NCBI GenBank assembly: GCA_031279695.1 | Contig: JAITIA010000140.1 | Span: 12,935-76,934, forward strand | DNA length: 64,000 bases | Source of the DNA: Prevotellaceae bacterium | Lineage (GTDB): Bacteria > Bacteroidota > Bacteroidia > Bacteroidales > UBA932 | Direction of reading: 5' to 3' | Part shown: positions 1 to 64,000 of the stretch, piece after piece | How the letters are laid out: every line of letters starts with the position of its first letter | Position numbering within the stretch: the first letter of the stretch is position 1 | Notes under the pieces: model-generated | Databases searched by the model: none | Told to the model about the DNA's origin: nothing | Seen by the model: only the letters and a program-made list of their open reading frames with translations | Made by a program: the position numbers and the translations under genes

Positions 1-66
1 ATGGTACTCCACATGCAATTCAGTGCGCATGACTTCGTACCTGATTCTGTCAATAATATTCTTCAT
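1..66 (-). CDS. N-terminal fragment of a minus-strand ORF running off the window start (begins MKNIIDRIRYEVMRTELHVEYH); hypothetical
   Basis: Reverse complement of 1..66 reads from an ATG (complement of 64-66) with no stop before the window edge. Same orientation as the upstream hydrolase gene. No recognisable motif. Confidence 0.25.
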   Translation of the reverse strand, partial: MKNIIDRIRYEVMRTELHVEYH

Positions 67-324
67 GACGTTCAATAATTTAATACTTTAATTTTTACTT
101 AACTGTTTTAATTTCTATATACTGTCTGCCATCATTTGCAAATGCTCGACGGCTTTTCGTATCTCTTCTATACAGCGCATATACGTAAATTTTATTTTTT
201 TGTTTCATTTTTATACCTTAGATATAAAATATTTTTTTATTTTCGTATTATACACACATATTACTGTTCTTCTTCACTACAAATTCTGTGCCATATTTGC
301 GTTTTACTCAACAAAAGTTATTCG

Positions 325-3300
325 TTAGTTATTCTTCTTTACAATAAGGTTGCATGAGCCAATCAATCCAGACGCTTGCAGTTTCGATTCGCTCTTATAA
401 TGATTAACAACTGTACGTGTTATTCTCTGCTCGTTGGGCAAACGACTATCGCCAATAAGTTTGTTTGCCCAGCTATTTGCAACCTCAATTTCCAGCAGGT
501 TAGTTCCCTTTTTCAATGCTTTATCGATACGCAAACGATAGGGCGCAGTCCATAAATTGCCAATTGATTTGCCGTTTAACTTGACGCGGGCAACAACCAT
601 CACATTTTCAAGGTCGATATACGCCTGTTCGTTTGGCAGTTTATCTATATCGAATGTTGTTTCGTAAGTTGCTGTTCCTGAAAAATAGCGAATACGCTCG
701 TCGCTCGATTTCGACCAATCTTCAAGTTTATTAAATGTAACCGGCTCTTCCGGCGCTCCTCTGCCTTTTTCAAATGTTACTTTCCATGGATTCGACAGTG
801 TCAGTAGAGTTTCGTACTTTACTGAATGTTGTTTTGTTGATATGTTTTCGTTTGCCTTATTACGGAACACAACAAATACGCTGCCATTTGCAGGCAAATC
901 AATTTGCACTGCGGTGGTCTGTTCCGATGCTTTACTGTAAACAGCAGGACTTATTTCGCGTGTAACCGGATTCCACAGTTCAACAGCCCTGCCGGCAACA
1001 CGAAATTCAGGCGTGAAATTTACAGGCTTGTCGCTTTGATTAGTTACAAAATATATATCGCCATCCTTCAACCGTCGGTGGATGTGCAGCGCAGGTGTTT
1101 TAGGCGATGAGGCAAGGCTGAAATCGGGCGGCAGGTTGAGCGACGCAAACACTTCATCAAGCGACGCATCTGCTGAGAATACCTGTCCGCGACCAACTTT
1201 GCGCACTTTTTCATTGCCGTCAGCCCAGAGTTTCGACGCCAGCGCCGCAACTTCGCCGTCAGCCTTTGGATAATTGACTAAACTTGGCGAGCGTTTCGGC
1301 TGCTGACCAACGATGGTCAATCCTTCGTTAACAAAATTGCTAATTCGCTGTAATACTTCCGGACGCATAGTTTCTACCGGAGGCAAAACGAGAACGTTGT
1401 AATGCATTCCATCAGGTAAGGCAAGTTTGCCGTCCTGCATTGAAGCCCGCGTCATCAAAACCTCTGCGTTGATAAAATCGTATGAATATCCGTGCGGCAG
1501 TTCCGGTGAAGTTATACCGGTCATCTTCGGGGCGTCTTCGCCAATAAAGTAAGCAACGTCGGCAACATAGTTTCCCTCCTGCAACATCAAGTTGCAGCTG
1601 CGAAGATAGTCGGTAAATCCATTCATTTTTCCGAACCATGTATTCTTACGGTTAAATTCCATGCCGAACCATGCATTGATACCCGGATTCCAGTCCTCAT
1701 AAGCCTGATGCTGATAAGTGCTTAGCAGAGTGGCATTGATACCTTCAATAAACGACCTGTCTATGTCGATTTTAAGAGTGCCCGGGTATAACCAGAAATA
1801 TGGACCGCCGCTGGTACACGATTCCGCCCACGTTTTGCGCTTACCATATATATGTGCCGATGACGAGGCTGCGCGGTTTTCAACTCCACGTCCCCAGCTG
1901 CCCGTCCAAAATTCTCCGCTAACTTCGTCCGACTGACCGCCGTATTGTAGAAATTCGCCCGGATAGCCCCAATGCCCGTAATTCTGTAACCACAGTGTGA
2001 GTCCATGTTCATTTGCCACTTTCTTCAATCCGGCAACATACCCGTATGAAATCATGTCGGCAACAAGGCGGCGCAAATCCCAGAGAAACCTGTCCGACAG
2101 TTCGCGACTGCCAACCACATTACCGTCGAACACCGGAAAGTATGGCACAGGGCTGTATCCATAAGTTTTGGTAAACCGTTCAAGCATACCGTCTGTCCAG
2201 TTTTGACCTCCCGTTTCGTAACTGTCGGCAACAACAAGACGGAAAGTACGTCGGTCTTTGGCAGGAATACGTCGCAAAACTTCGCCAATAAAAGCGTCGA
2301 AATGGCTTGCAACATGCTTGCTGTTCATCTTGTCCACCTCCAAACCCTTTCCTTCGGGCGATGCAGGCGCATTGGTAACACCGGTTGTTATCATTGCCAC
2401 ACGCGAAACAGTCCACAGTCCTTCGGGAGCATCCCATTCAATAATGCCCTCAGCCGACATTTTGTCGGTCAAATCAATAACACGTTCAACAGGAATATAC
2501 ATTTCCTGTATGGCTTCGGGCTGCACATCCCACATATATGAATCCCACGATGGTATGGCGTCCTGAAACATCTTGCCAAGCACCTTTTCAGGGTAGCGTT
2601 CCATATATGGAACAGTACTCAGTGTTATATCAGCCTCGCCAGCGCCATTATCGCCAAGCCACAGACGGAAATCGGAAGACTGCGCTTCCGGTATTGCACC
2701 AACCACAGGAGCATGACGTATAAAGCCTACATTAGGGTTATGATTGGTGCGGTTAATCATCATCTTTTTGATACTTCTATACTCCGAGCCTTCTTTAACT
2801 AACAGTTCTGCCGTTGTCCACATCCTTGCTGCCGTTGAATATATAAAGCTGCGCACGGTAACAGGGCGCTCAAAGTGAAAATCGACGGTGAGCGATTTTC
2901 CCTGTTCTTTATTCACCTTGATTGTTTTTTCCGTAATTGCGTTTTGCGGCAAAACCGGATACGCCACTACACGGACGTCCTGCGCCTCATTACCCGGACT
3001 TGCAAGTTTGAGGCTTACATGCTTGCCGCCCTCAACCTGCGCCGACGAAGAAGCCAGCCGTCGCATACTCTGTTGCGGCTTAATCCACGGACCACCGGAC
3101 TGACTCCATCCGGGAGAATTAAACATACCAACTTCGATGTCGAGTTCCGAAGCCTTCTTCATGGCAGTATGCAGCGCCGCCCACCATTCGTCGGACAACA
3201 GTTTAACCTTCCCGTAAGGAACGCCTTCGCCGCCAATGTTTCCGATAAACACCGAGCCTATTCCTGCGGCTTTTATTGCTTCGAGGTCGCGTTCGATACC

Positions 3301-3471
3301 TTCCTGCGAAACATTGTCGGACATCCAATACCAGAACATCCTCAGTCGGACACTGTCGTCAGGGTTGCGGAAGCCGTCCGCCAGCCTGTCGAACTCCGAT
3401 TGCCGGCATCCGCCCGTGAATAAACACAGCGCTACCAGCGATAATAAAATTGAGATTTGTTTTTTACACAT
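325..3471 (-). CDS. Large secreted glycoside hydrolase lipoprotein (1048 aa). The C-terminal sugar-binding jelly-roll resembles GH2/GH106-type domains; family uncertain.
   Basis: Long ORF with lipoprotein signal peptide MCKKQISILLSLVALCLFTGGC. C-terminal motif VKLNGKSIGNLWTAPYRLRIDKALKKGTNLLEIEVANSW is typical of GH2-type sugar-binding domains. Co-directional with GH43 and the giant gene. Confidence 0.7.
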   Translation of the reverse strand: MCKKQISILLSLVALCLFTGGCRQSEFDRLADGFRNPDDSVRLRMFWYWMSDNVSQEGIERDLEAIKAAGIGSVFIGNIGGEGVPYGKVKLLSDEWWAALHTAMKKASELDIEVGMFNSPGWSQSGGPWIKPQQSMRRLASSSAQVEGGKHVSLKLASPGNEAQDVRVVAYPVLPQNAITEKTIKVNKEQGKSLTVDFHFERPVTVRSFIYSTAARMWTTAELLVKEGSEYRSIKKMMINRTNHNPNVGFIRHAPVVGAIPEAQSSDFRLWLGDNGAGEADITLSTVPYMERYPEKVLGKMFQDAIPSWDSYMWDVQPEAIQEMYIPVERVIDLTDKMSAEGIIEWDAPEGLWTVSRVAMITTGVTNAPASPEGKGLEVDKMNSKHVASHFDAFIGEVLRRIPAKDRRTFRLVVADSYETGGQNWTDGMLERFTKTYGYSPVPYFPVFDGNVVGSRELSDRFLWDLRRLVADMISYGYVAGLKKVANEHGLTLWLQNYGHWGYPGEFLQYGGQSDEVSGEFWTGSWGRGVENRAASSSAHIYGKRKTWAESCTSGGPYFWLYPGTLKIDIDRSFIEGINATLLSTYQHQAYEDWNPGINAWFGMEFNRKNTWFGKMNGFTDYLRSCNLMLQEGNYVADVAYFIGEDAPKMTGITSPELPHGYSYDFINAEVLMTRASMQDGKLALPDGMHYNVLVLPPVETMRPEVLQRISNFVNEGLTIVGQQPKRSPSLVNYPKADGEVAALASKLWADGNEKVRKVGRGQVFSADASLDEVFASLNLPPDFSLASSPKTPALHIHRRLKDGDIYFVTNQSDKPVNFTPEFRVAGRAVELWNPVTREISPAVYSKASEQTTAVQIDLPANGSVFVVFRNKANENISTKQHSVKYETLLTLSNPWKVTFEKGRGAPEEPVTFNKLEDWSKSSDERIRYFSGTATYETTFDIDKLPNEQAYIDLENVMVVARVKLNGKSIGNLWTAPYRLRIDKALKKGTNLLEIEVANSWANKLIGDSRLPNEQRITRTVVNHYKSESKLQASGLIGSCNLIVKKNN

Positions 3472-3556
3472 ACTGTTATAATATTAAAAATTGTTTCGTT
3501 TGTATATACAGTTTATAGCCATTATCATTTTTATCTGTTAATATTGATTATTTGTT

Positions 3557-6500
3557 CTACTTTTTGTTGTCAGGTTTATGTGCTTTATATAAATTTTCCG
3601 TATCGACAATATGCCAGAAAAAATTCGTATCATATGCAACACGTTTTGCAAACTGTTCAGCCGCCATGTAAGCCATTTCCGCTTTATGTATAAACATAAT
3701 CTCCGACTTACGGGTATTTGTTTTATTTTGCAGTATTTGTTTCGCAGCCCTACGAGCTATCGTCCAGTTATGCTTCAACTGTTTCGCAGCCCTGCAAATA
3801 ACCGCCAAGTCATACCGAAAGCCATTCGTATTATTACGAATAGTTGTTGAATATAGCTTCAAGTAATTTGCAGCCTTACGCACATCAATAAAGTTGTGCA
3901 GAAACTGTGCCGCAAATTTACGAGCCTTTGGATTATCGCGCAGAAACTGTTTTGCAGCATTACGAACGTCTATCTCATCCTGCTGGAGGTATTCGGCAGA
4001 TTTACGAATCTTTGTCACATTAAGCAACTTTTGTCTCGCAATATTACTAATCTTAGTACTATAATATTCTTGATGAGATTCAAACTTGAGAGCCATTGCT
4101 TCGTTCTTTTCAAACTGTCGCACAAGTTGTAAAGCCTCATTTTGCTTTAGTTTTGCATGTTTTGTAGCACTGATAGCCTCTTCATGTTTATGCAGTAGTA
4201 TTTTAGAATAGAGAATAGTTTTCATTTTTTCTTTGGAGGCAACTATTAATCTCATGTTAGCCTTCTCAAGTTTATTATGAATGTTGTTTACAGATATGAT
4301 AATCTTCGACAGTTGTTGTATATATTCATTCGTAGCAATACGGAGCGTAAACATTTCTTGAAAAATTTCACACGTCAGCTCGTGAGCCTCCGCCTCATTC
4401 ATTTTCTTTTTATGCTGTGTTGTACCATCTTTCAACTTATCTTGAAAAACGCCAATGGTAATATGATTAACCTCTATTTCATTCTGCAGAATTTGTTGCG
4501 AACGGGCGAGAGTTATCTGCTCCTTATTTAACAGCGATTGCGCATGTTTGTTAGCCTTGTCGAGTTGCTGCATGGCATGTTCGGCGTCGATACTTATCCG
4601 CTTTTGTTTTGTTTTAACATTATCGACGTCCAATTCAGCAGTAATATTATTTTGCTGCGCCTGTTTATGAATGCTACTAATCTGTTTCTCGTATTGCTGC
4701 GCCTGTGAAAGCGCAATACGAGTCTGTTCCACGTAATGCTTTGCCTGTTCAAAAGCACTACAAGTTTCTGTCGATTGTTGCAAATTTTGATTTTCGGATA
4801 TGCTAATCGTCGGCAAGTTCAACTGATATTGTTTAATATCTGAATAAAACCTCTTTTTTACTTTAAGCACCTGTTTAACATCCATACATGTTTTCTCAAT
4901 ATTTTGCAGGTTTTGTTCCGCATTAATACTGTTCATCATACACATTAGCAGGTTTTGTTCCGCATTAATACGGTTGTCGGTACATTTATGAAATTTGTGC
5001 ATTGCTTCAATAAAAGCCTTTCCAATATGGTTTTTTAGTTTATTCACATTGTTGAAAGCAATTATCTCATCATTTTTAATTTGATTGGCAGTCGTGCGAG
5101 CCTTCTTCTCTTTAGTTTTATAATCTGCCAACTGTGTTATTGCTATCTGTTTTTTATGCATTAATGCTTTCAAATATTGACTAATATTATCTATATTTTG
5201 CTGCGCCTGTTCATCATCACTGTTAGTAATAAATTTATATAGATGCGGATTTTTTTCGTCAATGTCAGTCTCCGATTCATTCAGCTGCTGGGGCTCGGAC
5301 GCGACGTCAGTTTCCGGCTCATCCGGATGCTGCGGCTCGGCATCGTCGTCAGTTTCGGGTTCATTCTGCTGCTGCTGCTCGGCATCGTCGTTAATCTCCG
5401 ATTCATTCTGCTGTTGTGGCTCGGCATCGTCGTCAGTCTCCGATTCGTTCTGCTGCTGCGATTCGGCTGCGGCGTCAGTTTCCGACTCCTTTTGCTGCAG
5501 TTGTTTAGCCGAATTTTTAGTTTTTATTTTATTTTGCAGAGAATGGTTTTTATCGATACGAGCCTTTTCTGCCAATTGCAGTCTGTATTCAGCATCTATG
5601 GTATTATTCTCTGCATTTTGCAGATTAACTTCCGCATAAATACAATCGTGCGAACATTTTCTCAGTTCCCGTTCCGCATCAATACGAGCCTCAATACATT
5701 TTTGCAGTTTTTTAGTGGCTTTATCGAGATTTTTACCCCCATTCCGCTCTTCCATTACAACATCCATGCGAGCCTCCGCTTCATTATCTTTCAACTGTTT
5801 TGCGCGATTGCTTGCCTTTAATTCGTTTTGTTTAGCAACAAAAAGCTCAATGCGAGCCTTTTTTTCTACTCTCTTCGACCGTGCCACATTTGTTAGAATC
5901 TCTTTATGGTTATTCAGAAGATATTCGGTATCAGAGATATTCTCCGCCTCATTTTGCTGCGCTTGGGGTGCATCGGTACGAGTTTCCGCCTCATTTTGCT
6001 GCGCTTGGGGTGCATCGATACGAGTTTCCGCCTCATTTTGCTGCTTTTGGTCGTCATCGATACAAGTTTCCGCCTCATTTTGCTGTGCATGGTCGTCATC
6101 AATATGAGTTTCCGTCTCATTTTGCTGCACTTGGTCGTCATCGATACCGTCCTGCTCCAAGTTGTTATTTAGTTGTTCGATACCATATCTTTCCTTTTTC
6201 ATATATAGATGTATCGCAGATTTAAAATCCTGAGCCCGTATTTTATTTTTACGATAATGAGATATAAAGATTTCAATCTCTTCCAACGCCTTATTTGCCT
6301 TATTCGCAACCCTGTCAACCTTATCCATTCGTAGCTGCGCCTGTTCCACAACATAATTAGCCTCTTCTTCCTTATACTGCGCCTGTTGGGTAATAATGCA
6401 AGCGTCGGCAAAGTTGTTCAAAGCATGGTAAAAATCGGTGCGAGCATTTCTTATACATTGCCAAATATATTTAGTATTGATGCTGCTCTCCAATCCATAT

Positions 6501-9500
6501 TGCTTAATATATTGTGCAGTACGTACAGCCTCCAACAGGTTTTGCATTGAATTGATGGCAGCCATACGAGCATTTTGCTCGTTTTGCCGAGCGTCGTTGG
6601 CAAGAGCAATAGCCTGTTCATAGTTTTGCTGCGCCTGTTTTGCAAGGTTACGAATATTTGTTTCATTTTGCAGAATATCGTTCGTAAAACCGTCAATTTT
6701 AGTCTTATTCTGCATAATTTGTGACATATTTGCTATTCTTATCTTCCTGTTCATATCAAATTGTTTCTGATGTTTTCTTACCTTGTAAGTATTGATATTA
6801 CGTTGTTTCGCATCGATACCACCGTTAGTTTTAAGCATTAGATTAACTTCAGCAAACATACGTTCGTTCTCCTTGTTCAACTTATTAAGTTGAGTAGCAT
6901 AATCATCGTTCGATTTTTGCATCCAAGTCAGTTCGGTAAATATTCTAATGTTCGAGTCATTGATAAGTTCGAGTTTATACCCTATGATTTCCTCAATAGT
7001 ATTTTGCCGATACTGTTCTGCATCGATACGAGCCTGTGTTGCAATTTGCAGTTGCCGATTGGCGGCAATACAGTCCTGCTCGGTAATTAGCAGTTGCTGT
7101 TGCGCGTCGATACGAGCCTGCGTATATTCTTGCAGACGCGATTCGGCAATACCGACGTCTATATCCTCATCCTTTTTCTTTTGATTAAAAATATTTAAAG
7201 CGGCCTGCTCGTTGCGCTGCATATCCAAGATATGATTTAAAACATTCGATTTATTAATTTGCGCCTGTTCAGCAGCATTACGGGCTTCTGTCTCTATATG
7301 CAGAGCCTCATCAAAACTAAAGACAATTGTCAGATAGTTTTGTATAATGTGTTCGGTATTTTTGCTAATATAGATATGAGTTTGCTTAAACAGTTCGGTA
7401 TTTTTGTTAATGTCGAATATTTTTTGCAGGAAATGTTCGGCACTTATGCCAATCTCCGAATTTTGTTGCGATGACTGTTTTGCAGCAATTCCGGCTTTTT
7501 TCAATTGTTTTTTCTGCTCTTTTGCAGCAAGTTTAGTTTCCTGCACTTTTTGCTTTGTTTCTTTTACCTTAGTTAGCGCCTCCTGCACTTTTTGTTTTGT
7601 TTCGTCGGCAAGTATCCGCGCCTCCTTCACTTTTTGTTTTGTTTCGTCGGTAAGTATCCGCGCCTCTTTTATTTTTTGTTTCGACTCTTCGGCAAGTTTT
7701 TTTTCCTGATTATTCTTTTCGGCAAGTTCGGAAGTAAGGGTTTTTATCTCCGTATGTTTATTAACAATGTCCTGCGTAAGACTATTATCGACCGACTTGT
7801 TTTGCTTAACTGCGGATACAAGGCTGTTAAGCTCATTCTTTTTTTGCTTGATTTGTTGTTTCAGCGCTACAATCTCTTCATTTATTATCTGAATATCTTT
7901 GGAAGCACTACGAGCCTCCTTCATTTTTTGCGTAGCAAGTTCAGCTTCTAAGCGAGCCTTTTTTAAATTTTTCTTATCTTCATATTCCTTAATGAGAATA
8001 TCGTTCAATTCTTGCTGCGCCTGTTGCGCAATATTACAAGTCGGCGACTCTTGTTGCGGCGTCTGTTGAGCGGCGACAATAATCTCTGCCGCTTTTTGCA
8101 GATTTCGTTTAGCAATCATACGAGCCTGTTCCGCCCTTAGCAGCGGCTGTTCTTCATCTATACTGTCTTTTTCTTGTTGTTGCAAATCCTGTTCGACGGT
8201 AATGCTATCCTCTGGCTGTTGTTGCAAATCCTGTTCGACGGTAATACTATCCTCTGGCTGTTGTTGCAAATCCTGTTCGACGGTAATACTATCCTCTGGC
8301 TGTTGTTGCAAATCCTGTTCTACGGCAATGCTATCCTCTGGCTGTTGTTGCAAATCCTGTTCTACAGCAATACTATACTGTTCCTGTTGTTGCAGATTTT
8401 GTTCGATAGCCATACGCGCCTGTTTCGTTTGTTCTATTTGCTGTTCGGCGTCGCGACAAGCCTTTTTCGCTTCCAATAAATTCTGCATGGTAGCTTCACG
8501 ATACTCTTTCGATTGTTGCAGTCGCTGCTCCGCATCAACACGCAAGTCTTCCACATCTTTTAGATTCAGTAATTTCTGCATGAGTTTTCTTCCGCCGTCA
8601 TCCTTCGTTTGATTAGCAATATTACAGGCGTTCATTTCTTTATCATACATCTGTTTAAGCTGTGCGTGCATCTCATGATTTTTTTTACGGGCATATTCCG
8701 TAAGTATGCGCATCTTTGCTCTGTTTTGCATCGACTGTTCAACATCAATGTAATCCTGTTCTGCCTGTTGCAGGTTCTGTTTGGCAGCAATACTGTTCTG
8801 TTCTGCCTGTTGCAGGTTATCTTTGGCAGCAATACTGTTCTGTTCTGCCTGTTGCAGGTTATGTTTGGCAGCAATGATATCTTCTTTGCTGCTTTGCTTC
8901 ATTCGATTAACAGTATCGCAAGCCGTAATATATTTTGACTGAAAATGATTGTTCTCTGTTCGCGCATTGTTCTCGATGTGCATAGCACGTTCAACAAGTA
9001 TTCGAGCCTGTTCAATGTTTAAATTCGCCTGTTCCACAGCAATACTTGCCTCTTGCTCTTCTTGCTGTCGCATATTTGCAATTGTCAAATCAATGCTTGC
9101 TATTCGCATATTATGTTCGGCAATAATACGAGCCTCTTTAGCTCTTTCAAGTTTACGTTCAGCTTTAATACGCGCCTTTTCATTCTCTTTGAGCAACTGT
9201 ACGGCACGCATAATGTTTTCCGGTCTGGTTCCCTGCACTCGATTAAGAGCATTGCGAGCCTCTATCTCTTTATTTTTTGTCAGTTCAAGATTCGTTTGTC
9301 TATACTGCTCTCTTTGCTTAGCCTTTTCCACAAGTTGGCGAGCCTGTTCAATGTTTAGCTTCGCCTGTTCAACAGTAATACATATATCATCAATTTTTTG
9401 CTGATATTGTTTAACTTCGCCACGTGCCTTAGCCTCCTGTTTAAGTTTCTGTTCGGCAGCAAGACGAGCCTCTTCTTTTTGTTTTAGTTTCTGTTCGGAA

Positions 9501-12500
9501 GCAAGACGAGCGTCTTCCAACTCTTGCGGATTTTGCGCAGTAGCATTACGAGCGTCTTCCAACTCTTGCGGATTTTGTGCGGTAGCATTACGGGCGTCTT
9601 CCAACTCTTGCAGATTTTGTGCGGTAGCATTACGAGCGTCTTCCAACTCTTGCAGATTTTGTGCCGTAGCATTACGAGCGTCTTCCAACTCTTGCAGATT
9701 TTGCCCCGTAGCATTACGAGCGTCTTCCAACTCTTGCGGATTTTGTGTGGCAGCAATACGAGCCTCTTTCAACTTTTGCGAATTTTGTGCGGCAGCAATA
9801 CGAGCCTCTTTTAACTCTTGCAGATTTTGTTCGGAAGCAATACGGTCATTTTCCGCCAACTGAAGTTTCTGTTCGGAAGCGATAAATGCTTCTCTAACTT
9901 GTTTAAGGCGCTGTTCGGCAGCGATACGCTCTTCTCCCTCCTGTGTTAGACAGTGTTCGGAAGCGATACGCACGTCTTCTTTTAGTTTCACATACTCTTT
10001 GGCAGCAGCACGTACTGCTTTCTCGTATTTTATGTTCTGTTCGGAAGCGATACGCTTTTTCTCCGCTTGTTCCCGCTGTTGTTCTGCTACGATACGTTCC
10101 TCTTCCGCTTCTATGAGATTTTGTTCGGCAGCAATATGTTCTTCTTTCGCTTTTTGCAGATTTTGTTCGGCAACGATACGTTCCTCTGTAATTTTTTGCA
10201 AATCCTGTTTTGCAATAATACAAAAGGCTTCTGCTTCTTTAAGGTTTTTTTCAGCATCAAGATTTACTGTTAGATTTTTTGTCAGGGACTGGTTATACTC
10301 TATGCGAGCTTTATTCACGTTTTGCTTAGCTTGTTTAAATTCTGTGCGAGCCTTTTCCTCTTGTTGCAGTTTCAGTTCAACAGCGCCACGAGCCTTTTTC
10401 GCTTGTTTTAATTTCAGTTCAACAGCGCTGCGAGCCTTTTTCTCCTGTTTCAGTTTCAGTTTAACAGCACTACCATTCATATCTTCTATTTGTAGATTTT
10501 GCCCCGTAGCAATACGCTCTTTTTCTTTTTGTTTGAGATACTGTTCGGCAATAATACTCGCCTCTTCTTTCAGTTTGAGATACTGTTCGGTAGCTATGCG
10601 TTTTTTATCTTTGTTTTGTAGAGAATGTTCGGTAGCGATACGTTCTTCTTCTATTTGTTTGAGCTGCTGTTCGGCAGTAATGCGTTCTTCTTTCAGTTGT
10701 TTGAGATGCTGTTCGGCAACGCTACGAGCCGCTTCCACTTTTTGCAGATTTTGTTCGGCAACGCTACGAGCCTCTTCCGCTTTTTGCAGATTTTGTTTGG
10801 CAATGCTACTAACCTCTTTTAACTTTTGTAGATTTTGTTGGGCAACAATACGCTCCGCTTCCACTTTTTGCAGATTTTGTACCGCAGCGATACTCTCCTC
10901 TTTCGCTATTTGCAGTTCTTGTTCAACAGCGATACGCATATCTTTCTCTATTTGCAGCCTTTGTTTAGCAGTCAAATAAACTACTCTATTTTTTTTCGGA
11001 GACTGTTTACTCTTTATGTCAGCCTTATTTTCTGTTTCATTAAACTGTTTATACTTTAGTCCGGCTTGATTCTCTTTTTGCTGAGCATTTTTTACGTCTG
11101 TACGAGCCTTTTTTTCTTCTTCGAGCTTTAGCCCTAATTTTCTACGAGCCTTTCTTCCTTCTACGAGTTTTGATTTTAATTCACTACGAGCCTTTGATTC
11201 TTCTTTTAGTATTGATTTTAATTCACTACGAGCCTTTGATTCTTCTTCGAGTTTTAGTTTAACAATACTGCTATTTACTTCTTCTTTATGCAGATTTTGT
11301 TTGGCAAGGATACGAGCCTCTTTTAACTTTTGCAGATTTTGTGTGGCAAGGATACAAGCCTCTTTTAACTTTTGCAGATTTTGTGTGGCAATGCTACAAG
11401 CCTCTTCCGCTGTTTGCAGTTGCTGTTCGGCAGCAATACGCATCGCTTCCGACATTTGCAATTTCTTTTCCACAATCATACGAGCATAGTCCGTTTTATT
11501 TTGTGCCTGATTAAGATTTATTTGCATATCCTTCTCACTTTGCGTAGTGTTTTCTACAAGACGGCGAGCCTGTTCAACTATTATCGTCTGATATTCGAGC
11601 GCAATGCGAGCCTCTTTAATTTTTTGCAGATTTTGTTTGTAAATCGTGCGAGCCTCTTCTGCTTTTTGTTTTTCCAGTTCGTCGGCAATACGGGCATTTT
11701 CTTCTTCTTGCTGACGCTGTTCGACGGTAATACGAGCCTCTTCCCATTGTTGCATAGACTGTTCAGCAGCAATACGCGCCTGTTCAAAATTTTGCTGCGC
11801 CTGTTTGGTAGCAATACAAGCATTTTCAAGTTCTTGTTGAGCCTGTTCGCTTTTAGTGCAAGCCTTCGAATGTTTTTTCTCCGCATATTGCAGAGCAGAT
11901 CTAACCTTTAGTTTATTGTGTTTAGCGTCTGCATTCTCTTGTACATACTGCTCGTTGTTTTGCTTTTGCCGATGCAACAGGTTACTATTCTCTTCCAACT
12001 GTTGCAGAATTTCTTTTGCAAGTATGCTGTTCTCTCCCTCTTCCTGCACAACTCTTTGCGCACGATTGCGGCACTCCTCCTCTTTTTGCTGCAATTGTAC
12101 GGCAAGCATTCGTCCCTCGTTCATTGTTTTAGCCGTCTCTTCAACACGATTAGCCGCCTCCTGCAATTTTTGCTGAGCCTGTATAAGTTGAATACGAGCC
12201 TGCTCCTTATATTGCTGCAATTGATTAGCCGTATCAATAGCCTTTAACTCATCTTGCTGACACTTATTAAGACTGTTACTAAGTTCCTCCTTATTCTGAT
12301 TACAATTAACAAGAGTCATACGGGCATTTTCCACTTCTTGCTGACGTTGTTCGGCATCAATACGGGCATTGTCTTCTTCTTGCTGACGCTGTTCGGCATC
12401 AATACGGGCATTGTCTTCTTCTTTTCGACGCTGTTTGGCAGCAATACGTGCCTTTTCTTCTTCTTGCTGACGCTGTTCGGCAGCAATACGTGCCTTTTCT

Positions 12501-14104
12501 TCTTCTTTTCGACGCTGTTTGGCAGCAATACGTGCCTTTTCTTCTTCTTGCTGACGCTGTTTGGCAGCAATACGTGCCTTTTCTTCTTCTTGCTGACGCT
12601 GTTCGGCAGCAATACGTGCCTTTTCTTCTTCTTGTTTCTCTATTTTGGTGGCAATACGTATGTCATCAACTTTTTGTCGGGTCTGTTCGGCAATAATACG
12701 AGCCTCTTCCCATTTTTGTCGAGTCTGTTCAGCAGCAATACGAGCCTGGTCATAATTTTTATGCGCCTGTTTCTCAACAATATTATTCTGTTCCCATTGT
12801 TGCTGCGCCCGTTTGGTAGCACTACGAGCCTTTTCTAATTCTTGTTTCGCCTGTTCGCTTTTAGTGCAAGCCTTCGCATAGTTTTTTTCTAAATATTGCA
12901 CAGCGGATCTGATTTTTGTTCTATTGTGTTTAGCGTCTGCATTCTCCTGTGCATACTGCTCATTGTTTTGCGTATGCTGATGCAAAAGATTACTAATCTC
13001 TTCCAACTGTTGCAGAATTTCTTTTGCAAGTATGCTGTCCTCTCCCTCTTCCTGTATAACTCTTTGCGCACGATTGCGGCACTCCTCCTCTTTTTGCTGC
13101 AATTGTACCACAAGCATACGTTCCTCGTTCATTGGTTTATCCGTCTCTTTAACACGATTAACAGCATCCTGCAATTTTTGCTTCAGCTGTGTAAGATTAA
13201 TACGAGTCTGCTCCTTGTGTTGCTGAGATAGATTAACAGTATCAATAGCCTTTAACTCATCTTGCTTACACTGATTAAGACTGTTGCTAAGTTTCGCCTT
13301 ATTTTGACTACACTTTACAAGAGCAGTACGGGCATTTGCCGCTGCTTTTTGTCGTTGTTCGGCAATAATACGCGCCTTTTCTGCTTCTTTTTGTCGTTGT
13401 TCGGCAGCAATACGCACTTTTTCCACTGCTTGCTGCCTCTGTTCGGCAGCAATACGCGCCTCTTTATCTTTTTTATATTTCTGTTCGGCAGCAATACGCG
13501 CCTCTTCTTTTTTTGTCAGTTTCTGTTCGGCAACAATATTAGTTTTTTTCGACTGTTGCGTACTTTGTTCGGCAACAATGTTAGTTTTTTTCGACTGTTG
13601 CTGACGTTGTTCGGCAACAATACTATCAATTTCTGCTTGTTGCTGACGTTGTTCGGCAACAATACTATCAACTTCTGTTTGTTGCATACTTTGTTCGGTA
13701 GCAATACTATCAACTTCTGCTTGTTGCGTACTTTGTTCGGCAACAATACTATCAACTTCTGCTTGTTGCGTACTTTGTTCTGCAACAATACTATCAACTT
13801 CTGCTTGTTGCGTACTTTGTTCTGCAACAATACTATCAACTTCTGTTTGTTGCGTACTTTGTTCGGCAACAATACTATCAACTTCTGCTTGTTGCATACT
13901 TTGTTCGGCAACAATACTATCAACTTCTGCTTGTTGCGTACTTTGTTCAGCAACAATATTTATCTCTTCCTGTTCTTTGAGTTGTTGCTCCGACTCAATA
14001 CGAATAGATTCATTATTATGCTGCAGCGAATTGTCATTTTTTGTTTCTTTCCTAAAAATATTATTCCAGAAACCACGCTTACTACTTATTTTTATAAACT
14101 TCAT
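3557..14104 (-). CDS. Giant (3515 aa) tandem-repeat coiled-coil protein made of about 250 degenerate 14-residue repeats (consensus ARIAAEQxLQxxEE). No signal peptide or TM segment. Function unknown.
   Basis: Uninterrupted 10,548-nt ORF. Translation is dominated by A/E/Q/R/K/I/L with hydrophobic residues spaced i, i+7 (two heptads per 14-mer). The N-terminus MKFIKISSKRGFWNNIFRKE is polar. Start codon lies 4 nt after the GH43 stop. Opposite-strand ORFs are repeat artefacts. Confidence 0.85.
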   Translation of the reverse strand: MKFIKISSKRGFWNNIFRKETKNDNSLQHNNESIRIESEQQLKEQEEINIVAEQSTQQAEVDSIVAEQSMQQAEVDSIVAEQSTQQTEVDSIVAEQSTQQAEVDSIVAEQSTQQAEVDSIVAEQSTQQAEVDSIATEQSMQQTEVDSIVAEQRQQQAEIDSIVAEQRQQQSKKTNIVAEQSTQQSKKTNIVAEQKLTKKEEARIAAEQKYKKDKEARIAAEQRQQAVEKVRIAAEQRQKEAEKARIIAEQRQKAAANARTALVKCSQNKAKLSNSLNQCKQDELKAIDTVNLSQQHKEQTRINLTQLKQKLQDAVNRVKETDKPMNEERMLVVQLQQKEEECRNRAQRVIQEEGEDSILAKEILQQLEEISNLLHQHTQNNEQYAQENADAKHNRTKIRSAVQYLEKNYAKACTKSEQAKQELEKARSATKRAQQQWEQNNIVEKQAHKNYDQARIAAEQTRQKWEEARIIAEQTRQKVDDIRIATKIEKQEEEKARIAAEQRQQEEEKARIAAKQRQQEEEKARIAAKQRRKEEEKARIAAEQRQQEEEKARIAAKQRRKEEDNARIDAEQRQQEEDNARIDAEQRQQEVENARMTLVNCNQNKEELSNSLNKCQQDELKAIDTANQLQQYKEQARIQLIQAQQKLQEAANRVEETAKTMNEGRMLAVQLQQKEEECRNRAQRVVQEEGENSILAKEILQQLEENSNLLHRQKQNNEQYVQENADAKHNKLKVRSALQYAEKKHSKACTKSEQAQQELENACIATKQAQQNFEQARIAAEQSMQQWEEARITVEQRQQEEENARIADELEKQKAEEARTIYKQNLQKIKEARIALEYQTIIVEQARRLVENTTQSEKDMQINLNQAQNKTDYARMIVEKKLQMSEAMRIAAEQQLQTAEEACSIATQNLQKLKEACILATQNLQKLKEARILAKQNLHKEEVNSSIVKLKLEEESKARSELKSILKEESKARSELKSKLVEGRKARRKLGLKLEEEKKARTDVKNAQQKENQAGLKYKQFNETENKADIKSKQSPKKNRVVYLTAKQRLQIEKDMRIAVEQELQIAKEESIAAVQNLQKVEAERIVAQQNLQKLKEVSSIAKQNLQKAEEARSVAEQNLQKVEAARSVAEQHLKQLKEERITAEQQLKQIEEERIATEHSLQNKDKKRIATEQYLKLKEEASIIAEQYLKQKEKERIATGQNLQIEDMNGSAVKLKLKQEKKARSAVELKLKQAKKARGAVELKLQQEEKARTEFKQAKQNVNKARIEYNQSLTKNLTVNLDAEKNLKEAEAFCIIAKQDLQKITEERIVAEQNLQKAKEEHIAAEQNLIEAEEERIVAEQQREQAEKKRIASEQNIKYEKAVRAAAKEYVKLKEDVRIASEHCLTQEGEERIAAEQRLKQVREAFIASEQKLQLAENDRIASEQNLQELKEARIAAAQNSQKLKEARIAATQNPQELEDARNATGQNLQELEDARNATAQNLQELEDARNATAQNLQELEDARNATAQNPQELEDARNATAQNPQELEDARLASEQKLKQKEEARLAAEQKLKQEAKARGEVKQYQQKIDDICITVEQAKLNIEQARQLVEKAKQREQYRQTNLELTKNKEIEARNALNRVQGTRPENIMRAVQLLKENEKARIKAERKLERAKEARIIAEHNMRIASIDLTIANMRQQEEQEASIAVEQANLNIEQARILVERAMHIENNARTENNHFQSKYITACDTVNRMKQSSKEDIIAAKHNLQQAEQNSIAAKDNLQQAEQNSIAAKQNLQQAEQDYIDVEQSMQNRAKMRILTEYARKKNHEMHAQLKQMYDKEMNACNIANQTKDDGGRKLMQKLLNLKDVEDLRVDAEQRLQQSKEYREATMQNLLEAKKACRDAEQQIEQTKQARMAIEQNLQQQEQYSIAVEQDLQQQPEDSIAVEQDLQQQPEDSITVEQDLQQQPEDSITVEQDLQQQPEDSITVEQDLQQQEKDSIDEEQPLLRAEQARMIAKRNLQKAAEIIVAAQQTPQQESPTCNIAQQAQQELNDILIKEYEDKKNLKKARLEAELATQKMKEARSASKDIQIINEEIVALKQQIKQKKNELNSLVSAVKQNKSVDNSLTQDIVNKHTEIKTLTSELAEKNNQEKKLAEESKQKIKEARILTDETKQKVKEARILADETKQKVQEALTKVKETKQKVQETKLAAKEQKKQLKKAGIAAKQSSQQNSEIGISAEHFLQKIFDINKNTELFKQTHIYISKNTEHIIQNYLTIVFSFDEALHIETEARNAAEQAQINKSNVLNHILDMQRNEQAALNIFNQKKKDEDIDVGIAESRLQEYTQARIDAQQQLLITEQDCIAANRQLQIATQARIDAEQYRQNTIEEIIGYKLELINDSNIRIFTELTWMQKSNDDYATQLNKLNKENERMFAEVNLMLKTNGGIDAKQRNINTYKVRKHQKQFDMNRKIRIANMSQIMQNKTKIDGFTNDILQNETNIRNLAKQAQQNYEQAIALANDARQNEQNARMAAINSMQNLLEAVRTAQYIKQYGLESSINTKYIWQCIRNARTDFYHALNNFADACIITQQAQYKEEEANYVVEQAQLRMDKVDRVANKANKALEEIEIFISHYRKNKIRAQDFKSAIHLYMKKERYGIEQLNNNLEQDGIDDDQVQQNETETHIDDDHAQQNEAETCIDDDQKQQNEAETRIDAPQAQQNEAETRTDAPQAQQNEAENISDTEYLLNNHKEILTNVARSKRVEKKARIELFVAKQNELKASNRAKQLKDNEAEARMDVVMEERNGGKNLDKATKKLQKCIEARIDAERELRKCSHDCIYAEVNLQNAENNTIDAEYRLQLAEKARIDKNHSLQNKIKTKNSAKQLQQKESETDAAAESQQQNESETDDDAEPQQQNESEINDDAEQQQQNEPETDDDAEPQHPDEPETDVASEPQQLNESETDIDEKNPHLYKFITNSDDEQAQQNIDNISQYLKALMHKKQIAITQLADYKTKEKKARTTANQIKNDEIIAFNNVNKLKNHIGKAFIEAMHKFHKCTDNRINAEQNLLMCMMNSINAEQNLQNIEKTCMDVKQVLKVKKRFYSDIKQYQLNLPTISISENQNLQQSTETCSAFEQAKHYVEQTRIALSQAQQYEKQISSIHKQAQQNNITAELDVDNVKTKQKRISIDAEHAMQQLDKANKHAQSLLNKEQITLARSQQILQNEIEVNHITIGVFQDKLKDGTTQHKKKMNEAEAHELTCEIFQEMFTLRIATNEYIQQLSKIIISVNNIHNKLEKANMRLIVASKEKMKTILYSKILLHKHEEAISATKHAKLKQNEALQLVRQFEKNEAMALKFESHQEYYSTKISNIARQKLLNVTKIRKSAEYLQQDEIDVRNAAKQFLRDNPKARKFAAQFLHNFIDVRKAANYLKLYSTTIRNNTNGFRYDLAVICRAAKQLKHNWTIARRAAKQILQNKTNTRKSEIMFIHKAEMAYMAAEQFAKRVAYDTNFFWHIVDTENLYKAHKPDNKK

Positions 14105-14108
14105 ATTT

Positions 14109-15134
14109 CTATTTAATCTTCCGACGTTTTACGCCGGTTTTAGTTATCTTGACTGGAATAATTCGTCCATTTTCATCAAACTCCATCCTGTCGATACATG
14201 TTACACGATGATTGCCATGTCGGTCGCCAATCGGTCGGCGATGATATACTATATAATATGTATCGGTATCGGGCAGGTGAATAACAGAATGATGTCCTGC
14301 GCCTGTGGCGACAGCAGAGTCCTGTTGCAGTATTTTTCCCTCCCGATGAAATGGACCATAAGGTGAATCGGCAATTGCGTATGCAACAGAATAGTCGGGA
14401 CCTGTCCAACCACCCTCGCTCCACATAAAATAGTACTTGCCATTACGCTTAAACATAAAAGGACCTTCGACATAGTTTTGTGGAGTAATTTCCTTATATA
14501 TAGAGCCGTCATCGTGAGGTATCAGCCCGTCGAACTTGTCGTTCAGTCGTACAATATTGCAATGACTCCAACCGCCATAATACATATAATAATTGCCGTC
14601 GTCGTCGAGAAACACAAACTGGTCGATAGGTTGTGCGCCATTCACAATATTGTTGATAAGAGGTTTACCGAGCAAATCACGGTATCGTCCCTGCGGCTTG
14701 TCGGCAATTGCAACGCCTATACCGCCAACTTCGCCCTCATGCACATCGTTGGCAGCAAAGAAGAGATAGTACTTGTTGTTTTTGCGTATAACAGAAGGCG
14801 CCCACATCGCCATACGAGCCCATCGAACCTCAGTGGTGTCGATAATCCGTTCGTGTTTTTGCCACTGCACCAAGTCGGGCGATGAAAAGCAGTCGAAAAA
14901 TACCTGTTTTTCAAAATTGTCGCTAAATGTTGGAAAAATCCAGTAATTTTTGTCATATATTATACCCTCAGGGTCGGCATACCAGCCGTTGAAAACCGGA
15001 TTTCCACTGAAAGGAGCGGTTTTTGTTGCTGTACAGGATGCGAGGAGCGCCGCTGCTGCAACTGTTACTGTAAATGCTGTAAATCTGCTGTTTATGCAGT
15101 CTAAATTCAATTTACAAATGTTAAAAATCTTCAT
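14109..15134 (-). CDS. Glycoside hydrolase family 43 (beta-xylosidase/arabinofuranosidase-like), lipoprotein
   Basis: Signal peptide with lipobox (LLASCTA). Canonical GH43 N-terminal motif NPVFNGWYADPEGIIYDKNYWIFPT and five-bladed propeller-like W/D-rich sequence. Confidence 0.85.
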   Translation of the reverse strand: MKIFNICKLNLDCINSRFTAFTVTVAAAALLASCTATKTAPFSGNPVFNGWYADPEGIIYDKNYWIFPTFSDNFEKQVFFDCFSSPDLVQWQKHERIIDTTEVRWARMAMWAPSVIRKNNKYYLFFAANDVHEGEVGGIGVAIADKPQGRYRDLLGKPLINNIVNGAQPIDQFVFLDDDGNYYMYYGGWSHCNIVRLNDKFDGLIPHDDGSIYKEITPQNYVEGPFMFKRNGKYYFMWSEGGWTGPDYSVAYAIADSPYGPFHREGKILQQDSAVATGAGHHSVIHLPDTDTYYIVYHRRPIGDRHGNHRVTCIDRMEFDENGRIIPVKITKTGVKRRKIK

Positions 15135-15241
15135 ATTTTTCGTAAAATTTACTAATTATTTGCCGACAAAGATATGGAGAATTTTGAATATGACAAAAAT
15201 GCTGTTATTTGGTACTTTATATGGTATTCATAAAAAATATG

Positions 15242-15249
15242 TACCTTTG
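15242..15249 (+). promoter_or_regulatory. Bacteroidetes sigmaA -7 box TACCTTTG upstream of miaB
   Basis: Matches TAnnTTTG consensus 20 nt upstream of the miaB ATG. Lies in the divergent intergenic region with GH43. Confidence 0.5.
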
Positions 15250-15268
15250 CACCCTTGAAATATAAAAT

Positions 15269-16630
15269 ATGTCAAAGATGAAAGAACGGATAATCAGTTC
15301 GATAAGACCGATATATAAGGAGCAAAGCCCAAAACTGTATATCGAAACATACGGCTGTCAGATGAATGTGAACGACAGCGAAATTGTTGCCGCCATCATG
15401 CAAAAGGCGGGTTATTCGATAACACGGGACATTGGCGAGGCAAACGTTGTACTGATAAATACCTGCTCGGTGCGCGACAATGCCGAGCAGCGCGTCATGG
15501 GACGTATCGAACAGTTTGGGGCAGAAAAAAAGAAACGCCCGTCGCTGAATATCGGGATAATAGGCTGCATGGCCGAACGGCTCAAAGAACGCCTGCTCGA
15601 GAACCGGATTGTTGATTTGGTTGCTGGTCCCGACGCCTATCGCGAATTACCCAAACTGCTGGAAACAACCGCTTCCGGTCAGCAGGGAATCAACGTGCTG
15701 CTCTCGCGCGACGAAACCTATTCCGGCATCAGTCCCGTGCGGCTCGACAAAACCGGCGTCAGCGCATATATCTCAATCATGCGGGGTTGCAACAATGTTT
15801 GCGCCTTTTGCGTCGTTCCATACACTCGGGGAGCGGAGCGCAGCCGACCTCCGGGAACCATTCTCGACGAAGTGCGCGAACTTGCCGATAATGGCTACCG
15901 CGAAATTACCCTGCTGGGACAAAACGTCAATTCCTATCGCTCGGAAGAGATGAATTTTTCCCGTCTGCTGGCAGCCGTTGCCCGTGCCGCCTCCGGAATG
16001 CGCGTCCGTTTTTCCACCTCGCATCCCAAGGATATGGGCGTCGATGTGCTTGAAACAATAGCCGGATACGACAATATCTGCAACAGTATTCACCTGCCCG
16101 TCCAGTCGGGAAGTACGGCGATGCTCCAAAAAATGAACCGCAAATATACGCGGGACGAATATCTGCAAAAAATTGAAAAAATCAGAGAAGTTATACCCGA
16201 CTGCTCCATCTCGACCGACATTATTGCCGGATTTTGTGGCGAAACGCTCGACGACCACCGCCACACGCTCAGCCTGATGGAAACGGCGGCTTTCGACGCG
16301 GCATTCATGTTCAAATATTCCGAACGTCCCAACACCAGAGCCGCCCGCCATTTCAGCGACGATGTGCCGGAAAACGAAAAAATACGCCGCCTGACGGAAA
16401 TAATTGACCTGCAAAGCCGCCTGTCGCTGGCAAGTCATGCCAAAGAATACGGGCAAACCGTCGAAGTCCTTGTTGAAGATGTGTCGAAACGCTCGGAAAA
16501 CGACTTGTGCGGACGCACGCCGCAGAATAAAACGGTGATATTTCCGAAAAATCACTATCGGGCAGGCGACTTGGTGAAAGTGAAAATAACCGAATATACA
16601 CAGGCAACACTGAAGGGCGAAACAGTATGA
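15269..16630 (+). CDS. miaB: tRNA-2-methylthio-N6-dimethylallyladenosine synthase MiaB (radical SAM methylthiotransferase)
   Basis: N-terminal YIETYGCQMNVNDSE Cys triad, radical-SAM CNNVCAFC motif and C-terminal TRAM domain. Length 453 aa. Confidence 0.95.
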   Translation: MSKMKERIISSIRPIYKEQSPKLYIETYGCQMNVNDSEIVAAIMQKAGYSITRDIGEANVVLINTCSVRDNAEQRVMGRIEQFGAEKKKRPSLNIGIIGCMAERLKERLLENRIVDLVAGPDAYRELPKLLETTASGQQGINVLLSRDETYSGISPVRLDKTGVSAYISIMRGCNNVCAFCVVPYTRGAERSRPPGTILDEVRELADNGYREITLLGQNVNSYRSEEMNFSRLLAAVARAASGMRVRFSTSHPKDMGVDVLETIAGYDNICNSIHLPVQSGSTAMLQKMNRKYTRDEYLQKIEKIREVIPDCSISTDIIAGFCGETLDDHRHTLSLMETAAFDAAFMFKYSERPNTRAARHFSDDVPENEKIRRLTEIIDLQSRLSLASHAKEYGQTVEVLVEDVSKRSENDLCGRTPQNKTVIFPKNHYRAGDLVKVKITEYTQATLKGETV

Positions 16631-16685
16631 AAATCGACCGAAAATGTTCAAAAAAAAACACATTTTTTGCCGTCGATTTTTTTCA
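16630..16685 (+). terminator. Rho-independent terminator after miaB
   Basis: Imperfect long hairpin (aaaatcgaccgaaaatgt ... acattttttgccgtcgatttt) followed by a T-run. Confidence 0.5.
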
Positions 16686-16729
16686 TTTGAAAATCTTTAA
16701 TATCATTGTGCAAAAATTTTTATTGTATT

Positions 16730-17107
16730 ATGCGTACTAAAAAATTGACAGAGACTGCAAAAGCAGAAAATAAGCCGTCGAAAAATGACGAAAAAACCGC
16801 TGTAACCAAGAAAAAAATCGTGGTTAGCTACAAAAATCTGGCGCCCGAAATTGTGGATTTGGTAAAAGAACAATATCCCACCGGATATGCCGAACATCTT
16901 ATCAAGGTGGACAGAGGAAACGGGCAGGTTTTTTATGCCGTTACCCTGAACACGGAAACAGTCGATTATCTGATAAAGGTTGATGTTAAAATCGATTCCG
17001 AAATCGACGAAGTAGAAAAGGCGCTGTTTGAACAGCCGGACATGGCGGACGACGGATTTCCGGACGATTCTGCTCCTTTCGACGACCGTCTTGACGATGA
17101 CGAATAA
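16730..17107 (+). CDS. Hypothetical small protein with strongly acidic C-terminus (DDGFPDDSAPFDDRLDDDE)
   Basis: ORF with reasonable coding composition. Start chosen at MRTKKLTE (ATG 16730) inside the longer ORF 16706..17107. No recognisable domain. Confidence 0.5.
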   Translation: MRTKKLTETAKAENKPSKNDEKTAVTKKKIVVSYKNLAPEIVDLVKEQYPTGYAEHLIKVDRGNGQVFYAVTLNTETVDYLIKVDVKIDSEIDEVEKALFEQPDMADDGFPDDSAPFDDRLDDDE

Positions 17108-17629
17108 TCATTCGTCCTTCTCGAACCGTACCGTCGAACAGAAAACGGCTGAGGATTTTTGGAACAGATCTTGCCGTCTGTTCCCAATCGGGTGAGGTCT
17201 GTTTGTTGCACAGGTAACAAACAGATACACCTGTATTGGCTTGCTATTGACATGTTTGAAGGCGTCGAAGTTTGATTGAGTCTGATTGTCCTATGGGATG
17301 TAAATGTCTGCGTATGATACTGTTCTACCGAGAGATGCATCTCTACGATATGCAAAAACCGCAGCCGCCATGCCAACGGCGCATCCCTGCGAGCGTTTTG
17401 TATTCATATTATAATAGTATAGTATTGTACCGACGTTATAGCACCTCAATCTTTTTTTCAACCTTTTTTGACACTGCCGGTGGACAAGGTCCATTGCGGG
17501 ATACACTCGAAAAATTTTTTTTACAAAAAATGTCATTTTTATTACACATAAAATCAGGGAGATACAAAAAAATCTGCAAATTTTTTACAAAAAATGACAA
17601 ACATTTTTTTGTAATTGAAAAAAAAGCCA

Positions 17630-17637
17630 TACCTTTG
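17630..17637 (+). promoter_or_regulatory. -7 box TACCTTTG (TAnnTTTG) of the S10/spc ribosomal operon promoter, with TTTG about 20 nt upstream
   Basis: Sequence ccatacctttgcagtccg. The same extended motif, TAnnTTTGCAGcCG, recurs before tRNA-Pro and the GNAT gene. Gives a ~215-nt leader before rpsJ. Confidence 0.55.
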
Positions 17638-17852
17638 CAGTCCGTTTTGCATTGATAAAATAATGTTAAGCAAAAGTGTAACAGAGTTTTAAGTACATGC
17701 AAACCGGTCTGTATTTTTGGCAAATCTGTGTTTTTGGCAAAATTGAACAATTTCACAACGGGCTGAAACGTGTAAACAGAAAATTAAATTAAAAATAAAA
17801 AACGTAGTAATAACAGAAAGTATTAAATAATTATTTGAATAATTAATTTGTT

Positions 17853-18158
17853 ATGAGTCAAAAGATAAGGATAAAATTGAAATCATACGATCATTCGCTG
17901 GTCGATAAATCGGCGGAGAAGATTGTGAAAACGGTAAAAACAACAGGCGCAGTGGTAAGTGGTCCAATTCCCCTTCCCACTCAAACCAAAATATTTACCG
18001 TCAATCGTTCGACTTTTGTAAACAAAAAATCGCGCGAACAGTTTCAGCTGAGCAACTATAAACGCCTGCTTGATATTTACAGCTCGACGCCAAAAACCGT
18101 CGATGCCCTGATGCGCCTCGAACTGCCGTCGGGCGTGGAGGTTGAAATCAAGGTTTAA
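17853..18158 (+). CDS. rpsJ: 30S ribosomal protein S10
   Basis: [20 protein letters not shown]...GPIPLPT is a diagnostic S10 sequence. Confidence 0.97.
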
Positions 18159-18213
18159 TGCTCGATTGAAACAAAACAGAATTTTATATACATATTATTA
18201 ATAGATTTTATAC

Positions 18214-18834
18214 ATGCCAGGAATTATTGGAAAAAAAGTCGGAATGACTTCCGTGTTCGGAGATGATGGGAAAAATATCCCGTGTACGGTTGTTGAAGCT
18301 GGACCATGTGTAGTCACGCAAGTAAAAAACGTCGAGACAGACGGATATGAAGCAATTCAGCTTGCCTATGACGACAAAAAAGAAAAAAATACCAGCAAAG
18401 CGCTGCTGTGCCATTTCAAAAAAGCAGGCACAGCGCCAAAACGGAAAATCGTTGAGTTTCCCAACAATTATGGGAAAGAAATGATTTTGGGAGATGCGGT
18501 AACAGTCGAACTGTTCAAAGAAGGCGAATGGGTCGATGTAATTGGCGTATCCAAAGGAAAAGGATTTCAGGGCGTTGTCAAACGTCATGGATTTGGCGGC
18601 GTCGGTGGTCGCACACACGGACAGCATAACCGCAACCGCGCACCCGGCTCGCTGGGCGCATCGTCCTATCCGTCAAGAGTATTCAAAGGAAAAAGACTTG
18701 CCGGACGTATGGGCGGAGACAGAGTTAAAATAATGAATTTAAGAGTGTTGAAGGTTATTCCTGAAAATAACCTGTTGCTGGTTAAGGGTTCCATACCCGG
18801 AGCAAGAGGCTCGTATTTAATAATTGAGGGTTAA
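18214..18834 (+). CDS. rplC: 50S ribosomal protein L3
   Basis: [34 protein letters not shown] is a diagnostic L3 sequence. Confidence 0.97.
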
Positions 18835-18838
18835 AAAA

Positions 18839-19483
18839 ATGGAATTAGCAATACATAAAACAGATGGAAGCAAATCGTCGAAAACAGTTGTCCTCGACGA
18901 TGCAATATTCGGCATAGAACCGAACGAACATGTGATGTATCTCGATGTAAAGCAATATCTTGCAAATCAGCGTCAAGGCACACACAAGGCAAAACAGAGA
19001 AGCGAAATTGCTTACAGTACCAAAAAACTTGGGAAGCAAAAAGGCTCGGGCGGCGCTCGCCATGGCAGCAGAAAATCGCCGATATTTGTTGGCGGAGGAC
19101 GTGTTTTTGGACCTGTTCCGAGAGATTACGGTTTTAAACTCAACAAAAAAGTTAAGGCGCTGGCTCGTCGTAGTGCCCTGTCGGACAAGGCTAAAAATGA
19201 GGCTATTGTGATGGTTGAAAATTTCACCTTCGAAGCGCCCAAAACAAAGAGATTTCTGGAACTGAGGGCAAACCTGCAACTGTCGGACAAAAAACTGCTT
19301 GTTGTACTTGGCGAATCGAACAAAAACATTTATCTGTCGTCCAGAAATTTGCCCAAAGTCAAAGTAGTGAATGCAATCGACCTGAATACATACGATATTT
19401 TGAACGCATCGTGCCTGCTGATTCAGGAAAGTGCAGTAGATAAGATTAATAACTTACTGGGAACAGTATCAAAACAGGATTAA
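18839..19483 (+). CDS. rplD: 50S ribosomal protein L4
   Basis: Carries the L4 glycine-rich loop ([27 protein letters not shown]). Start set at ATG 18839 (MELAIHK), 4 nt after the rplC stop, rather than the upstream in-frame ATG. Confidence 0.93.
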
Positions 19484-19494
19484 TAAAAACAGCA

Positions 19495-19785
19495 ATGGAT
19501 ATATTAATTAAGCCAATTATTACCGAAAAAATGACGGCTCAGGGCGAAAAATTGAACCGTTACGGATTGATAGTCGATCGCAGAGCCGATAAACCGCAAA
19601 TTAAGAAGGCTGTTGAAACACAGTTTAATGTGCAAGTTGTATCGGTTAATACGATGAACTACAAAGGGAAGCGCAAAAGACGCTATACCACAGCGGGTCT
19701 ATTGAGGGGTCGCACAAACAATTACAAAAAAGCCATTATTACATTGAAAGAAGGCAGTAAAATTGATTTCTTCAGCAGTATCTAA
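19495..19785 (+). CDS. rplW: 50S ribosomal protein L23
   Basis: MDILIKPIITEKMT...FNVQVVSVNTMNYKGK is L23. Confidence 0.95.
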   Translation: MDILIKPIITEKMTAQGEKLNRYGLIVDRRADKPQIKKAVETQFNVQVVSVNTMNYKGKRKRRYTTAGLLRGRTNNYKKAIITLKEGSKIDFFSSI

Positions 19786-19791
19786 AAAATT

Positions 19792-20616
19792 ATGGGAGTA
19801 AGAAAATTCAGACCTGTTACACCAGGCACAAGACACAAGGTGATAGGCACTTTTGATGACATCACATCGGCTACACCTGAAAAAAGTCTGCTTGCGCCAC
19901 TGAAAAGAACTGGCGGTCGCAACAATACGGGCAAAATGACTATGCGCCACATCGGTGGCGGTCATAAACGCCGCTATCGCATAATTGATTTTAAACGCGA
20001 TAAGGATGGAGTAAAAGCCACAGTGAAAACAATTGAGTATGACCCGAATCGCAGCGCCCGTATCGCTCTGGTATTCTATACCGACGGCGAAAGACGCTAT
20101 ATTGTAGCCCCCAACGGATTGAAAGTGGGACAGGAGATTTTTTCGGGACAGGGTGTAGCGCCGGAAATAGGCAATACGCTGTTTCTGTCGGAGATACCTC
20201 TGGGTACGGTGATACACAATATCGAACTGCATCCGGGGCAGGGCGCAATAATGGCACGCAGCGCAGGCGCTTATGCTCAACTTGTTGCCCGCGAAGGAAA
20301 ATACGCAATATTGCAATTGCCCTCCGGCGAAACCCGCATGGTGGCAATTACTTGTCGCGCAACAATCGGCTCGGTGTCGAACCCCGACCACAGCCTCGAA
20401 GTTGACGGCAAGGCAGGCAGACGACGCTGGAAAGGCCGCCGTCCGAGAGTGAGAGGCGTAGTAATGAACCCCGTAGATCACCCGATGGGTGGCGGCGAAG
20501 GTCGTGCGTCGGGCGGACATCCGCGCTCGCGCAAAGGGGTGCTTGCCAAGGGTTACAAAACACGCAATCCGAAAAAGAAATCAGGGAAATTTATTCTCGA
20601 AAAAAGAAAGAAATAA
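19792..20616 (+). CDS. rplB: 50S ribosomal protein L2
   Basis: Contains [21 protein letters not shown] and [16 protein letters not shown], both L2 signatures. Confidence 0.97.
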
Positions 20617-20636
20617 GTGCATAAAAAGTTAAAATT

Positions 20637-20903
20637 ATGAGTAGATCACTTAAAAAAGGACCATATATCGAACCTAAATTGGAAAAAAAGGTATTGACAA
20701 TGAACGAAAGCGGCAAAAAAACGGTAATCAAAACCTGGTCGCGTGCTTCGATGATTTCGCCCGATTTTGTGGGCAATACAATCGCCGTTCACAACGGGAT
20801 GAAATTCATTCCCGTGTATATCACTGAAAACATGGTGGGTCATAAATTGGGCGAATTTGCCCCAACCCGTACCTTCCGAGGTCATTCAGGTAACAGAAAA
20901 TAA
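20637..20903 (+). CDS. rpsS: 30S ribosomal protein S19
   Basis: [19 protein letters not shown]...[16 protein letters not shown] is S19. Confidence 0.97.
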
Positions 20904-20935
20904 ATGTATAACATCGAAAATATCTGTAAAAAATA

Positions 20936-21358
20936 ATGGGTGCAAGAAAAAGAAAAATGGCTGAGAATCTGAAAAAAGAAAAACGCTCGAAAGCCATAGC
21001 AAAATTAAACGACTGCCCGACCTCCCCGAGAAAGATGCGTCTGGTGGCAGATCTGATTCGTGGAGTCGAAGTGAACAGGGCAATGGATATCCTGAGATTC
21101 AGCAAAAAAGAGGCTTCGACAAGGCTCGAAAAACTTGTAAAATCGGCAATCAATAACTGGGAAGCCAAAAACGAGGATTTGAAACTTGACAATGTGTTTC
21201 TCTATGTTAAGGAAATATTTGTGAATCAGGGAAGAACAATAAAACGGATGCATCCGGCGTCGAGAGGTCGTACCGCCATCGTCCGCAAACGTTCAAATCA
21301 CGTTACGGTTGTACTTGATGTGAAAATAGAAGAAACAAACGAAAAAACAGAAGAATAA
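20936..21358 (+). CDS. rplV: 50S ribosomal protein L22
   Basis: SPRKMRLVADLIRGVEVNRAMDILRFSKKEAS is an L22 signature. Confidence 0.95.
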   Translation: MGARKRKMAENLKKEKRSKAIAKLNDCPTSPRKMRLVADLIRGVEVNRAMDILRFSKKEASTRLEKLVKSAINNWEAKNEDLKLDNVFLYVKEIFVNQGRTIKRMHPASRGRTAIVRKRSNHVTVVLDVKIEETNEKTEE

Positions 21359-21364
21359 AAAAGT

Positions 21365-22129
21365 ATGGGACAAAAAGTAAATCCGATAGGTAACAGGCTT
21401 GGTATTATACGCGGCTGGGATTCAAACTGGTTTGGCGGTAAAGATTTTTCTGCCAAAATACTGGAAGACCACAAAATCAGAGAATATCTGAACACCCGCC
21501 TGGCAAAGGCAAGTCTGTCGAAAATAATCATTGAGCGCACGCTGAAACTGATTACGGTAACCATCTACAGCTCGCGTCCGGGTCTGATAATCGGCAAAGG
21601 CGGCAAGGATGTGGACACGCTCAAGGAAGAATTAAAGAAAATAACAGGCAAAGATATCCAAATCAATATCTTTGAAATAAAACGCCCCGACCTTGACGCG
21701 GTGATAGTTGCCAACAATATAGCCCGTCAGGTGGAAAATCGCGTATCGTATCGCAAAGCTATCAAAATGGCTATTGCAGCAACAATACGCACGGGTGCGG
21801 AAGGAATAAAAGTTCAAATATCGGGACGTCTGAACGGCGCGGAAATAGCAAGAAGCGAGACTTATAAGGATGGTCGTATTCCTTTGCATACATTTCGGGC
21901 GAATATCGATTATGCTCTTGGCGAGGCTCTTACAAAAGTGGGGCTGCTGGGTATAAAAGTGTGGATTTGCAACGGTCTGGTTTACGGAAAAAGAGATCTT
22001 GAACCAAATATCGGCATGTCGGCAGCCGCCGCAGGCGCAGGCGGCAATCATAATTATGACCGGAATTATGACCGTGATCGGAATTTCGACCGGAATAAAC
22101 GTAATAAAAAATCACCAAGAAAACAGTAA
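21365..22129 (+). CDS. rpsC: 30S ribosomal protein S3 with basic/N-rich C-terminal extension
   Basis: [23 protein letters not shown] followed by a KH domain. The C-terminal tail has [16 protein letters not shown] repeats. Confidence 0.96.
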
Positions 22130-22150
22130 TAATTTCTAATTAGAGAAACA

Positions 22151-22570
22151 ATGTTACAGCCAAAAAAGACAAAGTACAGAAGGCAACAGAAAGGCAGGAT
22201 GAAAGGCGTTGCACAGCGCGGACATCAACTGTCTTTTGGGTCGTTTGCCATAAAAACAATGGATTATGCGTGGATAACGGGTCAGCAGATAGAAGCCGCC
22301 CGTCAAGCAATAGTCCGCCACATGAAACGCGAAGGTCAGGTGTGGATACGCATCTTCCCTGACAAGCCGATAACCAAGAAACCCGCCGAAGTGCGCATGG
22401 GTAAAGGAAAGGGCGCTCCCGAAGGATTTGTCGCCCCCGTAACTCCGGGACGTATTCTTTTTGAAGCGGACGGCGTGCCTCTCGAAGTGGCAAAAGAAGC
22501 GCTAAGGCTTGGCGCTCAGAAACTTCCGATTATAACAAAATTTATAGTCAGAAGAGATTATACCGAATAA
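22151..22570 (+). CDS. rplP: 50S ribosomal protein L16
   Basis: [19 protein letters not shown]...[11 protein letters not shown] is L16. Confidence 0.96.
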
Positions 22571-22582
22571 AATTTATTTGTA

Positions 22583-22792
22583 ATGAAACAGAAAACGGAT
22601 TTAAAGGACTATAATGTCAAGGATTTGCAGGACAGACTTCAATCGCGGAAAGCAGAGTATGTCAAAATAAAATTAGACCATGCCGTTTCTCCGGTAGAAG
22701 ATACATCAAAAATTCGGAAAATGCGGAGAGAAATCGCCCGCATGCATACGGAATTGAGAAGACGGGAAACAGAAGTACAAAATCAAAATTAA
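22583..22792 (+). CDS. rpmC: 50S ribosomal protein L29
   Basis: Small helical protein in the conserved position between L16 and S17; sequence is L29-like. Confidence 0.9.
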   Translation: MKQKTDLKDYNVKDLQDRLQSRKAEYVKIKLDHAVSPVEDTSKIRKMRREIARMHTELRRRETEVQNQN

Positions 22793-22804
22793 TACATTTG
22801 GATT

Positions 22805-23059
22805 ATGGAAAGAAATTTCAGAAAAGAACGAGTAGGCGTGGTAGTGAGCAACAAAATGGATAAATCGATAGTTGTTGCCGAAAAACGCAAGGTTAAACAT
22901 CCGATATACGGAAAGTTTGTGAACAGAACAACGAAATATATGGCTCATGACGAGAAAAATGAATGCAGCGAGGGCGATACCGTCCGCATCATGGAAATCC
23001 GTCCGCTGAGCAAAAATAAACGTTGGCGACTGGTAGAAATTGTTGAAAAAGTTAAATAA
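22805..23059 (+). CDS. rpsQ: 30S ribosomal protein S17
   Basis: [19 protein letters not shown]...[23 protein letters not shown] is S17. Confidence 0.95.
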
Positions 23060-23061
23060 CG

Positions 23062-23427
23062 ATGATACAACAGGAATCAAGGCTGCAAGTGGCCGATAAC
23101 AGCGGAGCAAAAGAAGTTCTTTGTATCCGCGTACTTGGAGGAACCCGCAAGCATTATGCTTCGGTTGGCGATAAAATAGTGGTGAGCGTGAAACATGCCA
23201 TACCCGGCTCGGACGTTAAAAAGAAAACAGTGTCGAAAGCCGTGATTGTCAGAACAAAAAAGGAAATTCGTCGAGCCGACGGTTCGTATATCCGTTTCGA
23301 CGATAATGCCTGCGTTTTGCTTAACAGTCAGGGCGAAATCAGAGGGACACGTATTTTTGGACCCGTAGCCCGCGAACTTCGCGACGGTTATATGAAAATA
23401 GTTTCACTCGCACCTGAAGTATTGTAA
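23062..23427 (+). CDS. rplN: 50S ribosomal protein L14
   Basis: [27 protein letters not shown] is L14. Confidence 0.97.
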
Positions 23428-23449
23428 AATCTTAATAAAAGAAAAGAAA

Positions 23450-23806
23450 ATGCACGTTAAATTGCGTATCAAAAAAGGCGACCATGTGATAGTCAAATCA
23501 GGCGAATCCAGAGGTCAGAAAGGAAAGGTACTGGAAATCTTTCCAAAGAAAAACAGGGCAATAGTTGAAGGTATAAATTTTATAATCAGGCATACCAAAC
23601 CAAATGCGAAAAATCCGAACGGAACACGCTTGAAGCGGGAAGCCTCAATTCATATCTCTAACCTGCAACTGGTTTGCCCCGAAACAGGAAAACCCACCAG
23701 AGTGGGTAAAATAAGAAGCGAAAAACCGGGAAAGGATGGAAAATACAGAATGGTGCGCTTCTCGAAACAGGCTAAAAAAGAAGGTATAATCACAGTAATA
23801 GACTAA
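23450..23806 (+). CDS. rplX: 50S ribosomal protein L24
   Basis: KOW motif [24 protein letters not shown] is L24. Confidence 0.93.
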
Positions 23807-23811
23807 ATCGA

Positions 23812-24423
23812 ATGGCTAAGAAAAAAGGAGAAGAGGCTGCTGCCCAAATAAATGCAACGCCCGAGGGATATATTCCAACTCTAAAAAAACAGTACAGGGA
23901 AGAAATAGTTCCAACTTTGATGAAAAAATTTGGATACAAAAGCGTAATGCAAGTTCCGAAACTTGAGAAAATTGTTATAAACCAGGGAATGGGCGCTGCT
24001 GTCGGCGAAAAAAAACTGATAGAAGTTGCGCAGGCAGAACTTGCTCTGATTGCAGGTCAAAAACCTATAATTACCAGTTCCAAAAAGGATATATCAAATT
24101 TTAAACTCCGCAAAGGCATGCCCATAGGCGTGAAAGTAACCCTTCGCGGTTACCGAATGTACGAATTTCTCGAACGTCTGATATCCATAGCCCTGCCGCG
24201 TATCCGCGATTTCAGAGGCATCGGCGATAAACTGGACGGCAAGGGAAACTATACTCTCGGAATAGAGGAACAGATAATCTTCCCCGAAATCGATATCGAC
24301 AAAATATCGAAAATCATAGGAATGGAAATATCGTTTATATGTTCGTCGCAAACGGACGAAGAATCGTATTCGCTGCTCCGTGAGTTTGGGCTACCATTTA
24401 AAAATGCAAAAAAGAACGATTAA
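23812..24423 (+). CDS. rplE: 50S ribosomal protein L5
   Basis: [18 protein letters not shown]...[13 protein letters not shown] is L5. Confidence 0.95.
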
Positions 24424-24425
24424 AT

Positions 24426-24695
24426 ATGGCAAAAGAATCGATGAAAGCACGGGAAGTTAAACGTGCGAAACTTGTTGAAAAATACGCGGAAAAACGCAAA
24501 GCGCTGAAAGCGGCAGGCGATTATGAAGGACTGGCAAAACTGCCTAAAAATTCAAATCGCGTGCGTCTGCACAACCGCTGTTCTCTTACAGGCCGCCCGA
24601 AAGGCTACATGCGCCTGTTTGGAATCAGCCGGATACAGTTTCGCGAAATGGCTTCAAAAGGTTTGATTCCCGGTGTGAAGAAGGCAAGCTGGTAG
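24426..24695 (+). CDS. rpsN: 30S ribosomal protein S14
   Basis: [20 protein letters not shown]...[40 protein letters not shown] is S14. Confidence 0.96.
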
Positions 24696-24718
24696 AAACA
24701 AATTAATATTGCATATAT

Positions 24719-25171
24719 ATGATTGACACAATTATACATAGAAATACATGGTCGGGACGAGCGGCTTATTCATTCCTTTGGGTGAGCTTTGTGCTGTTTT
24801 TTGTGTATGCCAGTATAGTGTCATCAATATTTATGAAAGATAAAAGTTTTACTGAAGAATATTTGAAACTTCAAAGTAATATCCCTGCGATGTTTGTTAA
24901 TTTTGGTGTGATGTTTATGTTGGTTATTGACAATTTATGGAACAGATATACGGAAAACAGGTATTTTCTTTTACTTGTTGTGTTTTCCATGTTTATTATC
25001 ATGGCATTATACGGACATGCGCAGGCTTATTTCGATAACAGTAGAAACTATATTTCTTTAATTAAAAAGTCGTGGATTTCGTATCTGCTGCAAGGTCTGT
25101 TTGTTTTGATACTGTTGATTTCGAAATATAAGACAATAGAAATTATTAAAGACGATTTAGAAGAAGTGTGA
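24719..25171 (+). CDS. Hypothetical small polytopic membrane protein (about 4 TM helices) inserted in the spc ribosomal operon
   Basis: 150-aa ORF with hydrophobic segments (FLWVSFVLFFVYASIVSSIF, FGVMFMLVI, FLLLVVFSMFIIMALY, LLQGLFVLILLI). AT-rich (about 33% GC) against roughly 45-50% in flanking r-protein genes. Its stop overlaps the next gene's ATG (TGATG). Confidence 0.6.
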   Translation: MIDTIIHRNTWSGRAAYSFLWVSFVLFFVYASIVSSIFMKDKSFTEEYLKLQSNIPAMFVNFGVMFMLVIDNLWNRYTENRYFLLLVVFSMFIIMALYGHAQAYFDNSRNYISLIKKSWISYLLQGLFVLILLISKYKTIEIIKDDLEEV

Positions 25172-25671
25172 TGATTAATGTAGTGTTATTTTTGATATTG
25201 TTGTTTTTGTGCGTCGGTTTTTACACAGTACAGCGCAAACTGCCTTTGCAGACAGCAGAGGCAGGAGCGATTACAGGCGTAAACAAACAGAACTGCGCAT
25301 CGAAACGGTTTTCGTACCGGCATGATTTTGTGATTAATGGGAAACCCATAAATCCATCGAAACATATCATGCTTGTTGTTGAAGGCAATTGTATGAGCCA
25401 ACGCAAAATTGAAAACGGAGATATTATTTTTGTGCGAAAATTTGACAAATCGTTCACGAAAAATCAAATTAAACCGGATGATATTCTGTTGATATGGCAC
25501 GATAGCGAACAGTATAAAGGCTATAAAATACGAGTCCTTGATAATGACAAATCGGAAAACAACAACGAATTAAATACATTCTACTATAAAGAGGATGGCA
25601 ATAAACATTTATCCTGTCATAATATAAACAATATTAAAGGAGTAGTAAAATATAAACTGCAAAAAAAGTAA
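25171..25671 (+). CDS. Membrane-anchored S24/LexA-UmuD-like (clan SF) peptidase-fold protein with Cys in the nucleophile position; inserted in the spc operon
   Basis: N-terminal TM helix MINVVLFLILLFLCVGFYTV, then VVEGNCMSQRKIENGDIIFVRKF matching the V-x-G-D-S-M...I-x-D-G-D-hh-hV box of LexA/UmuD/SPase I with S replaced by C. A candidate general-base Lys lies in YKGYKIRVL about 45 residues downstream. Start taken at ATG 25171, coupled to the upstream stop. Confidence 0.55.
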   Translation: MINVVLFLILLFLCVGFYTVQRKLPLQTAEAGAITGVNKQNCASKRFSYRHDFVINGKPINPSKHIMLVVEGNCMSQRKIENGDIIFVRKFDKSFTKNQIKPDDILLIWHDSEQYKGYKIRVLDNDKSENNNELNTFYYKEDGNKHLSCHNINNIKGVVKYKLQKK

Positions 25672-25739
25672 AAATAAATAAATTTTTGGATATCGGACGA
25701 GCAATCGTCGAAAATTAAAATTAAAACAAAGAAAAGAAA

Positions 25740-26135
25740 ATGACTGATCCAATCGCAGATTTCCTTACAAGAATCCGTAACGCGGTAAAGGCAAATCACA
25801 AAGTGGTGGAAATTCCATCATCGAAAATGAAACGGGAACTGACAAGAGTTCTCCACGAAAAAGGCTATATCCTGAGCTACAAATTTGTAGAAGGAGCGCC
25901 GTTTGCGACCATTAAAATCGCATTAAAGTATCATCCCGAAACAAAAAATCCGGCAATCAAATGCCTGAAACGCATCAGCCGTCCGGGTTTGCGACGCTAT
26001 ACAAATGCATCGTCGCTGCCGCGAGTTTTGAACGGGCTTGGCATAGCAATAGTCTCAACATCAAGAGGTGTGATGACCGATAAAGAGGCTCGCGAACAGC
26101 ATGTTGGCGGCGAAGTAATCTGCTATGTATATTAA
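25740..26135 (+). CDS. rpsH: 30S ribosomal protein S8
   Basis: [15 protein letters not shown] is the diagnostic S8 N-terminus. Confidence 0.97.
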
Positions 26136-26210
26136 ACGCAAAGTTGTGAGCAAAAAATTGCTTGCCTCTGCACAAAATTTGAAAATTGTTTTAAATAAAA
26201 GTATTAGAAA

Positions 26211-26771
26211 ATGTCAAGAATAGGAAAATTACCTGTAAACCTGCCACAGGGAGTAACGGCAACAATAGAGCCGGGCAATGTGGTAACGGTGAAAGGACCT
26301 CTTGGAGAACTGAAACAGAAGGTAGACCCCGATATAACAGTATCCATAGAGGACGGAGCGGTGAAATTTACCCGCCCTACCGACCAGCCTCGCCACCGTT
26401 CGATGCACGGATTGTACCGTGCTTTGATAAATAACATGGTCACGGGAGTTTCTGCCGGCTATACCATTCAACAGGAACTTGTTGGGGTAGGCTACAAAGT
26501 GGAAGCCAAAGGACAGATACTCGAGTTCAGTCTGGGGTATTCGCACGATATTCATCTTGAACTTCCATCCGAAGTTAAGGCTACGGCTGTGGTGGAAAAA
26601 AAAGGTGCAAATCCTGTAATAACATTAAAATCAATTGATAAACAATTAGTAGGGCAGGTTGCCGCCAAAATACGCTCACTGAGAAAACCGGAACCATACA
26701 AGGGCAAAGGAATCCGCTTTGTTGGAGAAAAACTCAGACGCAAGGCAGGCAAATCGGCTAACGCTAAATAA
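26211..26771 (+). CDS. rplF: 50S ribosomal protein L6
   Basis: [20 protein letters not shown]...[10 protein letters not shown] is L6. Confidence 0.96.
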
Positions 26772-26788
26772 CAGAAGGAGTATATCTT

Positions 26789-27151
26789 ATGTCATTAACG
26801 AAAGTAGAAAGAAGAAAAAGAATCAAGTACCGTATCCGCAAAGTTGTGAACGGCACGTCGGAGCGTCCGCGCATGACAGTGTTCAGAAGCAACAAACAGA
26901 TTTACGTACAGTTCATTGACGATACCAAAGGAAAAACTCTGGCGTCAGCCTCGTCGCTCGACAAATCGCTTGCCGAGCAGATTACAGGCAAAAATGGAAT
27001 CGAAGTGGCAAAAATCGTCGGCAAACTGTCGGCTGAACGCGCTTTGGAACAGGGTGTTACAGCCGTAGTGTTCGACCGTAACGGCTACCTGTATCACGGA
27101 AGAATAAAAAACTTAGCAGAATCCGCCAGAGAAGCTGGTCTTAAATTTTAA
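26789..27151 (+). CDS. rplR: 50S ribosomal protein L18
   Basis: [37 protein letters not shown] is L18. Confidence 0.95.
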
Positions 27152-27157
27152 AAGATT

Positions 27158-27676
27158 ATGACAAATACGAATATCAGAAGAGTGAAAACCACCGACTTGG
27201 AACTGAAAGACAAACTGGTGGCAGTACAACGTGTAACAAAAGTAACCAAAGGCGGTCGCCACATGAGTTTTGCCGCCATAGTGGTAGTGGGCAACCCCAA
27301 TGGCATTGTTGGCTATGGCTTGGGAAAAGCAGGCGAAATAGGCATTGCAGTGACCAAAGGCATAGAAGACGCAAAGAAAAATCTGGTTAAAGTGCCTGTA
27401 TTTAAGGGAACTATCCCCCACGAGCAGGAAGCCAAATTTGGCGGAGCCAGAGTGTTTATCAAACCCGCCGCTCCCGGAACAGGCGTAAAAGCGGGCGGCG
27501 CGATGCGTGCCGTTCTCGAAAGCGCCGGCATTCACGATGTGATTGCAAAATCGAAAGGCTCGTCAAATCCGCACAATCTGGTAAAGGCTACCGTAGCCGC
27601 TTTGCTGGAACTGCGCGACGCCTATACCGTTGCCCAATTGCGTGGAGTATCAATGAACAAAGTGTTTAACGGATAA
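27158..27676 (+). CDS. rpsE: 30S ribosomal protein S5
   Basis: [39 protein letters not shown] is S5. Confidence 0.96.
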
Positions 27677-27687
27677 AAAACAGAAAA

Positions 27688-27867
27688 ATGGCAACATATA
27701 AAATTACACAAGTAAGAAGCCGCATAGGTTCAAATAAAAAACAGCGGGCAACGCTCGATACTCTGGGTCTTCGCAGAATCAACCACTCGGTAGAGCGCGA
27801 AGCCTCGCCCACAGTCGAAGGCATGATTAAAACCGTACACCATTTGGTGAAAGTAGAAAAATTGTAA
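27688..27867 (+). CDS. rpmD: 50S ribosomal protein L30 (59 aa; below the ORF-track length cut-off)
   Basis: Manual translation from ATG 27688 gives [59 protein letters not shown], which is L30-like and sits in the conserved slot between S5 and L15. Confidence 0.88.
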
Positions 27868-27889
27868 AATTTAAGAGAAACATAAGAGT

Positions 27890-28354
27890 ATGAATTTAAA
27901 TAGTTTAAAACCGGCAAAAGGATCAACGCACAAAGTTAAACGAGTAGGTCGCGGACAAGGATCGGGACGTGGAGGCACATCTACGCGCGGACACAAAGGC
28001 GCACAGTCCCGTTCGGGATATTCGCGAAAATTCGGATTTGAAGGCGGTCAAATGCCTATTCAGCGCCGTTTACCAAAATATGGTTTTAAAAATCGAAACC
28101 GTGTTGAATATAAACCTGTCAATATCTCTACATTGCAGGAACTGGCAGAAAAACGAAACTTGACCGTTATAGATATTCAAACACTGATAGAAACAGGGTT
28201 GATTTCTAAAAACGATAAAGTTAAAATCTTGGGAAATGGTGAATTGAATGTAACACTGGAAGTTACCGCTCATGCTTTTTCCAAGTCAGCAACCGCCGCA
28301 ATAGAGGCAAAGCAGGGAAAAGTAATAAAACTGAAAAACAATAAGGATGAATAA
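27890..28354 (+). CDS. rplO: 50S ribosomal protein L15
   Basis: [37 protein letters not shown] is L15. Confidence 0.96.
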
Positions 28355-29690
28355 ACTGATGACCCTTTTAGGTATTACCCGGTTTGTACAAACCGTTCAG
28401 AATATCTACCGGATTGAAGAACTGCGTAAACGCATCATTTACACCCTGCTTCTTTTGCTGGTGTTTCGTTTCGGCAGTTTCATCGTCATACCCGGCATCG
28501 ACCCCACAATGATAGGGTCGTTCACCAAATCGGCACGCGAAGGTTTGATGGGTATGCTCGACTTGTTTTCGGGAGGCGCAATGTCGAACGCATCAATCTT
28601 TGCACTCGGCGTAATGCCTTATATATCAGCGTCAATTGTAATACAGTTGATGACTATAATGGTGCCAACCCTGCAAAGAATTCAGCGCGAAGGCGAAAGC
28701 GGACGACGTAAAATAAACCAGTATACAAGGCTGCTGACCTTAGTCATTCTCCTGATTCAAGCCCCAGTATATCTGGTGCATCTGACACAGAAAGTTCCGC
28801 CCGAAGCATTCATGGTCAAAGGATTTTTGGGATACAATTTTCCAGCCACCGTTTGTCTGATTGCAGGAACAATGTTTGTGATGTGGCTCGGCGAGCGCAT
28901 CACCGACAGAGGTTTAGGTAACGGAATATCGCTCCTGATCATGATAGGAATTATTTCGCGCCTGCCTCACGCTCTGATGGCGGAAGTAGAAACACGTTTC
29001 AACGAAACAACCGGCGGTCCGCTGTTTTTGATAGTCGAAATACTGCTGCTACTGTTTGTGTTCATGGCAAGTATAGCCCTGGTGCAGGCAGTGCGAAAAA
29101 TCCCCGTACAGTATGCCAAACGAATAATAGGCACAAAACAGTATGGAGGCGTGCGTCAGTATATACCGTTGAAAATCAACGCGGCAGGAGTTATGCCCAT
29201 TATCTTTGCGCAAGTATTTACATTTATTCCGCTGCTGTTTTCAGGCTTCGATTCGACAAGCAAATTTGCCCGAGCCTTTGAAATGTACGGATTCTGGCAC
29301 ACCTTCCTTCATGCCCTGCTTGTGGTTGTGTTTACCTATTTTTATACGGCAATAACAGTCAATCCCACAATGATGGCGGAAGAAATGAAGAAAAACGGAG
29401 GCTTTATTCCGGGTATAAAACCGGGGAAGAAAACGGCGGAAGAAATCGACAAAATAATGTCGCGCATAACCTTTCCGGGCTCACTGTTTCTGGCTTTGAT
29501 AGCAATTTTGCCAACATTCGCATACCGTTTTGGCGTTGGAGAAAGTTTTTCGCAATTCTATGGAGGTACATCGTTGCTGATTCTTGTTGGCGTTGTGCTT
29601 GACACCCTGCAGCAAATCGAAAGTCATCTCCTGCTCCGGCACTACGACGGCTTGATGAAAACAGGACGGCTGAAAGGACGCACATCGTAA
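28347..29690 (+). CDS. secY: Preprotein translocase subunit SecY
   Basis: 447 aa with 10 TM segments. Position after rplO and SecY-type motifs (GIMPYISASIVIQLM). Confidence 0.95.
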   Translation: MNKLMTLLGITRFVQTVQNIYRIEELRKRIIYTLLLLLVFRFGSFIVIPGIDPTMIGSFTKSAREGLMGMLDLFSGGAMSNASIFALGVMPYISASIVIQLMTIMVPTLQRIQREGESGRRKINQYTRLLTLVILLIQAPVYLVHLTQKVPPEAFMVKGFLGYNFPATVCLIAGTMFVMWLGERITDRGLGNGISLLIMIGIISRLPHALMAEVETRFNETTGGPLFLIVEILLLLFVFMASIALVQAVRKIPVQYAKRIIGTKQYGGVRQYIPLKINAAGVMPIIFAQVFTFIPLLFSGFDSTSKFARAFEMYGFWHTFLHALLVVVFTYFYTAITVNPTMMAEEMKKNGGFIPGIKPGKKTAEEIDKIMSRITFPGSLFLALIAILPTFAYRFGVGESFSQFYGGTSLLILVGVVLDTLQQIESHLLLRHYDGLMKTGRLKGRTS

Positions 29691-29946
29691 GTAATTGTTT
29701 ATAAGATATAAAAGCACAGGTATCATGAAGGAAAACCACACTCCCGGATTGTTTTCTGCCCTTGCGGTAAATCGTCTGTCCGAGTGTATGGTTGCAGCCA
29801 AAAAACCGAATATCAATTTGCCGGCAGTAATTTGTGATAGCCGGTCGAATGGACCTGATATTAAAAAGGGAACAAAATCGGTTGCCTACAATGCGTATGT
29901 AACTGTTTTATAAGCATATACGTGTGAATTATAAAAATATCCGAAC

Positions 29947-31410
29947 ATGAATAAAGAAAATGTAAAAATAAAATTCTACAGTGGAGAAAATATACCACTC
30001 GAACTGCACAAGGTTCGTATCGTTCAGAAATTGAATCTTGTACCGATAGAGCGACGTTTGGAAGCTCTTTACGAAGGCGGATTCAATACGTTCAGACTAA
30101 GCACGAAAGACGTATTTCTCGACATGCTCACCGACAGCGGTACAAACGCAATGAGCGACATGCAATTATCGTCGATGATGCGTGCCGACGACGCATACGC
30201 CGGCTCTCAAAGTTTCTACCGATTGCAGCAGGCAGTTGAAGATGTATTGAAAAAGAAGTACTTGCTGCCGGTGCATCAGGGACGCGCCGCCGAAAATATC
30301 CTGTCGAACGCCTATATCCGCAAAAAAGGCGACCTGATACCAATGAACTATCATTTCACTACCGCCCTGGCTCATATCACCCAATACGGCGGACGAATAG
30401 TGGAACTTCTTTATGATGAGGCATATAAAATCGATTCGCGGCATCCCTTCAAAGGCAATTTGAACGTCGAAAAACTCGACGCAGTAATCCGCGAAACCGG
30501 CAAGGAAAATATCCCCTTTATCAGAATGGAAGCCTCGACAAATCTTATTGGTGGACAGCCATTTTCGATTCAGAACATGCGCGAAGTACGCAAAATAGCC
30601 GACCGATACGGCATCCGTTTAGTGCTCGACGCCAGTCTGCTGGGCGAAAATGCATACCTGATTCTTCAGCGCGAACCCGAATTTGCCGACTCGTCGATGG
30701 CAGAAGTGATTGCAATTATAACAGGATTAGCGGATATCGTTTATTTCTCGGCGCGAAAATTGAGTTCGTCGCGCGGCGGCGGCATCTGTACCAACGACCT
30801 GGCAATTTACCGCGAATTAGAAGCGCTTGTGCCTTTGTTTGAGGGTTTTCTGACATACGGCGGCATCTCTGTCCGCGAAATTGAAGCAATGGCAGTTGGT
30901 TTGTACGAAACACTCGACGAAACAATGATTTGCCAAAGTCCGCAGTTTATCTCATATCTGGTCGAATCGCTCACCAGCAAGGGCGTACCAATGGTAACGC
31001 CTCCCGGAGTGCTTGGCGCCCACGTCGACGCCATGCAAATCTGTTCGCACATCCCTCAAACACAGTATCCTGCCGGAGCGCTGGCAGCCGCCTTTTATCT
31101 TGTCTCCGGCGTTCGGGGCATGGAGCGCGGCTCAATCTCCAACCAGCGCGACGAAAACGGCAACGAAACATACGCCGACATGGAACTGCTGCGCTTGGCT
31201 GTGCCGCGACGTGTATTCACCCTGTCGCAAATTAAATACGTGGAAGACCGTTTAGTATGGCTGTACGAAAATCGTAACCTGATAGGCGGACTTAAATTTG
31301 TTTACGAGCCGCCAGTGCTGCGCTTCTTCATGGGCGGGCTCGAACCGGTGTCGGACTGGACCAACAAACTGATTGTGAAATTCAAAGAAGACTTCGGCGA
31401 CAGTCTGTAA
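29947..31410 (+). CDS. tnaA: Tryptophanase / tyrosine phenol-lyase family beta-eliminating lyase (PLP-dependent)
   Basis: 487 aa. N-terminal FRLSTKDVFLDMLTDSGTNAMSD..MRADDAYAGSQSFY is collinear with E. coli TnaA (DVFIDLLTDSGTGAVT..MMRGDEAYSGSRSYY). The PLP-lysine region SARKLSSSRGGGI is present. Confidence 0.85.
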   Translation: MNKENVKIKFYSGENIPLELHKVRIVQKLNLVPIERRLEALYEGGFNTFRLSTKDVFLDMLTDSGTNAMSDMQLSSMMRADDAYAGSQSFYRLQQAVEDVLKKKYLLPVHQGRAAENILSNAYIRKKGDLIPMNYHFTTALAHITQYGGRIVELLYDEAYKIDSRHPFKGNLNVEKLDAVIRETGKENIPFIRMEASTNLIGGQPFSIQNMREVRKIADRYGIRLVLDASLLGENAYLILQREPEFADSSMAEVIAIITGLADIVYFSARKLSSSRGGGICTNDLAIYRELEALVPLFEGFLTYGGISVREIEAMAVGLYETLDETMICQSPQFISYLVESLTSKGVPMVTPPGVLGAHVDAMQICSHIPQTQYPAGALAAAFYLVSGVRGMERGSISNQRDENGNETYADMELLRLAVPRRVFTLSQIKYVEDRLVWLYENRNLIGGLKFVYEPPVLRFFMGGLEPVSDWTNKLIVKFKEDFGDSL

Positions 31411-31536
31411 AAAACCTGTTTGCAGGCTTGTCCAAATTCTGTTTGAATATCGCTTGACAAGAAAATATACAGGAAATTGCCGCAATTGTTGCAGGATAAT
31501 AATGTTTTGCCTAATTTTGCAGCGATTTTCTAATCC

Positions 31537-31609
31537 GACTCCGTAGCTCAGTTGGTAGAGCAATTGACTCTTAATCAATGGGTCGAGAGTTCGAGCCTCT
31601 CCGGGGTCA
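31537..31609 (+). tRNA. tRNA-Lys (anticodon CTT)
   Basis: Manual cloverleaf: acceptor GACTCCG/CGGGGTC, D-arm GCTC-AGTTGGTA-GAGC, anticodon stem ATTGA/TCAAT with loop CTCTTAA, T-arm GAGAG-TTCGAGC-CTCTC, discriminator A. Confidence 0.85.
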
Positions 31610-31613
31610 CCCA

Positions 31614-31652
31614 AAAAACGCTTTGAATATTTTTGTTCAAAGCGTTTTTTTG
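31614..31652. terminator. Bidirectional rho-independent terminator (cgctttgaa-tatttttg-ttcaaagcg flanked by A-run and T-run)
   Basis: Perfect 9-bp stem with A6 on the 5' side and T7 on the 3' side, immediately after tRNA-Lys. Confidence 0.7.
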
Positions 31653-31877
31653 TGGTGCTTGGCAAGCGTGGTCTGTGTGGAAAAACCGGTCGAAATTATT
31701 ATTTTGAACGGATTTTACTTTACAAACAGATGATTATCAATATTTAACAAAATTGCGATTTTATGTAAAAATTTTTAGTTACCTTTCGCCCGATTTTGTT
31801 AAAAAAGATTATTACACGAAATTTCACGAAGAAGGCACGAAGTCTATTTTACATATCTTTTAATTCGTAATTGAAAT

Positions 31878-33329
31878 TCAGAGCAGTGCGCCGATATATT
31901 CGTATATACCGCTCACAAATCCGACTGTCAGTATTCCGATAGAACACATCACGAGGCTCAAACGATTGAAATTGTCGGTACGGATAACATCGGGAGCGGG
32001 GTCGGTGGCGGAGTCGATATACATTGCTTTGACAATTAGCAGATAATAATACAGCGCAACAACGGTATTGGCAAGTGCAATGGCTACCAGAGCATAGTCG
32101 CCGCGTGCAAAAACGGCGGCAAAGATAAAAAATTTACTGAACGCGCCTGCTAACGGGGGAATGCCGGCAAGCGAAAAAACGGCTATCATCATAACAAACG
32201 ACAGTCGCGGGTTATTTTTTGAAAAACCGCGCAGGACTGCAATATCGGTGCGTCCGGTATTGTTTTCGACGGATGCTATCACTCCGAATATCGCCAAATT
32301 GGAGAAGAGATAAACCAGTATATAATAAATTGTTGCCGTAATTCCCTGCGCCGAGCCGCTCAGCGTGCCAAGCATGATGTAGCCCGCCTGCGACACTGAC
32401 GAAAATGCAAAAAAACGCTTGATATTTTTTTGTCGAAGAGCAAACAGATTGCCTGTTACAATGGTGATTACCGTAAGAACAAGCAGCATATTGTGCCAAA
32501 CGGCTTCAATATTGCCAAACACGCGGTATAAAATAAAAATCAGTGTGAACGAAGCGGCGGCTTTCGAGGCTACCGAGAAATGCGCCGAAACTCCTGTTGG
32601 CGCTCCCTCGTAAACATCGGCTGTCCACAGATGAAACGGGGCAAGCGAGATTTTATATGCCAGACCGGCGAAGAAAAACACAAAGCCAAACAGTACAAGA
32701 ATATTGCTGGCGTGGCTGGCGACGTCGAAAAAATAGAGCGTGCCTACGCCGCCGTAGATATACGACATTCCAAAAACCATAATGCCCGACGACAGGGCGG
32801 TGGTCAGCACATATTTTGCTCCCGCTTCTGCCGACCGCCTGTTATATTTGTCGAATGCCGACAGACAAGCCATTGGCAGCGACGCCATTTCTATGCTCAG
32901 GTACAGCAACATAAAGTGCTGTGCCGATATCATAAAATACATCCCAAGCAATGTGGCAAGCATTATGATATAAAATTCGCCTTCGCGCTGGCGGATTGCT
33001 TTTGTTGAACGAAGCCACTGTCCCGACTGTAAAAAAACAAAAAAAGTTGCCAGCCCAAGCAGGTTTTTCATCATTACTGCCATTTTCGACGTGCCATACA
33101 TTCCGCCAAAGGCTGTTTCGTCGGGAACTGTCGAAAAAACCGAGTATGCAAAACCGCCCGCCACATGCAAACCCAATGCAATACACGCTACTAACTGAAA
33201 ATACTTCATCGCCGGACGGTCGGAAACCGCAATATCGAAAATCAGGAGTAGCAGAAACACTGCCAGCAAGCCGATTTCCTGATATAACTTGAAAAAATCA
33301 CCTAAATTCATTACAAAAAATTTGCGCAA
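31878..33329 (-). CDS. nuoN: NADH-quinone oxidoreductase subunit N-like (NuoN/ND2, Mrp-antiporter-like) membrane protein; appears orphan
   Basis: 483 aa with about 14 TM helices. Conserved NuoN-family motifs (FHLWTADVYEGAPT, SKAAA, LAGIPPLAGFFSKF). No other nuo genes adjacent on the minus strand. Confidence 0.8.
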   Translation of the reverse strand: MRKFFVMNLGDFFKLYQEIGLLAVFLLLLIFDIAVSDRPAMKYFQLVACIALGLHVAGGFAYSVFSTVPDETAFGGMYGTSKMAVMMKNLLGLATFFVFLQSGQWLRSTKAIRQREGEFYIIMLATLLGMYFMISAQHFMLLYLSIEMASLPMACLSAFDKYNRRSAEAGAKYVLTTALSSGIMVFGMSYIYGGVGTLYFFDVASHASNILVLFGFVFFFAGLAYKISLAPFHLWTADVYEGAPTGVSAHFSVASKAAASFTLIFILYRVFGNIEAVWHNMLLVLTVITIVTGNLFALRQKNIKRFFAFSSVSQAGYIMLGTLSGSAQGITATIYYILVYLFSNLAIFGVIASVENNTGRTDIAVLRGFSKNNPRLSFVMMIAVFSLAGIPPLAGAFSKFFIFAAVFARGDYALVAIALANTVVALYYYLLIVKAMYIDSATDPAPDVIRTDNFNRLSLVMCSIGILTVGFVSGIYEYIGALL

Positions 33330-33369
33330 AAGTACTGCTTTTTTATATTCTACAAAAATCGACGTCAGT

Positions 33370-33400
33370 TTTTCAGTGGTCAGTGGTCAGTGGTCAGTTC
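33370..33400. repeat. (CAGTGGT)x3-4 heptanucleotide tandem repeat
   Basis: tttcagtggtcagtggtcagtggtcagttcc, in the nuoN upstream region. Confidence 0.7.
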
Positions 33401-33578
33401 CTGCGGCGGCTTGTTTTTCTGACAAAATTTACAGAATTTTGTTTGTACACAAGGCAGGCAATTGGGCAGGATTGTGCCGGGCACGCCCTGCAACTGCATC
33501 GACAAACGTGTTTGACCAAATCGTGGCAAGGGCTAACCTTGCCACGAGCACTGCCGATTGTTTGAAACATGTATTTTC

Positions 33579-33846
33579 CTGTTTCAGTAAAACCTCTTCA
33601 TCTTTTCAGTAAAACGTGTATATCTTTTCAGTAAAACGTGTATATCTTTTCAGTAAAACCTCTTCATCTTTTCAGTAAAACCTCTTCATCTTTTCAGTAA
33701 AACCTCTTCATCTTTTCAGTAAAACCTCTTCATCTTTTCAGTAAAACGTGTATATCTTTTCAGTAAAACATGTATATCTTTTCAGTAAAACGTGTATATC
33801 TTTTCAGTAAAACATGTATATCTTTTCAGTAAAACAAATCTACTCT
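33579..33846. repeat. Array of about 12 contiguous 22-bp tandem repeats with two alternating unit variants (…ttttcagtaaaacCTCTTCATc / …ttttcagtaaaacGTGTATATc and ATGTATAT)
   Basis: Direct reading gives unit order A,B,B,A,A,A,A,B,B',B,B' plus a degenerate end. No spacers. Lies between the tsaB 3' end and the nuoN 5' end. Confidence 0.85.
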
Positions 33847-33903
33847 TTGAGACAGCCACTAAATCAGGTTGAAAAAAGATTTAGGTGTACAATAATATGG
33901 TAT

Positions 33904-34590
33904 TCATTTTTTACCTGTTAAAAGATTTTTTTTACTTGTGGTAGCAACAAAATCTTTCAGATAAAGTGGCTCAAAATATGCCACATTCTCGAAATGCCGG
34001 TTAAGAAATGCTTCGTTTGCGGGAGCGGCAAGTCCGGTAGCAGAGGCTGTTACGTCGATAAACACGGCATTTGGGCGAGTGATTATCGACCGGCATTTCG
34101 CGGCTCCGCTGCCAAAGAAACAGACTGTTTGCTTTTCGAGTATTTCGTCGAAAGATGATTCGCTGACTGTCATTGCTTTGGTTTCCGACAGCCGTTGCAG
34201 CGAGGCGTCGAACAGCGCCGTATATACTTCCATGCGTCTTGCGTCAATCATTGGACAGTAAATTGCCTCACTGTCTGTGCGTTTGCCTGTTGCCGCCAGT
34301 GCAAGCAGGCTGTCCACTGCAATCAGCGGTTTCGACACGCCGTAGCAAATGCCTTTGGCTGTGGCAACTCCAATGCGCAGACCTGTATATGAGCCGGGTC
34401 CCTTGCCTACAGCCACCGCGTCGAGTTCGGCATATTCCAATCCCGTCGATTTCATTAATTCGTCGATAAAAACCGAAAGGTATTTGGCGTGTTCTCTTTC
34501 GGGATATTCTTTCAGAGCAACGATTTCTTTTCCCTGCGACAAGGCAACCGAGCAGTTGTCGCCGCCGGTTTCGATGCAAAGTATCGCCAT
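33904..34590 (-). CDS. tsaB: tRNA threonylcarbamoyladenosine biosynthesis protein TsaB (YeaZ)
   Basis: MAILCIETGGDNCSVAL...GKGPGSYTGLRIGVATAKG is the TsaB/YeaZ N-terminal ASKHA motif. Confidence 0.9.
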   Translation of the reverse strand: MAILCIETGGDNCSVALSQGKEIVALKEYPEREHAKYLSVFIDELMKSTGLEYAELDAVAVGKGPGSYTGLRIGVATAKGICYGVSKPLIAVDSLLALAATGKRTDSEAIYCPMIDARRMEVYTALFDASLQRLSETKAMTVSESSFDEILEKQTVCFFGSGAAKCRSIITRPNAVFIDVTASATGLAAPANEAFLNRHFENVAYFEPLYLKDFVATTSKKNLLTGKK

Positions 34591-34592
34591 TA

Positions 34593-35609
34593 TCAGGCTG
34601 TTTCAAACTGTTTGAGAAAGCGGACGTCGTTTTCGAAATACAGTCGCAAGTCTTTGATTTGCCATTTGAGCATTGCCAGCCGTTCCACTCCCATACCAAA
34701 GGCAAAGCCGGTGTACTGATGGCTGTCGATACCGCAGGCTTCGAGCACGTTAGGATCGACAATTCCGCAGCCGAGCACTTCCAGCCAGCCCGTATTTTTG
34801 CAGATATTGCAGCCTTTGCCTCCGCAGATTTTGCACGAAACGTCCATTTCTGCCGACGGTTCGGTGAATGGGAAGAACGAGGGACGGAGGCGGATTTCGG
34901 TATTTTCGCCAAACATTTCGCGGGCAAAGTAGAGCAGGGTTTGCTTCATGTCGGCAAACGACACATTTCTATCGATATACAGCCCTTCGACCTGATGAAA
35001 AATGCAGTGCGCCCGCGCCGATATTGCTTCGTTGCGGAACACTCTGCCCGGGCAAATCACACGTATTGGGGGTTTTTGCCGTTCCATCACTCTGACCTGT
35101 ATCGAGCTGGTGTGTGTGCGCAGCAGAATGTCGGGGTTACGTTCGACGAAGAACGTGTCCTGCATGTCTCGCGCCGGGTGGTCGGGCGGAAAGTTGAGAG
35201 CGGAAAACACGTGCCAGTCGTCCTCGATTTCCGGACCGTCGGCAATGGCAAAACCCAGACGGGTAAAGATTTCTATAATTTCGTTGCCCGTAATCGAAAT
35301 CGGATGTCTCGAGCCGATAGATTCTGCGCTGGCAGGCAGGGTTTTATCGGGCACAAGAACATCGTCGGCGCTGCTATCGAACATTTCTTTTTGATTTTTA
35401 AGCCTGTCCTGCACCATGTTTTTGACTTCGTTGAGCAATTTGCCCATCTCTTTTTTCTGTTCGGCGGCTATGTTTTTAAAATCGTCAAAAATGGCAGTCA
35501 GTTCGCCTTTTTTTCCCAGAACGGCAATGCGAAATTCTTCCAGTTCACGTGGGGTTTGTGCGGTAAACTGCTCGATTTTTTTTTTCAACTGTTCGATTCT
35601 TGTTTTCAT
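34593..35609 (-). CDS. pheS: Phenylalanine--tRNA ligase alpha subunit
   Basis: Class II aaRS motifs (FPPDHPARDMQDTFF, GFAFGMGVERLAML). 338 aa. Confidence 0.93.
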   Translation of the reverse strand: MKTRIEQLKKKIEQFTAQTPRELEEFRIAVLGKKGELTAIFDDFKNIAAEQKKEMGKLLNEVKNMVQDRLKNQKEMFDSSADDVLVPDKTLPASAESIGSRHPISITGNEIIEIFTRLGFAIADGPEIEDDWHVFSALNFPPDHPARDMQDTFFVERNPDILLRTHTSSIQVRVMERQKPPIRVICPGRVFRNEAISARAHCIFHQVEGLYIDRNVSFADMKQTLLYFAREMFGENTEIRLRPSFFPFTEPSAEMDVSCKICGGKGCNICKNTGWLEVLGCGIVDPNVLEACGIDSHQYTGFAFGMGVERLAMLKWQIKDLRLYFENDVRFLKQFETA

Positions 35610-35618
35610 GTATCGATT

Positions 35619-36284
35619 TTATTTTACGATTTTTGCCTGTTTGATAACGATGTCTTTTACAGGACGGTTATCCTCCGGACGGGTTTGAGTTTCGGCAATT
35701 TTGTCCACCGTATCCAAGCCTTCCAGCACTTCGCCAAAAACGGTATAATCGCCATCGAGATGCGGCGTTCCTCCTGTCGAAGTATAGTCTTCAAGCGCTT
35801 TGGGGGTAAAGGCAAAGTCCTTGTTCATAGCCTTTTTAGCGGTTTCCATTTCTTTCAGAGCGTCGTTTGTATAAACGCGACCCTGCACGATGTAGAACTG
35901 CGAGCCGGACGAGGCTTTTTCGGGATTTTGGGTACGTGCGGCAGCCAGCGCTCCTTTTTTATGATGTTTGTCGGGGATAATTTCTGCCGGCACTTTATAG
36001 TCAGGACCGCCTGAACCATAGCGTGCTTCGGGTTTTGGATTTTTCGACTCGGGGTCGCCCGCCTGTATCATAAAACTTTCGATAACGCGATGAAAAAGCA
36101 CGCCGTCGTAGTATCCGTCCTTGACAAGTTTCACGAAATTGTCTCTGTGCTGAGGAGTTTCGTCGTAGAGTTGCAAGAGAATATTTCCTTCCGAAGTTTC
36201 GAGCAGAACCTTCACGTTTTCATTTTTTTGGCACGATGTAGCCAGAATTGTTGCAAGCATTGTAATAACTGTAAATTTATTCAT
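35619..36284 (-). CDS. Cyclophilin-type peptidyl-prolyl cis-trans isomerase, secreted lipoprotein
   Basis: FHRVIESFMIQAGDP ... QFYIV motifs. Signal peptide with Cys lipobox. Confidence 0.9.
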   Translation of the reverse strand: MNKFTVITMLATILATSCQKNENVKVLLETSEGNILLQLYDETPQHRDNFVKLVKDGYYDGVLFHRVIESFMIQAGDPESKNPKPEARYGSGGPDYKVPAEIIPDKHHKKGALAAARTQNPEKASSGSQFYIVQGRVYTNDALKEMETAKKAMNKDFAFTPKALEDYTSTGGTPHLDGDYTVFGEVLEGLDTVDKIAETQTRPEDNRPVKDIVIKQAKIVK

Positions 36285-36295
36285 TTTTTATTATT

Positions 36296-37423
36296 TTAAT
36301 TTATTATTTTCTTTGTATAACAGCGACGCCGGATATAGGGTTCGCTGTCGTAATTGTTCCATATCGAAATAGCGTCGATATTGCTTTCGAGTTGCTGGTT
36401 TGAGATGGCGGTTTTGACTTTCAGGCGGATATATGTTTTATTCATTTCGGCGTAATAGATTGACGCCACGCCTTTTTTTTGCCAGTCGGGATGCACGCCG
36501 TTGAGGTAGAGGTCAATTTCGTCGCATTTTTTCATGGCTTTCAGGATGTGGACAAATCCGAAGGGTAAAAGCCGCCCGCGGGCTTTCTGAAATGCCCGCG
36601 ACAGGCTGGACATGCTGACGCCAAAGGCAATAATATTGTCGTTACTGTCGGCAACCATGCACACAAGTTCGGGGTTGATCATCGAGATATACTGTTTCAC
36701 ATATCTGTCCATTTCCTTGTCGGTAAGTTCCACAAAACCATGCAGATTGACAAATGCTTCGTTCAGTGTTTCAAACAGTTTTTTTCCGTAGGGGATAATG
36801 TCTTTTGCGCAGGTAAATTTCTTGATATGAAGTTTATAGCGTTCCATCACTATTTTATTCAGCCTTTCGACTTTTTCGGGTACGGGCTGCGAGGCGTTGA
36901 ATTTAAATTGCACCCAGTCGTCGTATTTTCCATAACCATGTTTTTCAAGATGTTGGGGATAATAAGGATAATTGTAGATATTTGCGATGGTGGGCAGTTT
37001 GTCGAACCCGTCCACCAGCATACCTTCAAAATCCATATCGGTAAAACCCATTGGACCTTCAACCGTATCCATTCCCAGCTCAACAGCCCATTTTTCGACC
37101 TCGTCGAGCAGCAATTTCGACACCTCCAAATCGTCGATAAAATCAATCCATCCGAAACGCAGATGTCGATAGTTCCATTTTTGGTTGGCTCTGATATTCA
37201 GAATTGCCGCCACCCTGCCAACCACCTTCCCCGACCTGTATGCAAGCCAGTATTTAGCCTTGCAATAGTCGAAGGCGGGGTTTTTATCTTTTCGGAGTGT
37301 ATTCATTTCGTCCATATTGAGCGGCGGCACCCAACAGCGATTATCCTTATACAAATCGAAAGGAAATTTGACGAATTTTTTCAATTCCGATATTTTAATC
37401 ACTTCTTTTACAAAAGTATTCAT
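36296..37423 (-). CDS. Hypothetical protein, possibly GNAT-fold N-acyltransferase-like (375 aa)
   Basis: Good coding composition. Function inferred weakly, since no sharp motif was recognised. Confidence 0.5.
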   Translation of the reverse strand: MNTFVKEVIKISELKKFVKFPFDLYKDNRCWVPPLNMDEMNTLRKDKNPAFDYCKAKYWLAYRSGKVVGRVAAILNIRANQKWNYRHLRFGWIDFIDDLEVSKLLLDEVEKWAVELGMDTVEGPMGFTDMDFEGMLVDGFDKLPTIANIYNYPYYPQHLEKHGYGKYDDWVQFKFNASQPVPEKVERLNKIVMERYKLHIKKFTCAKDIIPYGKKLFETLNEAFVNLHGFVELTDKEMDRYVKQYISMINPELVCMVADSNDNIIAFGVSMSSLSRAFQKARGRLLPFGFVHILKAMKKCDEIDLYLNGVHPDWQKKGVASIYYAEMNKTYIRLKVKTAISNQQLESNIDAISIWNNYDSEPYIRRRCYTKKIIN

Positions 37424-37766
37424 AGCCGGTCTGCTTTAAATTCGGGTGCAAATGTAGTACAAAATATCGAAACCAAAAAATTTTTTTGAAAAAAAGTTGA
37501 GGTGCGACTGATTTTCGATTGCCCGGCGCGAGGAAATGCGAAGGAGATGGTCGTTTTTTCTATCGATATGGATCTCCGATTTTCATAATGCCGCTGATTT
37601 TTGCCGCCAAAATTTATCGAATATTCTTCTATATCTGGTTAAAATTAAAAAATTAGCAGGCAAAATATCCTTTACAACAGATTTTATTTTCACATATAAC
37701 ATATTTATTTTAAGAATAATACATAATTGTCCGCAATATTTTTTGGATTATTCAATAAAAAAGCAT

Positions 37767-37774
37767 TACCTTTG
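37767..37774 (+). promoter_or_regulatory. -7 box TACCTTTG 14 nt upstream of tRNA-Pro
   Basis: Sequence cattacctttgcagccg, the same extended motif as the rpsJ promoter. Confidence 0.5.
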
Positions 37775-37787
37775 CAGCCGCATTTTT

Positions 37788-37861
37788 CGGGGTGTGGCGC
37801 AGTTGGCTAGCGCACCTGCTTTGGGAGCAGGGGGTCCTCCGTTCGAGTCGGAGTACCCCGA
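37788..37861 (+). tRNA. tRNA-Pro (anticodon TGG)
   Basis: Manual cloverleaf: acceptor CGGGGTG/TACCCCG, D-arm GCGC-AGTTGGCTA-GCGC, anticodon stem CCTGC/GCAGG with loop TTTGGGA, T-arm CTCCG-TTCGAGT-CGGAG, discriminator A. Confidence 0.85.
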
Positions 37862-38015
37862 CAAAATAATATTGTACGGGCTATATAATTTTTTGATATA
37901 GTGAGTTTTACTATCTATCAAATGCAAAATGAATCAGGTGCAAAAATTTGCGCCGCCATTATTGCGCGCCCTACAAACCTCTGAAAACAAGGCTTTTTCG
38001 TCGAAAAACAATAAA

Positions 38016-38801
38016 TTAAATATTCAACACCTTGCGCATTGCTGCCCTGTCGGGGTCGATGCCTGTAAAAAGTTTGAAACAGTATAAAGCCTGACAGTAA
38101 AGCCAGTATCGTCCGTCAATTACGGTGCAGTTCAGGCTGCGGGCTTTGTCGAGCAAGGGCGAGCCGATATACGAGGCGTCGAGAATTACCTGCCTGGTAT
38201 TGAGCAGTTTCCTGTCGATTAAATCAATATTTCCATACAGAGTGTTTATTATGACATCAGCAGATTGTAGCAGATCTGCGAGGCTATCGACAGGCGCTGC
38301 CCGGCAGCCGATTTTGCTCGCAAAATCGGTGGCTTTCTGCACGGTACGATTAACGATGGTTAATTTACCGCCGGCTTTGCAAACGGCGTATGCGGCGGCT
38401 TTGCCAGCGCCTCCAATGCCCAGCAGCACACAGGTTTTGCCCTGAAGTGCGACGCCAAACTCCTCGAAACTGCCCGACACGCCGCAATGGTCGCAATTAT
38501 CGGCTTTCAGCCTTCCATTATGCACTGTTACAGTATTTACCGCTTCAATCAGCCTTGCCGTTTCGCTCAATTCGTCAGCAAATCGATAAATATCCTCTTT
38601 GAAGGGCGCGGTGATATTGCCGCCGTCGTAGCGCGTTTTCAATATTTCGACGCATTCTTCGGCGCTTGTCGGTTCGTTGATTTCATAACTCAGTCCCGTA
38701 TAACGCTGATACGCTGCGCCAAACAGCGCGGGACTTTTACTGTGTCGGGCAGGATTGCCCAAAATTGTGAATTTTTGCATTATATGGATATTAGTTTTCA
38801 T
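38016..38801 (-). CDS. aroE: Shikimate dehydrogenase (likely true start at MQKFTILGNP, 38780)
   Basis: ILGNPARHSKSP substrate motif and a GIGGAGKAAAYA Rossmann motif. Confidence 0.85.
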   Translation of the reverse strand: MKTNIHIMQKFTILGNPARHSKSPALFGAAYQRYTGLSYEINEPTSAEECVEILKTRYDGGNITAPFKEDIYRFADELSETARLIEAVNTVTVHNGRLKADNCDHCGVSGSFEEFGVALQGKTCVLLGIGGAGKAAAYAVCKAGGKLTIVNRTVQKATDFASKIGCRAAPVDSLADLLQSADVIINTLYGNIDLIDRKLLNTRQVILDASYIGSPLLDKARSLNCTVIDGRYWLYCQALYCFKLFTGIDPDRAAMRKVLNI

Positions 38802-38810
38802 TATTAATAT

Positions 38811-39140
38811 TCAATGTTTGCTGACAACATTCAGTCCTGCAATCGATACGACGAGAGTAGCCAGAAAGAAGATTCTCCAGAAATCAGCAGGATCTTTGAA
38901 CACCAAAATACCGGTCAAAATGGTTCCCGCCGCTCCCGTTCCTGTCCATACGGCATAGGCTGTGCCTATCGGAATATTTTGCGTTGCCTTTATCAGCAAC
39001 AGCATACTCAGGGTAAGAGTAAGGGCAAAACCGCCATACCACCAGCAAGTTGCCGTTCCCGTTGCCTCCTTCGCCTTTCCCAAACAGAATGCAAAAGCAA
39101 CCTCAAACAATCCCGCAATAATCAAAATAATCCAGTTCAT
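38811..39140 (-). CDS. SMR-family (EmrE/SugE-like) small multidrug/quaternary-ammonium efflux protein
   Basis: 109 aa with 4 TM helices, a conserved Glu in TM1 (AGLFEVAFAFCLGKA), and a WTGTGAAG motif. Confidence 0.85.
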   Translation of the reverse strand: MNWIILIIAGLFEVAFAFCLGKAKEATGTATCWWYGGFALTLTLSMLLLIKATQNIPIGTAYAVWTGTGAAGTILTGILVFKDPADFWRIFFLATLVVSIAGLNVVSKH

Positions 39141-39286
39141 ATTGTATTAATTTTAAAAATTTCGCGCCGCAAAAGTACTAATAATTTTTTGATTGACGAT
39201 TTTAGATTTTTGAAAAAATTATTTCTTGGAGATTTGATAATTTTGTGGCATTTCAACATTTTTTTGATTGTATAATAAAATAGACT

Positions 39287-39294
39287 TATATTTG
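39287..39294 (+). promoter_or_regulatory. -7 box TATATTTG (tatatttgcagccg) upstream of the GNAT gene
   Basis: Matches TAnnTTTG and the extended GCAGCCG motif. Confidence 0.45.
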
Positions 39295-39371
39295 CAGCCG
39301 AAAACTGAGGGTTTTTTCAGATAAAACTCTCTGAAAATTAATTTATTAATTCCGATTGGAAGATACGAAAA

Positions 39372-39938
39372 ATGGAAATTTTGGTAGCAAATTCATCACA
39401 TGTCGAACATGCTGAAACGGTATGTCGGCTGATTTACGAATCTGCATTACAGCGCGGTACGGGAATAGCAAAAAGAACGCCGGAATATATCGCAAAAAAA
39501 ATGAAAGACGGCAAGGCAATTGTAGTCCTTGACGAGGGTAAACTGATAGGATTCAGTTATATAGAATCGTGGCAACATAAAAAATTTGTCGCCAATTCGG
39601 GCTTGGTGGTCGATCCCGAATATCGCAAAACTGGTTTGGCACGAAAAATCAAAAAGGAAATATTCGAACTGTCGAAACGCCTGTATCCCGAAGCGAAAAT
39701 ATTCAGTATAACAACAGGTTTGGCGGTGATGAAACTCAATTCGGAACTCGGTTATGTGCCCGTAACATTTTCGGAACTGACCGACGACGACGAATTTTGG
39801 AAAGGTTGCGAAGGCTGCAAAAATTATCACATACTGATGGACAACAACAGAAAAATGTGCCTCTGTACAGGAATGCTCTACGACCCCGCAAAACACCAAA
39901 ACAGCAAGCCGGAAACCGAAAATAATCGCCAAAAATGA
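39372..39938 (+). CDS. GNAT-family N-acetyltransferase
   Basis: Acetyl-CoA binding motif region (VVDPEYRKTGLARKIKKEIFE) and about 19 kDa size. Confidence 0.75.
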   Translation: MEILVANSSHVEHAETVCRLIYESALQRGTGIAKRTPEYIAKKMKDGKAIVVLDEGKLIGFSYIESWQHKKFVANSGLVVDPEYRKTGLARKIKKEIFELSKRLYPEAKIFSITTGLAVMKLNSELGYVPVTFSELTDDDEFWKGCEGCKNYHILMDNNRKMCLCTGMLYDPAKHQNSKPETENNRQK

Positions 39939-40090
39939 AGTTTTGTCGCCAAAAAAAATCGTAAAATTGAAAAAAATCAGCACAAAAAATGAAAGCATTT
40001 AAGCCTGAAAAACAGCGTTTTATTTTTGTGATTGCAAACAGATTTTTTTTCTTTAACATAATTTAAGATAAAAACCCGCATAAAATTCGT

Positions 40091-40098
40091 ATCTTTGC
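40091..40098 (+). promoter_or_regulatory. -7 box TATCTTTG upstream of sufE
   Basis: Matches TAnnTTTG 28 nt before the ATG. Confidence 0.4.
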
Positions 40099-40125
40099 GT
40101 CGAATTTGCATTGAATTTGCATTAA

Positions 40126-40545
40126 ATGATGATTAAGACAATAAATGAGGTACAAAACGCTATAATAGAAGAGTTTTCATCGCTGACTGACTGGATGGAC
40201 AAGTACGAATATCTTATTGAGTTGGGCAGAGACCTGGACCCTTTTGACGTAAAATGTAAAAAAGATGAATATCTTATAGAAGGCTGTCAATCAAAAGTAT
40301 GGGTCTGTGCAGCCAAAAGCGGCGACGAAATAATTTACTCTGCCGACAGCGACGCCATAATCACTAAAGGCATGATTTCGCTGTTGATACGGGTATTTTC
40401 GGGGCAAAAACCAGCCGACGTCGCAATTGCCGACCTGTATTTTATAGAAAAAATAGGCTTGAAAGAAAACCTTTCGCCGATAAGATCAAACGGATTACTG
40501 TCGATGATTCGGAAAATGAAACTTTTAGCCCTTGAATTGGAGTAA
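40126..40545 (+). CDS. sufE: SufE-like cysteine desulfuration (sulfur acceptor) protein
   Basis: Conserved active-site motif EGCQSKVW. Confidence 0.85.
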   Translation: MMIKTINEVQNAIIEEFSSLTDWMDKYEYLIELGRDLDPFDVKCKKDEYLIEGCQSKVWVCAAKSGDEIIYSADSDAIITKGMISLLIRVFSGQKPADVAIADLYFIEKIGLKENLSPIRSNGLLSMIRKMKLLALELE

Positions 40546-40554
40546 CAGCTCACG

Positions 40555-40863
40555 ATGGATAAATTTGAATTGGAACAGAACATAGTAAAAGTTCTTAAAA
40601 ATATATACGACCCTGAAATTCCGGTTAATATCTACGATTTGGGGTTGATTTACAAAGTCGAAACCGACGGCAGCAAGGTGGAAATCACAATGACACTCAC
40701 CGCGCCCAACTGTCCGATGGCAGACGAACTTGTTGAAAATGTGAACAGGGACGTCAAAGACATCTCAGGCGTTACGGATGTCAATGTTATTCTGACATTT
40801 GAGCCGCCTTGGGATATGAATTATCTGTCGGACGAAGCAAAACTCGAAATGGGAATGTTGTAA
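40555..40863 (+). CDS. DUF59/MIP18-family Fe-S cluster assembly protein (SufT-like)
   Basis: VLKNIYDPEIPVNIYDLGLIY...TAPNCPMAD is the canonical DUF59 motif. Confidence 0.8.
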   Translation: MDKFELEQNIVKVLKNIYDPEIPVNIYDLGLIYKVETDGSKVEITMTLTAPNCPMADELVENVNRDVKDISGVTDVNVILTFEPPWDMNYLSDEAKLEMGML

Positions 40864-40881
40864 TAATTGTAATATAAATAA

Positions 40882-41460
40882 TTGACAATGAGAAAAAAGA
40901 ATGTAACAACCAGAAATTTAAACAGATACTTCTGTTTGCGGATTGCGGTAAGCGCTCTCCTGTTTTTGTCGATAAGCCTTAATATTCAGGCACAACCGCA
41001 CAAAAAAGTCAAATGGATGAAATTCACCGAAGCCATCGAAGCGTCGAAAAAAGAGCCGCGCAAAATATTTGTCGATATATATGCCAGCTGGTGCGGATGG
41101 TGCAAGGTACTGGATAACACCACTTTTGCCGACAGCGCAATTGTCAAAATTCTGAATACGGAGTATTATCCGGTAAAAATTGATTCCGAATCGAAAGAGG
41201 CGCTCAAATTCAAGGGATATGATTTGACTTATGCCGAACTTGCTGTTATTCTTGGCGCTGACAGAGGCTCGAATCTGGGGCTGCCCACAATGGTGTTTCT
41301 CAATGAAGATCACGATCTTCTGACCCGTGTTCCCGGATATCAGAAAGCCGAAGCAATGAAACCTATCCTGCTGTATTTTTCTGAAAATCACTATAAAAAC
41401 CAGCAATGGGACGAATATCACCGCCAATACACCGAAAAGCAAAATACAAAAAAGAAATGA
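40882..41460 (+). CDS. Secreted thioredoxin-fold protein (CGWC active site)
   Basis: Signal peptide. Thioredoxin motif YASWCGWCK. Confidence 0.8.
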   Translation: MTMRKKNVTTRNLNRYFCLRIAVSALLFLSISLNIQAQPHKKVKWMKFTEAIEASKKEPRKIFVDIYASWCGWCKVLDNTTFADSAIVKILNTEYYPVKIDSESKEALKFKGYDLTYAELAVILGADRGSNLGLPTMVFLNEDHDLLTRVPGYQKAEAMKPILLYFSENHYKNQQWDEYHRQYTEKQNTKKK

Positions 41461-42773
41461 TTGCCTCCGAACATAAAAATTTAGCTCGGGAAACTATGGA
41501 TTTTGCCTTGCAGCACGGAGCAAATGCCCGTATATCAATTATTTCGGGCACAAACAGCGCTTTTGAATATCGCGACAACACGCTCGACAAACTGCAACAG
41601 GCTGCCGAAAATCGCATGGAAATCGAACTTTTTGTGGACAGTCGCTATGGCTCGTATTCCACCAACCGCATGGACAGGGAAAGTCTTTTCAAATTCACGT
41701 TATCGGCAATAGAATCAACACGTTATCTCGATAAAGATCCGGAAAAAACCTTGCCCGAATTTTCGCGCTGTTATCAAGGCAAAATGTTTACGCTGGATAC
41801 ATACGACCCTGATTTTAAAAATATTGCGATAGACGCAAAACTTGAACTTGCTAAAAATCAGATTGACGAAATATTCGGCGTCGATGAGAGAATTATCTCA
41901 ATATCATCGGAATACAACGACGGCGAAAGTTTTCTGTATATGATTGCAAGCAACGGATTTGAGGGCGAAACGGCACATTCGACCTGTTCGCTGTATGCAA
42001 GCGTTGCAATGAAAGGCGCAAACGACAGTCGTCCAAGCGCTTATTGGCACGATTCGGCGCTGTATCTCAACGATTTAACAACTGTTGGAATAGGAAAAAC
42101 AGCCTACGAAAAAACTCTGCAAAAACTGAATCAGACAAAAATTGCTTCCGGCAAATATCCCATGCTTTTGGACAATACACAGTCGGTCAGATTATTAACC
42201 CCTCTGATTTCTGCACTGAACGGATACGCTCTGCAACAGGAAAATTCGTTTCTGATTGATAAACTCAACGAAAAAATTATATCGGAAAAAGTAACAGTTG
42301 TCGATAATCCTCACATCGATAGAGCGTTTGGCGCACGAATGTTCGACGACGAAGGCGTTGCTACAAAAAAACGGAATATTATAGAAAAAGGCATTCTAAA
42401 CACTTATTTTATAGACACATACATCTCAAAAAAAATGAATATCCAGCCCACAATTTCCTCGCCCTCAGTTGTGGTTTTTGAACCGGGCAAACGTCCGCAC
42501 ACGGAAATTATGGCGGATATGGACACAGGAATTTGGGTTACAGGCTTTAACGGAGGCAACAGTAACAGTTCGACCGGCGATTTTTCGTTTGGAATCGAAG
42601 GTTTTCTTGTTGAAAACGGCAAACCTGTAAAGCCTGTAAATGAGATGAATATCACCGGAAATATACTGAGTTTGTGGAACAGCGTGCTGGAAGTGGGCAA
42701 CGACCCCAAACTGAATTCCTCGAAACGGGTTCCTTCAATTTTATTTGACGGAGTAGATTTCAGCGGTATTTAA
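41457..42773 (+). CDS. TldD/PmbA-family metallopeptidase-like protein
   Basis: PmbA/TldD family architecture with a C-terminal GxGNxxxxGDFSFG motif (NGGNSNSSTGDFSFGIEGF). Start placed at ATG 41457 (MIASEH), overlapping the upstream stop as ATGA. Confidence 0.8.
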   Translation: MIASEHKNLARETMDFALQHGANARISIISGTNSAFEYRDNTLDKLQQAAENRMEIELFVDSRYGSYSTNRMDRESLFKFTLSAIESTRYLDKDPEKTLPEFSRCYQGKMFTLDTYDPDFKNIAIDAKLELAKNQIDEIFGVDERIISISSEYNDGESFLYMIASNGFEGETAHSTCSLYASVAMKGANDSRPSAYWHDSALYLNDLTTVGIGKTAYEKTLQKLNQTKIASGKYPMLLDNTQSVRLLTPLISALNGYALQQENSFLIDKLNEKIISEKVTVVDNPHIDRAFGARMFDDEGVATKKRNIIEKGILNTYFIDTYISKKMNIQPTISSPSVVVFEPGKRPHTEIMADMDTGIWVTGFNGGNSNSSTGDFSFGIEGFLVENGKPVKPVNEMNITGNILSLWNSVLEVGNDPKLNSSKRVPSILFDGVDFSGI

Positions 42774-42806
42774 ACGAGCAAATAATAATTTATTATATAT
42801 TTAGAT

Positions 42807-44231
42807 ATGAGAACATTATTTATCCTATTTATTTTAACGGCAACAGGCTGCGGCGCTCGCGAGGCTTGCGCTCAAAATGCAGAGCCACAAAAATCGGGCT
42901 ATCAAATTAAATTTGAACTGAAAGGCGAAAAAAACAAGGATGTTATACTTGCAATATATTACGGGTCAAGTAAATATTCGATAGATACAGCCCAACTCGA
43001 CCGACACGGGAAAGCCGAATTTTCCGGAGCAAAACCGCTTTCTCCGGGCATGTATCTGTTTGCCTCCGACGGCGCTCAACTGTTCGATTTTTTGATTTCA
43101 GATACTGTAAATCAGAATTTTACGGTGTTCACAACAAAAGGAAAACTGCTTGAAACCCTGTCGTTCGATGGTTCGCCCGAAAATCAGGCGTTTGCCGATT
43201 TTACGCGCTTTATGGCTGATATACAGAAAACTCAGCAAAAACATGACCTCAAAAATGCTGATTCCCTGCAATTGCAGCAGTATCGGGACGAAGAGGCGCT
43301 GCTGGACAAAAAAACGGAGGATAAAGTCAAGGAAATCAGCGAGCAATATCCCAAATCGCTGCTGTCGTCAATTGCAAATGCAATGATGTATCCCAAGCCC
43401 AAAACCAGCGAATTGCCAGCCGATAAATCTGAACAACAGCGATATATATATAAATTTATGAAAACTCACTATTGGGATAAACTGACATTGACCGACCACA
43501 GAATGCAAAATACGCCAATTTTGATTCCCGCAATCGATAACTATTTTGCTACAATAATTCCTCAAATACCTGATTCCATTATACATGCTATCGACAAAAT
43601 GCTCGACAAAGCACAAACCGATACGGCAATGACCAAGTTTTTAGTTGGGCATATTTTCAATAAATATCTGAAAATGAAAACAATAATGGGAATGGAAAAT
43701 GTTATTATACATTTGATTGATAATTACTATCTTAGCGGAAAAGTGAAAACCGACGACGAAAAATTTATGACAAGTATCACCGAATTTGCCGACAAAAACA
43801 GGGTTTCGCTGATTGGCAAACAGGCACAAAATTTGAAAATGGAAAGCCTGACCGGCACGCCCGAAGCGCTTTACGATATTGATTCGCCTTACACTCTGGT
43901 GTATATTTTTGAGCCGTCGTGCGGTCATTGCAAGGTCGAAACTCCCAAGATTTACAAGGTTTTTCAGGAATATAAGGACAAAGGACTTGCCGGTTTTTGT
44001 GTTTATAATCTGCACAATAAGGAGGAATGGGTGGAATATATTGCGGCAAATAATTTTACGGACTGGATAAATGTCTGGGACCCAAAGAATGAGGCGGATT
44101 TCAGAACGGCATACAGCGTTTATTCTGTTCCGCAGGTTTATGTGCTCGACAAGGACAAAAAAATTGTCGGTCGCGGGCTCGAAAGTGTTTCTCTGGCACA
44201 GCTGCTGGCGCACCTGTTGAAAAATAAATAA
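42807..44231 (+). CDS. TlpA-like thiol:disulfide oxidoreductase lipoprotein (474 aa) with CGHC active site
   Basis: Lipoprotein signal (LTATGCGA). C-terminal thioredoxin domain FEPSCGHCK...SVPQVYVLDKDKKIVGRGL. Confidence 0.8.
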   Translation: MRTLFILFILTATGCGAREACAQNAEPQKSGYQIKFELKGEKNKDVILAIYYGSSKYSIDTAQLDRHGKAEFSGAKPLSPGMYLFASDGAQLFDFLISDTVNQNFTVFTTKGKLLETLSFDGSPENQAFADFTRFMADIQKTQQKHDLKNADSLQLQQYRDEEALLDKKTEDKVKEISEQYPKSLLSSIANAMMYPKPKTSELPADKSEQQRYIYKFMKTHYWDKLTLTDHRMQNTPILIPAIDNYFATIIPQIPDSIIHAIDKMLDKAQTDTAMTKFLVGHIFNKYLKMKTIMGMENVIIHLIDNYYLSGKVKTDDEKFMTSITEFADKNRVSLIGKQAQNLKMESLTGTPEALYDIDSPYTLVYIFEPSCGHCKVETPKIYKVFQEYKDKGLAGFCVYNLHNKEEWVEYIAANNFTDWINVWDPKNEADFRTAYSVYSVPQVYVLDKDKKIVGRGLESVSLAQLLAHLLKNK

Positions 44232-44238
44232 TTGCCTG

Positions 44239-45027
44239 ATGCTAAGATTGTTATTTTTCAGTTTATTTGTCGTTCTGTTCTGTTCGTGTCGAACTTCAAA
44301 ACAGACAAAATCCCAGCCGGACGTCACCATAACAGCCAGCTATGCCGACAGTTACCTTTCGTCGCTGCCACAAATTCACGATTCGATAATTCCTGCCATC
44401 GACAGGACGCTGGCAGCGCACAAAAACGATACCGCCACACTGCGTTTCCTTGCACGCTATCTGTACGACAAATATCTGATTTCGGAAATGCAAGGCGCTG
44501 AAAATATTACTGTTCACCTTGCCGATAATTATTATCTGAATAACAGAATTGTAGAAAATGCGAAGTTCAGGAAAGAGGTAGCCGATTTTGCCAAAAAGTT
44601 CAGAAATACGCTAATTGGCAAGCAGGCGCAAAATCTGAAAATGGAAAGTATCAACGGCACGCACGAAGCGCTGTATGATATTGATTCTCCATATACTCTG
44701 GTCTATTTTTTTGACCCCACATGCAGCCACTGCAAAAAAGAGACGCCAAAAATTTATAAAATATTCCGCAAATACAGCAACAGAGGATTGGCAGGTTTTT
44801 GCGTTTACTCGCAGAGCGACAGGGAGGAATGGATTGATTATGTGGCAAAAAATAATTTAACCGACTGGATGAATGTCTGGGATCCGACAAATGAAAATAA
44901 TTTCAGAATTGCATACAGTATCTATTCTGTGCCTCAAACATATCTGCTCGACAAAGACAAAAAAATTGTCGGTCGCCGATTGAATGATGAAACACTGGAA
45001 AATCTGCTGAAAAATTTGCTGAATTAG
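44239..45027 (+). CDS. TlpA-like thioredoxin-fold lipoprotein, shorter tandem paralogue of the upstream gene (CSHC active site)
   Basis: Collinear with the C-terminal half of the 42807 gene (LIGKQAQNLKMES.NGT.EALYDIDSPYTLVY.F.P.C.HCK.ETPKIYK.F). Confidence 0.8.
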   Translation: MLRLLFFSLFVVLFCSCRTSKQTKSQPDVTITASYADSYLSSLPQIHDSIIPAIDRTLAAHKNDTATLRFLARYLYDKYLISEMQGAENITVHLADNYYLNNRIVENAKFRKEVADFAKKFRNTLIGKQAQNLKMESINGTHEALYDIDSPYTLVYFFDPTCSHCKKETPKIYKIFRKYSNRGLAGFCVYSQSDREEWIDYVAKNNLTDWMNVWDPTNENNFRIAYSIYSVPQTYLLDKDKKIVGRRLNDETLENLLKNLLN

Positions 45028-45207
45028 AGTGGATGAGGATGAAAATGAGGATATTATTTATTAAAAACATCCATATAATAATCGGTTCAACCGGGAATTG
45101 TGTGGAAAATCCATAGAAATAATTAACAATGAAATTAAATCAACTCTTTCACAAATAACATTTTAACTTTATGTGCATACACTGTTTATCCTTACTGTTC
45201 AAAGAAA

Positions 45208-46704
45208 TTATCGTCGTTTAAAAAACTCATCGATTGTTGTATTCATTAGTGTTGCAGTTAAATCTAATTTAAACATAATAATTATAAAATCAGCATAATA
45301 TATAACATCATTGTCAATCATTTCCAGCAAAGCCTGAGTTTTTTCGAGTTTATGTTCGGCTTCTTTATTCATATAATCCAACAGAATAGATGCATAGCAC
45401 CGAATAAACTGCGACATTTCAAACTTTGTAATCGTTTTGCCCTCAACCATTTTTCGCAATTGTTCCCGCGCCTCTTCCCGCGCCTCCGGTGGCAAATCTC
45501 GCAGTTCTTTATCTTTTTTCAACATCTCTATGAGAAAATAATTGGGAAATCGCTCAAGTTCCTTGTTTATACGACTGTACTCATGTTCATTACCATTAAT
45601 TTTTCCGATCAGCATCAAATTCAGGTACGAAATAACGGCGCAATCACCATGCTGTTTTTTAAACAACTTGATTTGTTGTTGCGCATCACTTACAGATTTA
45701 AAGTCTTGAATTTCAATAAATGCAGTCAGGAGATCAAGATACAACTCTTTGCCGTCGGTTTTGAAAGAGGGAAACAGCGAATTTGGTACCTCATCATTTG
45801 CTGTCGCCTCAAATAAAGCAAAGTCTGATTTCATCATTTCCAGATATTTATCCACTACATCGGTATTTAGCATATTGTCTTCTTCGCGCCAAAAGTCTGC
45901 CAAAATCCTTACTTTGTCCACAAAATCTATGTCTGAGTCTAAATAAAATGTATCAACTGTTTTGTTTTGATATTCTTTAAATACAGCAATCGCCTCTTCC
46001 TCAGCGGCTTTTTTATCCATATTAACAATTTTTTGATAATAAATGTCATAAGCATCTTCGTCATCATCATAATCATAATCATCATACTCATCGTCGTCAT
46101 CGTTTATTGTGTCGCCGTCAACCATTTTTGTATTTAAAATGACTTCATAATTGCCTTGTCCTGCTGTTTTATCAAGCTGATTTATGATTTTTTTAGCCTG
46201 TAACGAACTTTCGTAACCGTTATAGACATACAGCGGAATACCGTTTTTGTTGCCACAATGAATGTCAATCAGCGGAATATCGTCGTTATCTTCTTCCAGA
46301 AAATATTGTGTAATTGAAGTAAAATCTTTGTGTGGCACAAAACCATATTCTTCGGCAAATTCGATAGCCGCAAAAATTATATTATGAGCAAATTTGTAAG
46401 AAATTTCTTCCATATCATGATTGTCATCCATCTGGTCTATACAATTGTCAAATACATTTGATGAAACATTGAATTGAAACAGTGTATCTTTTACTCCAAG
46501 ACACTTTGTATCTACCAGATACATGCAAAAAGTAAGGTTTCCATTTGTGTGCTCTCTGGCAATAATTATGTTTGCCAAGCCTGCTTTCTCCCAGTCAATG
46601 TTGATTAAGCATTTTATAATGGGCAAATTACGTGATTTTTTACGTATAAAATTCTCCGGCGAGAGAAATACCTGTATTTTCTTATTTTTCTTAGATTTTG
46701 ACAT
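45208..46704 (-). CDS. Hypothetical protein (498 aa) with poly-acidic tract DDDDEYDDYDYDDDEDAYD; AT-rich gene
   Basis: Long ORF with distinctly lower GC than its neighbours. No domain recognised. Confidence 0.55.
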   Translation of the reverse strand: MSKSKKNKKIQVFLSPENFIRKKSRNLPIIKCLINIDWEKAGLANIIIAREHTNGNLTFCMYLVDTKCLGVKDTLFQFNVSSNVFDNCIDQMDDNHDMEEISYKFAHNIIFAAIEFAEEYGFVPHKDFTSITQYFLEEDNDDIPLIDIHCGNKNGIPLYVYNGYESSLQAKKIINQLDKTAGQGNYEVILNTKMVDGDTINDDDDEYDDYDYDDDEDAYDIYYQKIVNMDKKAAEEEAIAVFKEYQNKTVDTFYLDSDIDFVDKVRILADFWREEDNMLNTDVVDKYLEMMKSDFALFEATANDEVPNSLFPSFKTDGKELYLDLLTAFIEIQDFKSVSDAQQQIKLFKKQHGDCAVISYLNLMLIGKINGNEHEYSRINKELERFPNYFLIEMLKKDKELRDLPPEAREEAREQLRKMVEGKTITKFEMSQFIRCYASILLDYMNKEAEHKLEKTQALLEMIDNDVIYYADFIIIMFKLDLTATLMNTTIDEFFKRR

Positions 46705-46902
46705 ATAAATTATCTTTTTAAAATTTCAATCTGCGAAATTACATATTTTTTTGTTTCCAACCAAATAGTTTTTTTAATTTATTATTAATCAGACTTTTCT
46801 TTACGCGATTTTTGGACGGGAAACGCTGAACCGACAGTGGAATTTTTACGATTGGAAAACATTTTTTTGATTTTTGAATTAAAAGACCATCGTCATAAAT
46901 CA

Positions 46903-47166
46903 TCAAACAAAGGTTTCGCTTTCAGAGTTTTTATCGGAAAATGAAAATAATTCTCTGACATATTGGCTGTAGTCATAAGTTATCAGCCATTTATGCGGAC
47001 ATTGTTTCATGTTTTCCGCAAAACGTTTGTGGTCGAAGGCTTTGTGTAAGTTGCCGTTTTTTTTCGTACAATGCCGATTTTGTTGCCGAATAACAGGGCG
47101 TATCCTGCGAAGAAGAACAGAACGATTGGCTGTGCAAAAAACGTATCGAGGACAAGGCATTGACAA
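46903..47166 (-). pseudogene. Probable remnant of a Dam-class (D12) N6-adenine DNA methyltransferase C-terminus
   Basis: Translation has HKWLITYDYSQYVRELF, resembling the conserved Dam C-terminal motif (VLISNHDT..TREWY). Adjacent frames are broken and no intact MTase ORF is present. Confidence 0.3.
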
Positions 47167-47363
47167 AGGATTGTTTGCAAATCAAATTTCTTGAATTTTT
47201 TTGGCAATTTTTCCTGTTCTATGTATATTATTTCTTCTTTTACGTCAGCATTTCCCGTTCGGAGAGCGCGTGTGGTCAAAATTTTTCACCCTAATTTACA
47301 GGCATATATCAAAAAAAAACAATTGTTTGAAAAAAAAATTTCACACAAATGAAAAAAAAACAT

Positions 47364-47371
47364 TACCTTTG
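47364..47371 (+). promoter_or_regulatory. -7 box TACCTTTG upstream of the META-domain gene
   Basis: Sequence cattacctttgccgcg, 40 nt before the ATG at 47411. Confidence 0.45.
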
Positions 47372-47410
47372 CCGCGTTTTATGTTTTTAAATAATTAAAA
47401 AATTTTAGTA

Positions 47411-47854
47411 ATGAGACATTGTTTATATTTAATTTTGATTATGATTTTGGCGCAGGCTTGTTTCTCTGTAACCACAACAGAATCGTCGTCCGGAGCAACA
47501 TCAACAGACTTGACATCAATGGAATGGAGGCTTGTATCGGTAAATGTGGACGACAAACCGATGACCACAGAAAGCCTCAAAACACCGGCAACCCTCAAAA
47601 TCAACCCCGACGGACAGTTTTCGGGTCAGGGCGGATGTAATAACTTTTTCGGAAAAGCCACAATCAAAGGCTCGAAAATCGGTTTCGGAAATGCCGGAAT
47701 AACGAAAAAAATGTGCTTCGACAATACCGTCATGGCGCTCGAAACAGCATACATGAAGGCGCTTAACGAGGCGGATTCGTATGAAATCAAACTGAAAAAT
47801 TTGATTTTGAAAAAAGGAAATAACACAATTGCAACGTTTCTTTCGATACAGTAA
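47411..47854 (+). CDS. META/DUF306 (HslJ-like) domain lipoprotein
   Basis: Signal peptide with Cys. Motif GQGGCNNFFGKA is typical of the META domain. Confidence 0.75.
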   Translation: MRHCLYLILIMILAQACFSVTTTESSSGATSTDLTSMEWRLVSVNVDDKPMTTESLKTPATLKINPDGQFSGQGGCNNFFGKATIKGSKIGFGNAGITKKMCFDNTVMALETAYMKALNEADSYEIKLKNLILKKGNNTIATFLSIQ

Positions 47855-47926
47855 GCGCACAGTTGCGTTTGCCACCGGAAGCGGAAAAATTATATCAGTG
47901 TAACATAAATTTTATATAAAATAATT

Positions 47927-49498
47927 ATGAAACGAAGCAACAGTATTCAACAAATCAGCGATTTATCCCTTGTATGGGATTTTGTAATTGTTGGCGGCGG
48001 AGCAACCGGACTGGGCGCTGCCGTCGACGCCGCCTCGCGAGGCTACAAAGTAGCGCTGCTCGAACAGGCAGATTTTACAAAAAGCACTTCGAGCCGCAGC
48101 ACCAAACTCGTACACGGTGGCGTACGCTATCTGGCTCAGGGCGACGTTGCTATGGTTATCGAAGCCTTGCACGAACGCGGTCTGATGCGCAAAAATGCGC
48201 CTCATTTAGTCAAAGATCAGCGATTTATAATTGGCAACTACCGCTGGTGGGAAAAACCGTTCTATACCATCGGTTTAACACTCTACGATTTACTTGCAGC
48301 CAAACGGGCTTTTGGAGCCTCGCTGCCGCTGAGCCGCAAACGGGTGGTTGCCGAAATTCCGCAAATCGCCACAAAAGGGCTTCGCGGCGGAGTGGTGTAT
48401 CACGACGGGCAGTTTGACGATTCGCGCATGGCTGTCAATCTGGCGCAAACAGCAACAGAACAGGGCGCTGCCTGCGCAAATTATGTGCAAGTAACAGGAT
48501 TGACAAAAAATGCGGAAGGAAAAATTGACGGCGTGGACGTCTGCGATATGCTTTCCGGAAAAACTTGTCACCTGAAAACAAAGTCGGTTATCAACGCAAC
48601 AGGCATTTTTGTTGATGAACTGATGCAGATGGATAACGAACAGAACGACCGGATGGTACGTCCAAGTCAGGGAATACATCTGGTTGTCGATCGCTCGTTT
48701 CTGGGCGGCGACACGGCAATCATGATTCCCAAAACAAGCGACGGACGGGTTCTTTTTGGCGTACCCTGGCATGGCAAAGTTGTTCTGGGAACGACAGATA
48801 CGCCGCTGGATGAGTTCACTCTCGAACCTCGCGCACTGGACGAGGAAATTGAATTTATTCTGCGCACCGCCGGCACATATCTCGCCAAACAGCCTTCGCG
48901 CAGCGATGTGCTTTCGGTATTTGCAGGGCTGCGACCTCTTGCCGCACCGCGCAAAAGCGCCGACGCGAAAAAAACCAAGGAAATATCGCGCAGCCACAAA
49001 ATTATGATTTCCGACAGCGGTCTGCTCACCATAACCGGCGGAAAATGGACAACATACCGACGTATGGCAGAGGACGCCATCAATAAGGCAGCCGCCATCG
49101 CCGGATTGCCGCGCAAAAAATGCGTAACAAAAAATCTGCATATCCACGGACATAAAAAAACAACCGACAGAGAGTCGTTTTCATACGTTTACGGTTCGGA
49201 TTACGAAAAAATTCTGCAACTGCAAAACGAAAATCCGGCAATGAGCAAAAAAATTCATCCTTCATACGAATATACTGCCGCCGAAGTTGTGTGGGCTGTT
49301 CGCCACGAAATGGCGCAAACGGTTGAAGATGTGTTGGCTCGCCGGTTTCGTCTGCTGTTTCTCGACGCACGGGCGGCAATTGAAGCCGCGCCAAACGTGG
49401 CCTCGCTGATGGCAAAAGAACTCGGAGAAAACCATGAATGGGAACAATTGCAAATCCAAATATTTGTCGAAATCGCAAACGGATATTTAATAGAGTAA
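47927..49498 (+). CDS. glpD: FAD-dependent glycerol-3-phosphate dehydrogenase
   Basis: N-terminal FAD motif DFVIVGGGATGLGAAVDAASRGYKVALLE. 523 aa with a GlpD-type C-terminal domain. Confidence 0.88.
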   Translation: MKRSNSIQQISDLSLVWDFVIVGGGATGLGAAVDAASRGYKVALLEQADFTKSTSSRSTKLVHGGVRYLAQGDVAMVIEALHERGLMRKNAPHLVKDQRFIIGNYRWWEKPFYTIGLTLYDLLAAKRAFGASLPLSRKRVVAEIPQIATKGLRGGVVYHDGQFDDSRMAVNLAQTATEQGAACANYVQVTGLTKNAEGKIDGVDVCDMLSGKTCHLKTKSVINATGIFVDELMQMDNEQNDRMVRPSQGIHLVVDRSFLGGDTAIMIPKTSDGRVLFGVPWHGKVVLGTTDTPLDEFTLEPRALDEEIEFILRTAGTYLAKQPSRSDVLSVFAGLRPLAAPRKSADAKKTKEISRSHKIMISDSGLLTITGGKWTTYRRMAEDAINKAAAIAGLPRKKCVTKNLHIHGHKKTTDRESFSYVYGSDYEKILQLQNENPAMSKKIHPSYEYTAAEVVWAVRHEMAQTVEDVLARRFRLLFLDARAAIEAAPNVASLMAKELGENHEWEQLQIQIFVEIANGYLIE

Positions 49499-49568
49499 AA
49501 CCAAATACTTTATCGTATTGCAGGGTATTTTTCATGACGCCTCAATCTTTCCCGAACAAAAAAATGTT

Positions 49569-49576
49569 TACCTTTG
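49569..49576 (+). promoter_or_regulatory. -7 box TACCTTTG upstream of the lipoprotein gene
   Basis: Sequence gtttacctttgcaaaaaaa. Confidence 0.4.
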
Positions 49577-49646
49577 CAAAAAAAATATAATTGTGGAATA
49601 CAGTATAACAAAGTTAAAACAAGGGAATTACAGATTGTTATGGAAA

Positions 49647-50078
49647 ATGGCAACAGCATTTTTGCCGGTTTTTTTCCTGGCGTCCTGCGGAAATATCCGA
49701 GATGTTGAAATTGAAAACATCGAAGAGATAAAACTGAAAACACTGAAAGGCAGCAAAGCAACTGTGGAAGTGAAAATTACCGTTAATAATCGCTCGGCGC
49801 ACAATATTTATCTCAAAAAAGCCGATTTTGAAATCTTGCGCGAGGGATATTCGTTTGCTACGGCAATAATGACCGGCAAATATCTGATAACGAAACATTC
49901 GCGGCAAACTCAGGTATTGATGTTTAATCTCGATATATCGGACAGAATGCTCATTGTTTCGGGCAGAATACGGGCGGTGCTGGCTGGCGAGGACAGAACA
50001 AAACTGTCGCTGGCGGGGAAAATCAGGGCGGGAACAAAAATACTGTCGAAAAACATAAAAATATATCACGAACTCTGA
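49647..50078 (+). CDS. Hypothetical small lipoprotein (possibly LEA14/Lea_2-like beta-sandwich)
   Basis: Start chosen at MATAFLPVFFLASCGN (lipobox) inside the longer ORF 49518..50078. Confidence 0.55.
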   Translation: MATAFLPVFFLASCGNIRDVEIENIEEIKLKTLKGSKATVEVKITVNNRSAHNIYLKKADFEILREGYSFATAIMTGKYLITKHSRQTQVLMFNLDISDRMLIVSGRIRAVLAGEDRTKLSLAGKIRAGTKILSKNIKIYHEL

Positions 50079-50160
50079 AACCGCTCTCAAATAAAATCAT
50101 GATATAAAACTGTATGACAGACAAAAAAGTTTTCCGTTTTGGCGGTTTACACTTTTTATG

Positions 50161-50168
50161 TACATTTG
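50161..50168 (+). promoter_or_regulatory. -7 box TACATTTG upstream of the Gfo/Idh/MocA oxidoreductase gene
   Basis: Sequence atgtacatttgcggcg, 40 nt upstream of the ATG. Confidence 0.4.
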
Positions 50169-50207
50169 CGGCGAATTTTATTAATACAATATTAAATATA
50201 AAACGTA

Positions 50208-51452
50208 ATGAAAAAAGATAAAGTAGTATTGGCGCTGATTGGCGCAGGCGGCAGAGGTTCGGGCGTTATTCGCAGCTTGAAACAGTGCGACAAAAATGTA
50301 GAAGTCAAGTATGTATGCGAAGTGGACGAGCAGCGTGGCGGCGGCGTCATTCAGGAACTTGGCAAATTGCAGGGACATGAGCCGAAACGGGTCGCCGACA
50401 TGCGTAAAGTGTTCGACGACAAGGATGTGGATGCTGTGGTTATCACCACCCCCGAACACTGGCACGCGCTGGCAACCGTCCGTGCATGTGAGGCTGGAAA
50501 AGACGTATATGTTGAAAAAAATGTCTGTCTCACCCTCGACGAAGGTCGGCGAATGATTGAAGCCGCCGCACAAAACAAACGGATAGTGCAGTGCGGAACA
50601 CAAAACCGCAGCGGCGACTATGCCTTTGCCGCACGCGACTATATTGCCGCCGGCGAACTCGGAACAATAGTTACCGTAAAGGCATACTGCATGTTACCCG
50701 GTACGCGCGAATGGATTCTGAAACCCGACAGCCCCGCTCCCGAAGGTCTCAACTGGGACATGTGGCTCGGACCGGCGGACGCCGTCCCCTACAACGTCTC
50801 GCGCCATAAAGCATGGTACGACTGGTGGGCGTACTCCGGCGGCTCTTCAATGTCGGGCGATGCTTCGCACGTTATCGACCTTGCACGCATGGCTTTAGGC
50901 GATCCGCCAATGCCGCAGGCTATATACTCCGCCGGAGGCAGAGTGATTTTTAACGATAAACGCGAAATCCCCGATAATCAGACAGTAGTGTTCGATATGG
51001 ACAAATACGTAATCAGCCTCGAATCGTCGCAATTCGGTAACTACATGTACAAAACGCCGCAGGAAGTGCGCTTTAGCGACAAATTCCCCGAATGGCGCAA
51101 CAACGCCACACGTATCGAAATATATGGAACAAAAGGAATTATGTTTCTCGGTCGTCATGGCGGCGGCTGGCAGGTGTTTGGCGATAACATGAAACTGCTG
51201 GCTGAAAAAACCGGCTATTTCCCCGACGAAAAACATCACCGTAATTTTATCGACTGTATCCGCAGCCGCAAAGCGCCCAACGCAACAATCGAACAGGGCG
51301 TGCTGAGCGCATCGATGATAAATCTTGCAAACCTCTCATACCGTACAGGTAAGAAATTAGTACGCATCGACCGCGAAAACGGCGCAATTGTCGATAACGA
51401 CGAAGCTGCCAGCCTCGATAAAAGAATATACCGACAAAATTATAACTTTTGA
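50208..51452 (+). CDS. Gfo/Idh/MocA-family NAD(P)-dependent oxidoreductase
   Basis: N-terminal Rossmann motif LIGAGGRGSG and EKNVCLT consensus. 414 aa. Confidence 0.85.
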   Translation: MKKDKVVLALIGAGGRGSGVIRSLKQCDKNVEVKYVCEVDEQRGGGVIQELGKLQGHEPKRVADMRKVFDDKDVDAVVITTPEHWHALATVRACEAGKDVYVEKNVCLTLDEGRRMIEAAAQNKRIVQCGTQNRSGDYAFAARDYIAAGELGTIVTVKAYCMLPGTREWILKPDSPAPEGLNWDMWLGPADAVPYNVSRHKAWYDWWAYSGGSSMSGDASHVIDLARMALGDPPMPQAIYSAGGRVIFNDKREIPDNQTVVFDMDKYVISLESSQFGNYMYKTPQEVRFSDKFPEWRNNATRIEIYGTKGIMFLGRHGGGWQVFGDNMKLLAEKTGYFPDEKHHRNFIDCIRSRKAPNATIEQGVLSASMINLANLSYRTGKKLVRIDRENGAIVDNDEAASLDKRIYRQNYNF

Positions 51453-51487
51453 TAAAATATTTGGAAACTTCTAATAATTGATATTAA

Positions 51488-51830
51488 TGCCCTGCGGGTG
51501 GGGTGTCAAAAATATGAATAGGGACAAAAATATCTTCTTCCCTTTTATTGATGACAAAACCCTTATTTTTGAAAGATCCCTTAGTAGCCAAATTACACGC
51601 AACAAACAACCCTTATTCCCTTATTAAATCGATTATAATAAGGGAATAAGGGAGGAGAAATCCTTGTCCGATACTACTAAGGGAGCCTTGGGAAATAAGG
51701 GTTTTTATCCCGATTAAAACCGGAAAGAATCTTTTAAACCTCGACCCCATATTTTTTACACCCCACCCTGCGGGCAACAAGATTCGACAAGTTTGATTGC
51801 CCGGATTGCCCGCAGGCATCAATATCAATA
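51488..51830. repeat. Highly palindromic structured element, MITE-like, with terminal GC-rich inverted repeats (gccctgcgggtggggtgt / acaccccaccctgcgggc) and internal nested inverted repeats
   Basis: The ends carry tggggtgt and acacccca as inverted partners next to direct ccctgcggg. Internal pairs: cccttattcccttatt with aataagggaataaggg, and cccttagtag with ctactaaggg. A further gcccgcagg copy lies near 51810. No ORF. Confidence 0.55.
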
Positions 51831-51853
51831 GAAATCATCAGTCCAACGCGACC

Positions 51854-51890
51854 GAAACCCCGTCAGGGGTTTCACAACAAAGTTTTTTTG
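51854..51890 (+). terminator. Hairpin gaaacccc-gtca-ggggtttc followed by a T-run; possible terminator
   Basis: Perfect 8-bp GC-rich stem with a T7 run 10 nt downstream. Confidence 0.4.
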
Positions 51891-52013
51891 TCATACAGGC
51901 AAGGCGCGCCTGCATCCGAACAAGTAGAATATCAAAGTGCAAATCAATAGCACCTCAATCTTTTTTTGTGCCATGAAAAAAGTTTGAGGCACATTGACAA
52001 AACCCTGCCTTGA

Positions 52014-52175
52014 GGCAAAAAATCCTGCCCTTACCGTCCAAAAATCTCAGTTCAATCCGAAAATCGAAGCAAAAAATTCGCCTGATCTGCAAAAAAAATG
52101 CATCTGAAATACCATTGATTTTCAGCGAAATCAAAAAAAATATTTTTTTGTTCAAAAAAAGTTTTGTACTTTTGC
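52014..52175 (+). repeat. Copy A of a three-copy intergenic repeat family (about 165 bp core) carrying a TTTG / TACTTTTG promoter at its 3' end
   Basis: About 90% identical to 55792..55955 and 56785..56945. Shared core ccttaccgtccaaaaatc..atcgaagcaaaaaattcgc.tgatctgcaaaaaaatgcatctgaaatac.attgattttcagcgaaatcaaaaaaaatatttttttgttcaaaaaaagttttgtacttttg. Confidence 0.85.
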
Positions 52176-52235
52176 GGCGCGTTTCAGTGAGATATTGACG
52201 CGCCGCTAAATTGAAAGTATTTTATAAAGAAATTT

Positions 52236-52448
<213 letters not shown>

Positions 52449-52473
52449 GAATTTTACATGAATTTATAATAAA

Positions 52474-52512
52474 CCCCACCGCAAAGTTTTGCATTGCGGC
52501 GGGGCTTTTTTT
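52474..52512 (+). terminator. Rho-independent terminator (ccccaccgcaa-agttttgca-ttgcggcgggg + T7)
   Basis: GC-rich 11-bp stem with one mismatch, followed by ttttttt. Confidence 0.7.
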
Positions 52513-52641
52513 ATTCGCAATTTCAGTATGTGGATTGCGGCGGATTTTGCCTGTTAATTATACAAAAACAGCAATTTATATTTATTTGCGGAGATTAATC
52601 TGCTCTATAATCGAAGAAAAAAAATTTTAAAAAATAGTATT

Positions 52642-53796
52642 ATGGGACTGTTAAACAGAAATTGGGACGGGAAAAATGCCGGCTCTCCGGATAACGGAAT
52701 TTTCGGATCGACCATATCGCGCGATCACGAGTCTGACGACGAAATGGTCTGGAAATATTCGTTCAGCAATGTAAAAAAGGGCGCAAAAATATTTGTCAAA
52801 CCCACACAACGCGCTATTTTACTGATTAATAATGAATATGTTTCGACAATCGAAGGCGGACAAACTTTTGATTTGTACGATTCGTCGAACATTCCGCTGC
52901 TTGGCGGGGTACTGAATTTTGCCACCGGTGGCGAAACGCCATACCCTGTGGATATTTGGTTTGTAAACGTCGAAACTCACCGCAACATGCTGTGGGCTAC
53001 CGGTAAAATGCATGTGCGGGATTGGGAAACCAATATTCCTGCAGAACTGTACTGCAACGGTTCGTGCGTTATCAAAATCAAAGATGTGGAACTCTTTTAC
53101 AAGACGTATATTGGCACTAAACATGGATTTTCGGTAACGGAACTGTATGATAATATGCGCAATATTATTAAAGAAGAGGTTATTGTGCATATTCTTGGGG
53201 CAATAGAAAAAGACCATATTCCGCTGTATGATTTTCAGGGCAATATGAGAAAATTCTCAACCGAGATAGAAGTCCTGCTTCAGTCCGAAGCATTCGACGA
53301 AAGAGGTATTGAACTGATTAAATTCGCAATAGGCGAAGTCGATTTTTCCGAAGAATTTAAAGAGGCAATCAAGGAATTGCGAACAAAGGAGAAATTTTAC
53401 AGTTCGGAAGCATATTTGCGCAAAGAGCAGTTTGAAATCATGAAACAGGCTGCCGCCAATCCGGGCGCAGGCGTCATGATGGGCGTGGGAATGGGCGCAG
53501 GAATGGGCGCGGGAATGGGACAATCAATGGGCAGCATGATGCAAAACGCAATGGGGTCGGTAAATCAGCAGAATGTGCCGCCGCCGCCGTTGCCTGCTCA
53601 GATATATGCCGTAATCAACGGAATACAGTCGGGACCGCTGAGTTTGGACGCCTTGCAGTCTAATATTCAGCAGGGATTAATCAACAAAGATACACTGGTT
53701 TGGAAACAGGGAATGACGGCATGGGTGGCGGCGGCTTCGCTGCCCGAACTGTCGGCTTTGCTTGGCGCTGTGCCACCGCCTCTTCCTCCGGTTTAA
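52642..53796 (+). CDS. SPFH/Band-7-like (Band_7_1, YdjI-like) protein with Gly/Met-rich linker and C-terminal DUF4339 (GYF-like) domain
   Basis: N-terminal region is collinear with B. subtilis YdjI (IFVKPTQRAILLINNEYVSTIEGGQTF vs IRPGQDAVFLNNGRVEGVF). It has a GVGMGAGMGAGMGQSMGSMMQNAMG linker. The C-terminus IYAVINGIQSGPLSLDALQ...LVWKQGMTAWVAAASLPEL is typical of DUF4339. Confidence 0.7.
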   Translation: MGLLNRNWDGKNAGSPDNGIFGSTISRDHESDDEMVWKYSFSNVKKGAKIFVKPTQRAILLINNEYVSTIEGGQTFDLYDSSNIPLLGGVLNFATGGETPYPVDIWFVNVETHRNMLWATGKMHVRDWETNIPAELYCNGSCVIKIKDVELFYKTYIGTKHGFSVTELYDNMRNIIKEEVIVHILGAIEKDHIPLYDFQGNMRKFSTEIEVLLQSEAFDERGIELIKFAIGEVDFSEEFKEAIKELRTKEKFYSSEAYLRKEQFEIMKQAAANPGAGVMMGVGMGAGMGAGMGQSMGSMMQNAMGSVNQQNVPPPPLPAQIYAVINGIQSGPLSLDALQSNIQQGLINKDTLVWKQGMTAWVAAASLPELSALLGAVPPPLPPV

Positions 53797-53831
53797 ACAA
53801 GTAAATATAAAATAATTAAATATTTATAAAC

Positions 53832-54566
53832 ATGAGATCTTTTAAAATTTTAAACTGTTTGATATTGGCGGTTACATTATCCGCCATTGCGGGGCTGTTC
53901 TTTTTGTTTGGTCCTGCCGAAAAAACTCTACCGTTTTATTTCAATCTGGGCTTTGCCTGTCTGATTGATGTCCTGTTTTTTTGCTCACTTTTTATTGTGT
54001 CGGGCAAGAAACATTACACGGTACAGGGTATTGCGCTTGCAAAACAGATAATGACTTACGGTCTGCTGTCCACAGTGTTAATACTGGGCTACAGTCTGAC
54101 GTCGTATTTTTACCCGATACCGTTTCCGTGGTATCTGGGTGCGGTTATTCTGCTGACTGTCATTTATTTCATCATTATTATCGTAACTTTTCAGGGAGGG
54201 CAGGTACAGCGTGAAACTGCGGAGCGTCTCAAACAAACAGGAGAGGCGAGCCGGAAATACACAAAGCAAATCCCTGATATACACGAATATTTTGTTGAAA
54301 CGATGAGCAAAAAAAATGCAGATCCGGCATACAGGGAAAGCGTGAAAAAGTCATTGAAAATATTGCACGAAACAGCCACTTTTGTTCCAACAAAACTCTA
54401 TGTCGAAAAGCCGGAATTAGCTCAAAATGTTTCTCGGCATTTTGAAGAACTTATGGCTGAAACAGGCAAAATTGTTCATTTGGAAGGCGATGCTCTGATC
54501 AAACAATTGGAAAATATCCATGCCACAGCAAAGCGTGTTACGAAATATATACAAAATAACAAATAA
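53832..54566 (+). CDS. Hypothetical 4-TM membrane protein with cytoplasmic helical C-terminal domain (YdjH-like position)
   Basis: Hydrophobic segments in the N-terminal 130 aa and a charged helical tail. Operon-like spacing with its neighbours. Confidence 0.6.
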   Translation: MRSFKILNCLILAVTLSAIAGLFFLFGPAEKTLPFYFNLGFACLIDVLFFCSLFIVSGKKHYTVQGIALAKQIMTYGLLSTVLILGYSLTSYFYPIPFPWYLGAVILLTVIYFIIIIVTFQGGQVQRETAERLKQTGEASRKYTKQIPDIHEYFVETMSKKNADPAYRESVKKSLKILHETATFVPTKLYVEKPELAQNVSRHFEELMAETGKIVHLEGDALIKQLENIHATAKRVTKYIQNNK

Positions 54567-54610
54567 ATTATTATTATTATTATTTACAAACAAATAAAAT
54601 TATTATTTTT

Positions 54611-55696
54611 ATGGACAGTAATGTGTTAAAATTAATTCAGTTGAAGTGTGCAAACTGCAATTCTACCTTATCAAGAGCAGACAAGTTTGAAACACAAATT
54701 AAATGTCCGTACTGCGGTACGGTGAATGAAGTTACGGGAACTATGCATCAGGATGTTGCTGCACCCGAGCGGATTATCCTCTTCAAAACTCAGGAAAATG
54801 ATTTTGATACTGGAATCTGCAACTTCTTTGTTGATCAAGATTATGCGGTGAACGATATTTTCGAGAAAGTACAACTCGAAAATGTTACGCCAATTTATCT
54901 TCCGATGTATCTGTACGAGGGTCGATACGATGCAACCTATTCGTGTTCAGTCGGTCAGAAGGAAACACAACTAAGAGTAGGCTCGGACTTCTCGGGCAAC
55001 AAAACCGTCAAAGAAAAGACGGTTACCAAATGGACGCCGTATAATGGCACGGCAAGAGACAATTATGCCTTTCTCAGTCTGGCTTTTGAAGGCAAAGAAA
55101 TTACCCCCGAACTGGCTGAATGGACAAGATCGTTCCCTTACGAGCCTGTGTATGGACAAAAGTTCGACATCAACCTGCTGTCGGGCAAAGGTTTCCAAAT
55201 TCTCCCTCACAATTTGGACAGGGAAGCAACCTGGCATAAATGGGGCGTCTCAACTCTTGAATATCTGTCGGAACAACTTGCTTATTCGCAAATTCCGGGA
55301 GGTCAGCAAATAAGAGATTTCCGGTCGAACTGCAGTTACGACCCGAAACACGATGGACGACTGTTTTTAGTACCATTCTGGTTTGTTTACTATTACTATG
55401 ACAACAAACAGTTTTTTGTGCTGATGGATGGCTTGGGCAAAAATATACACGGATCGACGCCAATAGACGAAAAACGTGTAAAGGATGTCCGAAATCTGGA
55501 AAAACTTGGAAAATGGGGCTTGTGGATAGCTATCATTTTGGGTATCGTGTTGATGTCGGTGCACTTCCTGACCGCGCTTATTGCGTTTGTTGTGATATGG
55601 CTGGGCTTGAAATTTTTCACAAGATGGAAAGTTGGAAGTATCATTAAAACAGCAAGAAACATCAGAACGGAAGCATATAACAAGCTTTCGCATTAA
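54611..55696 (+). CDS. Zinc-ribbon protein (CxxC..CxxC) with C-terminal TM anchor (YdjG-like)
   Basis: N-terminal LKCANCNSTL...IKCPYCGTVNEV zinc ribbon. C-terminal TM helix WGLWIAIILGIVLMSVHFLTALIAFVVIWLGL. Confidence 0.6.
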   Translation: MDSNVLKLIQLKCANCNSTLSRADKFETQIKCPYCGTVNEVTGTMHQDVAAPERIILFKTQENDFDTGICNFFVDQDYAVNDIFEKVQLENVTPIYLPMYLYEGRYDATYSCSVGQKETQLRVGSDFSGNKTVKEKTVTKWTPYNGTARDNYAFLSLAFEGKEITPELAEWTRSFPYEPVYGQKFDINLLSGKGFQILPHNLDREATWHKWGVSTLEYLSEQLAYSQIPGGQQIRDFRSNCSYDPKHDGRLFLVPFWFVYYYYDNKQFFVLMDGLGKNIHGSTPIDEKRVKDVRNLEKLGKWGLWIAIILGIVLMSVHFLTALIAFVVIWLGLKFFTRWKVGSIIKTARNIRTEAYNKLSH

Positions 55697-55791
55697 ACAG
55701 AATGGCTACGGCACAGGGATTTTTTCCATGATTAGATTTGTCCCTGTGCCACACGCCATTTAACCTGTTTTGCTGGATTTTTTGTTTTCAA

Positions 55792-56017
55792 TGGCAAAAA
55801 ATCCTGCCCTTTACCGTCCAAAAATCTCAGTTCAATCCGAAAATCGAAGCAAAAAATTCGCATGATCTGCAAAAAAATGCATCTGAAATACTATTGATTT
55901 TCAGCGAAATTAAAAAAAATATTTTTTTGTTCAAAAAATTTTTGTACCTTTGTGCTTGTGATTTATCTGAGATATAACAGATAATTAATTGAATAATAAG
56001 ATTTAAACGTAAATAAA
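55792..56017 (+). repeat. Copy B of the intergenic repeat family, with promoter TTTG...TACCTTTG (55944-55951) and a 65-bp extension shared with copy C
   Basis: Aligns with copies A and C. The extension tgatttatctgagatataacagataattaattgaataataagatttaaacgtaaataaatgg is identical in B and C. Confidence 0.85.
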
Positions 56018-56059
56018 TGGTTAGTATAATAAAAATAAAAATAAAAAATATAATACAAG

Positions 56060-56293
56060 ATGAAAACATTGACAGTTACCGATATGGAGGCGCATTTCTC
56101 TGATATAATTGGGGAAGTGATAAATGGAGAACAATTCCAAATTAGTTTTGATGCATCAAAAGAGCCGGTTGCAATGATTGTTCCCGTGCAAAAACAAAAA
56201 AAATCAAGAAAAATAGGTGTTTTGGACGGAAAAGCATTATTTAAAATAAACGGGGAGAGTAAAATTTCTGAAAAAGAATTTTTGGGAATATGA
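56060..56293 (+). CDS. Type II antitoxin (Phd/YefM-like)
   Basis: 77 aa. A 4-nt overlap (ATGA) with the downstream PIN-toxin gene gives classic TA organisation. Confidence 0.7.
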   Translation: MKTLTVTDMEAHFSDIIGEVINGEQFQISFDASKEPVAMIVPVQKQKKSRKIGVLDGKALFKINGESKISEKEFLGI

Positions 56294-56691
56294 ATTATTT
56301 ATTGGATACTCATGCATTCATTTGGGCGGCATTAGAAACCAACAAATTAAGCAAAAATGCTCAAAATATTATTCTAAACGGCAGCAATGATATTTTTGTA
56401 AGTACTGTTTCTTTTTGGGAAATATCACTAAAAACAAGAATTAATAAATTTCTATTTGAAAATATAAACATAATGGATTTTGCTCAATATGCAAAAGATA
56501 TGGATTTTGCAATATTGGATATGAAAGAATATGAAGCAATAACATTTCATAAATTACCATTAAAAGATAATCATAAAGATCCCTTTGATAGAATGTTAAT
56601 ATGGCAGGCAATAACCCAAAATATGACAATGATAAGTAAAGATAAATTATTTAAACAATATAAAGAAAATGGTCTAAAAATAATTTGGTAA
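56290..56691 (+). CDS. PIN-domain ribonuclease toxin (VapC-like)
   Basis: MNYLLDTHAFIWA start with conserved acidic residues (D6, E, D) of the PIN fold. Confidence 0.8.
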   Translation: MNYLLDTHAFIWAALETNKLSKNAQNIILNGSNDIFVSTVSFWEISLKTRINKFLFENINIMDFAQYAKDMDFAILDMKEYEAITFHKLPLKDNHKDPFDRMLIWQAITQNMTMISKDKLFKQYKENGLKIIW

Positions 56692-56784
56692 ATTTATGCT
56701 ACGCCCGCTGTTCGGACAAGGTTATACTTTGTTTGCACTATCCACTCAGGCACAGCCTCGTCCGAACAGCAGTTTTCGGGCAGT

Positions 56785-57014
56785 CGCAAAAAACCTTCCC
56801 CCCTTACCGTCCAAAAATCTAATTTCAGAACCAAATCGAAGCAAAAAATTCGCATGATCTGCAAAAAAATGCATCTGAAATACTATTGATTTTCAGCGAA
56901 ATCAAAAAAAATATTTTTTTGTTCAGAAAAAGTTTTGTACTTTTGTACTTGTAATTTATCTGAGATATAACAGATAATTAATTGAATAATAAGATTTAAA
57001 CGTAAATAAATGAG
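56785..57014 (+). repeat. Copy C of the intergenic repeat family, with promoter TTTG...TACTTTTG (56938-56945)
   Basis: Aligns with copies A and B across the whole core and the B-type extension. Confidence 0.85.
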
Positions 57015-57163
57015 GTAAAAGCAATCATTAATTGCAGGTAAAACGCAGATGCCGGAAGTTTTGCACAGAAGTTTAACAATACAGTAAGAAATATAAAAAT
57101 CTGAAAAAGCAGCTGACAAATGCGAAACATTCGTGTATTAAATAAATTAAAAATATTGATTAT

Positions 57164-57451
57164 ATGAAATTTATATCAGTAAAAGATTTTAGAACATCGT
57201 CGGAAAATATTTGGAAAACATTGCCGGATGAACAAGAAATGGTAATAACAAATAATGGCAAACCTATAGCATTATTGACGCCGTTAAGTGACAAAAATTT
57301 TGAAAATGCTCTTGCATCCATAAGACAGGCAAAGGCAATAAATGCAGTAAAATTGTTACAGCAGGAATCCATAAAAAGAGGTATGGGGCAAACTACAATG
57401 GAAGAAATTGATGAAGAAATAAGAAAAATAAGAAAAGAATCAAAAAAATGA
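57164..57451 (+). CDS. Type II antitoxin (Phd/YefM-like)
   Basis: 95 aa, starting MKFISVKDFRTSSENIWKTL. A 4-nt overlap with the downstream PIN gene. Confidence 0.7.
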   Translation: MKFISVKDFRTSSENIWKTLPDEQEMVITNNGKPIALLTPLSDKNFENALASIRQAKAINAVKLLQQESIKRGMGQTTMEEIDEEIRKIRKESKK

Positions 57452-57852
57452 AAATAGTGTTAGATACAAATATTATTGTGTCATCTTTTTTGAATCCGCA
57501 GGGACTTCCGGGTGAAATAGTATCATTGGTGTTAACTAAAAAATTGACAGTTTGTTATGATAATAAAATATTCTTTGAATATACGGAAGTTTTAACAAGA
57601 TCAAGATTTAATTTCAATGGTGAATTGGTAAATGATTTTTTGGAATTTGTTAAAAATAATGGTGAGTATATAGTAGCAGAATCTCAAAAAATAAAGTTTA
57701 TTGATGAAGATGATAAAATATTTTACGATGTATATAAAAGCAGTGACGCTGAATATATTATTACCGGCAATACAAGACATTTTCCTCAAGAAAAGAATAT
57801 AATAACACCAAAAGAATTTATAGAAATATTGCAAGCCGAATTGAAAGATTGA
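57448..57852 (+). CDS. PIN-domain toxin (PF13470-like)
   Basis: MKIVLDTNIIVSSF...ITGNTRHF gives the PIN acidic residue pattern. Confidence 0.75.
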   Translation: MKIVLDTNIIVSSFLNPQGLPGEIVSLVLTKKLTVCYDNKIFFEYTEVLTRSRFNFNGELVNDFLEFVKNNGEYIVAESQKIKFIDEDDKIFYDVYKSSDAEYIITGNTRHFPQEKNIITPKEFIEILQAELKD

Positions 57853-57884
57853 ACTGAGATTTTATTGAAAAAATTGTAAAAACA

Positions 57885-58625
57885 TCAAATCGTCCGTCGT
57901 CGAAATTCGCTGCATATTATTGCAGCGGCAAGGGCAACGTTCAGCGATTCAGCAAGTTTATTGCTGTTGAAAGGAGGAATATACAGTCGTCGAGTAACAA
58001 ACTTGCCTGTTCCGGGCGAGATGCCTTTGCCTTCGTTTCCAAGCAAAATTATTCCATTGTGCGTCAAATCAGCGCCATAGACCGGTTCGCCGTTCAGAAA
58101 CGCACCGTAAACGGGAATTTGTTCGTTCAGCGAGCCGAGCAAATCGGGCAAATGGCTGTAAGTAACACTCACTCTGGCAAGTGAGCCCATTGTTGCCTGC
58201 ACTGTTTTTGGCGAATATGCATCCGCAGTAAAAGGCGAACACAGTATTTGCCCGACGCCAAACCAGTCTGCCAGCCGTATTATTGTACCCAAATTTCCCG
58301 GATCCTGAATATCATCCAAAGCAATAATTAGTTCATTATGCTGATGTTCGGGATTTTTGCCGGCGGGAATTTCCAGCACGGCAAGCACCGGCGACGCTGT
58401 TTTCAGATTGCTGATTTGCTGCATTTCGGAGTCCGAAATTTCAACTGCGCCCACATCCCGAAACGAAATGCCGGCGTTTTCTGTTTGATATATTGCCTTG
58501 ATTTTAAAGCCCGAACGGATAAATTCGCTTAGCGATTTTTCGCCTTCAACAACAAAGCAACCTTCCCTGTCGCGATATTTTTTTATGGCAAGAGAATTGA
58601 TATATTTTCTTGTCTGTCTGTTCAT
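57885..58625 (-). CDS. TrmH/SpoU-family RNA 2'-O-methyltransferase (RlmB-like); the ORF extends in frame to 58784 but the start is likely MNRQTRKY
   Basis: SPOUT motifs LDDIQDPGNLGTIIRLADWFG and LLGNEGKGIS. N-terminal substrate-binding subdomain. Confidence 0.8.
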   Translation of the reverse strand: MNRQTRKYINSLAIKKYRDREGCFVVEGEKSLSEFIRSGFKIKAIYQTENAGISFRDVGAVEISDSEMQQISNLKTASPVLAVLEIPAGKNPEHQHNELIIALDDIQDPGNLGTIIRLADWFGVGQILCSPFTADAYSPKTVQATMGSLARVSVTYSHLPDLLGSLNEQIPVYGAFLNGEPVYGADLTHNGIILLGNEGKGISPGTGKFVTRRLYIPPFNSNKLAESLNVALAAAIICSEFRRRTI

Positions 58626-58641
58626 TACCGCAATTGCCGAG

Positions 58642-59310
58642 CTACAGTTTCCAATCGATTTCGTCCATTCCCCGACTGCGCAAAATGCTGTTTGTCTGCG
58701 AAAAATGTTTGCAGCCAAAAAACATGTTTGCCGACATTGGCGAAGGATGCGCCGATTCGAGAACAAAGTGTTTACTCGTGTCAATCAGCGCTTTCTTTTG
58801 ACGGGCAAAACTTCCCCAAAGCAAAAAAACGACGCCGCTTTTATGTTCCGAAATTTTTTGGATTACCGCATCGGTAAAGAACGTCCAACCCGCTTTTGCG
58901 TGGGACGCCGGCTCCGACCTGCGCACAGTCAGAATTGCATTGAGCAGAAAGACACCTTGTTCCGCCCATCGTTCGAGGTTGCCGTGCGCGGGCGGTTCGA
59001 TGTCCAAATCGTTTTTGATTTCCTTAAAAATATTAATCAGCGACGGCGGCGTGCGTATGCCTGCGGGGACGGAGAACGAAAGTCCATGCGCCTGTCCCAC
59101 ATTGTGATACGGATCCTGTCCCAGAATTACAACTTTCACTTTGTCGAACGGAGTTTTGTCGAATGCGTTGAATATCAGTTTGCCCGGAGGATAAACCTGT
59201 TTGCCTTCCGCCACTTCTTTTTTTATAAAGGCAACGAGCGAGGCAAAATATTCCTTTTCAAATTCGTCGGAAAGCACAGTTTTCCAGCCCGTTTCGATTT
59301 TTACATCCAT
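58642..59310 (-). CDS. ung: Uracil-DNA glycosylase
   Basis: VVILGQDPYH water-activating motif and HPSPMSAN catalytic His motif. Confidence 0.93.
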   Translation of the reverse strand: MDVKIETGWKTVLSDEFEKEYFASLVAFIKKEVAEGKQVYPPGKLIFNAFDKTPFDKVKVVILGQDPYHNVGQAHGLSFSVPAGIRTPPSLINIFKEIKNDLDIEPPAHGNLERWAEQGVFLLNAILTVRRSEPASHAKAGWTFFTDAVIQKISEHKSGVVFLLWGSFARQKKALIDTSKHFVLESAHPSPMSANMFFGCKHFSQTNSILRSRGMDEIDWKL

Positions 59311-59321
59311 AACTTTCCGAT

Positions 59322-59846
59322 TTACAGAAAATATACCAACGACAGGCTGAACTTGCTGTTTTTCAGTTTCAGAAGGTCAGATTTGCTGACATTCTTCAAT
59401 CCCAGCGAATAGCGCGCTTCGACCTGCAATTTCCACACTTCGACGCCTGCGCCAATACCGATACCCCAATCGACGGGAGTTATCATGTTTTTTTCTTTGA
59501 TATTCACCGCATATCCGAAATATGGACCGGCAAGTATCACCGGTTTAATCAGCGGCAGCGGCAAGGGTTGCCAGCGAATATTGACGGGAATGTTGATATA
59601 GTCCGACAATTTTTCGCCGCTGTTGATTGTGTACAGTATTTCAGGCTGAATGCCAAGCCCTAACAGTGGAATTTTGAGTTGAGGTGCAATACCGAACTGA
59701 AATCCGTTGCAGGATTTTTTCAGCGTATCGACCTTTGTCGAAAGAGTGCTGAAATTTGCGCCGGCTTTGATGCCGAAACGAAACTGTGCCTGTGCATATC
59801 CAATCGTCAGGCTGAACAAAATAAAACTGAATAATAATTTTTTCAT
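59322..59846 (-). CDS. Small outer-membrane beta-barrel protein (OMP_b-brl_2 / porin-like)
   Basis: Signal peptide, alternating amphipathic beta-strands, C-terminal aromatic residue. Confidence 0.7.
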   Translation of the reverse strand: MKKLLFSFILFSLTIGYAQAQFRFGIKAGANFSTLSTKVDTLKKSCNGFQFGIAPQLKIPLLGLGIQPEILYTINSGEKLSDYINIPVNIRWQPLPLPLIKPVILAGPYFGYAVNIKEKNMITPVDWGIGIGAGVEVWKLQVEARYSLGLKNVSKSDLLKLKNSKFSLSLVYFL

Positions 59847-59893
59847 CTTAAAATATTTATATAATTAAAAATTAATGTATTAACATATTGGTG

Positions 59894-60700
59894 TCAGGAA
59901 AAATGTTTTTTTAACAAATTTTTCATTTCGATATTCAATTCGGCATTTCCGGTAGCGATTAAACTGTTGCCAAACAAATAGTTGTCGCCGCCGTCGAAAT
60001 CGGTAACCACCGCGCCTGCTCTGGTGGCAATAAATGCTCCTGCCGCCACATCCCATGGGTTAAGATCGGTTTGAAAAAACGCTTCCGCCCGTCCGCAGGC
60101 AATATAGACCAAATCAGCCGCCGCCGAGCCTACTCGTCTGACTCCGTGCGAGTTGAACGTGAGATATTTTATTATATCTAAATAATTATCGATTTTTTGA
60201 TTCACCTTGTGCGGAAAACCGCTGATAACAAGAGAATTGCTGATAGAATCAATGCCGGACGCCTTTATTTCGCTGCCGTTCAGATACGCTTTGCTGTCCT
60301 TCCATGCATAGAAACATTCCTTACTGTCAGCGATATAAACCACTCCAAGCACAAGTTTTCCATTCTCGGTCAGCCCGATGCTGACGGCGTAAGGATTGAA
60401 TCCGTGAATATAGTTTGTTGTGCCGTCCAGCGGGTCGATTATCCAAGTATATTTGTTGTTATCCGACTGTGTTACAGTTTTTTCTTCGGTAATAAAGCCG
60501 GCGTCGTCAATCAGTGGCGTCAGACCTTTTACGATGATTTTTTCAGCATTTTTATCGACATACGACACAAAATCGTTAACTCCCTTGTTTTCAACCCTAT
60601 CTATCGAAAAGGTACTGCGTTCGTCGAGCATAAACTGCCCTGCCTCGCGTGCAATCATACATACTTTATCACAAATTTCCCTGTATTTTTCGTATTCCAT
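59894..60700 (-). CDS. Inositol monophosphatase family protein (SuhB-like)
   Basis: WIIDPLDGTTNYIHG metal-binding motif and the GRAEAFF..WDVAAG motif. Confidence 0.9.
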   Translation of the reverse strand: MEYEKYREICDKVCMIAREAGQFMLDERSTFSIDRVENKGVNDFVSYVDKNAEKIIVKGLTPLIDDAGFITEEKTVTQSDNNKYTWIIDPLDGTTNYIHGFNPYAVSIGLTENGKLVLGVVYIADSKECFYAWKDSKAYLNGSEIKASGIDSISNSLVISGFPHKVNQKIDNYLDIIKYLTFNSHGVRRVGSAAADLVYIACGRAEAFFQTDLNPWDVAAGAFIATRAGAVVTDFDGGDNYLFGNSLIATGNAELNIEMKNLLKKHFS

Positions 60701-60720
60701 TTATTATGAATTAACTATTA

Positions 60721-61902
60721 TTAAAAAAGCGATTTAATTTTATTTTCCAGATTTTGTCCAAACAAATCTTTTCCCGCTATTTCGCCATCGCGGTCAATCA
60801 GGTAATTTGCAGGCAGTTTACTCAGATTATACAGCAACGCGGCGCTGGATTCGGCGCCTCTGAAATCGCAAACATTTATCCATGGCAATTTCTGATTATT
60901 GATTGTATAGAGCCAGAGTTCTCTGTTTTCGTCAAGCGAAACATTGTATATTTCAAAGCCTTGCGCATGATATTTTTCATACAGAGGCAACATTTCGATA
61001 TTGTTGGTTGCCGATGCTCTGTCGCTCGACACCCAGAAATTCAGCAGAATAATTTTTCCCTTCAAACTCGACAGCGCGATTTTTGTTCCCGTAGCATCGG
61101 GCATCGAAATATCGGGAAATGAGGCGTTTTCGGCATTCTCAACCATGTTTTTAATTGTGTTTGCCTGTATCAGATTTTTGTAATCGTCGCGCAGGCGGTA
61201 AACGTATGGCGAATGTGGATATTTCTGTTCAAGCGAGTCGGCAATCATTTTAAAATAGAGTGCGTCCGATTCCTTCCCAAAGACAGGCATTTCGCCGCGT
61301 ATAGTCTGATACAAAGCATAATAGGCGGCATACGACTTGTTGTTTTTTACAATAAAACGCACCAGATTACGTTTATATTTTGTATAAATACCCGACATTT
61401 CTTTGTTTGTTTTTTCAACCGCAAGTTCGTATTCGGGAGTGTTTTCCTGTTTGCCAAGCAAGGCAATAAGCGAATCAATTGATATTGAGATTGCCAGAGT
61501 ATAGTCGTTCAATTCTTTCAGCAGTTGCGAGCCTTCCGATCCGCTGATTTTATAGTTGCGCGTATTTTTTGCGTCGATTTCTATCCGCGCCTTGTCGTCC
61601 GGCTCTAAGAGTAAGGATACCAGAGGTTTATTGGCAAGCGAGAGCAACATCGAAACCGGATAAATATTTTTTCCAAACCGGTATTTGAAGTTAAATTCGC
61701 CGGACGGTTTCAGGCGAACTGTATCCACAATTTTTTTTGGCGATGTGTTTAACGACAATTCGAGCAAATGGTTGTCGGCATTTTCGATTTTTCCGCGTAC
61801 AGTGGCGGTTTTTTCGCACGAAACAAAGAAAATCAGAACAGACAAACTCAACAGAGCATACCGTATATTAAAGACCATAAGCAATTTATCAAATATTTTC
61901 AA
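60721..61902 (-). CDS. DUF4369 + TlpA-like thioredoxin-fold protein lacking the CxxC active site (predicted redox-inactive)
   Basis: C-terminal domain aligns with TlpA/ResA (LLNFW...LPLYEKYHAQGFEIYNVSLD), but the FWASWCGPC position reads FWVSSDRAS. Confidence 0.75.
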   Translation of the reverse strand: MKIFDKLLMVFNIRYALLSLSVLIFFVSCEKTATVRGKIENADNHLLELSLNTSPKKIVDTVRLKPSGEFNFKYRFGKNIYPVSMLLSLANKPLVSLLLEPDDKARIEIDAKNTRNYKISGSEGSQLLKELNDYTLAISISIDSLIALLGKQENTPEYELAVEKTNKEMSGIYTKYKRNLVRFIVKNNKSYAAYYALYQTIRGEMPVFGKESDALYFKMIADSLEQKYPHSPYVYRLRDDYKNLIQANTIKNMVENAENASFPDISMPDATGTKIALSSLKGKIILLNFWVSSDRASATNNIEMLPLYEKYHAQGFEIYNVSLDENRELWLYTINNQKLPWINVCDFRGAESSAALLYNLSKLPANYLIDRDGEIAGKDLFGQNLENKIKSLF

Positions 61903-62099
61903 AATAAAACAAGTTTTAAAATTGCTGCAAATTTACATGAAAATCTACAAACTGCAAAAAAATTTCAAAAAAAGTTTGAGACGGTATCGATAAAATCATA
62001 TAAAAAGCCGTAGTTTGCGGATGAAACTGTCGGTCGTTTTTTGCCGCAAGGAGGCTGTGCCAAAAAACAATGAGACAGCCTCTACAAATTTGCGGTGTT

Positions 62100-63221
62100 T
62101 TACCTTAAAAATTCATCATAATTTTCTTTGTGAATGACCTCAAAACGGCTGTTTTCGTAGTTTCCAAGGAATGTTTTTGGGATTTTTGCATTTGCTTTCG
62201 GATTCCATTTAAACTCAAACGCAGTTATTTGTCCGTCTTGTTCTTCAATAAAGTCGATTTCCTGTTGCTGTTGAGTTCGCCAAAACCAGTAATTTGCATA
62301 TAATTGATTGTAATTAAGTTTTTTAATTCTTTCCGAAATCATATAATTTTCCCACAATGCGCCTGTGTCATCGCGCAATTCCACAGGGTTGAAATTTGAA
62401 ATCAGCGTGTTGCGGATACCATTGTCCCAAAAGTATATTTTTCGACTGTTTTTTAGTTCGTTACGCAAATTGCGGCTGAATGAGCCAAGCCGAAAAACTA
62501 CATACGACTGTTCCAAAAGCACAATATACTGCTCAACGGTTTTGCTGTCAAGCCCGCATATTTGTCCCAATTCGCTGTATGACACTAAATTGCCAATCTG
62601 AAAAGCCAATGCCTGCAACAGTTTCACAATTTTGTCGGGTTTCCGTATGCGTTCCCATTTCAAAATATCTTTATACAGATAACTGTTGGTTAATTCTTTA
62701 AGCGTTTCTTTTTCTTTGCCGAAATCCGTAACTACTTCGGGATACATTCCATAAACAAGGCGGTGCGCAAGCAAACGCTTTTCGTCCAACAGTCCGTGGT
62801 ATTGCTCCATTTCGACAAACGAAAGCGGAAAAAGCAAAATTTCGCGTTTTCGTCCTGTGAGCGGCTCGTTGATTTCATTTGCCAAATCCAATGACGAACT
62901 TCCCGTTACAATAAGTTGAATATCGGGTATTTGGTCTGTAATCAGTTTGAGTTTTATTCCAATATTTTTGACATATTGCGCCTCATCCAGAATAACAGTT
63001 TGGTTTTGCCCTATAATGTTTTTCCATTTCAGCGTATTCACGGTTTCGAGAATGGTTTGAATTTCACTGTCGTCACAGTTGAGCCAGAGCACATTTTGCC
63101 TGTCTGCAAACAATTGTTTTAGCAATGTGGTTTTACCAACTTGCCTTGCACCCAATATCACTGCCGCTTTTTTTCGGCTGAAAATGTTGGCAATATCATT
63201 TTCTACAATTCGTTTTATCAT
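62100..63221 (-). CDS. AAA-family ATPase (AAA_14 + DUF4143 architecture)
   Basis: Walker A ILGARQVGKTTLLKQ and Walker B VILDEAQ. The C-terminal region is typical of DUF4143. Confidence 0.85.
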   Translation of the reverse strand: MIKRIVENDIANIFSRKKAAVILGARQVGKTTLLKQLFADRQNVLWLNCDDSEIQTILETVNTLKWKNIIGQNQTVILDEAQYVKNIGIKLKLITDQIPDIQLIVTGSSSLDLANEINEPLTGRKREILLFPLSFVEMEQYHGLLDEKRLLAHRLVYGMYPEVVTDFGKEKETLKELTNSYLYKDILKWERIRKPDKIVKLLQALAFQIGNLVSYSELGQICGLDSKTVEQYIVLLEQSYVVFRLGSFSRNLRNELKNSRKIYFWDNGIRNTLISNFNPVELRDDTGALWENYMISERIKKLNYNQLYANYWFWRTQQQQEIDFIEEQDGQITAFEFKWNPKANAKIPKTFLGNYENSRFEVIHKENYDEFLR

Positions 63222-63260
63222 ATAATTTTATCATTAAAAATTTTTGCAAAAGTACGGTTT

Positions 63261-63377
63261 TTTGGAATATAATCCAAATTTATTATAAGAATTTTGGAAT
63301 ACAATCCTGATTTATTATAAGAATTTCGGAATACAATCCTGATTTATTATAAGAATTTCGGAATACGATACTGACAA
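63261..63377. repeat. About 3.5 tandem copies of a 32-bp unit (ttt[tc]ggaatacaatcctgatttattataagaa)
   Basis: Direct reading of the sequence. The first copy is divergent (ataatccaaa). Confidence 0.8.
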
Positions 63378-63443
63378 TAATGGGGGGCTGTGTAAAAAGT
63401 ACGGTAGAGTAGAGCGGGAAGACTACTGTTAGTCTTCCCCCCT

Positions 63444-63482
<39 letters not shown>

Positions 63483-63728
63483 GTGATTGATTTACGGAAA
63501 TTTCTATACGTTTGATATGCAACTTTTTATTTACATATATTTGTATATTCGGAAAAAACATAATAATTTTGCACCCGATTTAATACAGAACGGTTCATAA
63601 AATAGAAAACATATATATCTGATACAAAACAAATAACTGAAACATCTGTATTTCTTGTTTGAGGAATATTTGGAACAGCAAGTGGCTGATAAACAACGGG
63701 TATTTGGGAAATAAAAACATAAAGAATT

Positions 63729-64000
63729 ATGAGTAAATTGATAAAAATAGACGAGGAATATAAAGAATGGATTTATCAACTTAGTGAAAGATTCAGAATC
63801 AACCAGTTAAAAGCCTCGATGAGGGTAAATGCCGAAATGCTTCGCTTTTATTGGTCGCTCGGTAGAGATATCGAAGAATTGAACGCGGAAAGCAAATGGG
63901 GCGACAAAATTCTCCAAAATATCAGTCTGGATTTACAGGATTGTTTGCCCGGAGTAAAAGGTTTTTCATTTACAAATATGAATTACATAAAAAGATTTTA
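63729..64000 (+). CDS. DUF1016 (YhcG-like, PDDEXK nuclease superfamily) protein, 5' part only; truncated by the window end
   Basis: N-terminus MSKLIKIDEEYKEWIYQLSERFRINQLKASMRVNAEMLRFYWSLGRDI is characteristic of the DUF1016 N-terminal domain. Confidence 0.6.
   Translation, partial: MSKLIKIDEEYKEWIYQLSERFRINQLKASMRVNAEMLRFYWSLGRDIEELNAESKWGDKILQNISLDLQDCLPGVKGFSFTNMNYIKRF

What the first reader, a model, noticed from the sequence alone, without database searches (positions are those of the whole stretch)
325..15134. Giant coiled-coil gene is tightly embedded between two secreted glycoside-hydrolase genes
GH43 (15134..14109), the giant ORF (14104..3557) and a 1048-aa GH lipoprotein (3471..325) are co-directional. 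The gaps are 4 nt and 85 nt, which suggests one transcription unit sharing the divergent promoter region with miaB. Coupling a cytoplasmic-looking mega-protein with two exported CAZymes is unexpected. There is no SusC/SusD pair. Either the giant protein is exported by some non-Sec route as a cell-surface fibre that presents the hydrolases, or the three were fused into one operon by chance.
Basis: partly seen in the sequence, partly recalled or inferred. Interest (0 to 1): 0.55.

Follow-up and report, generated by a model that had tools for sequence, protein, structure and literature searches.

The report
Orphan giant repeat gene between hydrolases
A 10.5-kb gene with no detectable relatives, made of about 250 in-phase copies of one 42-base unit and predicted to encode a very long helical rod, sits between two sugar-cleaving enzyme genes; it is probably transcribed with them, but nothing links its function to theirs.

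Summary
GH43 (15134..14109), a 3515-aa ORF (14104..3557) and a 1048-aa hydrolase (3471..325, family GH106) are co-directional, with gaps of 4 and 85 nt.

Sequence features fit one transcription unit. A Bacteroidetes-type promoter lies upstream of GH43. Neither junction has a promoter motif or a terminator.

The functional reading is not supported:
- The giant protein has no signal peptide, no T9SS C-terminal domain and no docking modules.
- Both hydrolases are self-sufficient lipoproteins.
- The neighbourhood is found nowhere else. Synteny with the closest relative (88% nt) breaks inside the miaB-GH43 spacer.

The notable object is the giant gene itself. About 98% of it is a single array of ~250 units of 14 codons (consensus ARIAAEQNQQKEEE) with no phase break. 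Its hydropathy periodicity is exactly 3.50 residues over all 3515 aa, and it is predicted all-helical.

No homologue was found in two database searches covering parts of the protein, or in Pfam, NCBIfam, PHROGs, PADLOC or PDB. The reading frame is under selection: 0 stops against ~133 expected, and dN/dS is about 0.6.

Best reading: a lineage-specific, cytoplasmic coiled-coil fibre gene that grew by 42-bp amplification, placed by chance inside a small hydrolase gene cluster.

The parts
15269..16630 (+). miaB (tRNA methylthiotransferase), the divergent neighbour. It is not part of the unit.
   Evidence: UPF0004 + Radical_SAM + TRAM domains. The block shared with the closest relative (88% nt) is only window 15234-17187.
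15167..15197 (-). Bacteroidetes-type promoter candidate: -33 TTTG (15197-15194), a 19-nt spacer, then -7 TATCTTTG (15174-15167). It lies 33 nt upstream of the GH43 ATG.
   Evidence: It is the only TAnnTTTG with an upstream TTTG on the - strand between positions 1 and 15400. The consensus itself comes from the published Bacteroides promoter literature, cited from my own knowledge.
14109..15134 (-). GH43 glycoside hydrolase, a predicted lipoprotein (lipobox LLAS|C at Cys34).
   Evidence: PF04616 E 4e-54 over residues 44-323. PDB relatives 3QZ4 and 4NOV. Translation.
14006..14104 (-). Giant ORF, unique N-terminal 33 residues (MKFIKISSKRGFWNNIFRK...). Basic and aromatic, with no hydrophobic signal sequence. 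Contains the motif FWNNIF.
3632..14005 (-). Giant ORF, a single array of ~247 units of 42 nt (14 aa) in one unbroken register. DNA consensus GCTCGTATTGCTGCCGAACAGAATCAGCAAAAAGAGGAAGAG, which encodes ARIAAEQNQQKEEE.
   Evidence: Every tandem-repeat row but two overlapping minor ones (periods 21 and 22) has period 42, 84 or 126. Register table. Position profile. 178 of 250 units individually beat the 99th percentile of codon-shuffled units, and the C-terminal third matches the profile only at shift 0. Periodicity of 3.50 and 14.00 residues. AlphaFold2 predicts all-helix.
3557..3631 (-). Giant ORF, unique C-terminal 24 residues (DTNFFWHIVDTENLYKAHKPDNKK) plus the stop codon. Contains the motif FFWHIV.
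   Evidence: No Por_Secre_tail (T9SS) or other Pfam hit.
3472..3556 (-). 85-nt AT-rich spacer between the giant ORF and GH106. No promoter motif and no terminator were found.
325..3471 (-). GH106 alpha-L-rhamnosidase-family lipoprotein (GH106a). Beyond the window start it is followed by DUF6261 and a 66%-identical paralogue, GH106b.
   Evidence: PF17132 E 1e-212. NF045579 jelly-roll domain. PDB relatives 6Q2F and 5MQM. Downstream genes in L082.

Best explanation
Shown:
- GH43, the giant ORF and GH106a lie head to tail, with a Bacteroidetes-type promoter only in front of GH43 and no recognisable terminator at the junctions. They are therefore most likely co-transcribed. The 4-nt gap allows translational coupling of the first two genes.
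- The giant gene is a real, selected coding sequence. Almost all of it (aa 34-3491) derives from one 42-bp unit amplified about 250 times in frame, with older, more decayed units towards the 3' end.

Inferred:
- The product is a continuous alpha-helical protein whose hydrophobic pattern repeats every 3.50 residues with no stutter. That describes a coiled-coil rod up to ~0.5 um long (3458 residues at ~0.148 nm per residue).
- It has an Ala-rich core stripe at unit positions 1, 5, 8 and 12. A second stripe, I/Q/Q/E at positions 3, 7, 10 and 14, could mediate lateral bundling.
- With no export signal of any known kind, it stays in the cytoplasm as a fibrous structural or scaffolding protein, analogous to the coiled-coil-rich cytoskeletal proteins of other bacteria.
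- Its position between two lipoprotein hydrolases reflects where the gene grew or landed in this one lineage. It does not indicate a functional partnership.
For: Gene order, gaps and families.

Transcription signals: promoter motif only upstream of GH43, and no terminator or stable hairpin at either junction.

Repeat architecture:
- Every tandem-repeat row but two overlapping minor ones (periods 21 and 22) has period 42, 84 or 126.
- The register is unbroken from aa 34 to 3491.
- 178 of 250 units match one 42-nt consensus, and the C-terminal third is in phase only at shift 0.

Coding selection:
- 0 in-frame stops, against 133 +/- 11 expected if the same 4351 differences from consensus were placed at random.
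- 65-348 stops in the other five frames.
- dN/dS is 0.59-0.62 between internal paralogous segments.

Helical, coiled-coil periodicity:
- Spectral peak at 3.50 residues.
- AlphaFold2 gives helices of 160+ residues, with pLDDT 77 for aa 1-420, and an all-helical C-terminus at low confidence.

No export or docking features and no known family.

Orphan status:
- 0 hits for aa 2316-3515 in 1.84 billion cluster representatives.
- 0 hits for the last 547 aa in 5.8 billion proteins.
- Only two low-complexity look-alikes for the canonical repeats.

No conserved neighbourhood:
- 80 GH43 loci from GTDB species lack miaB and the giant gene within the fetched flanks of up to 10 kb. Only one (L072) has a GH106-like match, at 34% identity and on the opposite strand.
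- 80 metagenome miaB loci lack all three genes.
- The relatives with 92% and 72-74% identical miaB have other DNA next to miaB.
- The synteny break is at window 15234.
Against: - No transcript or protein data exist, so co-transcription and expression rest on motif scans alone.
- The core stripe is weakly hydrophobic (mostly Ala). The best-conserved Ile lies outside it, so a canonical two-stranded coiled coil is not assured. Single-helix or higher-order arrangements remain possible.
- Codon usage differs from core genes (GC3 0.36 against 0.52). That fits a founder effect of the amplified unit, but also foreign origin or low expression.
- The tight 4-nt spacing, and a second case downstream where a non-secreted helical-looking protein (DUF6261) precedes a GH106 by 4 nt, could hint at a real link.
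- Close relatives are barely sampled, so 'not conserved' partly reflects a lack of data.
- The middle 7.9 kb of the gene rests on one assembly.
Confidence: 0.55

Rival explanations
1. The giant protein is exported by an unrecognised route and forms a cell-surface fibre that displays or organises the two hydrolases.
For: Tight co-directional packing, and probably a single promoter. Both enzymes are exported lipoproteins. Short aromatic motifs at both ends of the rod (FWNNIF, FFWHIV) could be attachment points. DUF6261 followed by GH106b repeats the pattern of an unknown protein followed by a GH106.
Against: There is no Sec, Tat or lipoprotein signal, no T9SS C-terminal domain and no RTX-type features. 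No transporter genes lie nearby. The hydrolases have no spare domains that could dock. The association is seen in no other genome.
Confidence: 0.1
2. The giant ORF is functionless. On this view it is a runaway 42-bp satellite that happens to stay open, or a long-read assembly artefact that inflates a much shorter gene.
For: No homologue exists anywhere. dN/dS is only moderately below 1. Codon usage is atypical. The middle 7.9 kb is not covered by the independent short-read assembly, which breaks at the first array. Unequal crossing-over between 42-nt units by itself keeps length changes in frame.
Against: There are 0 stops where ~133 are expected from the observed divergence, and 1519 codons are one step from a stop. 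Conservation is position-specific (0.26-1.57 bits per column), and second codon positions are the best conserved. Phase is kept even in the old, decayed 3' third, where recombination between units should no longer operate. Both ends are confirmed at 100% identity. A noisy assembly would introduce frameshifts rather than remove them.
Confidence: 0.12
3. The three genes are separately transcribed. The giant gene or GH106a would use non-consensus or internal promoters (for example near 3920), and adjacency would say nothing about regulation.
For: A TAAATTTG box lies at 3920, 449 nt upstream of the GH106a start, inside the giant ORF. An 85-nt AT-rich gap is long enough for a promoter. Transcribing 10.5 kb to reach GH106a is costly. 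Bacteroidetes promoters often deviate from the consensus.
Against: The box at 3920 has no -33 element, and there is no motif in the gap itself. No terminator-like structure follows GH43 or the giant ORF. A 4-nt gap leaves no room for a promoter between GH43 and the giant gene outside coding sequence.
Confidence: 0.2
4. The giant gene is foreign DNA from a phage or mobile element, inserted into a pre-existing GH43-GH106 operon.
For: GC3 and codon preferences differ from the flanking and core genes. The gene is absent from relatives. The locus sits next to a rearrangement breakpoint.
Against: No integrase, transposase or flanking repeats are present. There is no hit in PHROGs or PADLOC. A viral-contig pattern scan found nothing, although that probe was very strict. 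The gaps of 4 and 85 nt leave no insertion scars. The codon bias is just that of the amplified founder unit.
Confidence: 0.08

Closest known systems
Bacterial coiled-coil-rich cytoskeletal proteins (crescentin, Streptomyces FilP/Scy, Helicobacter Ccrp proteins, Mycoplasma HMW2); comparison from my own knowledge
   Same: They are cytoplasmic, lack an export signal, are almost entirely alpha-helical with heptad-type periodicity and have no enzymatic domain. They are presumed to act as self-assembling rods or filaments.
   Different: No sequence similarity was detected. This protein is 2.5-8 times longer and is built from a single 14-residue unit repeated ~250 times with no stutter or linker. The known proteins have segmented rods. 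The core here is Ala-rich rather than Leu/Ile-rich. Filament formation is untested.
Giant repetitive surface proteins of bacteria (for example Giant1-5 of Apilactobacillus kunkeei, PMC12863079; SprB and RTX adhesins from my own knowledge)
   Same: The gene is of 10-kb scale and was built by in-frame tandem amplification. It is lineage-restricted and breaks short-read assemblies.
   Different: Those proteins carry signal peptides or secretion domains and consist of beta-rich Ig-like or other folded repeats of 80-100+ residues. This one has no export signal and a 14-residue helical unit. Only the title and abstract of PMC12863079 were seen.
Antiparallel coiled-coil hairpins (SMC arms, colicin E3 receptor domain, Vipp1/PspA, PI3K iSH2)
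   Same: These were the best Foldseek matches of the AlphaFold2 model of aa 1-420, which folds two ~165-residue helices back on each other.
   Different: All matches have E >= 0.06 and TM-scores (query-normalised) of 0.14-0.34. They are generic long-helix similarity. There are no ATPase heads, hinge or other flanking domains. The fold-back at residues 177-190 has pLDDT below 50 and may be a monomer-modelling artefact.
Bacteroidetes polysaccharide utilisation loci (PULs)
   Same: Co-directional lipoprotein glycoside hydrolases likely act on related plant glycans (arabinose/xylose and rhamnose side chains) behind a Bacteroidetes promoter.
   Different: No SusC/SusD pair and no sensor or regulator lies within the window or the 8.8 kb beyond it. 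PULs are not known to contain a giant cytoplasmic repeat protein (my own knowledge).
P0001, a 236-aa zinc-ribbon protein with seven ARIAAEQAQIEEE repeats (ENA metagenome)
   Same: It has the same ARIAAEQ heptapeptide in a tandem helical repeat.
   Different: Its period is 13 residues, not 14, and it is a small protein with C-terminal zinc ribbons. The E-value of 4e-10 is driven by low-complexity repeats. This is most likely convergence, not homology.

Membership tests
Polysaccharide utilisation locus (PUL) | Adjacent SusC-like TonB-dependent transporter (~1000 aa) and SusD-like lipoprotein | tested here: not met
   Apart from the giant ORF and GH106a, the largest ORF in the 64-kb window is 523 aa. 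Downstream are DUF6261, GH106b, sbcD and sbcC. Pfam on 23 window proteins gave no SusC or SusD.
Type IX secretion cargo | N-terminal Sec signal peptide plus a conserved C-terminal sorting domain (Por_Secre_tail, PF18962 / TIGR04183) | tested here: not met
   The N-terminus MKFIKISSKRGFWNNIFRKETKND has no hydrophobic core. There are no Pfam or NCBIfam hits at E <= 1 or 0.1 respectively. The C-terminus is helical repeat followed by 24 residues.
RTX / type I secreted giant adhesins | Gly/Asp-rich nonapeptide repeats, a C-terminal secretion signal and neighbouring ABC, MFP and TolC genes | tested here: not met
   Gly is 0.9% of residues. No family hit was found. No transporter genes are nearby.
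Cellulosome-like scaffold (cohesin-dockerin) | Cohesin modules on the scaffold and dockerin modules on the enzymes | tested here: not met
   The giant has no Pfam hit. The GH43 domain spans residues 44-323 of 341. GH106a has only GH106 and jelly-roll domains.
Coiled-coil fibrous protein (generic class) | Hydrophobic periodicity of 3.5 residues in a long helix with few helix breakers | tested here: met
   The strongest spectral peak is at 3.50 residues, with power 996 against at most 81 in shuffles. Pro+Gly is 1.6%. AlphaFold2 gives helices of 160+ residues.
Coiled-coil fibrous protein (generic class) | Actual oligomerisation into a supercoiled bundle or filament | not testable with these tools
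   Only monomer prediction was available. The best a/d stripe (positions 1, 5, 8, 12) is mainly Ala, with mean hydropathy about +0.25.
SMC / Rad50-type long coiled-coil ATPases | N- and C-terminal ABC ATPase head halves and a central hinge | tested here: not met
   There is no SMC_N, AAA or hinge hit. The similarity is structural only and generic.
Bacterial lipoprotein (GH43 and GH106a) | Signal peptide ending in a lipobox with an invariant Cys | tested here: met
   Read from the translations: GH43 ...AAAALLAS-C34 and GH106a ...LCLFTGG-C22. No dedicated predictor was available.
Operon (single transcription unit) | One promoter, no internal terminator and a continuous transcript | tested here: inconclusive
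   Motif scans agree with a single unit. No transcript data are available.

The most novel reading that the evidence does not exclude
The gene was born recently and in place, by runaway in-frame amplification of a single 42-bp unit inside a hydrolase operon. It now encodes a stutter-free, roughly half-micron coiled-coil rod with matching aromatic motifs (FWNNIF and FFWHIV) at its two ends. Such a rod would be a cell-scale tether, ruler or cytoskeletal cable of a kind not described in Bacteroidota. It would also be a clean natural example of de novo origin of a giant structural protein.
Probability: 0.2. Interest if true: 0.75.

Novelty: new variant of a known kind. Interest (0 to 1): 0.45.

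Why it matters
As an operon puzzle the finding matters little. The adjacency is specific to one poorly sampled Bacteroidales lineage, labelled 'Prevotellaceae bacterium' MAG, and nothing ties the giant protein to glycan breakdown.

The gene itself is more interesting, for three reasons:
- It shows how a 10.5-kb, selected coding sequence can arise from one 14-codon unit.
- It would be an unusually long coiled-coil segment with no register break.
- It has no detectable relative in the searches that could be run, which covered parts of the protein against very large sequence collections.

If expressed, it gives cell biologists a candidate cytoskeletal element in a phylum where few are known. It gives protein evolutionists a dated series of repeat units, from fresh arrays at 90%+ identity down to decayed 3' units at ~45-50% identity to consensus, for studying how new giant proteins grow.

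It is also a practical warning. Short-read assemblies break exactly at this gene, so similar genes are probably under-counted in metagenome-assembled genomes.

Tried and rejected
- The full-length homologue search timed out. I replaced it with three partial searches. Residues ~608-2315 were never searched directly.
- Family libraries gave nothing for the giant protein: Pfam, NCBIfam, PHROGs, PADLOC and PDB sequences. The one NCBIfam line (UspA, 16 bits against a cut-off of 202) is noise.
- The Foldseek search of the better AlphaFold2 model returned only generic helical hairpins. I did not search with the low-confidence C-terminal model.
- I tested whether the giant gene is an expanded DUF6261 paralogue, since DUF6261 precedes the second GH106. 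There is no similarity (best E = 9). No paralogue of the giant gene exists elsewhere in the window.
- Synteny tests used GH43 in GTDB species genomes and miaB in metagenomes. No shared neighbourhood was found.
- Closest miaB relatives: in the three contigs of the nearest relative (92% identical miaB), the assemblies end 330-490 nt upstream of miaB in non-coding, repeat-bearing DNA. In the 72-74% identical relatives, other genes flank miaB.
- A viral-contig scan with a double-ARIAAEQ DNA pattern found nothing. The same pattern matches the window only once, so it is an insensitive test.
- Exact-sequence look-ups of the giant protein failed, as did a look-up of the NCBI version of GH43.
- Paper searches for the run accession, DUF6261, 14-residue repeats and coiled-coil-rich proteins in Bacteroidetes gave nothing usable.
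- ORFs on the opposite strand inside the giant gene (up to 326 aa) are dismissed as by-products of the repeat. Those frames carry 65-184 stops.

Full report
**Observation**

The window holds three co-directional ORFs on the - strand at exactly the stated coordinates:
- 15134..14109, 341 aa
- 14104..3557, 3515 aa
- 3471..325, 1048 aa

The gaps between them are 4 nt and 85 nt.

The first ORF is a single-domain GH43 enzyme (PF04616, E 4e-54, residues 44-323). Its nearest solved relatives are 3QZ4 and the xylosidase/arabinofuranosidase Xsa43E.

The third ORF is a GH106 alpha-L-rhamnosidase-family enzyme (PF17132, E 1e-212) with the usual C-terminal jelly-roll domain. Its nearest solved relatives are 6Q2F and BT0986.

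Both enzymes begin with lipoprotein-type signals...LLASC in GH43 and ...FTGGC in GH106. miaB is divergent at 15269..16630.

No SusC-sized ORF exists in the window. A short-read contig from the same sample (L082) extends past the window start. It shows that GH106a is followed by a DUF6261 gene, a 66%-identical second GH106, then sbcD and sbcC.

**Is it one transcription unit?**

On the - strand between positions 1 and 15400 there are five exact Bacteroidetes -7 boxes (TAnnTTTG). Only one has a -33 TTTG at the right distance. It is TTTG (15197-15194), a 19-nt spacer, then TATCTTTG (15174-15167), 33 nt upstream of the GH43 start.

No box lies between GH43 and the giant ORF, or in the 85-nt spacer. 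The nearest one upstream of GH106a is at 3920, inside the giant ORF, and it lacks a -33 element.

No terminator-like hairpin maps to either junction. The RNA around the 85-nt spacer folds no better than shuffled sequence (z = +1.3).

Co-transcription is therefore the most economical reading. It remains an inference from motif scans.

**Anatomy of the giant gene**

Tandem Repeats Finder reports 31 rows. Every row but two overlapping minor ones (periods 21 and 22) has a period of 42, 84 or 126 nt.

Writing the protein in rows of 14 shows one register running from residue 34 to about 3491, roughly 247 units, with no insertion or deletion out of phase.

The column profile is A-R-I-A-A-E-Q-x-L-Q-(N/K/Q)-x-E-E, with 0.26-1.57 bits per column. 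The DNA consensus is GCTCGTATTGCTGCCGAACAGAATCAGCAAAAAGAGGAAGAG.

Of 250 units, 178 individually exceed the 99th percentile of codon-shuffled controls. Identity to the consensus falls from about 0.6-0.76 in the first two thirds to 0.45-0.57 in the last third. Even there, the profile of the first two thirds scores positive only at phase shift 0.

Several arrays are young, with 89-96% matching units. One 184-codon block has been duplicated 336 codons (24 units) downstream.

Only 33 N-terminal and 24 C-terminal residues lie outside the array. Each of these end pieces carries the protein's only F[FW]x(1-3)I[FV] motif: FWNNIF at residues 12-17 and FFWHIV at residues 3495-3500.

**Is it a real coding sequence?**

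The frame has no internal stop in 3515 codons, of which 1519 are one substitution from a stop.

Placing the observed 4351 differences from consensus at random gives 133 +/- 11 in-frame stops, with a minimum of 107 in 300 trials. The other five frames contain 65-348 stops.

dN/dS between the duplicated 184-codon blocks is 0.59. Over 56 adjacent unit pairs of 70-99% identity it is 0.62.

Second codon positions are the best conserved. That fits selection for residue class rather than for exact sequence.

The two ends of the gene (window 13919-14104 and 3557-5972) are confirmed at 100% identity by independent short-read contigs. The middle 7.9 kb is not covered, because that assembly breaks at the first array.

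**Likely structure**

Q, E, A and K make up 47% of residues, and Pro+Gly only 1.6%.

The hydropathy power spectrum, summed coherently over all 3515 residues, peaks at exactly 3.50 residues (power 996) and at 14.00 residues (963). The maximum in shuffles is 81. A period of 3.5 is the signature of left-handed coiled coils, and here it holds with no stutter.

The best a/d stripe is unit positions 1, 5, 8 and 12, mostly Ala. The most conserved hydrophobic residue, Ile at position 3, lies on a second stripe (positions 3, 7, 10, 14 = I, Q, Q, E) on the opposite face. This is my inference, and it suggests more than one helix-helix interface.

AlphaFold2 without an alignment gave two results:
- Residues 1-420 form three helices (10-176, 191-353, 358-419), with mean pLDDT 77.
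- Residues 3100-3515 are all-helical but low-confidence, with pLDDT 52.

Foldseek against the PDB returned only generic antiparallel helical hairpins (Vipp1, colicin E3, SMC arms, PI3K iSH2). None had E <= 0.001.

Fully extended as a coiled coil, the array would span about 0.5 um. This takes ~0.148 nm per residue from established coiled-coil geometry and is an inference.

**Relatives of the giant gene**

No family model matches the giant protein in Pfam (E <= 1), NCBIfam, PHROGs or PADLOC. No PDB sequence matches either.

The homologue searches gave:
- The last 547 residues: no hit at E <= 1e-3 among 5.8 billion proteins.
- Residues 2316-3515: no hit among 1.84 billion cluster representatives read exhaustively by HMMER.
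- The canonical repeats (residues 426-607): only two small low-complexity proteins. One has a 13-residue ARIAAEQAQIEEE repeat and zinc ribbons, which is most likely convergence.

The full-length search timed out, so residues ~608-2315 were not searched directly.

**Conservation of the neighbourhood**

Cluster look-ups show that the flanking proteins come from a 76.9-kb contig of an NCBI 'MAG: Prevotellaceae bacterium'. The accessions are MDR2424433, MDR2424434 and MDR2424435 on one side and MDR2424437 on the other, so the giant is presumably MDR2424436 (inference).

The neighbourhood is conserved nowhere that could be searched:
- 80 GH43 loci from GTDB species (62-76% identity in the locus search, up to 79% in the local re-alignment; Tannerella, Parabacteroides and others) have no miaB and no giant gene within the fetched flanks of up to 10 kb. 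Only one (L072) has a GH106-like match, at 34% identity and on the opposite strand.
- 80 metagenome miaB loci have none of the three genes.
- The closest relative has a 92% identical miaB protein, and the shared DNA is 88% identical. That shared DNA covers only window 15234-17187. The break lies inside the miaB-GH43 spacer, and three separate assemblies end in non-coding, repeat-bearing DNA there.
- Relatives with 72-74% identical miaB have other genes on both sides of miaB.

**Interpretation**

The adjacency and probable co-transcription are real.
- The giant protein has no export signal.
- Neither the giant protein nor the enzymes carry docking modules.
- Both enzymes are independently anchored lipoproteins.
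- The arrangement is not conserved in any relative examined.

The best-supported picture is a lineage-specific, cytoplasmic, coiled-coil-type fibrous protein. Its gene grew by in-frame amplification of one 42-bp unit and happens to lie within a small non-PUL hydrolase cluster (GH43, GH106, DUF6261, GH106).

Its atypical codon usage (GC3 0.36 against 0.52 in core genes) matches the codons of the founder unit. It cannot separate in-place birth from acquisition.

The rival readings keep small probabilities: a surface fibre, a functionless satellite or assembly artefact, separate promoters, and a mobile origin. Each is set out with its refuting test in the Rival explanations section.

**Verdict**

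As an operon puzzle, the finding is ordinary. The giant gene itself is an unusual orphan: about 250 in-phase copies of one unit, a 3.50-residue periodicity with no break, and no relative found in the searches run. I file it as a new variant of the known class of giant repetitive or coiled-coil bacterial proteins, with moderate interest.

Noticed in passing
L082:5907-9831 (DNA just beyond the window start, same strand as the cluster): A 260-aa DUF6261 gene with no signal peptide sits 4 nt upstream of a second GH106 lipoprotein gene that is 66% identical to GH106a. This repeats the pattern of a non-secreted unknown protein followed by a GH106. DUF6261 shows no similarity to the giant protein (best E = 9).
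   Followed up: partly
window 16706-17107 (+): A small ORF (122-133 aa as called) with no Pfam hit follows miaB here. It also follows miaB in three of the four relatives whose miaB contigs were fetched (L163-L167, and same-strain L001), but not in L168. It looks like a frequently conserved miaB partner of unknown function.
   Followed up: partly
L163:1-451, L164:1-493, L165:1-332 (upstream of miaB in the closest relative): This is non-coding DNA with a G/C-rich palindrome-like stretch (GCCCCCCTGCCCCCCCTCAAGGGGG) and short CTTATAACAAC-type tandem repeats. Three separate metagenome assemblies all end here. It coincides with the synteny break against window 15234.
   Followed up: no
window 63404-63482 (-): An Rfam group II intron catalytic-domain match (RF00029, 54 bits) lies next to an AAA_14/DUF4143 ATPase ORF (62100-63221). 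No reverse-transcriptase ORF was checked.
   Followed up: no
window 45208-46704 (-): A 498-aa ORF with no Pfam hit contains a strongly acidic Asp/Tyr-rich tract (DDDDEYDDYDYDDDEDAYD).
   Followed up: no
window 42807-45027 (+) and 60721-61902 (-): Three paralogous thioredoxin-like/AhpC-TSA proteins lie within 20 kb. Two of them carry DUF4369, and the first also carries DUF5106.
   Followed up: no
window 3557-14104 (-) compared with the rest of the window: The giant gene prefers T-ending codons (GCT, CGT, ATT, AAT, GAT, AGT) and has GC3 of 0.36, against 0.52 in eight core genes and 0.47 in the two hydrolases. This matches the codons of the 42-nt founder unit.
   Followed up: partly
P0001 (ENA metagenome protein, 236 aa): An unrelated small zinc-ribbon protein carries seven tandem ARIAAEQAQIEEE units with a period of 13 residues. 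The ARIAAEQ heptapeptide therefore recurs independently in helical repeats.
   Followed up: partly
window 17853-29690 (+): Ribosomal-protein genes (S10 at 17853-18158, by the call on the same-strain contig L001; S3 at 21365-22129) and SecY (28347-29690) begin about 750 nt after the small ORF that follows miaB. In the closest relative, miaB and that ORF are instead followed by a 234-aa ORF and a PLD-domain gene, so both sides of the miaB block are rearranged between the two genomes.
   Followed up: partly

What the first reader, a model, noticed from the sequence alone, without database searches (positions are those of the whole stretch)
3557..14104. Giant 3515-aa protein built from about 250 degenerate 14-residue coiled-coil repeats, with no signal peptide
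A single uninterrupted 10.5-kb ORF encodes a protein that is almost entirely low-complexity alpha-helical repeat. The consensus is ARIAAEQxLQxxEE, with Ile/Leu spaced i, i+7, so it is two heptads per unit. There is no signal peptide, TM segment or recognisable globular domain. The N-terminus (SKRGFWNNIFRK) could be a short amphipathic membrane-targeting helix. A continuous coiled coil of this length would be roughly 0.5 micrometre long, comparable to a cell. That points to an intracellular filament or ruler-like protein of the CCRP, crescentin or FilP type, or an extreme surface fibril using a non-classical route. I know of no characterised family with this 14-mer.
Basis: seen in the sequence. 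Interest (0 to 1): 0.85.

Follow-up and report, generated by a model that had tools for sequence, protein, structure and literature searches.

The report
Giant all-repeat helical rod protein
An uncultured Bacteroidales bacterium carries a real 10.5-kb gene whose 407-kDa product is 250 copies of a 14-residue helical unit with no register shift, most likely a very long cytoplasmic coiled-coil fibre; no relative was found in public data and its function is unknown.

Summary
The ORF (window 3557-14104, minus strand, 3515 aa) is real. It has no internal stop, against about 234 expected from base composition. Both ends match independent Logan contigs at 100%. The longest exact internal repeat is 81 nt, so the length is not an assembly artefact.

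After a 33-residue leader, the whole protein is one array of 14-residue units (A-R-I-A-A-E-Q-x-L-Q-x-x-E-E). This includes the "non-repeat" C-terminus. No register-shifting indel was detected.

Hydrophobicity is periodic at exactly 3.5 and 14 residues, which is coiled-coil geometry. Ile3 and Leu9 are i+6/i+8 apart, not i+7. Ile3 lies on a second conserved stripe, opposite the Ala-rich a/d seam.

There is no signal peptide, TM segment, LPxTG or secretion domain, and no Pfam, NCBIfam, PHROG, PADLOC or PDB match. No homologue appeared among 1.84 billion representative proteins, only short arrays (about 350 aa or less per protein, one with 618 aa in several blocks) of similar 13-15-mers in unrelated proteins.

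The gene sits 4 nt after a GH43 lipoprotein gene and 85 nt before a GH106 lipoprotein gene, probably in one transcript.

Best reading: a selectively maintained orphan cytoplasmic fibrous protein, grown by 42-nt minisatellite expansion. Its function is inferred, not shown.

The parts
3557..14104 (-). Complete giant ORF: 3515 aa, 406.6 kDa, pI 6.3.
   Evidence: No internal stop, against about 234 expected.
14006..14104 (-). Non-repeat leader, aa 1-33 (MKFIKISSKRGFWNNIFRKETKNDNSLQHNNES). It is basic and has no hydrophobic core.
3590..14005 (-). Uninterrupted array of 248 in-register 14-residue units (aa 34-3505), consensus A-R-I-A-A-E-Q-x-L-Q-x-x-E-E.
13544..13963 (-). Young sub-array DSIVAEQSTQQAEV x10 (aa 48-187). 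It contains the longest exact repeat in the gene (81 nt). The Logan contig L090 ends just after the start of this array.
12746..13333 (-). 196-aa (14-unit) diverged block, copy 1 (aa 258-453).
12326..12745 (-). Sub-array ARIAAEQRQQEEEK x10 (aa 454-593). It is the most highly charged segment: E+K+R reaches 56% in a 70-aa window.
11738..12325 (-). 196-aa block, copy 2 (aa 594-789). It lies 336 aa (24 units) after copy 1. The copies are 69% identical in amino acids and 82% in nucleotides, with dN/dS 0.67.
9428..10981 (-). Canonical xRIxAEQNLQKxKE region (aa 1042-1559). AlphaFold2 models aa 1042-1461 as helices of 65-150 residues with mean pLDDT 75.
8168..8377 (-). Sub-array DSIxVEQDLQQQPE x5 (aa 1910-1979), with Pro at position 13.
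5942..6151 (-). Acidic sub-array TxIDDDQxQQNEAE x5 (aa 2652-2721). It is a probable flexible joint. The Logan contig L091 ends here.
5270..5479 (-). Acidic, Pro-containing sub-array TDDDAEPQQQNESE x5 (aa 2876-2945). It is a probable flexible joint.
3590..7495 (-). Oldest and most diverged third (aa 2204-3505). Nucleotide identity between adjacent units is about 0.4, against an out-of-register baseline of 0.31. The units are still in phase.
14109..15134 (-). Upstream GH43 gene with a lipoprotein signal peptide. Its stop codon lies 4 nt before the giant gene's ATG. It equals NCBI MDR2424437.1.
325..3471 (-). Downstream GH106 alpha-L-rhamnosidase gene with a lipoprotein signal peptide, 85 nt after the giant gene's stop. 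It equals NCBI MDR2424435.1.
15167..15174 (-). Bacteroidetes-type -7 promoter motif TATCTTTG, about 33 nt before the GH43 ATG. It is the only such minus-strand motif upstream of the giant gene before GH43 ends. This is a consensus match only.

Best explanation
The ORF is a genuine gene kept open by selection. It belongs to an uncultured Bacteroidales bacterium, deposited at NCBI as 'MAG: Prevotellaceae bacterium'.

The product has a 33-residue leader followed by 248 consecutive 14-residue units, with no detectable register shift up to the C-terminus. It has no export or anchoring signal, so it stays in the cytoplasm.

The chain forms long alpha-helices. Their hydrophobic periodicity is exactly 3.5 residues, which is the geometry of a left-handed coiled coil. 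The small, Ala-rich stripe (positions 1, 5, 8 and 12, equivalent to d, a, d, a) is the seam for homo-oligomerisation. A second conserved stripe lies on the opposite face (Ile3, Gln7, Gln10, Glu14) and recurs every 14 residues, about 2.1 nm. It would let rods pack side by side into bundles or fibres.

Rare Gly/Pro sites and two acidic Pro-containing arrays act as joints. The molecule is therefore a segmented fibre with a contour length of up to about 0.5 micrometre: a structural scaffold or spacer inside the cell.

The gene grew by in-register duplication of 42-nt units and of larger blocks of up to 1008 nt. It is probably transcribed together with the flanking GH43 and GH106 genes.

Shown: the ORF, the register, the periodicity, the absence of export signals and the absence of homologues. 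Inferred: the coiled coil, the oligomeric state, lateral bundling and the scaffold role.
For: The gene is real:
- No internal stop, against about 234 expected. There are 1628 one-step mutational paths to a stop codon, so about 76 new stops would be expected at the divergence seen between the internal block copies.
- dN/dS between paralogous units and blocks is 0.5-0.67.
- Logan contigs from SRR14710902 match the first 186 nt and the last 2416 nt at 100%.
- The longest exact internal repeat is 81 nt, and only 20 of 249 adjacent unit pairs are at least 90% identical.

The register is kept:
- The phase is the same in 50 of 50 blocks and in 18 of 18 five-unit blocks in the most diverged third.
- The consensus is the same in all four quarters of the protein.

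Helix and coiled-coil geometry:
- Hydropathy power is 996 at period 3.5 and 963 at period 14, against about 10 in shuffles. It is only 27 at period 3.6 and 1-3 at period 3.67.
- Positions 1, 5, 8 and 12 are hydrophobic or Ala in 40-78% of units along the whole length, against 1-29% for the seven polar positions.
- AlphaFold2 gives helices of 65-150 residues with pLDDT about 85 in the canonical region, and an all-helix model for the C-terminus at low confidence.

Second face: positions 2, 3, 7 and 10 are among the most informative. In a 3.5-residue frame, positions 3, 7, 10 and 14 lie opposite positions 1, 5, 8 and 12.

Cytoplasmic location: no signal peptide, TM segment or LPxTG, and no Por_Secre_tail or other domain. 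Both neighbouring genes have clear lipoprotein signals.
Against: - No homologue exists to show conservation across species. The target itself also appears to be missing from the protein collection, so the searches may have blind spots.
- dN/dS of 0.5-0.67 is only a weak constraint.
- Codon use differs from the neighbours: GC3 is 0.36, against 0.43-0.59.
- The a/d seam is weak, being mostly Ala and often polar at position 12.
- The strongest hydrophobic residue, Ile3, sits at a nominal f position. That is atypical for a simple two-stranded coiled coil.
- No covariation between core positions was found that would fix a pairing geometry.
- There is no evidence of expression.
- No established coiled-coil predictor or multimer model could be run.
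Confidence: 0.45

Rival explanations
1. A runaway minisatellite ORF with little or no function of its own. A 42-nt unit expanded between two glycosidase genes. The frame is kept open mainly because a premature stop in a 10.5-kb co-transcribed ORF would uncouple translation from transcription and silence GH106 downstream (polarity). On this reading the protein is a tolerated by-product.
For: - It is an orphan with no relatives.
- It is embedded between GH43 (4-nt gap) and GH106 (85-nt gap), with no Bacteroidetes -7 motif of its own.
- dN/dS is 0.5-0.67, and substitutions fall almost evenly across the three codon positions.
- Codon use is deviant.
- Young, nearly identical sub-arrays show that expansion is ongoing.
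Against: - Selection for an open frame alone would tolerate 3-nt indels, yet no register shift is seen, even in the about 1300 aa whose units have diverged almost to background.
- Position-specific residues (R2, I3, A5, Q7, Q10) stay the commonest in all four quarters.
- The 3.5-residue hydrophobic pattern persists throughout.
- Making a 407-kDa by-product would be costly.
Confidence: 0.2
2. A single, non-oligomeric helix or largely flexible chain. It would act as an entropic spacer or tether in the manner of a single-alpha-helix (SAH) domain, with no coiled-coil partner.
For: - AlphaFold2 models isolated long helices.
- Short arrays of the same unit appear to act as linkers between domains in other proteins.
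- The a/d seam is weak and Ala-rich.
Against: - E+K+R is only 28% overall and at most 56% locally, which from my own knowledge is well below the ER/K-type SAH domains.
- The periodicity is exactly 3.5 residues, not 3.6.
- A lone helix puts no constraint on register, yet the register is strictly kept.
- There are no terminal domains for it to space apart.
Confidence: 0.12
3. A surface or extracellular fibril exported by a non-classical route. It would act with the co-transcribed glycosidases, for example as a glycan-binding or enzyme-displaying stalk.
For: - It appears to share an operon with two exported lipoprotein glycosidases.
- Coiled-coil domains of IF-like proteins have been reported to bind cellulose (PMC6224456 abstract).
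- A relative of the unit forms a stalk in a signal-peptide-bearing S8 peptidase, P0043.
Against: - It has no signal peptide, lipobox, TM segment, T9SS C-terminal domain or LPxTG.
- No cohesin-, dockerin- or CBM-like domain is present.
- No SusC/SusD genes lie nearby.
Confidence: 0.1
4. An assembly artefact: collapse, expansion or chimeric joining of a repeat.
For: - It comes from a metagenome-assembled contig.
- Logan contigs break at two nearly identical sub-arrays.
- Copy number inside the seven sub-arrays of 89-96% identity (about 15% of the gene) could be off by a few units.
Against: - The longest exact repeat is 81 nt, and most units are only 40-70% identical to their neighbours, so they assemble uniquely.
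- Both ends were reproduced independently at 100% identity.
- A chimera would not keep one reading frame and one 14-aa phase over 10.5 kb.
Confidence: 0.03

Closest known systems
Bacterial intermediate-filament-like / coiled-coil-rich proteins (crescentin, FilP, Scy)
   Same: They are cytoplasmic and have no enzymatic domain. They have a long heptad-type alpha-helical rod. Function comes from self-assembly through longitudinal and lateral contacts between coiled-coil dimers (PMC10873595).
   Different: - Their rods are about 300-430 residues (Scy about 1300, from my own knowledge), against about 3480 here.
- They have head and tail segments and a stutter. Here there is no stutter and no register break at all.
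- Scy and FilP use a 51-residue repeat (my own knowledge). Here the period is 14.
- There is no sequence similarity to any PDB chain.
Short 13-15-residue helical spacer arrays with an ARI/LAAEQ core, in uncharacterised proteins (P0009, P0083, P0049, P0043, P0032, L082, L083)
   Same: The unit is nearly the same, for example AARLAAEQKAKEEE, ARIAAEQKAKADEE and AVARIAAEQQAAAE. It is often exactly 14 residues.
   Different: - Those arrays have about 4-25 units (about 350 aa or less).
- They link recognisable modules: a membrane anchor, zinc ribbons, an S8 peptidase, DnaJ or a Uma2-like nuclease.
- They occur in unrelated lineages, so they are probably convergent low-complexity helices.
- Here the array is 250 units and is the whole protein.
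Streptococcal M proteins (M6 has 14-residue A repeats; my own knowledge)
   Same: They are fibrous dimeric coiled coils built partly from 14-residue (two-heptad) tandem repeats. They have non-ideal cores and evolve by gain and loss of units.
   Different: M proteins are surface fibrils of about 50-60 nm in Gram-positive bacteria, with a signal peptide and an LPxTG anchor. Neither is present here.
Mycoplasma pneumoniae HMW2 (my own knowledge)
   Same: It is a very large cytoplasmic coiled-coil protein (about 1800 aa) that forms part of an internal cytoskeleton-like core.
   Different: It is not a single uniform tandem array, it comes from a different phylum, and no similarity was detected.
Giant bacterial genes surveyed by West-Roberts et al. 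(bioRxiv 10.1101/2023.11.21.568195)
   Same: It is an exceptionally long bacterial ORF recovered from metagenomes, and fragmentation during assembly is a concern.
   Different: The abstract of that study reports that all full-length giant genes there encode numerous transmembrane regions, and that they carry domains for attachment and carbohydrate degradation. This protein has no TM segment and no domain.

Membership tests
IF-like proteins (crescentin type) | A heptad-based coiled-coil rod. | tested here: met
   Hydropathy power is 996 at period 3.5, against about 10 in shuffles. AlphaFold2 models long helices. Only the periodicity was tested, not coiled-coil formation.
IF-like proteins (crescentin type) | A stutter (a four-residue heptad discontinuity) in the rod (PMC10873595). 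| tested here: not met
   No lasting phase shift is seen over 3480 aa.
IF-like proteins (crescentin type) | A head-rod-tail layout with a rod of about 300-430 residues. | tested here: not met
   There is a 33-aa leader, then 248 units running to the last 10 residues.
IF-like proteins (crescentin type) | Cofactor-free self-assembly into filaments. | not testable with these tools
   This needs purified protein with EM, or in vivo imaging.
Scy/FilP class | A 51-residue coiled-coil repeat (my own knowledge: Walshaw et al. 2010). | tested here: not met
   TRF reports essentially only periods of 42, 84 and 126 nt and none at 153 nt. The protein period is 14.
Single-alpha-helix (ER/K) domains | A very high content of E, K and R, with dense i,i+4 salt bridges (my own knowledge). 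| tested here: not met
   E+K+R is 28% overall and at most 56% in a 70-aa window. There are 6.3 opposite-charge i,i+4 pairs per 100 aa.
11-mer amphipathic lipid-binding repeats (apolipoprotein, perilipin, LEA, synuclein type) | An 11-residue unit, that is 3.67-residue periodicity. | tested here: not met
   Power at periods 3.67 and 11 is at background: 1-3 and 14.5, against about 10 in shuffles.
Surface fibrils and adhesins (M-protein-like, T9SS cargo) | An N-terminal signal peptide plus a sorting signal (LPxTG or the Por_Secre_tail C-terminal domain). | tested here: not met
   There is no hydrophobic N-terminus or TM segment, no LPxTG, and no Pfam or NCBIfam hit.
Phage tape-measure proteins | A tail-module gene context, and membership of a PHROG tape-measure family. 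| tested here: not met
   There is no PHROG hit and no phage tblastn hit. The neighbours are glycosidases, miaB and the ribosomal protein operon.
Anti-phage defence systems (PADLOC) | A match to a model of a defence-system component. | tested here: not met
   No family matched.
ARI/LAAEQ-type helical spacer arrays (uncharacterised, probably convergent) | The unit consensus xARI/LAAEQ...EE with a period of 13-15 residues. | tested here: met
ARI/LAAEQ-type helical spacer arrays (uncharacterised, probably convergent) | A short array that links other functional domains. | tested here: not met
   There are 250 units and no other domain.

The most novel reading that the evidence does not exclude
A register-locked coiled-coil polymer of about half a micrometre that forms a new kind of bacterial cytoskeletal or ruler element. 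Two opposite heptad stripes, one an Ala-rich seam and the other the Ile3/Gln7/Gln10 face, would let rods associate laterally at any multiple of 2.1 nm. That would explain why not one residue of register has been lost over 3480 aa. The gene would have arisen within this lineage by minisatellite expansion inside a glycosidase operon, which would make it a traceable case of a structural gene being born.
Probability: 0.15. Interest if true: 0.8.

Novelty: new variant of a known kind. Interest (0 to 1): 0.5.

Why it matters
If the protein is made and does assemble, it would be one of the longest uniform coiled-coil arrays predicted in any organism, and an unusual cytoskeletal candidate in Bacteroidales, from which I know of few (my own knowledge).

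Its construction is unusual. It has one unit and one phase, with no terminal domains. That makes it a clean natural test of how heptad register and a second surface stripe direct higher-order assembly. It is also a case where the growth of a giant gene from a 42-nt seed can be read directly from nested duplications.

If instead it is a tolerated by-product kept open by operon polarity, it would show how large orphan ORFs can persist in bacteria without a function of their own.

Tried and rejected
Searches that found nothing or failed:
- A whole-protein search of the 5.8-billion-protein index timed out.
- The C-terminal 556 aa found nothing there.
- The exact sequence is not on record, although both neighbours are (MDR2424435.1 and MDR2424437.1). 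The giant is therefore presumably MDR2424436.1 but is missing from the collection. This limits what "no homologue" means.
- No relatives appeared in GTDB species genomes, JGI metagenomes, IMG/VR, phage records or plasmid records.
- tblastn against the 80 Bacteroidales miaB loci gave no hit. There is no paralogue elsewhere in the window.

Synteny:
- A relative with 92% identical MiaB exists, but its contigs end in non-coding repeats just upstream of miaB.
- Relatives with 72-76% identical MiaB or GH43 have different neighbours.
- No "empty site" between GH43 and GH106 could therefore be found.

Structure:
- A Foldseek search of the AlphaFold2 model against the PDB gave only generic long helices, with E of 0.5 or more.
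- A test for compensating side-chain size or hydropathy between core positions, meant to distinguish in-register, staggered and antiparallel pairing, gave no usable signal.

Ideas considered and dropped:
- The top phmmer hits (P0001-P0008 and similar) are 14-residue beta-type repeats (TKTFTIDGIVLA...). They share the period only, not the fold type.
- Literature searches for the sample identifiers and for a described 14-residue family found nothing relevant.
- A DNA-level role for the 42-bp (four helical turns) periodicity was considered. It is treated as a by-product of the 3.5-residue pattern.
Full report
**Observation**

The window holds one ORF at 3557..14104 on the minus strand, 3515 aa long, starting with ATG. 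It has no internal stop. Base composition predicts about 234 stops in 3515 codons, and the other five frames of the same DNA carry 65-348.

Tandem Repeats Finder reports 31 rows whose periods are 42, 84 or 126 nt, apart from two weak rows at 21/22 nt. Every spacing between direct-repeat copies is a multiple of 42.

Written in rows of 14 residues from residue 6, the protein gives 250 units. Composition is Q 12.8%, E 12.2%, A 11.5%, K 10.4%, with only 0.7% Pro and 0.9% Gly. The product is 406.6 kDa with pI 6.3.

**The register is the striking feature**

A position matrix was trained only on 27 canonical units from the first 600 residues. It picks the same phase as best in all 50 blocks of 98 residues between aa 600 and 3450.

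A matrix trained on aa below 2000 was applied to the most diverged part (aa 2203-3500). It calls phase 0 in:
- 72 of 92 single units
- 40 of 46 two-unit blocks
- 27 of 30 three-unit blocks
- 18 of 18 five-unit blocks

Shuffled sequence gives phase 0 in 7% of blocks.

After the 33-residue leader there is no globular domain and no lasting insertion or deletion that shifts the 14-residue phase, not even by seven residues.

**Not an assembly artefact**

- The longest exact repeat inside the gene is 81 nt.
- Only 20 of 249 adjacent unit pairs are at least 90% identical, and 169 are below 60%.
- Two contigs assembled independently from run SRR14710902 (Logan) match the window at 100%. One covers rpsJ-miaB-GH43 and the first 186 nt of the gene. 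The other covers the last 2416 nt, GH106 and beyond.
- Those contigs stop exactly at nearly identical sub-arrays, as expected for short k-mers. Copy number inside those sub-arrays (about 15% of the gene) could be off by a few units. The overall size cannot.

**Source**

The neighbouring proteins are in NCBI as MDR2424437.1 (GH43) and MDR2424435.1 (GH106). Both come from a 76,934-nt contig of 'MAG: Prevotellaceae bacterium', which is also held in JGI/IMG. The giant is presumably MDR2424436.1, but its sequence is absent from the protein collections available here.

The rest of the window is an ordinary Bacteroidales chromosome. It contains the S10/spc ribosomal operon, secY, pheS, and thioredoxin-like proteins with the DUF4369 and DUF5106 domains. 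MiaB is 92% identical to ENA metagenome proteins and at most 77% identical to anything else.

**Selection**

The gene has 1628 single-step mutational paths to a stop codon.

A 14-unit block is duplicated 336 aa (24 units) downstream. Compared over 210 aa (aa 258-467 against aa 594-803), the copies are 82% identical in nucleotides, with dS 0.28. At that divergence about 76 new stops would be expected gene-wide under neutrality, and none is seen.

dN/dS is 0.67 for the block pair. For adjacent units of three identity classes it is 0.50-0.63. The constraint on individual residues is therefore weak but real.

The stronger argument is the register. In the oldest third, adjacent units are about 40% identical in nucleotides, against a 31% out-of-register baseline, so they have changed at roughly every site. 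From general indel-to-substitution ratios (an inference, not measured here), such DNA should have collected many in-frame 3- or 6-nt indels if only an open frame were required. No lasting shift is present. Something selects on the 14-residue periodicity of the protein.

**Structure**

Hydropathy power peaks at exactly 3.5 residues (996) and at 14 residues (963), against about 10 in shuffles. It is near background at 3.6 (27) and at background at 3.67 (1-3). That pattern fits a left-handed coiled coil. It does not fit a free helix or an 11/3-type surface-lying amphipathic helix.

The hydrophobic or small positions are 1, 5, 8 and 12, spaced 4-3-4-3, which corresponds to d-a-d-a. They are mostly Ala at positions 1 and 5 and variable at 8 and 12, where the aromatic residues concentrate.

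Ile is at position 3 and Leu at position 9, so they are i+6/i+8 apart. In the 3.5-residue frame Ile3 falls at a nominal f position and Leu9 at e.

Ile3, Gln7, Gln10 and Glu14 form a second 4-3-4-3 stripe, roughly opposite the Ala seam. Positions 2, 3, 7 and 10 are among the most informative in the unit. A helix with two opposite conserved stripes suggests two interfaces: pairing within a coiled coil, and side-by-side packing of coiled coils. This is inference.

AlphaFold2 without an alignment models aa 1042-1461 as helices of 150, 67, 100 and 65 residues, broken at Gly- or Asn-rich sites. Mean pLDDT is 75 and pTM is 0.23. The C-terminal 556 aa are modelled as all helix at low confidence, with pLDDT 47. 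Foldseek finds only generic helices.

With 25 Pro and 32 Gly, the longest stretch free of both is 312 residues. The 517-nm figure is therefore a contour length for a jointed chain, not the length of a rigid rod. Two acidic arrays containing Pro (aa 2652-2721 and 2876-2945) are the likeliest hinges.

**Location**

There is no hydrophobic N-terminus. The highest 19-residue Kyte-Doolittle mean is 0.74, where TM segments need about 1.6. There is no LPxTG and no T9SS or other domain. The leader is not notably amphipathic.

By contrast, GH43 (…LLASC) and GH106 (…LFTGGC) carry lipoprotein signals. The protein is therefore most simply cytoplasmic.

**Context**

The GH43 stop codon lies 4 nt before the giant's ATG. 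The giant's stop lies 85 nt before the GH106 ATG.

The Bacteroidetes -7 motif TAnnTTTG occurs on the minus strand 33 nt before GH43, and on the plus strand before miaB. It does not occur on the minus strand within GH43, nor in the spacer before GH106. The three genes probably form one transcript, though this rests on consensus matches only.

Relatives with 72-92% identical MiaB or GH43 have different neighbours, or contigs that end there. Neither an orthologue nor an empty site could be found.

**Relatives**

No family matches in Pfam, NCBIfam, PHROGs or PADLOC, and no PDB sequence matches.

A phmmer search with aa 1-1200 against 1.84 billion representatives gave no hit below E = 1e-30. The best was 95 bits over about 115 residues.

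The 150 best hits fall into two groups:
- Proteins with 14-residue beta-type repeats, which match in period only.
- 28 proteins with helical arrays of period 13-15 or 28. The repeat span per protein is about 350 aa or less, except for one protein with 618 aa in several blocks.

Several of these share the ARI/LAAEQ core. P0009 and P0083 combine a membrane anchor, AARLAAEQKAKEEE units and a Ca-binding tail. P0049 combines the array with zinc ribbons. P0043 combines a signal peptide, about 25 units and an S8 peptidase.

A DNA pattern for two ARIAAEQ motifs 14 codons apart found three metagenome loci. Each has 4-7 units in an unrelated protein.

The unit is therefore a recurrent, probably convergent helical spacer motif. 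What is new here is that it makes up the entire protein, 250 times, in one phase.

**Mechanism, and how likely it is**

I put about 0.75 on [quoted passage not shown]. I put about 0.45 on the fuller model, in which homo-oligomeric coiled-coil segments bundle laterally through the Ile3/Gln stripe into a scaffold or fibre.

The main rival (0.2) is a largely functionless minisatellite ORF kept open because a stop codon would be polar on GH106. It explains the orphan status, the weak dN/dS and the odd codon usage (GC3 0.36, against 0.43-0.59). It does not explain the absence of small in-frame indels or the persistent position-specific pattern.

Lower-ranked rivals are a lone-helix spacer (0.12), a non-classically exported fibril acting with the glycosidases (0.1) and an assembly artefact (0.03).

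**Comparison with known kinds**

Functionally, the protein most resembles bacterial IF-like or coiled-coil-rich proteins. It is not a member of the crescentin/FilP/Scy kind on tested features. It has no stutter, no head-rod-tail layout, a different period, a rod about ten times longer and no sequence similarity.

It differs from M-protein-like fibrils, which have a signal peptide and LPxTG. It differs from ER/K single helices: E+K+R is 28% here. It differs from 11-mer lipid-binding repeats and from tape-measure proteins. It also differs from the giant genes surveyed by West-Roberts et al., which are rich in TM regions and domains.

**Verdict**

The finding is real and unusual in scale and regularity. 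It is an orphan from a metagenome-assembled genome with no evidence of expression, and its function is only inferred. I classify it as a new variant of a known kind, the long bacterial coiled-coil protein. Interest is 0.5.

Noticed in passing
window 63404-63482 (-): An Rfam group II intron hit (RF00029, 54 bits, above the gathering score). It lies next to a DUF4143/AAA_14 ATPase ORF at 62100-63221.
   Followed up: no
window 56001-58000: A sharp GC dip to 29.5%, against about 42% for the window. It may be a foreign island.
   Followed up: no
window 3557-14104: AA/TT dinucleotides are periodic at 10.5 nt (power 12, against 0.13 in a control region) and at 42 nt. The 42-bp unit equals four DNA helical turns. 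This is probably a by-product of the 3.5-residue protein periodicity, but it could make the DNA intrinsically curved.
   Followed up: partly
L084:1-408, L085:1-450, L086:1-290: Three contigs of an 88%-identical relative (ENA WAID19-1 samples) all end 300-450 nt upstream of miaB. The DNA there is non-coding and has short tandem repeats of the GTTATAAAGTTGTTATAAGGTT type. It is unrelated to the window's GH43 side.
   Followed up: partly
P0001-P0004, P0006, P0008, P0010, P0012, P0013 (one search hits): A large set of proteins carries long arrays of 14-residue beta-type repeats (TKTFTIDGIVLA and similar), often next to lectin- or LamG-like regions. They matched the DSIVAEQSTQQAEV array in period only.
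   Followed up: no
P0009, P0083, P0049, P0043, P0032; L082:1-1600; L083 (- strand ORF): Short helical arrays with an ARI/LAAEQ core and a period of 13-15 residues recur as linkers or tails in unrelated proteins. Examples are a membrane anchor with a Ca-binding tail, zinc ribbons, an S8 peptidase, a DnaJ protein and a Uma2-like nuclease.
   Followed up: partly
L091:5765-14736 (beyond the window start): Downstream of GH106 the source contig continues with DUF6261, a second GH106 paralogue (76% nucleotide identity to the first) and SbcD/SbcC.
   Followed up: no
window 52642-55696 (+): An ORF with an SPFH/Band-7 domain fused to a GYF_2 domain (52642-53796) lies near a 361-aa ORF with an N-terminal Mu Com-like zinc ribbon (54611-55696).
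   Followed up: no
window 3557-14104 versus its neighbours: The giant gene's codon use differs from the flanking genes. GC3 is 0.36, against 0.43-0.59, and it prefers GCT, CGT and ATT. This fits a founder effect from the seed unit, but a foreign origin is not excluded.
   Followed up: partly

Follow-up and report, generated by a model that had tools for sequence, protein, structure and literature searches.

Self-cleavage of LexA, lambda cI and UmuD (MEROPS family S24; PF00717) is triggered by the RecA*-ssDNA filament upon DNA damage or phage replication. Here, we describe a protein that has the same fold but carries a transmembrane anchor in place of the DNA-binding domain of LexA and cI, or the free arm of UmuD. 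The protein is encoded by ORF B, the second gene of a cassette within the spc ribosomal protein operon of a Prevotellaceae bacterium. Two other systems invite comparison. The first is lambda RexA and RexB, an exclusion system made of a cytoplasmic sensor (RexA) and a four-TM membrane protein (RexB). The second comprises type I signal peptidases and SipA-like proteins (S26), which share with ORF B the clan-SF fold and a single N-terminal membrane anchor.

Few bacterial gene orders are as conserved as that of the S10-spc string. We analysed a stretch of 64,000 nucleotides, referred to below as the window. An earlier note on this DNA had described a canonical S10-spc-alpha arrangement. This is correct from rplC to secY; downstream of secY, a beta-eliminating lyase gene and a tRNA occupy the place of the alpha operon. 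The note had also pointed to an AT-rich, two-gene insert between rpsN and rpsH, and we confirmed this observation. Briefly, rpsN (S14, 89 aa; positions 24426-24695, forward strand; Pfam PF00253, E 2.6e-27) and rpsH (S8, 131 aa; 25740-26135, forward strand; Pfam PF00410, E 5.5e-50) are separated by 1,044 bp (24696-25739). ORF A and ORF B lie in this gap, on the same strand. ORF A (24719-25171, forward strand, from the list of open reading frames) encodes 150 aa with four predicted TM helices. ORF B (25171-25671, forward strand) encodes a membrane-anchored S24 (LexA/UmuD-like) protein of 166 aa from an ATG start; the alternative start is a GTG at 25168. The TGA stop codon of ORF A (25169-25171) and the ATG of ORF B (25171-25173) have one base in common. 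Hence, the TGATG overlap reported previously can be read directly in the sequence. A published study of inserts in the conserved ribosomal gene cluster found a small number of inserted non-ribosomal genes. The cases detailed there are housekeeping genes, mostly placed between operons (tusDCB, bfd-bfr and ilv-leu) or in the rpoBC operon (nrdHEF). In contrast, the cassette described here carries accessory genes, is AT-rich and interrupts the spc operon itself, with an r-protein gene on either side. It belongs to the Bacteroidota, which lay outside that study.

The GC content is 32.0% in ORF A, 34.5% in ORF B and 33% for the cassette, matching an earlier estimate of about one third. Values for neighbouring genes are 41.5% (rplE), 48.5% (rpsN), 44.9% (rpsH) and 46.3% (rplF), and the mean of the window is 42%. 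Hence, the figure of 45-50% previously given for the flanks was a little high, the neighbours spanning 41-49%. The cassette falls within the lowest 4.3% of equal-size segments of the window (z = -1.84). The dip in GC content is real and moderate.

We compared the locus with 76 species-representative Bacteroidota loci having both rpsN and rpsH. The gap between the two genes ranged from 17 to 648 bp, was mostly 20-170 bp and was typically around 80 bp. The S14 and S8 genes are thus normally adjacent, as had been supposed. Neither ORF A nor ORF B was found in the gap at any of the 76 loci, the closest genome available having only 79% identity in S8 and the genus being thinly sampled. Hence, the cassette is not typical of the lineage, a possibility raised at the outset as one that would count against a recent acquisition. 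The 23 nt, AT-rich spacer between rpsN and ORF A (24696-24718, forward strand) opens with TAGAAAC, like native spacers at the empty sites of relatives. On the other side, the native rpsH leader is intact 3' of the cassette (25688-25711, forward strand). This element consists of GGATATCGG and a short hairpin, GGAUAUCGG. In 18 related loci, a counterpart lies 25-45 nt before rpsH, and three of the five base pairs in the stem covary. The intact leader places the right-hand border of the insert at approximately 25672-25687. No Rfam match was found over the region at E <= 5.

Other genomes also carry additional DNA at this position. Rikenellaceae have rpsN-rpsH spacers of 260-650 bp. One contig (L004) has an 86-aa membrane ORF here; we considered this as a relative of ORF A or ORF B and rejected it, as it is unrelated to either. 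The comparison shows that the rpsN-rpsH spacer is a permissive site in Bacteroidales that tolerates foreign genes. We found no target-site duplication around the insert, and no direct or inverted repeats that were convincing. Within it, there are no transposase or integrase genes, only ORF A and ORF B. It is well supported that a horizontally acquired two-gene module of approximately 970 bp was inserted in this variable, AT-rich spacer, upstream of the rpsH leader hairpin.

The source is a metagenome-assembled genome, and the closest genome for comparison is distant. Both points are consistent with an assembly chimera, or with an ancient arrangement of the whole lineage. An assembly error had been named beforehand as an outcome that would overturn the observation. 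Logan contig L003 (SRR14710902) is 100% identical over 24644-25761 and spans both junctions. ENA contig L084, which derives from another sample and represents a diverged strain, has the left (rpsN) junction in the identical place, with 86% nucleotide identity. Assembly error is thereby excluded. With the cassette missing from all 76 related genomes compared and the conserved rpsH leader undisturbed, we regard a chimeric or ancestral origin as hardly credible. The ends of L003 were also considered as a sign of coexisting empty sites. This was rejected; the breaks at 24644 and 25761 fall within rpsN and rpsH, away from the cassette borders. Hence, strain SNPs in the conserved flanks are the more likely cause.

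In L084, both ORFs are intact and translational coupling is kept. Relative to this sister lineage, dN/dS is 0.28 for ORF A and 0.24 for ORF B, with dS of 0.33-0.48. At the level of sequence, these values show that both genes have been maintained under purifying selection in two lineages. Furthermore, at least one diverged sister lineage also has the cassette, so it was not inserted very recently. These data bear on whether the cassette is simply a selfish or neutral passenger without host function, persisting because imprecise deletion would harm the essential flanks. Such a passenger would have no evident tie to ribosome function, as is the case here. Likewise, the site accepts other inserts (L004), mobility genes and terminal repeats are absent, and the ORF A partner has decayed in one other genome. 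However, neutral sequence at such divergence would be expected to contain frameshifts or stop codons, and intact, coupled ORFs with low dN/dS are found instead. We therefore consider a mere passenger very unlikely.

No terminator-like sites above chance were detected in the cassette region. Similarly, there were no promoter-like signals above chance, and the last 300 nt upstream of rpsH contain no Bacteroidetes -7 motif. The 23-nt spacer between rpsN and ORF A is too short for a separate promoter. Hence, as neither a promoter nor a terminator belonging to the module could be detected, it is probably read through by spc operon transcription. Spacer length and missing signals together suggest co-transcription with the ribosomal protein genes, and may point to the high, growth-coupled expression that the earlier note had proposed. 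The module may have domesticated the operon, as the note also supposed.

ORF B matches Pfam S24 (PF00717) above the gathering threshold. An AF2 model built from a 96-sequence alignment has a pLDDT of 91.7, and the top Foldseek matches to this model are LexA, UmuD and cI only. Sequence identity to S24 structures in the structural alignments is 12-18%. A predicted TM helix spans approximately residues 2-21. Pfam detects no HTH in ORF B; one hydrophobic helix makes up its N-terminus. ORF B thus lacks the N-terminal DNA-binding domain (winged-helix or HTH) of LexA and cI. Of the functions suggested for the pair by the earlier note, a regulated proteolytic switch fits ORF B, given the LexA-like S24 domain and conserved residues of catalytic type. 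We searched the literature for membrane-anchored S24 proteins, S24 domains in defence systems and Cys variants of LexA, and found nothing relevant.

Like LexA, UmuD and cI, ORF B has a G-x-[S/C]-M motif, a downstream Lys in a K-x-R strand and an Ala-Gly motif around 40 residues before the nucleophile. Cys74 (25390-25392, forward strand), in the motif GNCM (G-x-C-M), occupies the nucleophile position. It aligns with LexA Ser119 and UmuD Ser60 in both hhalign and hmmsearch comparisons. Hence, the serine of the S24 motif G-x-S-M is replaced by cysteine in ORF B. Across the family, the position is Cys in 86/96 members and Ser in 7/96, so that roughly 90% differ from LexA, UmuD and cI in this respect. 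Lys119 (25525-25527, forward strand) lies in a Y-K-I-R motif, where the general base corresponding to LexA Lys156 is expected. Motif and spacing suggest that it is the counterpart of LexA K156. Lys is present in 91/96 members, while Ile is found in 5 of the 12 from Muribaculaceae. Hence, a Ser/Lys-type mechanism is not universal in the family. A further conserved residue, His150 (25618-25620, forward strand), is part of an S-S-x-P-H motif. This motif is peculiar to the ORF B family and distinguishes it from LexA, UmuD and cI. His is present in 89/96 members and is invariant in alignment A5.

The candidate self-cleavage site is Ala31-Gly32 (25261-25266, forward strand), in the motif (V)-E-A-G-(P), 10-15 residues past the TM helix. 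For comparison, the LexA cleavage motif is VAA|GEP. Ala is conserved in 90 and Gly in 93 of the 96 family members, and the pair falls within a predicted strand of the AF2 model. The hhalign alignment with LexA stops short of this motif. Similarity of the motif, its spacing and the predicted strand suggest that Ala31-Gly32 corresponds to the LexA cleavage site. The exchange of Cys and Ser, with conservation of Lys and Ala-Gly, is the pattern that would be expected of functional catalytic and scissile residues.

In an alternative model, ORF A and ORF B would form a membrane complex without catalytic activity, of the prophage-type superinfection exclusion or immunity kind, with the S24-like fold serving only as a scaffold or for dimerisation. 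Lys is lost in one subclade, and non-catalytic clan-SF relatives are known, SipA being an example. A small four-TM partner resembles many exclusion proteins, and one homologous pair is placed like a moron on a phage-like contig. However, Ala-Gly, the C/S position and Lys are kept in approximately 90-95% of 96 diverse members, which is hard to explain without catalysis. Moreover, Ser, the other possible nucleophile, is the only substitution at position 74 tolerated in more than two members. A purely structural role is, in our view, unlikely.

In 95/96 family members, the stretch that follows the TM helix contains more Lys and Arg than the one preceding it, and the median N-tail is 1.5 aa. ORF B is therefore probably oriented N-out/C-in, which would place the S24 domain in the cytoplasm. 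This matters for comparison with signal peptidases. ORF B could be an exported, periplasm-facing S26 or SipA-like protein that processes or chaperones envelope proteins; ORF A would be its membrane partner or confer immunity. V-E-A|G would then be a signal peptidase site, or irrelevant. An N-terminal TM helix followed by a clan-SF domain is the architecture of type I signal peptidases, V-x-A agrees with the -3/-1 rule, and there is a weak NCBIfam match to sigpep_I (E 0.034; 14 bits against a cut-off of 47). In contrast, the charge is reversed relative to a signal anchor. There is almost no N-tail and no Lys or Arg before the helix, against 2.6 in the next 15 residues, so that the predicted topology is opposite to that of S26 proteins. 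The candidate site lies well beyond the helix, with basic residues between, and this would be an atypical c-region. A Cys nucleophile, and a mean of 2.7 Cys per member, would be unusual for periplasmic domains. Pfam gives S24 and no S26 match, Foldseek returned only S24 proteins at the top, and the conserved Ala-Gly is within the same polypeptide. Hence, an N-in anchor, a periplasmic Ser/Lys domain and an S26 profile, which define type I signal peptidases, were not found in ORF B. We judge this assignment quite improbable.

ORF A belongs to no known family. Pfam yielded only scattered, sub-threshold matches to TM proteins for the ORF A family, and a PDB sequence search with the ORF A profile returned nothing. 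In a nine-sequence alignment (A6), the invariant residues are W21, F27, F28, Y30, N61, G63, M67, D71, H100 and S121; position 100 is Gln in a further homologue (L103). An ORF A-family gene is directly upstream of the ORF B homologue in 12/12 locus classes sampled, although one copy is decayed. We take ORF A to be an obligate four-TM partner of ORF B. This sets ORF B apart from LexA, UmuD and cI; it is always encoded after the four-TM protein, rather than after umuC or as an autoregulated repressor. The arrangement is closer to lambda RexA and RexB, in possible working and as a two-gene module with a prophage immunity or moron-like position. RexB (144 aa), like ORF A (150 aa), is a small four-TM inner-membrane protein that acts with a cytoplasmic sensor. 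We considered ORF A as a RexB homologue and rejected this; the hhalign probability was 0.2% and there was no Pfam RexB match. Furthermore, the S24-like fold of ORF B is unlike RexA and the membrane protein gene comes first here.

At 50% identity, the ORF B family falls into around 166 clusters, most of which have no Pfam assignment. Homologous ORF A and ORF B pairs occur at unrelated sites in other Bacteroidales, next to genes for SprA, ResB, UDP-glucose dehydrogenase and peptidase M18, and at capsule loci. The pairs are AT-rich compared with their hosts (GC of 0.28-0.34 against 0.53 in L089, and 0.29 against 0.415 in L106). The closest non-orthologous pair, with 41% and 37% identity, is on a phage-like contig with five PHROG matches and has the opposite strand to its neighbours. 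Another copy (L086) is approximately 2 kb from a Septu PtuA/PtuB system. These two contexts suggest a link between the module and phage or defence. PADLOC-DB 2.0 contains no family matching ORF A or ORF B at E <= 1, PHROGs gave only weak repressor-type matches to ORF B alone, and NCBIfam produced nothing above cut-off for either protein. There was no match in IMG/VR using the ORF B alignment, nor to GenBank phages using tblastn with ORF A and ORF B; scans of JGI metagenomes found one locus. The earlier proposal that the module was horizontally acquired is supported, given its absence from relatives, its AT-richness against the flanks, and the pairs at unrelated sites and on a phage-like contig.

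The best explanation overall, to which we give a probability of roughly 40%, is a mobile, membrane-tethered, self-cleaving switch with a four-TM effector, residing in a permissive spacer. ORF B would be the switch, with an S24 domain that has Cys for the nucleophilic Ser. Upon a trigger, for which the RecA*-ssDNA filament is the precedent, the Cys74/Lys119 site, possibly with His150, would cut Ala31-Gly32 just inside the membrane. Cleavage would release a soluble core of 135 aa; without its N-terminus, ORF B is similar in size to UmuD'. The state of the ORF A and ORF B membrane complex would thereby be altered. For example, ORF A might be ungated and act as an effector that permeabilises the membrane or mediates exclusion. 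The module could act as a mobile element with an accessory or conflict role, like prophage morons and modules for abortive infection or exclusion. For its position in the spc operon, the best account is a permissive spacer that provides transcription and shields the insert from imprecise deletion. One point against this overall explanation is the risk of constitutively expressing a toxic effector within a ribosomal operon.

In a bolder version of the self-cleaving switch, which we consider doubtful, Bacteroidales would have a two-component membrane switch of a new class. Here, a LexA-like autoprotease would have lost the DNA-binding domain and gained a membrane anchor, with Cys taking the place of Ser and a Cys/His or Cys/Lys site possible. 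An intracellular danger signal, either RecA* filaments or a phage cue, would be passed straight to the four-TM effector without transcription. The result would be an SOS-like abortive infection or exclusion device that acts post-translationally, with dosage in this lineage tied to ribosome synthesis via the spc operon.

Since the S10-spc order is so conserved, an acquired accessory membrane module within the spc operon, under purifying selection in two lineages, is an unusual case. The cassette reveals an unannotated family in which a LexA/UmuD-like domain is anchored in the membrane, has Cys at the position of the nucleophile and is always accompanied by a four-TM protein. If the ORF B domain self-cleaves, the LexA paradigm would reach beyond transcription, to a membrane complex that is controlled directly. 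The module would then be a candidate for a new phage-conflict or DNA damage module in gut Bacteroidales.

The two-gene insert lies between rpsN (S14; 24426-24695) and rpsH (S8; 25740-26135), as assigned from the ORF list and Pfam. ORF A (150 aa; 24719-25171) and ORF B (166 aa counted from its ATG; 25171-25671), both from the ORF list, share the + strand with these neighbours. An alternative GTG start for ORF B is found one codon 5' of the ATG. The ORF A TGA (25169-25171) and the ORF B ATG (25171-25173) have one base in common, giving a TGATG overlap, and the gap between the rpsN stop and the first codon of ORF A is just 23 nt. Both insert and overlap had been described in an earlier note, made from the sequence alone, and these coordinates bear them out. 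A canonical S10-spc-alpha gene order had also been claimed. This holds from rplC through secY. However, the map-infA-rpmJ-alpha operon, the usual successor of secY, is absent and the ribosomal cluster stops (region 28347-31609). Here, secY is followed by a beta-eliminating lyase of the tryptophanase or tyrosine phenol-lyase type (ORF 29947-31410) and then a tRNA (31537-31609).

The GC content is 32.0% for ORF A and 34.5% for ORF B. Hence, the cassette is AT-rich relative to its flanks, as first noticed, but rplE, rpsN, rpsH and rplF have a GC content of 41.5-48.5% rather than 45-50%. Compared to equal-size windows across the 64 kb (mean 42%), the cassette is in the lowest 4.3% (z = -1.84). The dip is real but not extreme. 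Elsewhere in the window, 56060-56691 and 57164-57852 form a very AT-rich stretch (GC down to 27%) with two small gene pairs (77+133 aa and 95+134 aa). Judged from translations only, these look like putative antitoxin and PIN-domain toxin modules. On the - strand, an Rfam match to the group II intron catalytic domain (54.4 bits; gathering score 40) occurs near the window end (63404-63482). The same strand encodes a 3,515-aa ORF (3557-14104), then a 1,048-aa ORF (325-3471).

We scanned for S8 proteins in one genome per species. This identified 80 Bacteroidota loci, 76 with both the S14 and S8 genes. The gap between these genes was 17-648 bp, mostly 20-170, and relatives of ORF A or ORF B were found in none of the 76. 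The closest genome among the species representatives has an S8 identity of just 79%, so sampling within the genus is thin. The occupied site is thus unusual, and the 76 empty sites exclude an old arrangement ancestral to the whole family. Alignment with empty sites places the inserted DNA (~24715-25687) in the variable AT-rich portion of the native spacer, because a conserved element upstream of rpsH is intact 3' of ORF B. No terminal repeats or target duplication were detectable around the insert. An assembly artefact is also excluded. A Logan contig (SRR14710902) is identical to 24644-25761 and crosses both junctions. An ENA contig from a different sample (L084) starts within the 3'-terminal part of rpsN and runs into the same cassette, with 86% nucleotide identity. 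Comparison of the window with L084 gives a dN/dS of 0.28 for ORF A (dS 0.33) and 0.24 for ORF B (dS 0.48). Therefore, both ORFs are protein-coding and under purifying selection; the same ratios disfavour a neutral passenger. The insertion predates the split of the two lineages.

The A+B pair is also found at unrelated sites in Prevotellaceae and Muribaculaceae-type contigs. These sites adjoin sprA, resB/ccsA or peptidase M18, or fall in a capsule/PDDEXK region. At a further site the pair is flanked by UDP-glucose dehydrogenase and a large Ig-like protein, and HigBA is close by. In all cases the pair is more AT-rich than its host (for example, 28-34% GC in L089, where the host has 53%; 31-34% against 55% in L090; 29% against 41.5% in L106). 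The nearest non-orthologous relative of the cassette is on an 11.9-kb contig, on the strand opposite to its neighbours. The neighbours match PHROG families for a phage lipoprotein, RNase H, a transcriptional regulator, phrog_4068 and PAPS reductase. This is a moron-like position. Another copy, in L086, is ~2 kb 5' of a Septu PtuA/PtuB system; the region 2-5 kb downstream of the pair contains this system and another S24 peptidase, which is soluble. Scattered sites, AT-richness, the phage-like contig and the Septu neighbour are features typical of small, mobile accessory modules. A link to phage conflict is seen in two contexts only. We conclude that the cassette is an inserted mobile two-gene module. 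The horizontal origin proposed earlier is supported by the empty sites, the AT-richness and the unrelated sites elsewhere.

The conserved element next to the insert consists of GGATATCGG and a short 5-bp hairpin, 25-45 nt 5' of rpsH. It is conserved in 18 related loci of the empty-site alignment, and the window copy is at 25688-25711. In Bacteroidales GGATATCGG is invariant, and compensatory changes occur at 3 pairs of the stem. Neither Rfam 15 nor the set of 20 leaders in Eckert & Weinberg 2020 (PMC7247131) contains the element, which is a candidate leader for S8 autoregulation. In other Bacteroidota clades, this position is taken by different hairpins (AATATTGTCCCG...CGGGATCAATTT and, for Flavobacteria, AATTGGTTTCAGGTTCG...CGAAAACC).

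It seems that the rpsN-rpsH spacer is permissive for inserts. The locus closest by S8 identity (L004; Prevotellaceae MAG Pcl387_bin39, JAITKF010000004.1) has an 86-aa two-TM ORF there (2690-2950; GC 0.36 against 0.44 for the locus), unrelated to both ORF A and ORF B. Furthermore, non-coding spacers of 260-650 bp are found in Tidjanibacter, Rikenellaceae and Alistipes (L023, L026, L047, L048, L060). The L004 insert suggests recurrent use of the site. Three long spacers (L023, L026, L048) contain CTATCTTTGGCGGCTT, which fits the Bacteroidetes -7 promoter motif TAnnTTTG and may be an internal promoter ahead of rpsH. Small gene insertions into the conserved ribosomal cluster have been described in Gammaproteobacteria and Bacilli (Brandis 2021; PMC8046335). 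The cases detailed were housekeeping genes, mostly located between operons, whereas here an accessory module is within the spc operon.

At the cassette, terminator-like and sigma-70-like sites are not above the level expected from shuffled sequence, and the final 300 nt 5' of rpsH contain no -7 motif. Together with the 23-nt spacer, this argues that ORF A and ORF B are probably expressed by read-through of the spc operon. The essential genes rpsH to secY are downstream.

Four hydrophobic helices are predicted in ORF A, and searches of Pfam, NCBIfam, PHROG, PADLOC and PDB gave no significant match for it. An A-family gene is directly 5' of B in every readable neighbourhood, with spacing from overlap to 23 nt (window, L084, L001, L085, L089, L090/91, L093, L094-98, L099-101, L103, L106-109). 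Hence, A and B are strictly paired. In L086/87 (L086:7700-8000, L087:310-610) the ORF A homologue is 5'-truncated with an internal stop, and the ORF B homologue that follows it (P0153; 55 member sequences) is intact. Invariant positions in a nine-sequence ORF A alignment include polar Asn61 and Asp71 in predicted helices, plus His100, which is Gln in one additional homologue.

ORF B matches Pfam Peptidase_S24 above the gathering score (E 5.5e-6). Word-indexed searches found a single non-orthologous relative (41% identity), and 166 cluster representatives came from an exhaustive HMMER search that used a two-sequence profile. Nearly all of these have 160-190 aa and match end to end; most lack Pfam annotation. 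In a 96-sequence alignment, Ala31 (90/96) and Gly32 (93/96) form a V-E-A-G-P motif directly after the N-terminal hydrophobic helix. Position 74, in a G-x-C-M motif with nearly invariant Gly72 and Met75, is Cys in 86 and Ser in 7; no other replacement occurs in more than two members. Lys119 (91/96) and Arg121 (96/96) belong to a Y-K-I-R motif. Ser148 and His150 (His 89/96) of S-S-x-P-H, Thr136 and Gly157 are nearly invariant. The AlphaFold2 model from this alignment has a pLDDT of 91.7 and a pTM of 0.83, and its top Foldseek matches in the PDB are LexA, UmuD' or lambda cI only. Profile alignments pair Cys74 with LexA Ser119 and UmuD Ser60. Since Ser is the alternative at position 74, and the Lys and upstream Ala-Gly are conserved, this is the pattern expected of a working LexA-type autoprotease with Cys for Ser. 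However, the hhalign alignment to LexA stops short of the Ala-Gly motif. A Muribaculaceae subclade (P0156-P0159, P0126) also weakens this reading; it has Ile for Lys and retains Ala-Gly, Cys and the S-x-x-H His. Lys may not partner the catalytic-type Cys in every member, and the subclade hints at a Cys/His pair instead. Of the proteolytic switch suggested in the earlier note, the protease-like nature is supported by the S24 match, the fold and the conserved catalytic-type residues.

In 95 of the 96 members, the 15 residues that follow the helix contain more Lys/Arg than the part preceding it. Hardly any basic residues occur in the N-terminal tail (median 1.5 residues). By the positive-inside rule, the S24 domain is predicted to be cytoplasmic (N-out/C-in), the reverse of type I signal peptidase. 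This location is compatible with a thiol nucleophile.

In the proposed mechanism, ORF B would be tethered to the inner face of the membrane and would cut its own Ala31-Gly32 bond when triggered. Self-cleavage of LexA, cI and UmuD is triggered by the RecA-ssDNA filament and, by this precedent, the same signal might act on ORF B. The cut would free a 135-aa core, and the A/B membrane complex would change its state as a result. The role of effector would fall to ORF A, which might be a channel-like or exclusion protein. The parallel with lambda RexAB is one of logic and not of common descent; ORF A shows no detectable relationship to RexB (hhalign probability 0.2%). It is possible that A and B instead form a non-catalytic exclusion complex, but this leaves conservation of the catalytic-type residues unexplained. 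Within the S24 superfamily, the ORF B family is an uncharacterised variant that combines a membrane anchor, a cysteine at the nucleophile position and an obligate four-TM partner.
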